24,000 nt of DNA, from NCBI GenBank assembly GCA_964217345.1, contig CAXPJI010000008.1, positions 1 to 24,000 of the forward strand. The letters run 5' to 3'. The notes beneath the pieces are model-generated. The model was not told where the DNA came from. It searched no databases and saw only the letters and a program-made list of their open reading frames with translations. Origin of the DNA: Euzebya sp. Lineage in GTDB: Bacteria; Bacteroidota; Bacteroidia; Flavobacteriales; Flavobacteriaceae. Within the stretch, counting starts at the first letter, position 1, and each line of letters opens with the position of its first letter. This document shows, piece after piece, positions 1-24,000 of this stretch. The position numbers and the translations under genes are program-made.

Positions 1-1
1 A

Positions 2-619
2 GTAATCCCTGCACTGTCTGAGGAGAATTTTAAAACCCTTTTCTCCATCGAACTTATCGATTTAGAGTCGCATCCAAAACTTAGAGCGCTCGGATACAAA
101 ACGGACATCCAGCGTTTTGAAAGAAGACTCCAACGAAGTAATCTGTTACCCGAAGTCACCCTAGATTATCAGTGGCTATCAGAAACTGACCCGAGTCAAA
201 ATTTCAATCTTGCTTTAGATCCCAATAATAGTACTACGAAACTGAAAGTAGGGCTTCCGCTCTTTTTGCGAAAAGAACGTTCGGCATTGAAGCTTGCCAG
301 TTTAAAACTCCAGGATGCAACCTTAGAACAGGAGCGTGTTTACATCGAACTAAAAAATAAATTAGCCGCACTAAATACAGCCTCAGAATCGCTTTCTCGC
401 CAACGTCTCCTAGCCAACTCCATGGTTATAGATTACACGACGCTCTTTAAAGGAGAACAACAAAAGTTTGAGGCTGGAGAAAGCTCGCTTTTCCTAGTCA
501 ACTCGAGAGAATCAAAGCTCATCGAAGCCACACTGAAGGCCATTGATACCGAAGTGGAGCAAAAAATGGCTTTAGCTGAATTCTACTTCAATTCAACCTT
601 TCAAAGTATCAAGGAATAA
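2..619 (+). CDS. TolC-family outer-membrane efflux protein, C-terminal part (5' end lies outside the window)
   Basis: Frame 2 is open from the window edge to TAA at 617-619. The track ORF 266..619 is only its TTG-initiated tail. The translation (GYKTDIQRFERRLQRSNLLPEVTLDYQW, then long helical segments ending AEFYFNSTF) resembles the second structural repeat of TolC/OprM-type outer membrane factors. Confidence 0.6.
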   Translation, partial: VIPALSEENFKTLFSIELIDLESHPKLRALGYKTDIQRFERRLQRSNLLPEVTLDYQWLSETDPSQNFNLALDPNNSTTKLKVGLPLFLRKERSALKLASLKLQDATLEQERVYIELKNKLAALNTASESLSRQRLLANSMVIDYTTLFKGEQQKFEAGESSLFLVNSRESKLIEATLKAIDTEVEQKMALAEFYFNSTFQSIKE

Positions 620-2162
620 GATAAGTAGAGGCAACCTCTTCAAAAGCATGAAGCTGTTCAGATACCCATTGCTCGTCCTTGTTTAGGAATTCTGCCATGA
701 GCTGAGCAACTACAGGCGCAATTCTTAAGGTTTCCTTCGCATTTAAAAACAAACCTCGGTGTCTTCGAGCTAAAACATCTTCAAGGGTGACAGCCATCTC
801 TTCAGCACACGCCCAATGAACCATGTTTGGACTAATATAAAATGCTTCAGAAAGGGAATCATTCCCGAAAGATAATTCTCGAATTTTTTCAGCATCCGTG
901 CCATAAGCGTGCATAGGATCTGACCAGTCGGCATTATAGTCATATCCGTGAATCGGTAGTAATTCGGTAGAGGATTTTCTCTCGGGTAGTCCCCCAACCG
1001 TAATAGCTGTGTTAATGGTATCCTCGGCTATTTTTCTGTAGGTAGTCCATTTACCTCCCAGGATACTAAGCAGCCCACTAGTACTTACCATGACCTTGTG
1101 GTGTCTCGAGACCTCCTTAGTCGATTCTGAGTCATTGTTTGACGCTGCCAGCGGACGTAATCCAGAAAACACACTAAGAACATCCTCTCTTTTAGGCATA
1201 CGACTCATGTAGGCGCTTGCATTTTCTAATACAAAATCAATTTCTTCTTCAAGGGGCTTTGGCTCAAAATCAATTGAATCAATAGCAGTGTCTGTCGTAC
1301 CCACGACCACGTAATCATTCCAAGGAACCGCAAATAACACTCTGCCATCTGTAGTTTGAGGAACCATAATGGCATGCTTCCCATCTAAGAAAGAGCCGTC
1401 TAAAACCAGGTGTATTCCTTGACTGGGTCGGATACGGACAGGTGTTCCTGGCTGGTCCATTTGAATTACGCTGTCTGAAAAAACCCCAGTAGCGTTGATG
1501 ACCACTTTTGCCTCAATGCTGTAGGTATCCCCGTTTAATGTATCCTTTGCAGTGACTCCCGTAATCATTTCGCTCTCATCCTTAATCAAATCCTCAACAG
1601 AGAGATAGTTTAAAAGCGTAGCTCCATGATTTTCGGCTGTTTGCGCCATTGAAACCGCCATTCGTGCATCGTCAAATTGACCATCATGATAAATTACTCC
1701 ACCACGAAGCCCCTCTTTCTTAACGTTAGGGATAAGAGCCAAGGTTTCTTCTCGGTCGAGTAAAGTACTAGGCCCCAGACCCAATTTACCCGCCATCATA
1801 TCGTAAACCTTAAGGCCTAACCCATAAAAAGGACTATTCCACCAATCATAAGAAGGGATTACAAAACTCAAATCTTGCACTAAATGAGGTGCATTTTTAC
1901 GCATAATTCCACGCTCGCGGAGCGCTTCAATAACGAGTGATATATCGCCGTTCTGCAAATAGCGAACCCCACCGTGTACGAGCTTGGTACTACGAGAAGA
2001 AGTTCCTTTGGCAAAATCGTATTTCTCTAACAATAGTGTTTTGTAACCTCTAGAAGCCGCATCAATTGCCGAACCTATTCCTGAGGCGCCTCCGCCGATA
2101 ATAACAATATCCCAAGGTTTCTTACGCGATTGAACTCGTTTAAGATTTTGAGCGCGATTCAT
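609..2162 (-). CDS. glpD: FAD-dependent glycerol-3-phosphate dehydrogenase (aerobic GlpD type)
   Basis: 517 aa, ATG at 2160-2162. It has an N-terminal FAD fold (DIVIIGGGASGIGSAIDAASRG) followed by TSSRSTKLVHGGVRYL, typical of GlpD, and the size and C-terminal helical domain fit. Confidence 0.88.
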   Translation of the reverse strand: MNRAQNLKRVQSRKKPWDIVIIGGGASGIGSAIDAASRGYKTLLLEKYDFAKGTSSRSTKLVHGGVRYLQNGDISLVIEALRERGIMRKNAPHLVQDLSFVIPSYDWWNSPFYGLGLKVYDMMAGKLGLGPSTLLDREETLALIPNVKKEGLRGGVIYHDGQFDDARMAVSMAQTAENHGATLLNYLSVEDLIKDESEMITGVTAKDTLNGDTYSIEAKVVINATGVFSDSVIQMDQPGTPVRIRPSQGIHLVLDGSFLDGKHAIMVPQTTDGRVLFAVPWNDYVVVGTTDTAIDSIDFEPKPLEEEIDFVLENASAYMSRMPKREDVLSVFSGLRPLAASNNDSESTKEVSRHHKVMVSTSGLLSILGGKWTTYRKIAEDTINTAITVGGLPERKSSTELLPIHGYDYNADWSDPMHAYGTDAEKIRELSFGNDSLSEAFYISPNMVHWACAEEMAVTLEDVLARRHRGLFLNAKETLRIAPVVAQLMAEFLNKDEQWVSEQLHAFEEVASTYLIP

Positions 2163-2164
2163 AA

Positions 2165-2578
2165 TTAAGATTTAAACGAATGTTTGGGTATGGGTGTACC
2201 GTGCGGATCATGACTGAAATTGGCCATCATCTCTTGCATCCGTTTAAAAAACTCCGGATGTTTCACATGTTCTAATTCCTCTGCGATTTCATGAACCTCG
2301 TCTGGATCAAATCCCATGTTTTCTACCAAGAAAGTTTCGATGAGTCGATGTTTAGCCACAATCATTTTCGCGTGCTCCTGTCCTTTTTCAGTAAGGTAAA
2401 TCGGTTTGTAAGCCTCGGTCTTAACTAGTCCTAATTGAACTAAATCCTTGAGCATATTAGACACCGTAGACTTGCTCACTGCAAAGCGCTTGCTCAGTGC
2501 AGTTACAGTAACCCCTTCTTTCTTCTCATTGAAGTGATAGAGTGCCTTTAAATAATTTTCCTTTTCAATGGTGGGCAT
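2165..2578 (-). CDS. DtxR/MntR-family metal-dependent transcriptional repressor (short form, no SH3-like domain)
   Basis: 137 aa with a winged-HTH (LSKRFAVSKSTVSNMLKDL). The metal/dimerisation helix AKHRLIETFL...VHEIAEELEHV aligns by eye with DtxR H79/E83/H98/C102/E105/H106, with Glu at the C102 position as in Mn-type members. It ends 2 nt before the glpD start. Confidence 0.8.
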   Translation of the reverse strand: MPTIEKENYLKALYHFNEKKEGVTVTALSKRFAVSKSTVSNMLKDLVQLGLVKTEAYKPIYLTEKGQEHAKMIVAKHRLIETFLVENMGFDPDEVHEIAEELEHVKHPEFFKRMQEMMANFSHDPHGTPIPKHSFKS

Positions 2579-2639
2579 TGATAGCAGCTTTGAATCTCAA
2601 AATTAAGGATTTAAGACGGCCTTTAAGATGAAGTTATAG

Positions 2640-4028
2640 TTAACTCAGCCTGCTATTGATTCCTAAAAGTGTCTTAAGCGCTTTGAGCTTTCCTTTGTAA
2701 GGGGCGTATCGAAGCGGCAAGTCGAGCCAAGTAGCGCGATATAAAACGGGCTTTTCGCGACTAAATGTATCGAAACCGTACTTACCATGATAACTTCCGT
2801 AACCACTATTCCCTACCCCTCCGAAAGGAAGACTGTTTTCAGCGATCATCATGATGGTGTCATTTACTGCAGCCTGACCGAACGAATAGGTAGTTAAAAG
2901 TTTTTCGGCAAACGACTTGTTCTTAGAAAAAACATAAAAGGCTAGAGGATTCGGATGATTTCTCAGCCACTGGTCCATCTCTTTAGAATTGTTATAGCTA
3001 ATAACCGGTAACACAGGACCAAAAATCTCCTCTTGCATCACCGAAGAATCTCCAGTAACATCCACCAAAATGGTCGGAGAAACATAACACTTATCTTCAT
3101 CCGTTACCCCGCCATAATACACGGTCGCCTCACCAATGAAACGATTCATTCGAGCTACGTGTTTCGGGTGGATCAATCGTCCGTAATCTTCACTTTCTAA
3201 TGCCGATTTACCGTAAGCCTTTTCAATCTGAGCCACCAAAGCCCGAAGTAGGGACTCCTTTACAGACTCGTGCACTAGCAGATAATCTGGCGCAATACAA
3301 GTTTGACCAACATTGAGTAATTTTCCCCAAACAATGCGACGTGCAGTTAATTCTAAGGGAGCAGTTTCATCAATCACACAGGGTGATTTACCTCCTAACT
3401 CAAGGGTACATGGGGTAAGGTATTCTGCAGCCGCTTTGGCAACAATTTTACCTACTCCAACACTACCCGTAAAGAAAATATAATCCCAAGAATGACTCAG
3501 TAGTTCAGTACTCGTTTGCGCATCTCCCAATACCACCGTTACATGCGAAGGATCAAATACTTCTTCTACGATTCTTTTTAATAGCTGACTCGTCTTTTCA
3601 GAGTATTCACTGGGCTTTAGAACTACCGTATTACCAGCAGCAACGGCTGAAACTAGAGGAGTTAGACTGAGCTGAAAAGGGTAATTCCATGGTGCAATAT
3701 GCAACGTCACTCCGTAAGGGTCCTTGATCACTTTTGCCTTCGCGGGAAATGATGCTAAACCTACAGAACGAGATTCAGAAGCACTCCATCGACCCAGATG
3801 TTTAAGAGTATGGGTAATTTCAGACTGAACATAACTAATTTCTGTGGCCACAGATTCAAAAGCAGACTTTCCTAAATCGTCTGCTAGGGCCTGAAGGATT
3901 TCAGATTCATGGCTACTGATCGCAGCCGAAAGTCTTTTCAGCGCGGCTTTTCTAAAAGGGATAGAACGCGAAGCGCCGGCTTCGAAGAACCGGCGCTGCT
4001 TATCGATTATTTCAGCAATTAAACTCAT
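2640..4028 (-). CDS. NAD(P)-dependent aldehyde dehydrogenase, class-3-like
   Basis: 462 aa with the catalytic Glu motif LELGGKSPCVID, the catalytic Cys motif GQTCIAPDY, and FFTGSVGVGK. The length is typical of ALDH3/fatty-aldehyde dehydrogenases. Confidence 0.88.
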   Translation of the reverse strand: MSLIAEIIDKQRRFFEAGASRSIPFRKAALKRLSAAISSHESEILQALADDLGKSAFESVATEISYVQSEITHTLKHLGRWSASESRSVGLASFPAKAKVIKDPYGVTLHIAPWNYPFQLSLTPLVSAVAAGNTVVLKPSEYSEKTSQLLKRIVEEVFDPSHVTVVLGDAQTSTELLSHSWDYIFFTGSVGVGKIVAKAAAEYLTPCTLELGGKSPCVIDETAPLELTARRIVWGKLLNVGQTCIAPDYLLVHESVKESLLRALVAQIEKAYGKSALESEDYGRLIHPKHVARMNRFIGEATVYYGGVTDEDKCYVSPTILVDVTGDSSVMQEEIFGPVLPVISYNNSKEMDQWLRNHPNPLAFYVFSKNKSFAEKLLTTYSFGQAAVNDTIMMIAENSLPFGGVGNSGYGSYHGKYGFDTFSREKPVLYRATWLDLPLRYAPYKGKLKALKTLLGINSRLS

Positions 4029-4048
4029 TGCTCTAAATTAACGAAAAC

Positions 4049-4603
4049 TTAGAAAGCAAGGGTTGCTTCAAGCTTGATATCATCTAAGATTAACTTATCT
4101 CCTAAATTTTCGAAGAATGATCCTGATCTAAAGCGAACATCAAATTTCGCACGGTTAAAGGTCATAGCTGCATTGTAGCCGTTCGCACCATTTGAAGTAA
4201 AATGAACCTCAGCTGGTTGAGTGATTCCTTTGATGGTTAAATCCCCTTTCGCATGAAATGATCCGTCACGAAGCTTAGATACATCCGTTAAGATTAAAAA
4301 AGCTTTCTCGAATTTGTCAATCGAAAAGAAATCATCTGAACTCAGGTGTCCCGCTAACTTATCAGCCCACTCACCGGTAAGGTCTTCAACCTTTAAGGTA
4401 GTCATGTCGATTTCAAAGGCTCCACCGGTGATGTCACCGTTAGACACCTGAAGGTCTGCCTTAGAGAATGAAAGGGATCCGAAATGGGTCTTGCCCGTAA
4501 CATCAGATCCAGACCACTTTAGATTGCTAGAGGCTAGGTTTACATTTTGTGCAGATAGACTGATCGTAAAAACAGCAGTCAGTAATAATAGAATACGTTT
4601 CAT
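4049..4603 (-). CDS. YceI-family periplasmic (polyisoprenoid-binding-like) protein with signal peptide
   Basis: The track ORF starts at a TTG (4642). The ATG at 4601-4603 gives MKRILLLLTAVFTISLSAQ, a clean signal peptide. The YceI-like core is present: GKTHFGSLSF, LAGHLSSDDFFSIDKFEKA, GDLTIKGITQP. Confidence 0.8.
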   Translation of the reverse strand: MKRILLLLTAVFTISLSAQNVNLASSNLKWSGSDVTGKTHFGSLSFSKADLQVSNGDITGGAFEIDMTTLKVEDLTGEWADKLAGHLSSDDFFSIDKFEKAFLILTDVSKLRDGSFHAKGDLTIKGITQPAEVHFTSNGANGYNAAMTFNRAKFDVRFRSGSFFENLGDKLILDDIKLEATLAF

Positions 4604-4668
4604 GGTTTGAATTTTTCTTTTAAAGGTACAAGCAAAATTCAACCCTGTAGGTTAAAAAGCGGAGAAAA

Positions 4669-4684
4669 CTTAATCTAGATTAAG
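4669..4684. repeat. Perfect 16-bp palindrome CTTAATCTAGATTAAG, either a weak intrinsic terminator of the PAS gene or an operator upstream of the YceI gene
   Basis: The sequence is self-complementary. It starts 6 nt past the PAS gene stop (4690-4692). On the minus strand it is followed by the T-rich run TTTTCTCCGCTTTTT. It lies 66-81 nt upstream of the YceI ATG at 4603. The stem is AT-rich and therefore weak. Confidence 0.4.
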
Positions 4685-4689
4685 AAGGG

Positions 4690-5172
4690 CTAGGCTACCT
4701 CTCGCTCGAAAGCGATATAATGAGTGAGGTTGTTTGCTTTATTGTAAAGCGGTACAATCTTAACCTTACATAGGTAGGCCTCACCATTTTTACGGTAATT
4801 GGTAATTGAGGCGGTAAAAGGCTTATTAGTAGAAAGACCTTTGTGAAACTGTGAACGCTCCTCATCTTTAGTACCAGGGCCGTGAAGCATCGTTGGCTGT
4901 TTACCTACAATCTCATAGGCATTGTAGCCGGTCATTTCAGTAAATCCGCCATCTACCCATATCACTTTGTTATTACTATCGCTGATAATAATGGCTTGAT
5001 AATCATTGTAATCTTCGGCAGCAATCTCAATAGGTGTAACCCATGAATAGTTATTGGCAAATCGGGAATATACCTCTTCTAAGTGCTTACCGTTAAGCTC
5101 TTGACAAAGCCTGTGGTAATGTTCTAAAAAGAAGTCTCCAGCAATAAGAGGAAGTGAGCCAGTTGTTGGCAT
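4690..5172 (-). CDS. Stand-alone PAS-domain protein with no output domain
   Basis: The ATG at 5170-5172 is preferred over the TTG at 5178. The PAS core runs from IIISDSNNKVIWVDGGFTEMTGYNAYEIVGKQPTMLHGPGT to ITNYRKNGEAYLCKVKIVPL and THYIAFEREV. Only about 55 aa of N-terminal sequence lies outside the domain. Confidence 0.75.
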   Translation of the reverse strand: MPTTGSLPLIAGDFFLEHYHRLCQELNGKHLEEVYSRFANNYSWVTPIEIAAEDYNDYQAIIISDSNNKVIWVDGGFTEMTGYNAYEIVGKQPTMLHGPGTKDEERSQFHKGLSTNKPFTASITNYRKNGEAYLCKVKIVPLYNKANNLTHYIAFEREVA

Positions 5173-5261
5173 AAACAAAAATTTATTACTGTAAAATTAA
5201 TATATTTTTTGATTGAATCAACTAAATCGCTGATTTTTAGGAAGAAAGAGTCTGTTTCAGA

Positions 5262-5804
5262 TTAGTTTTTAATGAAAAAAAGCTGAATTTCACATCGTAT
5301 TTGAGATTCGATAGGCTTAAACAAAAATCGAGGTAAACGGATTTTTGTCTGACTTAGGTCTACCGTAAAATCACCTCGAATTACATACTCCAATTCATTT
5401 TCATCGTAGTATAAATCGATGGATTGAGGGATTTTATAACCTGAAAGACCAAATTCACCTCTAACATTCAGTGTATCCTTTTTGTTTAACCTTACATCTT
5501 CACTGTAAAACGAAACTTCTGGGAATTCGATGGCATTAAAAATTCTTAACGCATTAGCGTCTCTATTGGTGCTTTTTGAGTCAAAATCAGCCAAATTTGC
5601 TTTAACAGCGATACGATTTGGTGTATTGTTATCGATTTCAATGACTCCTTTAGGCGAGTTATTCACTCCACTCCACTTATGTGCAGGATGCTTCGCATAA
5701 TAAACGATACTTGATTTTTCTGTATCTAACATCAACCGATTTTGGCTGAAAATGGGTCCAGTGAGAAAAAGAAAGGTGAAAAAAAGGGTTGATCTGAGTA
5801 TCAT
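5262..5804 (-). CDS. YceI-like domain protein with signal peptide, last gene of a 3-gene operon
   Basis: 180 aa with signal peptide MILRSTLFFTFLFLTGPIFSQ. YceI-type motifs are present: ADFDSKSTNRDANALRIFNAIEFPEVSFYS and VRGEFGLSGYK. The start overlaps the upstream stop (TAATG on the minus strand at 5802-5806). Confidence 0.7.
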   Translation of the reverse strand: MILRSTLFFTFLFLTGPIFSQNRLMLDTEKSSIVYYAKHPAHKWSGVNNSPKGVIEIDNNTPNRIAVKANLADFDSKSTNRDANALRIFNAIEFPEVSFYSEDVRLNKKDTLNVRGEFGLSGYKIPQSIDLYYDENELEYVIRGDFTVDLSQTKIRLPRFLFKPIESQIRCEIQLFFIKN

Positions 5805-6415
5805 TAATCTAATCTTAAAACTAGGGTGGCGGTTGCAAAAGCACCGACGGCCGTATACGCCGCGGCTCGGTGTAGGGATTTATCTCTCTCTTTGTAGTAT
5901 TGGGTAGCGATCATTGCAGAGAGGTGAACAGTGGCTAGCCATTTATGTGCTCTAGCCCCACTGATTCCTTCTTTTCGTGCACTGATTAGTGGTGGAGGGG
6001 AAAATAATGACAAAGCTGCTCCTGTGAAATAAGAAGCAGTGACAAAATTTCCTAGATCCTCATGAGTGTCCTTTAAATCATAATTACCATTGTAGAGTTT
6101 TCCACCAATAACTCCTTGCGCGATCATTCCTGCAAGAGTTATGTACCCTATCGCCTGGTGAGCAGTTAGCATGGATTTTCTCCATTGGAGCTCCTTAACT
6201 CTTTGTTCTCTCGAAAGTGGAGCGATACCCGTCTTTCGCATCAGACCCTTCTCACCCCAAAGTATTTTCTGCGTAAAGAGCATGCGCTCGGGAAGCAAAT
6301 CATCGGATAAACGGTTTTCTGAAGAATCCGTGGTATCGATTAGCCCAAATAGATCCTCTTGCCCAAAAGATAATTGAGCAGTTATGAGCATAAGAAGAAG
6401 TAATCGTCCTTTCAC
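5804..6415 (-). CDS. Hypothetical secreted/4-TM membrane protein rich in helix-associated histidines
   Basis: 203 aa with a GTG start at 6413-6415 that overlaps the Rieske gene stop by 1 nt; an alternative ATG is at 6391. It has a signal-like N-terminus (MKGRLLLLMLITAQLSFGQ) and four hydrophobic helices. His residues sit in TAHQAIG, DTHEDLG, RAHKWLATVHLS and SLHRAAA. I did not recognise a family. Confidence 0.55.
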   Translation of the reverse strand: MKGRLLLLMLITAQLSFGQEDLFGLIDTTDSSENRLSDDLLPERMLFTQKILWGEKGLMRKTGIAPLSREQRVKELQWRKSMLTAHQAIGYITLAGMIAQGVIGGKLYNGNYDLKDTHEDLGNFVTASYFTGAALSLFSPPPLISARKEGISGARAHKWLATVHLSAMIATQYYKERDKSLHRAAAYTAVGAFATATLVLRLD

Positions 6416-6948
6416 TATTTCTGAATCGTCAATGTTTGATCGGTAATCGATGTGGTATACGAGACGAGTTTACCGGTGGTATTGTTTGATCCACAGCTTA
6501 CCTCTTCACCTTGGTCGGTATTAAAAATATTTCCGTGAACTCCACAGGTAAAGGTATTGTCGTTATTGTAGGTCCAACTATTTTTAGCCCCATTGTGCGG
6601 ACAACAATTATCAAAAGCTAAGATTTGTGAATCTGAGACTCTTAATAAAAGTACTCCAGCATTAAGGATGTTTACGTTTCCACCCACCGTTTCGAGATCC
6701 TTAAAATTATCACTACTAAGGTCAACGGTTACCATATTTCCGTTTACGGTAAAGCCAGAAGTATTTGTATTTCCTTCACCTCCGGTATTGGTGTTATTGG
6801 AGCCATCACCTCCGATTACATTTACCGTACCTGTTCCTTCAGAGGAGCAGGCCTCAAGAAAAGACAAGCCAAACATTGCAAAAACTACTGTCGGACAGGC
6901 TTTCGTTAAGAAGTCTCTTCGCTTGTTTAAGTGTTTTTCTGTTTTCAT
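6415..6948 (-). CDS. Tat-exported Rieske [2Fe-2S] lipoprotein
   Basis: 177 aa with a twin-arginine motif (NKRRDFLTK), a hydrophobic stretch and the lipobox-like LEACSS. A Gly/Asn/Thr-rich linker follows. The Rieske motif is C-P-H-x16-C-G-V-H, read from CCPHNGAKNSWTYNNDNTFTCGVHG. Confidence 0.8.
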   Translation of the reverse strand: MKTEKHLNKRRDFLTKACPTVVFAMFGLSFLEACSSEGTGTVNVIGGDGSNNTNTGGEGNTNTSGFTVNGNMVTVDLSSDNFKDLETVGGNVNILNAGVLLLRVSDSQILAFDNCCPHNGAKNSWTYNNDNTFTCGVHGNIFNTDQGEEVSCGSNNTTGKLVSYTTSITDQTLTIQK

Positions 6949-6995
6949 TGCTTTTATTTTTGTTTAAAGATATTAATAAAAGCTTGAACAGAAAA

Positions 6996-8501
6996 CTACC
7001 AGATACCCTTCAGCCGCTCCTTCTCTAAACGGATCGCTTCATTCGTTGGATTATCGACGGCTATCTGATTGTAACCCTGGTCAGGGAACACCTGCAAGGT
7101 CATTAAAGTTTTTCCTCCTGCTACGAGAAGCTCGATGGAAGAAGCGTCTACATAGATTTCGAAGCTCAAAGATTCATCATTGAGGTAGCTAATGTCTGCA
7201 GTTAGCTCTTCAGAGGTAAACGCTTCACTAAACGAAACGTTTCCTGATTTAGAGCGATCAGCTACAATTTCACCATCGGCTCTATTAATGCTGAACACTA
7301 CTCGCTCGGTGTCATTCTGTAAAGCAAAACTAAATGCCTCAGCTGCTGTTTCTAAATAAATCCTAGATTGACTAGCACCCTCAAAAGGAATAAGTGATTG
7401 ACCTGAAGAGAGAGTCTCAACAGACGAGCCTTCTACTTTTAGACTGGCAGCTGCTTCTAAGATTTGACTTTGAAGACGGACACCGTCGGTTGCCTGAAAT
7501 AAAGACAGTTTTCTAGGCAAGGTCATCGAGCTTCTCCAAGCTTCTGTCGGAGTCTGCTGGGCATAGGCCCAGTTACTCATCCATCCGATAAACACCCTAG
7601 AATCATCGGGCACATCGTTGTAGGTGACTCCAGCATAGTTATCGGGCCCGTGATCTACCCAACGAATATCTTCCTGATCGGTTGAAAAAGTATAACCATC
7701 AAAATCGCCAATAAAATATTGAGTGGCACTACCTCCATTCGGGCCTCCCGGATTAATACTAATTAGTAGCACCCAATGCTTTTCGCCATTAAGCTCTAGC
7801 TCGAAAAGATCTGGGCATTCCCATACCCCTCCGTGGGCACCAACCCCTTGACCGAAGGTCGAACTGAGTTCCCAATCAATTAGGTTCGATGAACGAAAGA
7901 GTTGAAGGTGATCGCCGGCCACTAGGCTCATAATCCATGATGACGATGCTTCGTGCCAAAAAACCTTCGGGTCTCTAAAGTCTTTTACTCCTGGATTGGC
8001 AATGACTGGATTGTTTTGGTACATCGTCCAAGTATCGCCGTGGTAAAGACTGTAGGCGATTCCTTGAGTCTGATAGTCGATTTTACCTGCCTTCTCAGTC
8101 TCCATTTTGTGATAGGTAAAAATGGCAATGAGCGGCGGGTTTTCGGTCGTACCTAAACCTGAAGTATTCTCCTTATCGTAGACCGCGCTCCCTGAGAAAA
8201 TATATCCGTGCTCATCAGGAAACAATGCAATAGGTTTGTTTTCCCAATGAATCAAATCCTTACTTACCGCATGCCCCCAGTGCATAGGCCCCCAAACGAT
8301 ATCCTCAGGATAATACTGATAGAATAAATGGTAGGTTCCGTTTTCAAAGATTAATCCGTTCGGATCGTTCATCCATTTCTGTGGAGGAGAAAAATGATAT
8401 TGTAATCGGTAAGGCTCGTTATAATTCATAGTGGTCGTTGTGCTACATGCACCTAATAGCAGTGCAAAACTCGCGATAAAAACTTTTCTAATGCTCATCA
8501 T
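6996..8501 (-). CDS. Glycoside hydrolase family 32 (exo-fructosidase/levanase/invertase type), lipoprotein
   Basis: The catalytic GH32 motifs WMNDPNGL, FRDPKVFW and WECPDLF are present, plus a C-terminal beta-sandwich-sized region. Starting at the ATG at 8499-8501 gives MMSIRKVFIASFALLLGACS (signal plus lipobox). The track start at 8534 (also ATG) adds 11 aa. Confidence 0.88.
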   Translation of the reverse strand: MMSIRKVFIASFALLLGACSTTTTMNYNEPYRLQYHFSPPQKWMNDPNGLIFENGTYHLFYQYYPEDIVWGPMHWGHAVSKDLIHWENKPIALFPDEHGYIFSGSAVYDKENTSGLGTTENPPLIAIFTYHKMETEKAGKIDYQTQGIAYSLYHGDTWTMYQNNPVIANPGVKDFRDPKVFWHEASSSWIMSLVAGDHLQLFRSSNLIDWELSSTFGQGVGAHGGVWECPDLFELELNGEKHWVLLISINPGGPNGGSATQYFIGDFDGYTFSTDQEDIRWVDHGPDNYAGVTYNDVPDDSRVFIGWMSNWAYAQQTPTEAWRSSMTLPRKLSLFQATDGVRLQSQILEAAASLKVEGSSVETLSSGQSLIPFEGASQSRIYLETAAEAFSFALQNDTERVVFSINRADGEIVADRSKSGNVSFSEAFTSEELTADISYLNDESLSFEIYVDASSIELLVAGGKTLMTLQVFPDQGYNQIAVDNPTNEAIRLEKERLKGIW

Positions 8502-8561
8502 TGGGCTATTTTGGTTGAAAATATACAAATTCATTCACCCCGCCTCTCCAATCCTACAAAA

Positions 8562-9188
8562 ATGACCGATACACAGGCACTTACCATCTTTTGTAAAACA
8601 CCTAAGAAAGGGTTTGTAAAAACCCGTCTTGCTGCCAGTGTGGGGGATCAGAAGGCTTTAGAGGTCTACCTTAACCTTTTAAACATTACAGATGAAGAGA
8701 CCAGACCCTTCTCATCTTCAAGACATTTATTCTTAGCGAGTGCCTTAGAAGATTCTGTAGAAAAAATGCGATCTACTCTTCAACAGCAAGGCCTATTTAC
8801 CGATCCTAAAACTAACTTTGCAATTCAGCAAGGAGAAGATCTTGGTCAGCGAATGATTGCAGCATTCAAAAAGCTCTTCCAAAACCATCAATCGGTGGTC
8901 CTTATTGGCTGTGATCTTCCAGATTTAACCTCTGCACTAATCTCTAATGCTTTCGATGCACTCCAGAGTAATGATGTAGTAATAGGCCCTAGTTGTGATG
9001 GTGGCTATTATCTCATTGGCTTGAACAAGGAGACCCCCGACCTATTTAAAGAGATTTCTTGGAGCACGGAAAAGGTTTTAAATCAAACAATGGAAAAGGC
9101 TGAAAGACTTTCGCTAAAAGTTCAACTCTTAGATCAATTGAGAGACATTGACACCCTAGAAGACCTGCATTTCAGCAAACTTAAATAG
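8562..9188 (+). CDS. DUF2064 / TIGR04282-like (CofC/MobA-like GT-A fold) transferase, the family associated with arsenosugar/radical-SAM clusters
   Basis: ATG at 8562 (the track start 8511 adds 17 unlikely aa). Recognised motifs are LTIFCKTPKKGFVKTRLA, QQGEDLGQRM, LIGCDLPDL, VIGPSCDGGYYLIGL and ISWSTEKV, matching my memory of the DUF2064 consensus (AK.P.PG.VKTRL, QG.GDLG.RM, G.D.P, GPA.DGGYYL.G, W.T..V). Confidence 0.65.
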   Translation: MTDTQALTIFCKTPKKGFVKTRLAASVGDQKALEVYLNLLNITDEETRPFSSSRHLFLASALEDSVEKMRSTLQQQGLFTDPKTNFAIQQGEDLGQRMIAAFKKLFQNHQSVVLIGCDLPDLTSALISNAFDALQSNDVVIGPSCDGGYYLIGLNKETPDLFKEISWSTEKVLNQTMEKAERLSLKVQLLDQLRDIDTLEDLHFSKLK

Positions 9189-9236
9189 GTTAGTAAAGGT
9201 TTAGTATCCGCCCAAAATAGTCGTAATTTAGAGGCT

Positions 9237-10046
9237 ATGTTAACAGAAGATGTTTTAAAAGAATCTCTAGCATTCTTGCGTTCCAAAGGATTCGGAGATG
9301 CGGAGGTCGGTATCATTTTAGGCACAGGCCTTGGTCAGTTTGTCGATGAAATAACCATTGAGGCGGTAGCCCATTATCACCATATTCCTTACTTCCCCAT
9401 ATCCACAGTTGAATACCACTCAGGAAAACTCCTTTATGGTACACTTCAGGGTAAAAAGGTGGTCGTAATGCAAGGCAGGTTTCACCTCTATGAAGGCTAT
9501 GACTTTGTAGAACTGACGTACCCGATACGTGTGATGCACGCTCTAGGAATTAATAAACTTTTGGTTTCGAATGCTGCAGGAGCCATTAACCCTGACTACA
9601 GAAAAGGGGATTTATTACTTATAGACGACCATATCAACCTACAAGGAGGATCACCACTTGCCTTCTCGAACGTGAGTGAATTCGGGCCCCGATTTGTAGA
9701 TATGATTTGTCCGTATGATGCAGAACTTTCAAAAATAGTAGAAGAAAAGGCAAGCAGTGTTGGAATAAAACTTCACCGTGGGGTTTATGCAGCCGTTATA
9801 GGGCCTCAACTCGAAACTCGTGCCGAGTATCGAATGCTGAGAATCCTAGGTGCCGATGCGGTAGGTATGAGCACGGTACCCGAGGTTATTGTGGCCAACC
9901 AACTCAACCTTCCTGTAATTGCGATTTCAGTGATTACCGATGAATGTGACCCTGATCATCTGCAGCCCATAAACGTGCCAGAAATCATGGAAATCGCAAA
10001 GGCCAGCGAACCAAAACTTATCCAACTTTTTAAATCAGTTATTTAA
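9237..10046 (+). CDS. Trimeric-type purine nucleoside phosphorylase (PunA/PNP-MTAP family) with Asp at the Asn243-equivalent position
   Basis: 269 aa with motifs ILGTGLG, EYHSG, QGRFHLYEG, VSNAAGA, GPQLETRAEYR and LGADAVGMSTVPEVIVA. SVITDECD aligns with human SLITNKV and MTAP ATDYDCW. The stop overlaps the next start (TAATG 10044-10048). Confidence 0.85.
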   Translation: MLTEDVLKESLAFLRSKGFGDAEVGIILGTGLGQFVDEITIEAVAHYHHIPYFPISTVEYHSGKLLYGTLQGKKVVVMQGRFHLYEGYDFVELTYPIRVMHALGINKLLVSNAAGAINPDYRKGDLLLIDDHINLQGGSPLAFSNVSEFGPRFVDMICPYDAELSKIVEEKASSVGIKLHRGVYAAVIGPQLETRAEYRMLRILGADAVGMSTVPEVIVANQLNLPVIAISVITDECDPDHLQPINVPEIMEIAKASEPKLIQLFKSVI

Positions 10047-11011
10047 TGAGTTATCTAGACGCCACTCATGATTTATACACCAAAGCTGCTGAAACCCCTG
10101 AGATAGGCTTGTGCTGCACCACTAGCCCGATATGGCAGTTTCCTGGCTTGTCGATTCCTAAAAGGATGCAAGAAATGAACTACGGATGCGGAACAACAGT
10201 TTCTGCTTCTGATTTGGTAGGCAATCCTAAAATACTCTACGTCGGAGTAGGCGGAGCTATGGAGCTGCTTCAGTTCGCGTATTTCTCTAGAGAAAAGGGG
10301 AATATTATCGGGGTAGACTCCGTCGACAGAATGCTTCAAGCGGCAGAAGAGAATCTTTTAGTGGCTGAGAAAGAAAATGAATGGTTCGAACGTGATTTTA
10401 TCGAACTCAAAAAAGGCGATGCGCTAAACTTGCCTATTGAAGATGAATCTGTCGATATTGCTGCACAAAATTGCCTCTTTAATATTTTCAAAGCAGAAGA
10501 TCTCAAAAAGGCCATTTCAGAAATGTATCGAGTATTAAAGCCTCACGGTAGACTCGTTATGAGTGATCCTATTTGTGAACAACCGATGTCTGAAACACTT
10601 CGAAACGATGACCGCTTACGAGCAGAGTGTTTGAGCGGAGCTATTCCACTAAAAGACTACCTCAAGGCACTTACTGAAGCTGGCTTTGGTACTATCGAGG
10701 TGAGGGCAAAGCACTCGTATCGCATTCTTGATCCTAAACATTATTCGACCGACCAGCTGATACATATTGAATCGGTTGAAGTGTGTGCGATTAAAGATCC
10801 GATGCCCCCAGACGGGCCGTGCATTTTTACGGGTAAAACCGCCATTTATTTCGGAGAAGAGGAGTACTTTGATGATCATAAAGGCCACCTTCTTTTAAAG
10901 CACCAACCACTCGCAGTCTGCGATAAAACGGCCGCTCAACTGGGTGGTTTAAATGCCGACATCCACATCAGCGAGTCAACCTATCATTACAGAGGAGGAG
11001 GCTGCTGTTAA
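10046..11011 (+). CDS. arsM: ArsM-like As(III) S-adenosylmethionine methyltransferase (three-domain type, Cys-rich, C-terminal CC)
   Basis: 321 aa, collinear by eye with my memory of Cyanidioschyzon ArsM. Matches are YGCG (C48), IIGVDSVD, VDIAAQNCLFN (C143), LKPHGRLVMSD, RAECLSGA (C195), N-terminal GLCCTT (C23/C24), a C-terminal domain, and the tail GGGCC. Cys spacings (24/25, 95, 52) are close to CmArsM C44-C72-C174-C224 (28, 102, 50). Confidence 0.65.
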   Translation: MSYLDATHDLYTKAAETPEIGLCCTTSPIWQFPGLSIPKRMQEMNYGCGTTVSASDLVGNPKILYVGVGGAMELLQFAYFSREKGNIIGVDSVDRMLQAAEENLLVAEKENEWFERDFIELKKGDALNLPIEDESVDIAAQNCLFNIFKAEDLKKAISEMYRVLKPHGRLVMSDPICEQPMSETLRNDDRLRAECLSGAIPLKDYLKALTEAGFGTIEVRAKHSYRILDPKHYSTDQLIHIESVEVCAIKDPMPPDGPCIFTGKTAIYFGEEEYFDDHKGHLLLKHQPLAVCDKTAAQLGGLNADIHISESTYHYRGGGCC

Positions 11012-12312
11012 TGGATGAGAAAATCGTCATTATCGGCAATGGTATTGCAGGAAGTACTCTAGCACTTGAGTTAGCTGAGAAAGGAACTGCTTCAGTGACC
11101 CTGATCTCTGATGAAAGCCCTTATTTCTTCTCTAGAACTGCCCTGATGTATGTCTATATGGGGCATTTAACCAAAGAACAACTCGAACCCGTTTCTAGAG
11201 AAAGTTGGGCCCAATCTCCCATTCAGCGAGTCAAGGCCCGGGTTTTATCGATTCGTCCAGAAGACAAAGAGCTATCCTTTCAATCCAGTGAAGGGGACGT
11301 AAAGCAACTCTCCTATGATCGACTAGTGATTGCGACAGGATCAAAACCTGCCTTTTACGATTGGAAAGGGCAAGAAGCTGAAGGAGTCTTAGGGCTTTAC
11401 CATTTAAGCGATTTAGAAAAACTAGAAAAATGGGCTCCGAATGCTTCTGCTTGTCCCGAAGCTGTTGTGATTGGGGGCGGATTAATTGGAATCGAGCTCT
11501 GCGAAATGCTACTCAGTCGCCAAATAAAAACAACCTTAATTATTAGAGAAAGCTTTTTCTGGTCAAGCCACTTGCCAGAATCTGATGCGCAGTTTGTAGA
11601 AAAGCACATCCAATCGCATCACTTAAATCTCATAAAAGAAGATGAGTTACTAGAAATAAGTACAGATGAGACCGGTCGCGTCTCTTCGATTCAAACCAAA
11701 AAAGGCGAGACGATTTCGTGTAATTTAGTCGGAATTACTACCGGTGTGCGTCCGAACATTGAGTTTTTAAAAACGAGCAGATTAGAATTAGACAAAGGGA
11801 TACTCGTCGATGAATATCTCAAAACCTCAGATCCCTCGATTTATGCCATTGGCGACTGTGCTCAGGTTAGAAATCCACTTTCGAATCGTTCCGCAATCGA
11901 ACCCGTATGGTATTCGGGTAAATTGATGGGGGAAGCCCTTGCTCAGACTTTTTCCGGCCAACCGGCCCCATATAACCCCGGTATATGGTACAACTCAGCA
12001 AAGTTTTTCGATCTCGAATACCAGACCTATGGCAAAGTCCACCCAAAAGCATCGCAGCCGGAGAATGAACAACAATTTCATTGGGAGGCCGATGAGAAAG
12101 CGATGACCTTCGCCTATGATAAAACGTCCGGTGCATTTTTAGGAATCAACAGCTTTGGCATTCGTCTGAATCATCGTATAGTCAGCAGCTGGATTGAAAC
12201 GGCTATTACTATTCAAGAAGTAATTGATCGTTTAGAAGAAGCCCATTTTGATCCAGAATTTAGTCATCGATACTACAACCAGATTAAACATGCATTCGTA
12301 CAGAACCAATAA
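11011..12312 (+). CDS. FAD/NAD(P)-dependent pyridine-nucleotide oxidoreductase (ferredoxin/rubredoxin-reductase-like, no redox CxxC)
   Basis: 433 aa with the FAD fold KIVIIGNGIAGSTLALELAEKG, a second dinucleotide fold AVVIGGGLIGIELCEML, and IYAIGDCAQV. The start is fused to the upstream stop (TAATG 11009-11013). Confidence 0.8.
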   Translation: MDEKIVIIGNGIAGSTLALELAEKGTASVTLISDESPYFFSRTALMYVYMGHLTKEQLEPVSRESWAQSPIQRVKARVLSIRPEDKELSFQSSEGDVKQLSYDRLVIATGSKPAFYDWKGQEAEGVLGLYHLSDLEKLEKWAPNASACPEAVVIGGGLIGIELCEMLLSRQIKTTLIIRESFFWSSHLPESDAQFVEKHIQSHHLNLIKEDELLEISTDETGRVSSIQTKKGETISCNLVGITTGVRPNIEFLKTSRLELDKGILVDEYLKTSDPSIYAIGDCAQVRNPLSNRSAIEPVWYSGKLMGEALAQTFSGQPAPYNPGIWYNSAKFFDLEYQTYGKVHPKASQPENEQQFHWEADEKAMTFAYDKTSGAFLGINSFGIRLNHRIVSSWIETAITIQEVIDRLEEAHFDPEFSHRYYNQIKHAFVQNQ

Positions 12313-13729
12313 CATACAAAAGGTATTTACCTATTTGGGGCTATCTGGCCTAGCGGTTTTAATCCTTGCGGGATTTACCGCCTCTTTCCTCAAATCAGCA
12401 GGTCTTTTTCTCGGTCTAGGACTTATCAGCCTTGGAGTTATCGGCTATACCTTTTCTAGCTATTCAGGCTTACCCCAGGGTATTAAAAACAACGGTGTTT
12501 GGTACCGATCCCTAACTTCAAGAGGTATTGTCGCTTGGGTAGTCGGAGTGATTTTAACCGCGTTTTATATAATACTCTACTTTTATCCTGAACACTTAGA
12601 GGGACTTATTCGGTTATTCGACCCTTTAAGCGAGGGGTTGAGTGGAAAAAAGGCTTCGCAGTGGTTCGTATACGGGGTGCTTTATACCCTCGCTATCGTA
12701 CTCTTTGGAATTAAGTTTATTGTAAAATACAAGCACTCCAAATACCAAAAGTACCGAACCTACAGCGTCATCTTTTTTCAAACGATTTTCGCGTTTCTGA
12801 TACCCGAGATGATGGCTCGACTGAATGGGGACCTGCCCTATTACGATTTGAAAAGCATTTGGCCTTTGAATTATTACCTTTTCGACGGCTACCAATTAGA
12901 TGGATTTCTACAAAACGGCAGCCTAGGAACTGCACTTTTGATCTTTGGTATTCTTAGTACGCTAATTATTACACCTATTCTGACCTATAAATTTGGTAAA
13001 CGATGGTACTGCTCCTGGGTTTGTGGATGCGGTGGTCTTGCTGAGACTGCAGGAGATCCCTTTAGACAATTGAGCGATAAAAGTCTTCGAGCATGGAAAC
13101 TCGAAAGATGGATGATTCATCTTATACTGGTCTGGGTATTCATTAGTACCGTTGGGGTGGTTTACAGTTATCTTCTGCAAGCTCCTGATTCTTATTTGTT
13201 AGGACCTAAAACATTCCTTCTTTCAGTAAGTTTTGTTTTTAGCCTCGTGGTGGGATTAATTTTATGGAAGCGCAGGGATTGGCTAGCGAAAGATGCCCAA
13301 TCTTCAGCTATTGCAATCAGCTCAGTAATTGTTCTGCTTTTAGGGTTTTTCTTTTTCAGTGAGAGTGATCGAGTACTGTTTATACCCTCATATCAGATTC
13401 GATCTGCCTACGGATTCTTCATCGGCAGTATCTTTTCTGGGGTAATTGGAACGGGGTTTTATCCGATACTAGGAAACAGAGTTTGGTGTCGATTCGGATG
13501 TCCAATGGCCGCAATTTTGGGAATTCAGCAAAAGCTATTCTCCAAATTTAGGATCAGTACCAATGGTGGACAGTGTATCTCTTGCGGAAATTGCTCCGCT
13601 TACTGCGAAATGGGAATAGACGTGCGTGCCTACGCCCAACGTGAAGAACCTATAAAAAGAGCCTCTTGTGTAGGATGCGGAATCTGCTCAGCTGTTTGTC
13701 CGAGAGGGGTGCTTCGACTAGAATCATGA
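12290..13729 (+). CDS. Polytopic membrane polyferredoxin (NapH/MauN-like, two CX3C motifs plus two 4Fe-4S motifs)
   Basis: The ATG at 12290 overlaps the upstream gene by 23 nt; the track start 12248 is less likely. There are many hydrophobic helices. Motifs are WYCSWVCGCGG and VWCRFGCPMA, with C-terminal CISCGNCSAYC and CVGCGICSAVCP. Confidence 0.75.
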   Translation: MHSYRTNNIQKVFTYLGLSGLAVLILAGFTASFLKSAGLFLGLGLISLGVIGYTFSSYSGLPQGIKNNGVWYRSLTSRGIVAWVVGVILTAFYIILYFYPEHLEGLIRLFDPLSEGLSGKKASQWFVYGVLYTLAIVLFGIKFIVKYKHSKYQKYRTYSVIFFQTIFAFLIPEMMARLNGDLPYYDLKSIWPLNYYLFDGYQLDGFLQNGSLGTALLIFGILSTLIITPILTYKFGKRWYCSWVCGCGGLAETAGDPFRQLSDKSLRAWKLERWMIHLILVWVFISTVGVVYSYLLQAPDSYLLGPKTFLLSVSFVFSLVVGLILWKRRDWLAKDAQSSAIAISSVIVLLLGFFFFSESDRVLFIPSYQIRSAYGFFIGSIFSGVIGTGFYPILGNRVWCRFGCPMAAILGIQQKLFSKFRISTNGGQCISCGNCSAYCEMGIDVRAYAQREEPIKRASCVGCGICSAVCPRGVLRLES

Positions 13730-14412
13730 TTTATGTAATTATCCCTGCACTAAACGAAGAGGAGGCAATTGCTAGGGTTATTGCAGATATACCTGAATCA
13801 GTCACCGAAGTAGTAGTGATTGATAATGGTTCAACAGATCGAACTTCAGAGGTTGCAAGAAAGGCCGGAGCTACCGTTCTTAAAGAATCTCGAGCGGGCT
13901 ATGGTTATGCCTGTCTCAAAGGAATCACCTATTTGAAAGACCAACAACAAAATGGGGATATCATTGTCTTCTTAGATGGTGATTATTCGGATTACCCCGA
14001 AGAACTAACCTCTCTAGTGGCTCCTATCGAGAAGGACAATTATGATTTAGTGATCGGTACTCGAAATAATCCTTTACTACAAAAAGGAGCCCTCACTCCA
14101 CAACAACGATTCGGCAATGCGCTTGCCACTCGATTAATGGCCCTATTGTATGGCGGAAAGTATACCGATCTCGGTCCCTTTAGAGCCATAAGCTTCGATG
14201 CCTTAGATCGACTAAAAATGCAGGATAAAACTTACGGATGGACGGTTGAAATGCAACTCAAAGCGCTAAAACATCGATTAAGGTATACCGAAGTACCCGT
14301 TAACTATCGTCCACGTATCGGTGAATCCAAGGTGTCTGGCACCCTTAAAGGAACGATCATGGCCGGTTACAAAATACTCGGTTGGATATTTATTTACGCA
14401 TTCAAGAAATGA
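13726..14412 (+). CDS. Small family-2 glycosyltransferase (polyprenyl-phosphate glycosyltransferase / TIGR04283-like)
   Basis: The ATG at 13726 forms an ATGA overlap with the upstream stop. It is 228 aa with IYVIIPALNEEEAI, VVIDNGSTDRT and FLDGDYSD (DxD). This is the GT-A fold of the DPM1/Ppm1/GtrB type, without long C-terminal TM helices. Confidence 0.75.
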   Translation: MIYVIIPALNEEEAIARVIADIPESVTEVVVIDNGSTDRTSEVARKAGATVLKESRAGYGYACLKGITYLKDQQQNGDIIVFLDGDYSDYPEELTSLVAPIEKDNYDLVIGTRNNPLLQKGALTPQQRFGNALATRLMALLYGGKYTDLGPFRAISFDALDRLKMQDKTYGWTVEMQLKALKHRLRYTEVPVNYRPRIGESKVSGTLKGTIMAGYKILGWIFIYAFKK

Positions 14413-15833
14413 GCGGAATAGTTCTCACTTGGCAAATCGCCCTAGGCTTATGCGTTTTGATGCTCAGTATCTATTCCTTTTACCAAGGGTACTTAGCTAT
14501 CCTATCCTATAGAACCCAATCAAAAGAGGAGGATACAAAATTAGGAGTATTCCCAACGGTAGTTCTTCAATTACCCCTTTTTAATGAAGGCAATACGATT
14601 GATGCAACTTTTAAGTCGATCCTTGAATTAACTTATCCTAAAGAACAGTTACAAATTCAAGTTCTTGACGATTCAACTGATGAAGGATCACGTGCATTAG
14701 CCCAACTATGGGTAGAACGATTGCATACTTATGGCTTCAAGGCAGAATACTTGTGGCGAGCTAATCGAATTGAATTTAAAGCTGGTGCGCTTCGAGAAGG
14801 TTTGGAAAAAACAGACTCCGAATTCGTAGCCATTTTAGATGCTGATTTTAGGGGCACACCGGGTTGGTTAGAAAAGGGACTTACGCCATTTAATGACCCT
14901 AAGGTAGGTATCGTCCAATTCAGATGGGGCTACTTCAACTTAGATGAAAGTTGGTTTACTCAAATGCAGGCATTACCCTTAGAGGTTCACTTTAGAAACG
15001 AACATCATGCACGTTATAACCATCGGTATTTAAGTAATTTTAATGGGACGGCTGGGATTCTTAGAAGATCAGCTATAGAAAATTCTGGTGGATGGAGTGG
15101 TGACACTTTAACCGAGGACATTGATTTGTCGTATCGTATTCAGTTAAAAAAATACCGATTGGTATATTATAACGAAAATTCTTTAGATTCTGAGCTACCT
15201 CATACCGCGAACGCCTATAGAACACAACAAAGAAGATGGAATAAAGGTGGCGCTGAAACACTCAAGAAGTTGTTTGTATCTATTCTTAAATCAGATTTAA
15301 GTTTTTCGCAAAGACTCTTCGCATTATTTCACTTATCAGGATCTAGTTTTTATCTCGCATCTTTAGGTCTTTTCCTTTTAAGTTTGTTTGGCTTACCTCT
15401 TAAGATCTCAGGCCTTTTAAACGAAAACGCCCTCTTTTGGACCTTCATTCAGGTAGCCCTAAGCGTCAACACGCTGATTCTCTTTACCTGTTTTTACCAG
15501 GCATATTCCAAATCTACATTCGGCTTTAATAGCCTAAGATTTACCCGCTTATTCATCACCTATATTTTATACACCACCGGGCTGGGTTGGCATCATGGTA
15601 AAGCAGTGCTTGAAGGTCTTATCGGGATGAAATCACCTTTTGAAAGAACTCCAAAAAAAGGAAGCACAACTTCAAAAAAGCAACGGCCACCCTATATCGA
15701 ATTACTCATTTCCCTTCTGTTCTTTGCAGCAGTCCTAGTTGATCTAAGAATTGGATTTTGGCCTATTTTAGGAATCCATCTCGTCGGTGGAATAGGCTAT
15801 CTTTTAAGTTTTTCGCACGCATGCAAAGCCTAA
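14409..15833 (+). CDS. Membrane family-2 glycosyltransferase of the CslA / glucosyl-diacylglycerol-synthase / cellulose-synthase-like type
   Basis: The ATG at 14409 forms an ATGA overlap with the upstream stop. It has an N-terminal TM helix and the D,D,D,QxxRW signature (VLQLPLFNE, QVLDDSTDE, AILDADF, LTEDIDLSYR, QQRRWNKG). Several C-terminal TM helices follow. Confidence 0.75.
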   Translation: MSGIVLTWQIALGLCVLMLSIYSFYQGYLAILSYRTQSKEEDTKLGVFPTVVLQLPLFNEGNTIDATFKSILELTYPKEQLQIQVLDDSTDEGSRALAQLWVERLHTYGFKAEYLWRANRIEFKAGALREGLEKTDSEFVAILDADFRGTPGWLEKGLTPFNDPKVGIVQFRWGYFNLDESWFTQMQALPLEVHFRNEHHARYNHRYLSNFNGTAGILRRSAIENSGGWSGDTLTEDIDLSYRIQLKKYRLVYYNENSLDSELPHTANAYRTQQRRWNKGGAETLKKLFVSILKSDLSFSQRLFALFHLSGSSFYLASLGLFLLSLFGLPLKISGLLNENALFWTFIQVALSVNTLILFTCFYQAYSKSTFGFNSLRFTRLFITYILYTTGLGWHHGKAVLEGLIGMKSPFERTPKKGSTTSKKQRPPYIELLISLLFFAAVLVDLRIGFWPILGIHLVGGIGYLLSFSHACKA

Positions 15834-17101
15834 GACGAAATAGCATCTATGTTATTCTCCCACTAACCCTTTTAGGGTATTATCTCCTAGCCCAGGTAGA
15901 ACGATCAGAAATCTCAATGCTGATTGGCCTATTTAGCCTTCTTTTTACCAGCTATATCGGTTTACTGAAATTGAAAGCTACGCACCTAGGGTGGATCCTT
16001 ATTGGACTCTGTTTTCGATTGGCCTTTATCGGCTCCACACCACTTCTGTCACAGGACTATTTTCGATTCATTTGGGACGGAAGCCTATTATCCAATGGGA
16101 TCAACCCTTACCTCTATCTTCCCGATGAACTCATCGAAATGTTTAGTCAGTGGGAATATTTGCACTCTGGAATGGGCCCAATGAGTGCCGGACACTACAC
16201 GAACTATCCGATGATTAATCAGCTGCTATTTACACTCGGAGTTCTTTCAACAAAGCCGATACTGACCTACCGACTTTTAATCATACTAGCTGATCTCATC
16301 ACCTTTAAGTTATTGACTAAACTAAGCTCGCAGACCTGGGGTTTAACCTATTGGCTGTCGCCAATGGTTATTCTAGAAGGTGTAGGCAACCTACATTTCG
16401 AACCGGTGATGGTTGCCTTCCTAGTTTTAGGCCTTTATCTTTTTAAGCAAGGTGTACACCTTAGGTCTTCTATTGCATTAGCAGCATCCGTACTTTTAAA
16501 ACTGATACCACTTATGTTCGCGCCTTTGCTTTTGAAAGTAGTAAAGCAAAAGCAACTGAAAATTATGGTGTTTGGATTCATTGTAACCCTAGCCTTATTC
16601 AGCACTCCTTTTCTTGACCCATGGTTTTTTGCCACCTATAGTGAGAGTGTGGGTTTATGGTTTTCGAATTTTGAATTCAACGCGGGTATCTACCGAATCA
16701 TCAAAGAAGTTGGTACATTATTTGGAGTTCAAGATTGGCAAATGATTCGATTTTACGGGAAGGCGCATTCACTTGCCATTATCATTCTTGCTTTAAAATT
16801 TACCTGGGGATGTGATCGTTTTTCAAAGGTGCTTGACAAAAGCTACTTGCTTCTACTGATCTATCTTCTGACTGCGCCAACGATTCATCCATGGTATCTC
16901 ATAACCCTACTAGCGCTCGGGGCAATTAGTAAACACCCATCCGCTATTCTATGGTCGTTTACCATTATTATAAGCTATGTAGCTTATCAAATGAACCCTA
17001 TCGAATTACCATTATGGCTGGTGGCTCTTCAGTTCATTCCCGTGCTAATATCACTGACTAGCTTCTCTTTCCGATCATTTTTAGAAAAGAAACTTCTTTA
17101 G
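15821..17101 (+). CDS. Polytopic membrane protein, GT-C-like (DUF2029/PIG-M-like) putative lipid-linked-sugar glycosyltransferase
   Basis: The ATG at 15821 overlaps the upstream gene by 13 nt. It is 426 aa, almost entirely hydrophobic helices. The first-loop acidic/aromatic motif SQDYFRFIWDGSLLSNGINPY resembles the D-containing loop motif of GT-C mannosyltransferase-like proteins. This is the weakest assignment in the operon. Confidence 0.45.
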   Translation: MQSLRRNSIYVILPLTLLGYYLLAQVERSEISMLIGLFSLLFTSYIGLLKLKATHLGWILIGLCFRLAFIGSTPLLSQDYFRFIWDGSLLSNGINPYLYLPDELIEMFSQWEYLHSGMGPMSAGHYTNYPMINQLLFTLGVLSTKPILTYRLLIILADLITFKLLTKLSSQTWGLTYWLSPMVILEGVGNLHFEPVMVAFLVLGLYLFKQGVHLRSSIALAASVLLKLIPLMFAPLLLKVVKQKQLKIMVFGFIVTLALFSTPFLDPWFFATYSESVGLWFSNFEFNAGIYRIIKEVGTLFGVQDWQMIRFYGKAHSLAIIILALKFTWGCDRFSKVLDKSYLLLLIYLLTAPTIHPWYLITLLALGAISKHPSAILWSFTIIISYVAYQMNPIELPLWLVALQFIPVLISLTSFSFRSFLEKKLL

Positions 17102-17975
17102 TGTCAAGAGCTCTCCACTGCCCTCGAGGAAGGTCTTTTTTAGTGAGTCCCGCGAACATTACTCGATCGAGCTTTGCAACCTCATAACCCAAGTGTTCAA
17201 AAATTCTTCGAACGATACGGTTTCGTCCTGAGTGAATTTCAAGACCCACTTCACGCTTCGTTGCACCAGCGATATAGGAAACAGCATCAACACTTATCGG
17301 GCCATCTTCTAATTCAATTCCTTTCTCGATTTGTTGTAAATCGCTCACCTTTAGTGCACGATCTAATACCACATGGTAGATCTTTCTAACGGCATAGCGC
17401 GGATGAGTAAGCTTTGCAGCCAACTCCCCGTCGTTAGTAAAAAGCAACAGACCCGTCGTATTACGATCTAATCGACCTACAGGCAAAAGTCGACTCTTGC
17501 TAGCATTACTAATTAGATCCATGACGGTTTTACGACCTTTATCGTCTTCGGTAGTAGTAAGAAAATTCTTGGGTTTATTCAGGAGTATGTACTCCATCTT
17601 TTCTGAAGTCAATAGTCGGCCATCGAATTTAACTGAGTCACCAGGCATTACCTTGTACCCCATTTCGCTAACCACCTTACCATTTACCTCAACGCTACCA
17701 GCGGTAATGAAGGTATCCGCCTCACGTCTCGAACAGATTCCTGCGTGAGCAATGAAACGGTTCAGTCGCATGCTTCCATCATCAACCTTCTTCGGCTCAC
17801 TATTTGTCGGTTTTACAGGGCGCTTATTGAAAGGTCGTTGACCTCCCCTTTGCTGACCTCCTCTTTGTTGGCCTTCTCGTTTTGGTCCTTCAGTGGGTCG
17901 TTGTTTCCCTGATCTTTGACCTCCTGTGTTTTTCTTTGGTTTACGGTTGTTCAATGTGACTCGTTTAGAGCGCAA
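17058..17975 (-). CDS. rluB: 23S rRNA pseudouridine synthase, RsuA/RluB family, with Arg/Gly/Gln-rich N-terminal extension
   Basis: It has an S4 domain (MRLNRFIAHAGICSRREADTFITAGSVEVNGK) and the catalytic motif VGRLDRNTTGLLLFTNDGE. The only start giving the full ORF is the TTG at 17973-17975; the next Met is residue 69 at the S4 domain. Confidence 0.85.
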   Translation of the reverse strand: MRSKRVTLNNRKPKKNTGGQRSGKQRPTEGPKREGQQRGGQQRGGQRPFNKRPVKPTNSEPKKVDDGSMRLNRFIAHAGICSRREADTFITAGSVEVNGKVVSEMGYKVMPGDSVKFDGRLLTSEKMEYILLNKPKNFLTTTEDDKGRKTVMDLISNASKSRLLPVGRLDRNTTGLLLFTNDGELAAKLTHPRYAVRKIYHVVLDRALKVSDLQQIEKGIELEDGPISVDAVSYIAGATKREVGLEIHSGRNRIVRRIFEHLGYEVAKLDRVMFAGLTKKDLPRGQWRALDTKEVSFLKMIGKRS

Positions 17976-18870
17976 AAATAAACGCTTTTAATTGATGTAA
18001 TCGATTCAAATCGAACAATAAAATGCTCAGGGTGCCTAATAACACCCAAAATTTCAATAACAAGCGCATTTTTAGATAGCTTATACCCATAAAACTGAAA
18101 ATCAATTCGATAGCTACAAAAACTAGAACTGCCACTGAGGTGCTAAAGTAAAGTTGCATCTGGCCGAGGTCAGACCGTAGGCTTAAACCAAGGCCTAAGA
18201 AGGCAAGAGCAAAAAGCATCCCGGCTGTAATTTTTCTGGTTTTTGACTCGCCTAATTGAATGGGTAGCGAATGTAAACCGCTAGAGAGATCTCCCTTCAG
18301 ATTGTTCAAATCTTTTAATTGAACGAGTACCCAAAGAAGAAGAAATAAAAAGCTAGCGAAGAGTAAAATGCGAGGTTCAAAATGCCTGTAATAAAGGAAT
18401 AGAGCAATAATAGGGCTAACAGCAAGGAAAGCGCTGAGTACAGATCCCCAGATAAAGAGGGAACGAATTCTATGAGAATATAGCCAAATGGTCGTAATGT
18501 ATCCGACGAAAAAAAGCGCTGCAAGAAGAGAGACCTTAAGCGCCATTAAAAAGGCAATAAGATTAAGAAGCAAATACCCTCGCATGAGGGAGGATAATGA
18601 CCACTGACCGTCAATGACTGTTTTCACCGGGCGATTAATAAGGTCTTTGGGATGATCGTAATATTGATTGATTAGATATCCGGCCGTAACCACAAAGAAG
18701 CTTGAACCAACGAGTAAATGAAGCTCTAGGTTTCGCAAGAGATCCGCTACTGGATAAGTCGATCCGAGAATAAAAATGGCGGATAAATATTGGGCTAAGA
18801 CAACCAAAAGTGCATTTTGGAGTCGAGTAACACTAAAAAACGTAAGTAGATTTCTTTTAACGCTAGGCAT
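17965..18870 (-). CDS. UbiA-family membrane prenyltransferase (DGGGP-synthase-like)
   Basis: 301 aa and highly hydrophobic. The first motif is NQYYDHPKDLINRP (N-x3-D-x3-D-x2-N-x-P). The second is LKDLNNLKGDLSSGLHSLPIQLG. It sits next to mevalonate pathway genes. Confidence 0.75.
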   Translation of the reverse strand: MPSVKRNLLTFFSVTRLQNALLVVLAQYLSAIFILGSTYPVADLLRNLELHLLVGSSFFVVTAGYLINQYYDHPKDLINRPVKTVIDGQWSLSSLMRGYLLLNLIAFLMALKVSLLAALFFVGYITTIWLYSHRIRSLFIWGSVLSAFLAVSPIIALFLYYRHFEPRILLFASFLFLLLWVLVQLKDLNNLKGDLSSGLHSLPIQLGESKTRKITAGMLFALAFLGLGLSLRSDLGQMQLYFSTSVAVLVFVAIELIFSFMGISYLKMRLLLKFWVLLGTLSILLFDLNRLHQLKAFIFAL

Positions 18871-18872
18871 AC

Positions 18873-19832
18873 CTAAAAGGTATAAACTACCTCTAATTGG
18901 TGACCATCTAACGCCTTTTTAGTAGCCTCTAAATCTTGAGTGAATCCCAAAAAATAGCCTCCACCGCCAGAGCCACAGAGTTTAAGGTAATAAGTATCGG
19001 TTTCTAACCCCTTCTGCCAAATATCGTGGAAGTTTGAAGGAATCATTGGTTTAAAGTGATCGAAGACCACTCCTGATAACTTTCGAAGATCGCTAAAAAG
19101 AGAGCGTATATTACCGCTTAGGAAATGATCAATACACGCATCAGTATATTGAACAAATTGCTCTCTCATGACCTCTTCGAACTGCTTGTTCTTTAGGTTC
19201 TCCATAAAGAGTTGAACCATAGGTGCCGTCTCTCCGGTTATACCGCTGTCTAATAGAAACACTGCTCCCTTACCCGCCTGGTTTTGCGAAGGTATTGGAG
19301 TAGATTCTACATGATCTTTGGCGTGTATTAAAATAGGTAGACTTAGATAACTATTGAGCGGATCAAGTCCCGATGAAGTCCCATGAAAATGAGATTCCAT
19401 AATCGCAAATTGTCCTTTGAGCGTAAGCAGTTTGTCTCGGGTTAATGAACCTAAGACCGAAACCTTCTCCCCAGCATATCGGTCATAAATCGCAGCAACA
19501 ATCGCTCCGCTACTCCCGACGCCATATCCCATAGGAATCGAACTATCGAAATACATGCCTTTCTCTAAATCGGCATCTAGACGCTCAAAATCAAACGAGA
19601 CATCAAGGCACTGCTCAGCCACCTGGCTCTTCAGGTAGGCAGCATAATTCTTTAGATGTGTATTTGATGAAGAAGGTATTTCAGAGGAGGTATTCTCGGG
19701 AAAACGCAAGGCTCCTTTGAACGCATTAAACGGTATAGCAAGGCCTTTAGAATCTTTAATGATCCCGTACTCTCCGAAAAGAAGAATCTTAGCGTAAAAT
19801 AATGGGCCTTTCATTTTGTTTAATTTTTTCAT
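18873..19832 (-). CDS. GHMP-family kinase, mevalonate-kinase-like (phosphomevalonate kinase not excluded)
   Basis: The ATG at 19830-19832 is preferred; the track start 19847 is a TTG. Motifs are AKILLFGEYGII, the GHMP motif PMGYGVGSSGAIVAAI, and LKLCGSGGGGYFLGF. It is adjacent to the decarboxylase. Confidence 0.7.
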   Translation of the reverse strand: MKKLNKMKGPLFYAKILLFGEYGIIKDSKGLAIPFNAFKGALRFPENTSSEIPSSSNTHLKNYAAYLKSQVAEQCLDVSFDFERLDADLEKGMYFDSSIPMGYGVGSSGAIVAAIYDRYAGEKVSVLGSLTRDKLLTLKGQFAIMESHFHGTSSGLDPLNSYLSLPILIHAKDHVESTPIPSQNQAGKGAVFLLDSGITGETAPMVQLFMENLKNKQFEEVMREQFVQYTDACIDHFLSGNIRSLFSDLRKLSGVVFDHFKPMIPSNFHDIWQKGLETDTYYLKLCGSGGGGYFLGFTQDLEATKKALDGHQLEVVYTF

Positions 19833-19847
19833 CTCAAAGGTAAACAA

Positions 19848-20906
19848 TTATTTCGCTCCAAATCCACATTCATCCAACAAGTATTGTCCGTCTTCACAAA
19901 ACGCAGCAAGCTCATTATCAATCAAATCAATAACACGCTTCTTGTTTTCAGCGGGGTATAGTACATGTACATTTGCGCCCGCATCCAAGGTAAAACAAAC
20001 CGGTATATTGGTCTCTGCTCTAAACGTTCTGATACGTTGTATAATTGACAAAGTACCCGGTTGCATTAAAACATAACTAGGTGTAGAACTAAGCATCATC
20101 GCGTGAAGACTAAGCGCCTCCAGTTCTACAATCTCGATAAACTGATCGAGCTCACCGCCTCGCAAAACAGGTAAAAGCTTCGCTAGATTTTCATTTGCTT
20201 GAGCAAATCGCTGCTTAGCAAAAGGGTGATTGTTCATTAGATTATGACCCACCGTACTACTTACAGACTTTACTCCTTTATGCACCAGTAAGATGGCGTC
20301 TTGGTAGGTGTTAAAAATCGGATGAGCCTCTAAAAAAGGTGTTGCAAAAAGATTTGAGCTTTCAGTGATATCTTTATGAAAACCCCAACTCATAAGAGGT
20401 CCTTCAATACTTCGAGCCGCACTTCCCGAACCCAGACGAGCTAAAAAAGAAGCCTTCTTTAAATCCACTTCGCTACCAGAAAGCTTGGCCTCGAGACTGC
20501 AAATAGCCATTGCTAAAGCTGCCATTCCACTAGCTGAAGAAGCTATTCCGCTACTGTGCGGGAAACTATTTGAGGTTTCGATATTCAAGCTATAGCCTTT
20601 CAAATAAGGGCAATAAATCTCTATTCTATCGACAAAAGATTGAATTTTTGGAATAAAACTTGGCTTGGCCTCACCCTCAAATTTTAAGTTAATTTCAGGG
20701 GACTTAGAAGGTTCAAAAGATACCGTAGTGTCGGTAAAAGCCTTACTAAGGGTGAACGAAATCGATGGATTGGCAGGAATCTGAGGATCGTACTTTCCCC
20801 AATACTTTACTAAAGCAATATTGCTCGGCGCACGATGTATGGTGCGATAAGAAAACCCGTTCTCCTTGAGGTCTGATTTAAATTCTTCGAGCAATTGATC
20901 ATTCAT
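19848..20906 (-). CDS. mvaD: Diphosphomevalonate decarboxylase
   Basis: Motifs are APSNIALVKYWGK, GIASSASGMAALA and RLGSGSAARS. The ATG at 20904-20906 gives 352 aa and leaves a 68-nt divergent region to glpK. The track start 20984 would overlap the glpK start. Confidence 0.88.
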   Translation of the reverse strand: MNDQLLEEFKSDLKENGFSYRTIHRAPSNIALVKYWGKYDPQIPANPSISFTLSKAFTDTTVSFEPSKSPEINLKFEGEAKPSFIPKIQSFVDRIEIYCPYLKGYSLNIETSNSFPHSSGIASSASGMAALAMAICSLEAKLSGSEVDLKKASFLARLGSGSAARSIEGPLMSWGFHKDITESSNLFATPFLEAHPIFNTYQDAILLVHKGVKSVSSTVGHNLMNNHPFAKQRFAQANENLAKLLPVLRGGELDQFIEIVELEALSLHAMMLSSTPSYVLMQPGTLSIIQRIRTFRAETNIPVCFTLDAGANVHVLYPAENKKRVIDLIDNELAAFCEDGQYLLDECGFGAK

Positions 20907-20974
20907 AACTTCCCCAGTAAAGGGCAAAGATAACAGAATGTTATTGTATCTTTTTGGAGCTAAATGGGTTATTA

Positions 20975-22459
20975 ATGAAATCATATATACTGGCCCTCGA
21001 TCAGGGAACCACCAGCTCTAGAGCGTTAATTATTAATCACCAAGGTGAAGTTGTTGCCATGGCTCAGAAAGAATTCAAGCAATTCTTTCCACAAAATGGC
21101 TGGGTAGAGCACGATGCCAATGAAATTTGGGAAAGTCAACTCGAAGTTACTCGAGAAGCCCTTTCCAAAATCGAAGGCGAAGCATCGGTAGTAAGCGCTA
21201 TCGGAATTACCAATCAACGAGAGACCGCAGTCGTTTGGGATAGAAAAACCGGAAAGCCTATCTACAAAGCCATTGTCTGGCAAGATAAACGCACCACAGA
21301 AGTCTGTGAACAATTAAAGACTGAAGGAAAAGCTGCTTTCATTCAGTCTAAAACCGGCCTGGTGATCGATTCGTATTTCTCAGGAACCAAAATTGCCTGG
21401 ATACTCGACCACGTACCCGGAGCCCGAAAAAGAGCTGAGCAAGGTGAGCTTATGGCGGGTACTATTGACAGTTGGCTTTGTTATAAGTTGAGTAATCACA
21501 AGCTTCATATTACTGATCCTTCTAATGCATCACGCACCTTACTCTACAATATTAATACACTCGAATGGGACCCAGAGTTACTCGAACTTTTCAAAGTCCC
21601 AGGCAACCTTTTACCAGAGGTTAAGTCTTCGAGCGAAGTCTATGGACATACTCACAAAGCACTTTTCGGGGAAGAGATTCCTATAGCGGGTATTGCTGGA
21701 GACCAACAAGCCGCATTATTCGGACAACAATGCACCGAAATAGGCATGGTAAAAAACACCTATGGTACCGGTTGTTTCATGTTAATGAATGTAGGTGAGA
21801 AACCCGTCTTCTCAAAGGCTAATCTTCTTAGTACGGTAGCCTGGCAAATCGGCGATCAGGTCACCTACGCACTTGAAGGAAGTGTTTTTATGGCTGGCGC
21901 CATAGTTCAATGGCTTCGAGATAGTTTAGGTTTCATTGAAGCCTCTTCAGAGGTAGAGGCACTTGCAGCAAGCGTGCCAGATAGTTCGGGAGTTTACTTT
22001 GTACCTGCTTTTGTCGGGCTTGGAGCACCTTATTGGGATGCATACGCTAGAGGTCAAATCACCGGGCTGACTCGGGGAAACACAAAGGCTCATATCTCTA
22101 GAGCCGCATTAGATGCGATTGCCTATCAAACATTAGATATTTTAGAGGCCATGCAAAAAGATGCAGACACCTCGATTCAAGTACTTAAAGTAGATGGCGG
22201 TGCTTCAAATAATAATCTGCTCATGCAGTTTCAGGCAGACATTTTACAAAGCCAAGTGCTTCGACCAAAACAAGTAGAAACCACGGCCATGGGCGCTGCC
22301 TTTCTTGCGGGCCTCGCGGTAAAATTCTGGACCTCTACTCAAGAGATAAATAGTATCTCAGAAGAGGATCGAAGATTTATTCCAGAACCACTAAATTCAA
22401 AAATTACTAACGGAATTAAGGGTTGGCACGAGGCTGTGTCAACTTGCCTAACTAAATAA
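20975..22459 (+). CDS. glpK: Glycerol kinase
   Basis: ATG at 20975, giving [17 protein letters not shown]. Further motifs are [25 protein letters not shown] and [18 protein letters not shown]. Length is 494 aa. Confidence 0.95.
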
Positions 22460-22461
22460 CT

Positions 22462-23202
22462 ATGAATATCGTTTTCGCAGAATTTATCGGAACTTTTTTA
22501 ATGATGCTTCTAGGCCTAGGAGTCAATGCAAATGTTGCTCTTAAAGGAACTAAGGGATCTTACAGCAGTGCTAGCGCATGGGTACTCATCTGTGCCGGAT
22601 GGGCATTTGCAGTCTACATAGGAGTGGTAGTTGCTGGACCAATAAGTGGCGCTCACCTCAACCCAGCGGTTAGCTCGGCGCTTTTGGTTCAAGGGTCATT
22701 ATCTCTTACCGATTTCACACTATTTGTTCCGGCACAATTTGCGGGTGCTATGCTCGCAGCATTAGCAGTGTGGTTTATGTACCGAGATCACTTTGAGGCA
22801 ACCGATTGTCTTGAAACTAGGCGTGGGGTATTTTGCACCGCTCCTGAAGTGTACAGCGTAAGTCGAAATTTCTTCAGCGAATTCATTGGAGCCTTTGTAT
22901 TACTCTTTGCCATATTCCATATCACCGATCCTGAAGTGCTAGAAACCGGACAGAAACTAGGAATGGGTTCGTTAGGGGCACTACCAGTAGCGATATTCGT
23001 ATGGGGAATTGGGCTCAGCTTAGGAGGCACCACCGGCTACGCCATTAACCCTGCAAGAGATTTAGGGCCGAGATTAACCCATGCCTTACTTCCTATGAAG
23101 GAAAAGGCTGACGGCAACTGGTCGTATGCCTGGATACCGGTAGTTGCTCCAATTACAGGGGGAGTTTTTGCAGCACTATTGCACCAACTTCTGGCGAATT
23201 AA
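22462..23202 (+). CDS. glpF: MIP-family aquaglyceroporin (glycerol uptake facilitator)
   Basis: 246 aa with six hydrophobic helices and two NPA boxes (GAHLNPAVS and YAINPARDLGPR). It starts 2 nt after glpK. Confidence 0.9.
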   Translation: MNIVFAEFIGTFLMMLLGLGVNANVALKGTKGSYSSASAWVLICAGWAFAVYIGVVVAGPISGAHLNPAVSSALLVQGSLSLTDFTLFVPAQFAGAMLAALAVWFMYRDHFEATDCLETRRGVFCTAPEVYSVSRNFFSEFIGAFVLLFAIFHITDPEVLETGQKLGMGSLGALPVAIFVWGIGLSLGGTTGYAINPARDLGPRLTHALLPMKEKADGNWSYAWIPVVAPITGGVFAALLHQLLAN

Positions 23203-23948
23203 AGCGCTCTGTCGGGATAATTGCAGAAAATCCCGTCAACGCCCATTGCTTTCATTTGAGCAATATCTTCTGCTTCATTGACTGTATAGGTATAAACCTT
23301 GAAGCCTTTCTCATGAATGGCGTCTACCGCTTCTTGAGTAAGATTTTTATACCAAGGGTTGATTGCAATTGCTCCTAACTTTTCGGCCATAGGGATGGCA
23401 TCTAATGGATCCTTTTCTGTAAGTATTGCGATAGCTACCTCTGGGTTCAGTTCTCGCATTTTTTCAAGCTCATCCCATCGAAATGACGAAATCACGAATT
23501 GATCTAAACTCCAGCCCTGGTGTAAACTGTAGTATTCAATAATTTGATTGACTTTCGCAGCAGTATTAGCCCCCTTAAGCTCTATGTTTAGAGAGATTCG
23601 ACCATTTACGGCCTTAAGCACATCTTGAAGTTTAGGTATTTTATAGCCTCCTTGAAGGGTTAAGGCCAACACCTCGGGCATGTATAGATCTTCTATTTCT
23701 CCGGCTCCATTAGTCAAATCATCTACGCGATCGTCATGAAATACAACAACCTCTCCAGAACGAATGCGAAACACATCTATCTCCACCATCGACACCCCTA
23801 AATCAATTGCTTTCTCCACTGATGCAATGGTATTTTCAGTGACATAACCCATTGCACCACGATGACCAATGACTAGAAAATCGTCTGAAGTATTCATCTG
23901 ACAAGAACTTAGAATCATTGCAATAGTAACTAAAATGCTTTTTCTCAT
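23199..23948 (-). CDS. Glycerophosphodiester phosphodiesterase, lipoprotein-type signal
   Basis: 249 aa with MRKSILVTIAMILSSCQ (signal/lipobox). GDPD motifs are VIGHRGA, MVEIDV, VFHDD and NIELK. Its stop shares the tetranucleotide TTAA with the glpF stop (23199-23202). Confidence 0.88.
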   Translation of the reverse strand: MRKSILVTIAMILSSCQMNTSDDFLVIGHRGAMGYVTENTIASVEKAIDLGVSMVEIDVFRIRSGEVVVFHDDRVDDLTNGAGEIEDLYMPEVLALTLQGGYKIPKLQDVLKAVNGRISLNIELKGANTAAKVNQIIEYYSLHQGWSLDQFVISSFRWDELEKMRELNPEVAIAILTEKDPLDAIPMAEKLGAIAINPWYKNLTQEAVDAIHEKGFKVYTYTVNEAEDIAQMKAMGVDGIFCNYPDRAL

Positions 23949-24000
23949 GGCTTCAATTGTATTAATAAAAAGGAGCGAGGTTGAACTCTTATAAGTTCTG

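Follow-up and report, generated by a model that had tools for sequence, protein, structure and literature searches.

A compact operon joins arsenosugar-type genes to a redox pair and three glycosyltransferases in an uncultured Flavobacteriaceae lineage

In Synechocystis sp. PCC 6803, ArsM is reported to supply the dimethylarsenite from which ArsS makes DDMAA (Xue et al. 2017, 2019). As the initial annotation of the DNA studied here had stated for the later steps of arsenosugar synthesis, the accessible literature assigns no enzymes to the steps past DDMAA. The main value of the locus described below is that it offers candidates for these steps. It lies in a stretch of 24,000 nucleotides, the whole of which we call the window, and consists of eight genes:

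8562–9188, + strand: TIGR04282/DUF2064 protein, 208 aa, CofC/MobA-like nucleotidyl-/glycosyl-transferase fold
9237–10046, + strand: trimeric-type purine nucleoside phosphorylase (PNP), 269 aa, NF006054
10046–11011, + strand: arsenosugar-type As(III) SAM methyltransferase ArsM, 321 aa, NF038099
11011–12312, + strand: NAD(P)H/FAD-dependent oxidoreductase, 433 aa, ferredoxin/rubredoxin-reductase type
12290–13729, + strand: integral-membrane polyferredoxin, 479 aa, NapH/CcoG-like organisation
13726–14412, + strand: small GT2, 228 aa, polyprenyl-phosphate sugar synthase-like (AglJ/DPM1/ArnC)
14409–15833, + strand: membrane GT2, 474 aa, processive-synthase signature
15821–17101, + strand: polytopic GT-C-like protein, 426 aa, MptA/MptB mannosyltransferase family

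Together they make up a genuine operon, and the same eight genes were called on four further contigs of this uncultured Flavobacteriaceae lineage. Each coding sequence between 8562 and 17101 has an ATG start and one terminal stop. Genes 1 and 2 are separated by a 48-nt gap (9189–9236), TAATG joins PNP to ArsM (10044–10048) and ArsM to the FAD reductase (11009–11013), and the reductase and polyferredoxin genes overlap by 23 nt (12290–12312). The polyferredoxin and small GT2 genes (13726–13729) and the two GT2 genes (14409–14412) meet at ATGA, and the membrane GT2 and GT-C genes overlap by 13 nt (15821–15833). The open reading frame list and a script thus reproduced exactly the span and all junctions claimed in the initial annotation. 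Compared with close relatives, all eight genes are under purifying selection (dN/dS 0.03–0.40), which marks them as maintained genes and not chance reading frames. Upstream, the neighbour is a GH32 gene that is syntenic throughout the Muricauda clade. Downstream, the 3′ end of the GT-C gene overlaps a convergent RluB gene by 44 nt, followed by UbiA and mevalonate kinase genes, also on the opposite strand. An aquaglyceroporin is encoded 5 kb downstream.

The first three proteins each passed a family model. Gene 1 passed the NCBIfam TIGR04282 cutoff (195.5 versus 134 bits), in line with its earlier DUF2064-type assignment; it also matched Pfam DUF2064 (110 bits), CofC more weakly, and the structure 3CGX (E 2e-30), and its dN/dS against loci L008/L009 was 0.21–0.40. 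Gene 2 was likewise upheld as a trimeric-type PNP by NF006054 (338 bits, cutoff 218) and by 4LNA (E 1e-87), stayed below the cutoffs of the MTA phosphorylase models (TIGR01694, 99.6 versus 274.85 bits), and had a dN/dS of 0.03–0.04. Gene 3 matched the arsenosugar ArsM model NF038099 over its full length (551 bits, cutoff 400), had a dN/dS of 0.07 and retained the equivalents of Cys72, Cys174 and Cys224 when aligned to CmArsM structures. ArsM is 71–77% identical between Flavobacteriaceae genera. The initial annotation had called gene 3 ArsM-like, with a divergent SAM motif; it is a typical member of its family rather than an outlier.

The PNP pocket is informative about a possible substrate. 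In an alignment of 115 cluster PNPs, the Asp at residue 235 of the window protein and the Leu at residue 192 are fixed, and the position of Val247 is Ile or Val in all 115. These residues probably correspond to human Asn243 (Asp235), His257 (Val247) and Phe200 (Leu192). Judged from them, the pocket would suit an adenine nucleoside whose 5′ group is not a hydroxyl, and its adenine-type base site agrees with the earlier suggestion that this PNP could remove adenine. We infer that the enzyme is a candidate phosphorylase for 5′-deoxy-5′-dimethylarsinoyl-adenosine.

The next two genes encode the redox pair. The reductase matched Pfam Pyr_redox_2 (167 bits) and no NCBIfam equivalog, with CoA-disulfide reductase, NorW and ferredoxin reductase models far under their cutoffs. 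The polyferredoxin has about nine TM-like segments, CX3CGC and CX3CP motifs and two CX2CX2CX3C motifs, matched Pfam Fer4_5/Fer4_21 (Fer4_18 was sub-threshold), and has a dN/dS of 0.07–0.09 against close relatives. It had been called NapH-like, and this applies to its C-terminal ferredoxin part only, which alone aligned to the NapH model (38.8 bits, cutoff 213).

Three glycosyltransferases complete the operon. The small GT2 had been placed in the ArsS-associated TIGR04283 family, but it scored only 45 bits (cutoff 182), which rules out membership, and a true TIGR04283 gene is absent from the window. Such a gene is found in 78 of 103 related loci, as a rule together with this small GT2 where the flank extends far enough. 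The AglJ model gave 127 bits and that for dolichyl-phosphate hexose transferase 77 bits, higher scores but still below cutoff, and the PDB matches of the small GT2 were GpgS, ArnC and DPMS. The membrane GT2 carries the motifs D, D, D and QQRRW, has about six TM-like segments, and matched Pfam Glyco_trans_2_3 and Glyco_transf_21 and the structure of BcsA (E 1.5e-14), with the NCBIfam CelA and PgaC models under cutoff. The GT-C protein has about ten TM-like segments; a precomputed Pfam assignment on the identical product is PF26314 (MptA_B_family), our own Pfam scans gave no match, and NCBIfam MptB scored 21 bits against a cutoff of 40.

To place the operon among its relatives, we surveyed 123 Flavobacteriia-type loci, every one anchored on ArsM, and counted each gene among the loci testable for it (95, 103 or 90). 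The conserved order is peroxidase-like–ArsS–rhodanese–TIGR04282–PNP–ArsM–DUF547–TIGR04283–(opposite-strand genes)–FAD reductase–polyferredoxin–GT2–GT2–GT-C. TIGR04282 (93/95) and PNP (94/95) accompany ArsM so regularly that the three are shown to be a near-invariant core of the Flavobacteriia arsenosugar cluster. ArsS (60/95) and the peroxidase-like gene (59/95) form a pair directly upstream of this core, and rhodanese (70/95), DUF547 (91/103) and TIGR04283 (78/103) are also common. On the 3′ side, the FAD reductase was found within 10 kb of ArsM in 61/90 loci, followed by the polyferredoxin in 53/90; either the reductase or the small GT2 was present in 69/90, and about a quarter of the loci have neither the redox nor the GT module within that distance. 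In relatives, opposite-strand genes for GH113, an amidase and an outer-membrane protein lie between the modules. Outside Flavobacteriia, the same ArsM family adjoins ArsS and the redox and GT modules are absent.

The initial annotation had tied the redox pair and the glycosyltransferases to the arsenic genes, and in the survey they did remain next to these genes through several independent rearrangements. The GT2–GT2–GT-C trio directly follows ArsM in L115, two GT2 genes directly follow TIGR04283 in L118 and L130, and in L158 and L162 the modules are reordered or inverted and still sit beside arsenic genes. Rhodanese, DUF547, TIGR04283 and peroxidase-like genes are all absent from the window, which is the most reduced and most compact form of a supercluster widespread in marine Flavobacteriaceae. 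This lineage has lost the intervening genes, which leaves ArsM fused directly to the redox pair, and without rhodanese, DUF547 and TIGR04283 the pathway proposed below has no dedicated arsenosugar glycosyltransferase here.

ArsS itself is also missing from the window. A six-frame scan of all segments of 60 aa or more without a stop agreed with the earlier statement that the window has no radical-SAM CxxxCxxC motif, NCBIfam scans found no ArsS among the flanking genes, and no radical-SAM gene lay within about 9 kb to the left of the window or about 10 kb to its right. The earlier "no ArsS" is a statement on this locus, not on the genome as a whole. Two genomes of the Muricauda clade with an ArsS-less locus were searched genome-wide, and both carry ArsS: in Muriicola marianensis, the peroxidase-like–ArsS pair lies about 0.5 Mb off on the same 2.39-Mb contig, and in a second related genome (3.72 Mb) it is also about 0.5 Mb away. 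ArsS was also found in Flagellimonas allohymeniacidonis and Muricauda sp. SCSIO 64092. Because of the distant pairs in the two related genomes, the missing gene at the window locus is probably a matter of gene order. ArsS has left the locus independently in the Muricauda clade, Lacinutrix L051, L073 and Tenacibaculum L070/L075, and in L046 an 8-kb insertion separates it from the core. Constraint on the core and on TIGR04283 is equal with or without ArsS at the locus (dN/dS 0.17 versus 0.12 for TIGR04282, 0.085 versus 0.042 for PNP, 0.033 versus 0.028 for ArsM and 0.12 versus 0.11 for TIGR04283), as expected if the pathway is intact.

Our preferred reading, to which we give a probability of about 0.55, is that this is a compacted supercluster operon whose ArsS is encoded elsewhere in the genome and whose eight genes act in an arsenosugar glycoconjugate pathway. 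ArsM would make dimethylarsenite, which ArsS, encoded at a distance as in the two Muricauda-clade genomes, would adenosylate to DDMAA. PNP, with its Asp base pocket and hydrophobic 5′ pocket, could then catalyse phosphorolysis to adenine and arsenoribose-1-phosphate, which the CofC/MobA-like TIGR04282 protein may activate or transfer. Electrons from NAD(P)H would pass through the reductase and the membrane polyferredoxin to a membrane-side step, perhaps one that holds arsenicals in the trivalent state or feeds a partner enzyme. That the pair is a dedicated electron source for ArsS is less plausible, because the ArsS reaction is redox-neutral. The three glycosyltransferases (DPM1-like GT2, processive GT2 and GT-C protein) would assemble a glycoconjugate of the membrane or envelope, and the arsenic sugar may be part of it.

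It is possible, although on balance unlikely, that a deletion joined two unrelated units, the arsenic trio and an ordinary envelope polysaccharide or glycolipid module made up of the redox pair and the glycosyltransferases, with inherited synteny and no shared chemistry. Most relatives do separate the modules by the GH113, amidase and outer-membrane protein genes, which have no arsenic link, the redox pair occurs apart from the GT trio in some loci (L115, L072 and L076), and the distant ArsM–ArsS loci lack both. Because GH32 is likewise syntenic in the Muricauda clade, synteny by itself says little. A processive GT2 with D,D,D,QxxRW motifs, usually next to GH113 (a beta-mannanase family), looks like an ordinary polysaccharide synthase; the BcsZ gene adjoins BcsA in a parallel arrangement. 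However, adjacency was kept in at least five rearrangements, with no spacers in L115, L118/L130, L139 or the window. DUF547 genes, which adjoin TIGR04283 in some loci and the FAD reductase in others, link the two halves, and the ArsM stop and reductase start share TAATG in the window.

We consider it improbable that the genome truly lacks ArsS and that the trio works alone, with ArsM methylating As(III) and the redox pair reducing arsenicals. PNP would then yield As(III) through nucleoside arsenolysis (ribose-1-arsenate, thiol reduction) or process arsenic nucleosides or sugars taken up from algae. According to a review (PMC12608789, citing its references 92 and 93), arsenolysis by PNP leads to arsenate reduction in vitro. 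Such a scheme would fit the window, which lacks ArsS and its four usual companions, the additional flank of about 19 kb without a radical-SAM gene, the repeated departures of ArsS and the nearby aquaglyceroporin gene, but 2/2 ArsS-less loci checked genome-wide have a distant ArsS, the constraint on TIGR04282, PNP and TIGR04283 is the same where the locus has no ArsS, and simple methylation gives TIGR04282 no obvious role. The initial annotation had also raised the idea that the ArsM-like enzyme does chemistry that bypasses ArsS; it would then form the As–C5′ bond through adenosyl rather than methyl transfer. The only point for this idea is that the window has no ArsS, and we regard it as highly improbable and unsupported, as the protein is a full-length, typical NF038099 member resembling orthologues beside ArsS (71–77% identity), retains both a methyltransferase fold and the cysteines with which CmArsM binds As(III), and belongs to a family with the same dN/dS with or without ArsS nearby.

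The locus can be compared with known systems. It has the ArsM subfamily of the cyanobacterial arsM–arsS system (NF038099 model); distant metagenomic members of this family adjoin ArsS, whereas the window lacks ArsS and adds TIGR04282, PNP, the redox pair and three glycosyltransferases, which the distant pairs lack. The canonical Flavobacteriaceae cluster, as annotated in Olleya sp. R77988 (NZ_CP138988.1, L049), has TIGR04169 peroxidase-like, TIGR04167 ArsS, NF045521 rhodanese, TIGR04282, PNP, ArsM, DUF547 and TIGR04283 genes. The order and orientation of TIGR04282–PNP–ArsM are identical in the window (ArsM 73%, PNP 62% identity), from which the other five of the eight genes are missing, and the redox and GT modules fused on in the window are not within 10 kb in Olleya. 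Metagenome contig Ga0181604_10000002 (L139) shares gene order, compaction and the opposite-strand RluB, UbiA and mevalonate kinase genes that follow GT-C; unlike the window, it retains DUF547 between ArsM and the reductase and has divergent ArsS and peroxidase-like genes immediately upstream, where the window has GH32, and protein identities are only 34–70%. The proposed PNP step follows the logic of MTA phosphorylase in methionine salvage, in which a 5′-deoxy-5′-substituted adenosine yields adenine and a sugar-1-phosphate. The window PNP shares the PNP_UDP_1 superfamily, and its base Asp and hydrophobic 5′ residue fit, but it falls below the TIGR01694 cutoff and its arsenic-nucleoside activity is putative. 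The small GT2, two genes 5′ of the GT-C-like protein, recalls the donor-maker and donor-user logic of the DPM1/Ppm1 with MptA/MptB and ArnC with ArnT pairs, although the matches are under equivalog cutoffs and a processive GT2 lies between the two genes. Finally, the polyferredoxin resembles NapH and CcoG in its several TM helices, its motifs of the CX3CP type and the two [4Fe-4S] motifs near its C terminus, but it is paired with an NAD(P)H/FAD reductase and not with NapG or a cbb3 oxidase system.

Eight plus-strand coding sequences in the window, genes 1–8, join a core trio of arsenosugar-type enzymes (genes 1–3) to a redox pair (genes 4 and 5) and three glycosyltransferases (GTs; genes 6–8):

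8562-9188, + strand, CDS: gene 1, TIGR04282 protein
9237-10046, + strand, CDS: gene 2, purine nucleoside phosphorylase (PNP)
10046-11011, + strand, CDS: gene 3, ArsM
11011-12312, + strand, CDS: gene 4, FAD reductase
12290-13729, + strand, CDS: gene 5, polyferredoxin
13726-14412, + strand, CDS: gene 6, small GT2
14409-15833, + strand, CDS: gene 7, processive GT2
15821-17101, + strand, CDS: gene 8, GT-C-like protein

Consistent with the initial annotation, a single 48-nt gap is accompanied by two TAATG fusions, two ATGA overlaps and overlaps of 23 and 13 nt, and on the basis of a shared strand and fused or overlapping junctions genes 1–8 are predicted to form a single transcription unit. The same eight-gene layout was found on four further contigs of this uncultured Flavobacteriaceae lineage, and each gene gave a dN/dS of 0.03-0.40 against its close relatives (loci L008, L009 and L004). 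A sigma-70 promoter and terminator scan returned fewer promoter-like sites than shuffled sequences, using a model that does not fit Bacteroidota. The 3' end of the GT-C gene overlaps the convergent RluB pseudouridine synthase gene by 44 nt (window 17058-17101), leaving no space for a terminator between the two. On the other side, the minus-strand GH32 gene has its annotated start at 8534, just 27 nt from the first ATG of the operon. Because the signal peptide of the GH32 lipoprotein starts 11-12 codons past this point (MMSIRKVFIASFALLLGAC), the real start is probably near 8498-8501, and the divergent region (window 8498-8561) would then measure about 60 nt and must house both promoters.

The assignments of genes 1 and 3 made from sequence alone held up. 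Gene 1 reaches the NCBIfam family TIGR04282 (195.5 bits against a cutoff of 134, profile positions 1-189 of 189), also matches DUF2064 and, more weakly, CofC, and has 3CGX as its nearest structure; TIGR04282 is the DUF2064 family named 'arsenosugar biosynthesis glycosyltransferase'. Gene 3 reaches NF038099, the arsenosugar-type ArsM, over its full length (551.3 bits against a cutoff of 400, positions 1-321 of 321). In an alignment to 4KW7/4FR0, the As(III)-binding residues Cys72, Cys174 and Cys224 of CmArsM are matched in gene 3 by YGCG, QNC and ECLSGA, and ArsM identity between Flavobacteriaceae genera is 71-77%. The ArsM family alignment (A1; window 10046-11011) also contains a conserved C-terminal GGCC and an N-terminal CC, which add two vicinal cysteine pairs to the cysteines already described for ArsM. 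A catalytic cysteine is missing from some distant members, with Pro replacing Cys72 in P0123 and Gly replacing Cys174 in P0127, and these two proteins score barely over the NF038099 cutoff. Another homologue, P0121 (673 aa), is a natural metallophosphoesterase–ArsM fusion whose ArsM part scores 465 bits with NF038099. A phosphoesterase gene is present in many Flavobacteriaceae clusters; we considered the fusion as a link to it and rejected the idea, as the two phosphoesterase parts have no significant similarity.

Gene 2 is a trimeric (low-molecular-mass) PNP (NF006054, 338 bits against a cutoff of 218) and falls below the cutoff for methylthioadenosine phosphorylase (MTAP; TIGR01694, 99.6 bits against 274.85). 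We mapped its residues provisionally onto human PNP. On this provisional mapping, equivalents of the phosphate and ribose contacts Arg84, His86, Tyr88, Glu201, Met219, Ser220 and Thr242 are kept in gene 2, and in 115 of 115 cluster PNPs human Asn243 is fixed as Asp, Phe200 is fixed as Leu and His257 is Ile or Val. Asn243 selects 6-oxopurines, and the N243D substitution admits adenosine; His257 binds the 5'-hydroxyl. An adenine-accepting PNP with a hydrophobic 5' pocket would fit the needs of a phosphorylase for DDMAA (5'-deoxy-5'-dimethylarsinoyl-adenosine), which is the product of ArsM and the radical-SAM enzyme ArsS, much as MTAP fits its own substrate. The closest solved PNP, 4LNA, likewise has Asp at the Asn243 position. 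DDMAA phosphorolysis is a candidate activity only, and gene 2 might just encode a housekeeping enzyme. Arsenolysis is an alternative arsenic-related role; according to a review, arsenate is reduced in vitro via PNP-catalysed arsenolysis (PMC12608789).

To place the operon among its relatives, we surveyed 80 loci from a genome scan and 80 from a metagenome scan, all anchored on ArsM, and mapped them by tblastn and by HMMs made from these same loci. Names for the upstream and core families were checked on the Olleya locus L049, and accessory families via Pfam. Across 123 Flavobacteriia-type loci, the 5' half of a conserved supercluster comprises a peroxidase-like gene (TIGR04169), ArsS (TIGR04167), a rhodanese (NF045521), TIGR04282, PNP, ArsM, DUF547 and TIGR04283. 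Variable opposite-strand genes follow TIGR04283 (metallophosphoesterase, amidase, outer-membrane protein, GH113), often with a second DUF547, and the 3' part carries the FAD reductase, polyferredoxin, small GT2, processive GT2 and GT-C.

Genes accompanying ArsM, counted solely in loci with enough flank
TIGR04282: 93/95 testable loci
PNP: 94/95 testable loci
ArsS, upstream: 60/95 testable loci
Peroxidase-like: 59/95 testable loci
Rhodanese: 70/95 testable loci
TIGR04283: 78/103 testable loci
Any DUF547: 91/103 testable loci
FAD reductase: 61/90 testable loci
Polyferredoxin: 53/90 testable loci
Small GT2: 43/90 testable loci
FAD reductase or small GT2, within 10 kb downstream: 69/90 testable loci

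The window lacks the peroxidase-like, ArsS, rhodanese, DUF547, TIGR04283, GH113 and phosphoesterase genes and stands as the most reduced, most compact of the surveyed loci, with an ArsM-to-reductase distance of 0 against a median of 4.4 kb; some Flagellimonas, such as CP157804.1, share its reduced locus. The commonest accessory genes are the two DUF547 subtypes (L049 11051-11932, L139 10975-11679 and many others), a representative of which has a signal-peptide-like N terminus and a conserved NCASYSCP (C-x4-C) motif. One recurrent neighbour that we had considered to be a desaturase belongs, according to Pfam, to the second DUF547 subtype; a minority of loci do carry a true FA_hydroxylase gene. 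Among 38 loci with distant ArsM family members (50-60% identity), ArsS adjoins ArsM or lies within a few kb in 22, and the remainder have ArsM alone, many on short contigs.

The initial annotation had made much of the lack of ArsS. At the locus this stands: a six-frame scan of stop-free segments of at least 60 aa found no radical-SAM CxxxCxxC in the window, no ArsS HMM match appeared there at E ≤1, and about 9 kb to the left and 10 kb to the right of the window (about 19 kb of extra flank) held no radical-SAM gene. This absence, the headline feature, most likely reflects how the genes are ordered. ArsS was missing within the fetched flank of 35 loci, most of them in the Muricauda/Flagellimonas/Maribacter/Arenibacter/Muriicola/Robiginitalea clade, which is nearest to the ArsM of the window. 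An ArsS search with an Autumnicola query gave Christiangramia, Gillisia and Zunongwangia as its 120 best matches and was uninformative for this clade; a query from the metagenome-assembled locus L054, the closest ArsS-bearing locus, returned ArsS from members of the clade. In Muriicola marianensis, the peroxidase-like–ArsS pair lies at 1.726 Mb and the ArsS-less cluster at 2.216-2.237 Mb of one 2,389,011-bp contig. The two genes are likewise apart in a 3.72-Mb genome (ArsM at 0.11-0.13 Mb, ArsS at 0.61-0.63 Mb), ArsS is also present in Flagellimonas allohymeniacidonis and Muricauda sp. SCSIO 64092, and in L046 an 8-kb insertion has shifted it to the locus edge. TIGR04282, PNP, ArsM and TIGR04283 are under indistinguishable constraint whether or not a lineage has ArsS at the locus. 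No ArsS of the window lineage was found among the matches listed; the lineage is too divergent to appear there. The parsimonious reading is that ArsS sits elsewhere in the window genome. P0417, P0483 and P0492, considered as its ArsS, all come from other lineages with canonical clusters, as do the cluster members that were checked.

The relocated peroxidase-like–ArsS pair has a conserved context of its own in the Muricauda clade (L174 7368-11056, L175 6382-11089 and L176 7662-11056), with a patatin gene and an FNR-like flavoprotein (FAD_binding_6/NAD_binding_1/2Fe-2S) upstream; two of these three loci also have a TetR-type gene after it. The pair in F. allohymeniacidonis has a second DUF2064 gene as a neighbour.

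Gene 4 is a Pyr_redox_2 flavoprotein for which no equivalog cutoff was reached. Gene 5 is a membrane polyferredoxin with about nine TM-like segments, CX3CGC, CX3CP and two classical [4Fe-4S] motifs; it matches NapH/MauN at its C terminus only (profile positions 168-254) and below cutoff (38.8 bits against 213). As the ArsS reaction is redox-neutral, ArsS needs no dedicated electron supply, and an equally or more plausible role for the pair would be to keep dimethylarsenic trivalent or to serve some other membrane enzyme. The proposal that the small GT2 is the ArsS-associated TIGR04283 fails: gene 6 scores 45 bits against a cutoff of 182, in its N-terminal half alone, and 30.8 bits with an HMM purpose-built from 88 TIGR04283 members, whereas a true member in L049 scores 236.9 bits. 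Gene 6 instead resembles AglJ, DPM1, ArnC and GpgS. Gene 7 is a processive GT2 of the BcsA/CslA/chitin synthase type, with DD87, DAD144, DID237, QQRRW273 and about six TM-like segments; its nearest structure is BcsA (E 1.5e-14), with no equivalog cutoff reached. For gene 8, which has about ten TM-like segments, a precomputed PF26314 MptA_B_family match exists for an identical product; new Pfam scans gave no match, and MptB scored 21.4 bits against a cutoff of 40.

Glycerol genes flank the operon (window 20954-23948 and 609-2162), encoding GlpK, a MIP-family aquaglyceroporin, a glycerophosphodiester phosphodiesterase and GlpD. MIP-family channels conduct arsenite, and arsenosugars usually have glycerol or glycerophosphate as their aglycone. 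Among the loci whose gene lists were read, none had these glycerol genes beside the cluster again; the mapping queries did not include them. Just downstream on the minus strand (window 17965-20984) are genes for mevalonate kinase, diphosphomevalonate decarboxylase and a UbiA-type prenyltransferase that weakly matches archaeal geranylgeranylglycerol-phosphate transferases; RluB, UbiA and mevalonate kinase likewise follow the compact operon of L139 (18087-20736). Further away, on the minus strand of window 4049-6948, two YceI-family genes enclose a gene for a short LOV/PAS protein, and the gene adjoining them encodes a lipoprotein with a Rieske domain and a low-complexity linker of Gly, Asn and Thr. 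The weak match of this lipoprotein to the arsenite oxidase small subunit (22 bits against a cutoff of 95.65) probably reflects the generic Rieske fold.

On balance, we favour a functional link, albeit unproven, between the redox and GT modules and the arsenic genes, beside which they stand in architectures not all derivable from one another by simple inheritance. L139 has a compact operon like that of the window, followed by the same genes for RluB, UbiA and mevalonate kinase, but, unlike the window, carries ArsS and the peroxidase-like gene divergently upstream. In L115, the redox pair is missing and the three GTs come straight after ArsM; in L118 and L130, GTs directly follow TIGR04283; and L158 and L162 have reordered or inverted modules. 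A less likely reading is that two unrelated modules were joined by deletion. Unrelated genes usually separate the redox and GT modules from the arsenic genes, neither module is within 10 kb in about a quarter of loci, and none of the 38 distant ArsM loci has modules other than ArsS nearby. In addition, the processive GT2 with its GH113 neighbour resembles a normal polysaccharide synthase set, and all counts come from ArsM-anchored loci. Against such a chance junction, the modules stay near the arsenic genes throughout the differing architectures of these loci, and DUF547 paralogues adjoin both TIGR04283 and the FAD reductase.

Set beside the relocated ArsS of the relatives, a truly ArsS-independent function of the operon seems unlikely, and we give almost no credence to bypass chemistry in which ArsM replaces ArsS. 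It is also quite improbable that this lineage and some Flagellimonas really lost ArsS, TIGR04283, DUF547 and rhodanese, the TIGR04282–PNP–ArsM trio being kept under strong selection and welded to the redox pair and GTs. Such a loss would imply an ArsS-independent route, entered perhaps through arsenolysis by the PNP or by salvaging arsenic nucleosides and sugars from algae, with a methylated-arsenic glycoconjugate in the envelope as its product. The reading that we prefer, with a probability of roughly 0.55, is that the operon is a reduced, compacted form of the Flavobacteriia arsenosugar supercluster, with ArsS elsewhere in the genome. ArsM would then act with ArsS in trans, followed by phosphorolysis by the PNP and activation or transfer by the TIGR04282 protein. 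More speculatively, the reductase–polyferredoxin pair might serve in this pathway, and the DPM1-like GT2, processive GT2 and GT-C might make a membrane or envelope glycoconjugate bearing the arsenic sugar.

To our knowledge, although arsenosugars were described decades ago, enzymes are known for just two biosynthetic steps, ArsM and ArsS. The accessible literature assigns no enzyme to the steps after DDMAA and is silent on PNP, DUF547, the redox pair and the GT trio in an arsenosugar context; it yielded nothing relevant on TIGR04282/04283, on a part for PNP in making arsenosugars, or on arsenosugars from Muricauda, Maribacter or Zobellia. Candidates for the missing steps are the PNP, which accompanies ArsM almost throughout and has a putative adenine-type base pocket and hydrophobic 5' pocket, the CofC-like TIGR04282 protein, TIGR04283, DUF547 and the rhodanese, and possibly also the redox pair and the lipid-linked glycosylation module. 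Ocean surveys have described arsenosugar phospholipids, including ether-lipid forms 'suggesting a bacterial source'. The supercluster places arsenosugar machinery in abundant marine heterotrophs and makes Flavobacteriia possible producers of arsenosugar lipids. Because its operon is a reduced form, the window is a poor test bed, and the canonical clusters of cultured Olleya, Winogradskyella, Christiangramia and Kordia are better starting points. Compared with known systems, NCBIfam already has names for the TIGR0428x, TIGR04169 and NF045521 families and for the ArsM–ArsS pair; what is new in the window is a reduced, fused arsenosugar cluster.

Follow-up and report, generated by a model that had tools for sequence, protein, structure and literature searches.

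A resident trimeric-type purine nucleoside phosphorylase carrying the aspartate of its subfamily is recurrently placed in arsenosugar gene clusters of Bacteroidota

The open reading frame at positions 9237-10046 of a 24-kb stretch of flavobacterial DNA (hereafter, the window) is the resident trimeric-type purine nucleoside phosphorylase (PNP) of its host, with an activity predicted from sequence, and a further member of a PNP subfamily whose structures have already been solved. A sequence-only reading of this DNA had treated an aspartate at the purine-selectivity position as special to this gene; we find that the Asp is a lineage trait, the norm of a widespread bacterial subfamily. The surprise at the residue level is ordinary for the lineage, and the noteworthy part is the conserved placement of the PNP in arsenosugar clusters. 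Marine food webs carry organic arsenic chiefly as arsenosugars, and to our knowledge only two steps of their synthesis, those of ArsM and ArsS, have assigned enzymes. The PNP is a candidate for the missing adenine-removal step that follows 5'-deoxy-5'-dimethylarsinoyl-adenosine (DDMAA) in this pathway. We give an about even chance to its having been co-opted for DDMAA phosphorolysis, with the sugar-1-phosphate passed to the neighboring TIGR04282 protein, alongside an ordinary salvage role that it would probably also retain.

The gene and its principal active-site positions are as follows.

9237..10046, + strand: PNP open reading frame, ATG start, 269 aa; trimeric (NP-I) type, subfamily with Thr33, Leu200, Glu201, Asp243 and a hydrophobic residue at 257 (human numbering)
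9324..9326, + strand: Thr30, opposite human PNP Ser33 and MTAP Thr18 (phosphate site)
9810..9815, + strand: Leu192-Glu193, opposite human Phe200-Glu201; the Leu is subfamily-specific and the Glu is kept, MTAP having Ser178 at the Glu
9939..9941, + strand: Asp235, codon GAT, opposite human PNP Asn243 and human MTAP Asp220; SVITDEC pairs with SLITNKV
9975..9977, + strand: Val247, codon GTG, opposite human PNP His257 and MTAP Val233; INVPEI pairs with ANHEEV after a 2-residue gap

In profile searches the protein matched PF01048 (E 1.7e-53) and exceeded the cut-offs of all three curated trimeric (NP-I, PunA-type) PNP models, clearing NF006054 with 338.3 bits (cut-off 218), TIGR01697 with 289.7 bits (cut-off 197.1) and, at a borderline score just above the threshold, TIGR01700 with 296.4 bits (cut-off 293.35). 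On the MTAP model TIGR01694 the score was 99.6 bits (cut-off 274.85), which places the protein outside the MTAP family. The best PDB match by HMMER was 4LNA (E 1.2e-87), with 4M1E at E 2.4e-77, and identity to human PNP was 43% by BLASTP. The AlphaFold model (pLDDT 92.9) has the predicted NP-I alpha/beta fold and superposed on 4LNA, 4M1E, 8SWT and human PNP with TM 0.94-0.96.

The human reference sequences used for residue assignment were checked against structures and were identical to PDB 1PF7/1ULA over 289 of 289 residues (PNP) and to 1CB0 over 283 of 283 (MTAP). Asp235 and Val247 were placed by BLASTP against human PNP, by MAFFT with 119 representatives and by HMMER alignments to PDB homologues; the MAFFT alignment recovers the known MTAP residues Thr18, Phe177, Ser178, Met196, Thr197, Asp220, Asp222, Val233 and Val236. 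All three methods agreed with the earlier alignment by eye of Asp235 with human Asn243, and they also bore out the more guarded suggestion that His257 is not conserved, setting Val247 there with the 2-residue gap where expected. Asn at 243, the "inosine/guanosine-specific" character of TIGR01700, is replaced by Asp235, in a column that is invariant in alignment A1 and across the related PNPs (85 + 32), and position 247 is Ile, Leu or Val in 83 of 85 loci (one Phe and one Met in the others). The complete PunA motif set that had been described was slightly overstated: seven residues are kept (His61, Arg81, His83, Tyr85, Glu193, Met211 and Ser212), matching phosphate/ribose contacts (human His64, Arg84, His86, Tyr88, Met219 and Ser220) as well as Glu201, but Ser33 has become Thr30 and Phe200 has become Leu192.

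In human PNP, Glu201 contacts the N1-H of 6-oxopurines and His257 contacts the 5'-OH, and Val233 of MTAP lines the 5'-methylthio pocket. Of the adenine-reading triad of MTAP (Ser178/Asp220/Asp222), only Asp220 is matched in the window PNP, which has Glu193 for Ser178 and Cys237 for Asp222; in the 5'-alkylthio pocket, as judged by alignment, Val247 and Ile250 match Val233 and Val236, and His137' corresponds to Phe153. Exchange of Asn for Asp lets a trimeric PNP take 6-aminopurines and 6-oxopurines, and the yeast N256D mutant takes both (PMC5074518). Because the window PNP joins this Asp to a retained Glu, its purine acceptance is probably broad, covering 6-amino and 6-oxo substrates; breadth rather than adenine specificity is to be expected because Glu193 is kept and because a Bacteroides fragilis PNP with the natural Asp was crystallized with Immucillin-H. 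The earlier proposal of an adenine-nucleoside phosphorylase is thereby weakened: adenine nucleosides may well be accepted, but specificity for them is doubtful. The hydrophobic Val247 (with Ile250), in place of a 5'-OH-binding His, suggests that 5'-deoxy or 5'-substituted riboses are tolerated.

The same Asp runs through the close and distant relatives of this protein. SVLTD, and hence the Asp, is found in 118 of its 120 nearest database homologues, which are 67-98% identical and come mostly from Flavobacteriaceae. The best PDB matches include Asp at the 243 position in 4LNA (Spirosoma), 4M1E (Planctopirus) and 8SWT (Bacteroides fragilis), and Asn in 8SWU (Clostridium perfringens) and 3LA8 (Streptococcus mutans). 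In a set of 119 single-domain proteins, drawn from the top 150 of an exhaustive search as 50%-identity representatives, 89 have Asn and 28 have Asp at this position, and 21 of the 28 Asp forms have Leu at 200, usually accompanied by Thr33 and a hydrophobic position 257. The Asp-type subfamily served as the seed of a genome scan that gave 80 loci (85 PNPs were compared in all), a sample that shows taxonomic breadth and not subfamily frequency, as one of the scan patterns included the Leu. It covers Flavobacteriaceae, Chitinophagales, Sphingobacteriales, Cytophagales, Chlorobi, Ignavibacteria, Gemmatimonadota, Planctomycetota, Omnitrophota, Balneolales and Fibrobacteres. The 118 homologues, 4LNA, 4M1E and all 85 related genome loci have in common a signature of four residues (Thr30, Leu192, Asp235 and hydrophobic 247). 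Together, these data define a large PNP subfamily of Bacteroidota, Ignavibacteria/Chlorobi, Gemmatimonadota, Planctomycetota and Omnitrophota that differs, by alignment, from the human/Bacillus type in having Thr for Ser33, Leu for Phe200, Asp for Asn243 and Val, Ile or Leu for His257, with Glu201 kept. The subfamily's automatic name is [quoted passage not shown] We found no published kinetics for any of its enzymes and nothing in the literature on natural Asp-type trimeric PNPs. A large subfamily with solved structures is probably mislabeled as 6-oxopurine-specific.

Outside Flavobacteriales, 48 of 53 loci have no arsenic-cluster gene nearby. The common neighbors are a YggS-like PLP protein (23 loci), DivIVA (18), IleS directly downstream (19), a DksA/TraR zinc-finger protein (12) and LspA (12), and many loci of Ignavibacteria, Gemmatimonadota and Omnitrophota share a yggS-divIVA-PNP-ileS-lspA synteny, which is a housekeeping arrangement. 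Similarity among the PNPs tracks taxonomy and not linkage to the cluster, so the cluster uses the resident PNP rather than a dedicated paralogue; in Formosa sp. A9 the cluster genes are gone, and the PNP that remains is 84% identical to a cluster-linked Gelidibacter PNP. No other NP-I gene was found in the window or in loci L001-L165. Adaptation of the Asp to this particular gene is out, since the residue is subfamily-wide (118 of 120 homologues and 85 of 85 loci, about 48 of which have no arsenic genes nearby). The sequence-only reading had itself listed, as a finding that would count against it, the sharing of the Asp by all housekeeping PNPs of Flavobacteriia whatever their context, and with an Asp that is subfamily-wide, found in housekeeping contexts and carried by PNPs whose similarity tracks taxonomy, this is essentially what we observed. 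The same synteny, the tracking of taxonomy, the PNP of Formosa and the single NP-I gene per locus are also what would be seen if the enzyme were purely a housekeeping salvage PNP, its place beside TIGR04282 and ArsM an inherited order and its Asp the broad specificity of the lineage's only PNP. The existence of ArsS clusters without a PNP fits this reading as well, which we consider possible but on the doubtful side in view of the linkage described below.

In the window, the gene order is TIGR04282, PNP, ArsM, Pyr_redox_2, NapH-like Fe-S membrane protein, two GT2 and GT-C, with genes that abut or overlap.

8511..9188, + strand: TIGR04282/DUF2064 CofC-like protein (TIGR04282 195.1 bits, cut-off 134; PF09837; PDB 3CGX, E 2.4e-30)
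10044..10048, + strand: TAATG, PNP stop and ArsM start, one-base overlap
10046..11011, + strand: arsenosugar-type arsenite methyltransferase ArsM (NF038099 551.3 bits, cut-off 400)
11011..17101, + strand: five packed genes, encoding a Pyr_redox_2 flavoprotein, a NapH-like 4Fe-4S membrane protein, an AglJ/DPM1-like GT2, a GT2_3 and an MptA/B-like GT-C

Sequence matches give the TIGR04282 protein the fold of a nucleotide-diphospho-sugar transferase (CofC-like); its translation probably begins at the ATG at 8562, and 48 nt separate the end of its gene from the PNP start. The start-stop overlap with an ArsM-like gene that had been noticed earlier is confirmed by the TAATG, and NF038099 identifies the downstream gene as ArsM. 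The five genes that follow probably share an operon with the upstream genes, and this block travels with the cluster across Flavobacteriaceae; a promoter/terminator scan of 8300-17400 gave no signal above chance. Of the arsenosugar cluster markers, the window holds ArsM and TIGR04282. Profile searches and tblastn found no ArsS (radical SAM, TIGR04167), TIGR04169 (AhpD-like), rhodanese or TIGR04283 in the 24 kb; the top TIGR04283 score was 44.7 against a cut-off of 182, and tblastn added nothing. In an ArsS protein search, the matches listed were all at least 86% identical and came from other genera.

The wider cluster appears in relatives. Two close relatives (L003 and L004) have the same layout as the window, and in all 9 loci of the window's clade TIGR04282 immediately precedes the PNP gene, with ArsS within 10 kb of PNP in 0/9. 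Flagellimonas, Nonlabens, Maribacter and Croceivirga have the order rhodanese-TIGR04282-PNP-TIGR04283, and Robiginitalea has TIGR04282-PNP-ArsM-TIGR04283, in each case with no ArsS within 10 kb. Across the 27 Flavobacteriales loci, TIGR04282 is directly upstream of PNP in 25, ArsS is present in 21 and ArsM in 20, and the canonical order is TIGR04169-ArsS(TIGR04167, 440 bits)-rhodanese(NF045521)-TIGR04282-PNP-ArsM-FA_hydroxylase-DUF547-TIGR04283, followed by a block of GH113, Pyr_redox, Fe-S and GT genes. Outside Flavobacteriales, the PNP is linked to the cluster in five loci with other orders (L039, L040, L041, L048 and L053). In all, at least five gene orders link PNP to ArsS in other Bacteroidota, and linkage recurs across Flavobacteriaceae, Chitinophagaceae-like and Cytophagales-like loci. 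The arrangements include ArsS-PNP-TIGR04282-TIGR04283 (L039, L087, L089, L102), TIGR04282-PNP-TIGR04283-AhpDl-ArsS-ArsM (L095), PNP-AhpDl-ArsS (L041), ArsS-PNP alone (L111, L160), a divergent form similar to that of the window, save that ArsS lies upstream (L156, L163), and further links in L048, L053 and L093.

An independent, ArsS-anchored scan of metagenomes gave 80 loci, of which 33 carry a PNP, and all 32 full-length PNPs have the signature. A PNP is present in 14 of the 28 loci in which at least 5 kb flank ArsS on each side. In these metagenome loci, PNP adjoins 26 of the 36 TIGR04282 genes with room for a neighbor, and the gaps where TIGR04282 precedes PNP run from -17 to +119 nt. The ArsS sequences of both scans are largely Bacteroidota-like (55-80% identity), so these counts describe Bacteroidota-type clusters and leave aside cyanobacterial and other-phylum ArsS clusters. 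Compact ArsS-TIGR04282-(ArsM)-TIGR04283 clusters lacking PNP occur, and the PNP is therefore a frequent rather than an obligatory member. Much of the synteny within Flavobacteriaceae could be inherited rather than selected; recurrence of the linkage in varied gene orders points to selection, not inertia. This recurrence, in at least five orders and across the three kinds of loci named above, weighs against the purely housekeeping reading, as do the start/stop codon overlaps with TIGR04282 and ArsM and the conservation of the TIGR04282-PNP pair, which exceeds that of any other pair in the cluster.

Several apparent variants were set aside. Multidomain PNP representatives were fusions to DeoB, DeoC, UP-like or MnmE domains or tandem PNPs, with no link to an arsenic gene, and the long ORF of L053 that resembled a TIGR04282-PNP fusion was an artifact of calling ORFs from the first in-frame start codon. 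Replacement of PNP by MTAP beside ArsS in L164 was not convincing (the MTAP gene is 4.4 kb away, across unrelated genes), nor was replacement by MTAN in L158, where a weak MTAN-like ORF lies 1.9 kb upstream of the TIGR04169-like gene preceding ArsS. We found no PNP described as part of an arsenosugar system in NCBIfam hits or the literature, and nothing in the literature on the later arsenosugar steps or on TIGR04282, TIGR04283 or DUF2064.

The pathway role suggested earlier gains support from a PNP that adjoins TIGR04282, ArsS, ArsM and TIGR04283 in several orders, with the caveat that the window itself lacks ArsS and TIGR04283. The first two steps have been shown in the literature: ArsM makes dimethylarsenite, and ArsS, the first committed step after ArsM (bioRxiv 10.1101/2022.09.23.509062), adenosylates it to DDMAA (PMC13598754). 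We propose that the PNP would then split DDMAA into adenine and 5-deoxy-5-dimethylarsinoyl-ribose-1-phosphate, that the CofC-like TIGR04282 protein would convert this to an NDP-sugar, and that the GT2 protein TIGR04283 would move the sugar to an acceptor. Direct delivery of the sugar-1-phosphate makes a phosphorylase a better match than a hydrolase for a nucleotidyltransferase partner. The position of the Bacteroidota PNP between ArsS/TIGR04282 and ArsM/TIGR04283 yields a candidate order of phosphorylase, nucleotidyltransferase and glycosyltransferase, and the ArsS-PNP-TIGR04282-TIGR04283 gene order is collinear with the proposed reactions. In the lineage of the window, the cluster is cut to TIGR04282-PNP-ArsM, so that an arsenical route here would depend on an ArsS encoded elsewhere. 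Points that we counted against the pathway role are the absence of ArsS, TIGR04169 and TIGR04283 from the window, the absence of ArsS within 10 kb in its clade, the signature in housekeeping contexts, the tracking of taxonomy, the cluster-free PNP of Formosa sp. A9, the PNP-less ArsS clusters and the hypoxanthine analogue in 8SWT.

The identity of the partner genes also bears on two other roles. Radical SAM enzymes are inhibited by 5'-deoxyadenosine, and a radical SAM enzyme adjoins the PNP in most relatives; with its three MTAP-like positions (Thr30/Thr18, Asp235/Asp220 and Val247/Val233), the PNP might be an MTAP analogue that clears or salvages SAM by-products (5'-deoxyadenosine from abortive ArsS turnover, or MTA) rather than a biosynthetic enzyme. 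We judge this improbable, given that its tightest partner is TIGR04282 and not ArsS, that the TIGR04282-PNP pair persists where ArsS is absent, and that the MTAP model scores so far below its cut-off. Far less probable still is that the PNP serves as an arsenate reductase, in which nucleoside arsenolysis would yield a ribose-1-arsenate that thiols reduce to arsenite for ArsM. Adjacency to ArsM, and in relatives also to a rhodanese-domain protein, is in keeping with such a role, and mammalian PNP reduces arsenate in vitro according to references cited in one review, whose account of this activity calls its in vivo role unknown (PMC12608789); the conserved partner, however, is a sugar-nucleotide-type transferase, and the TIGR04282-PNP pair also occurs without ArsM.

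Persistence of the TIGR04282-PNP pair in several genera after ArsS and ArsM have gone from the locus implies that the two may also act on non-arsenical nucleosides. This leads to a bolder joint reading, which as a whole we hold only tentatively and think rather unlikely to be right in every part. The Thr/Leu/Asp/hydrophobic subfamily would phosphorolyse adenosine and its 5'-substituted forms, and a three-enzyme TIGR04282-PNP-TIGR04283 module would convert 5'-modified adenosines that derive from SAM first to NDP-5-deoxypentoses and next to glycosides. In company with ArsM and ArsS, the module would perform the adenine removal, sugar activation and glycosylation of arsenosugar synthesis; without them, as in the loci of Flagellimonas, Maribacter and Nonlabens, it would make a non-arsenical 5-deoxy- or 5-thio-pentose glycoconjugate, which may go to the adjacent polyprenyl-phosphate GT2/GT-C block.

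Among known systems, the closest are the structural-genomics entries 4LNA (Spirosoma linguale PNP I) and 4M1E (Planctopirus limnophila PNP I), which belong to the same subfamily and share with the window PNP the Asp, the Leu-Glu-Thr and the hydrophobic-257 signature at TM 0.94-0.96; we found no published substrate data for either, the literature showing their use as modeling templates only. The Bacteroides fragilis enzyme 8SWT, a trimeric PNP also from Bacteroidota, carries Asp naturally at 243 but, unlike the window PNP, keeps His257 and Phe200, and because it was crystallized with the hypoxanthine analogue Immucillin-H, the Asp alone does not exclude 6-oxopurine ligands. Human PNP (1ULA) has the same fold and shares its phosphate/ribose contacts with the window PNP at 43% identity. 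The natural Asp mimics the engineered change of the human N243D mutant (N243D / E201Q-N243D; 1ULA, 3GB9), but the window PNP keeps Glu201, unlike the adenine-specific E201Q-N243D double mutant, and has Val for His257 and Leu for Phe200. Human MTAP (1CB0) shares the equivalents of Thr18, Asp220, Val233 and Val236 and differs in Ser178 (Glu), Asp222 (Cys) and His137 (Phe), and is not of the same family. At the level of the pathway, the comparison is with the Synechocystis ArsM/ArsS route and the NCBIfam families TIGR04167, TIGR04169, TIGR04282, TIGR04283 and NF038099: the window has the NF038099 ArsM and TIGR04282 and not the full set, which in its relatives is found around the orthologous PNP.

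In the clade to which the window belongs, the slot that holds TIGR04169 (an AhpD-like cluster protein), the radical SAM enzyme ArsS (TIGR04167) and a rhodanese in other Flavobacteriaceae is taken by a minus-strand GH32 gene, as seen when window 6996-9188 is compared with related loci L007, L009-L012, L016 and others. ArsM is retained without a nearby ArsS in the window, in its close relatives L003 and L004, and in L167. The TTG start listed for the CofC-like TIGR04282 ORF (window 8511) overlaps the start of the GH32 gene. Since the match to the family starts no earlier than ORF residue 24, translation more likely begins at the ATG at 8562.

Where ArsS is present, it is 86-89% identical between flavobacterial genera, which is unusually high (Kordia jejudonensis, L007:7731-8783; proteins P0271-P0390), while the purine nucleoside phosphorylase (PNP) beside it reaches just 60-70% over comparable distances. 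Further members of the canonical flavobacterial cluster are an OlsE-like fatty-acid hydroxylase, a GH113 and either one or two DUF547 proteins, joined in some cases by an ApaH-like metallophosphoesterase (L009:8988-9887, L024:10850-11734, L010:12139-12909, L021:10849-11592). These additional genes hint that the arsenical product of the canonical cluster is lipid-linked or phosphorylated. Usually found between ArsS and TIGR04282 is a rhodanese-domain protein (NF045521, "rhoda_near_glyco"; L020:8882-9394 and equivalents). Arsenate reductases of the Acr2 type with a rhodanese fold exist, so the NF045521 protein could, by analogy, supply arsenite.

PNP genes also occur in a conserved housekeeping order, yggS-like / divIVA / PNP / ileS / dksA-traR-like / lspA, seen in Ignavibacteria, Gemmatimonadota, Omnitrophota, Chlorobi and Balneolales (loci L045, L054, L057, L058, L061, L063-L065, L069, L070, L072, L074-L077 and L083-L085). 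The representative protein set includes PNP-domain fusions, namely DeoB-PNP, PNP-DeoC, UP/DeoD-like-PNP and tandem forms in which the PNP domain is repeated twice or three times in a row (P0123, P0124, P0127, P0128, P0141, P0145, P0191; 441-1001 aa).

Other genes in the window are as follows.

609-2162 and 20954-23948: glpD-like dehydrogenase, glycerol kinase, GlpF-type aquaglyceroporin and glycerophosphodiester phosphodiesterase
4690-5178: small LOV/PAS-domain protein that resembles blue-light photoreceptors of the YtvA type, though its 69 bits fall short of the family cut-off
11011-17101: five-gene block of Pyr_redox_2 flavoprotein, NapH-like 4Fe-4S membrane protein, AglJ/DPM1-like GT2, GT2_3 and MptA/B-like GT-C
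17965-20984, minus strand, just past the GT-C gene on its downstream side: UbiA-family prenyltransferase, mevalonate kinase-like gene and diphosphomevalonate decarboxylase

Glycerol genes thus lie on both flanks of the region. Glycerol is a common aglycone of arsenosugars. Aquaglyceroporins are a route of arsenite uptake (PMC12608789). The placement of these genes around arsenosugar-type genes may be coincidental.

The five-gene block, with ArsM immediately 5' of it in the window, adjoins arsenosugar genes across Flavobacteriaceae (L001, L003-L005, L008, L016, L021, L023, L028 and others). In its putative role, the block looks like a polyprenyl-phosphate-sugar route leading to a surface glycoconjugate.
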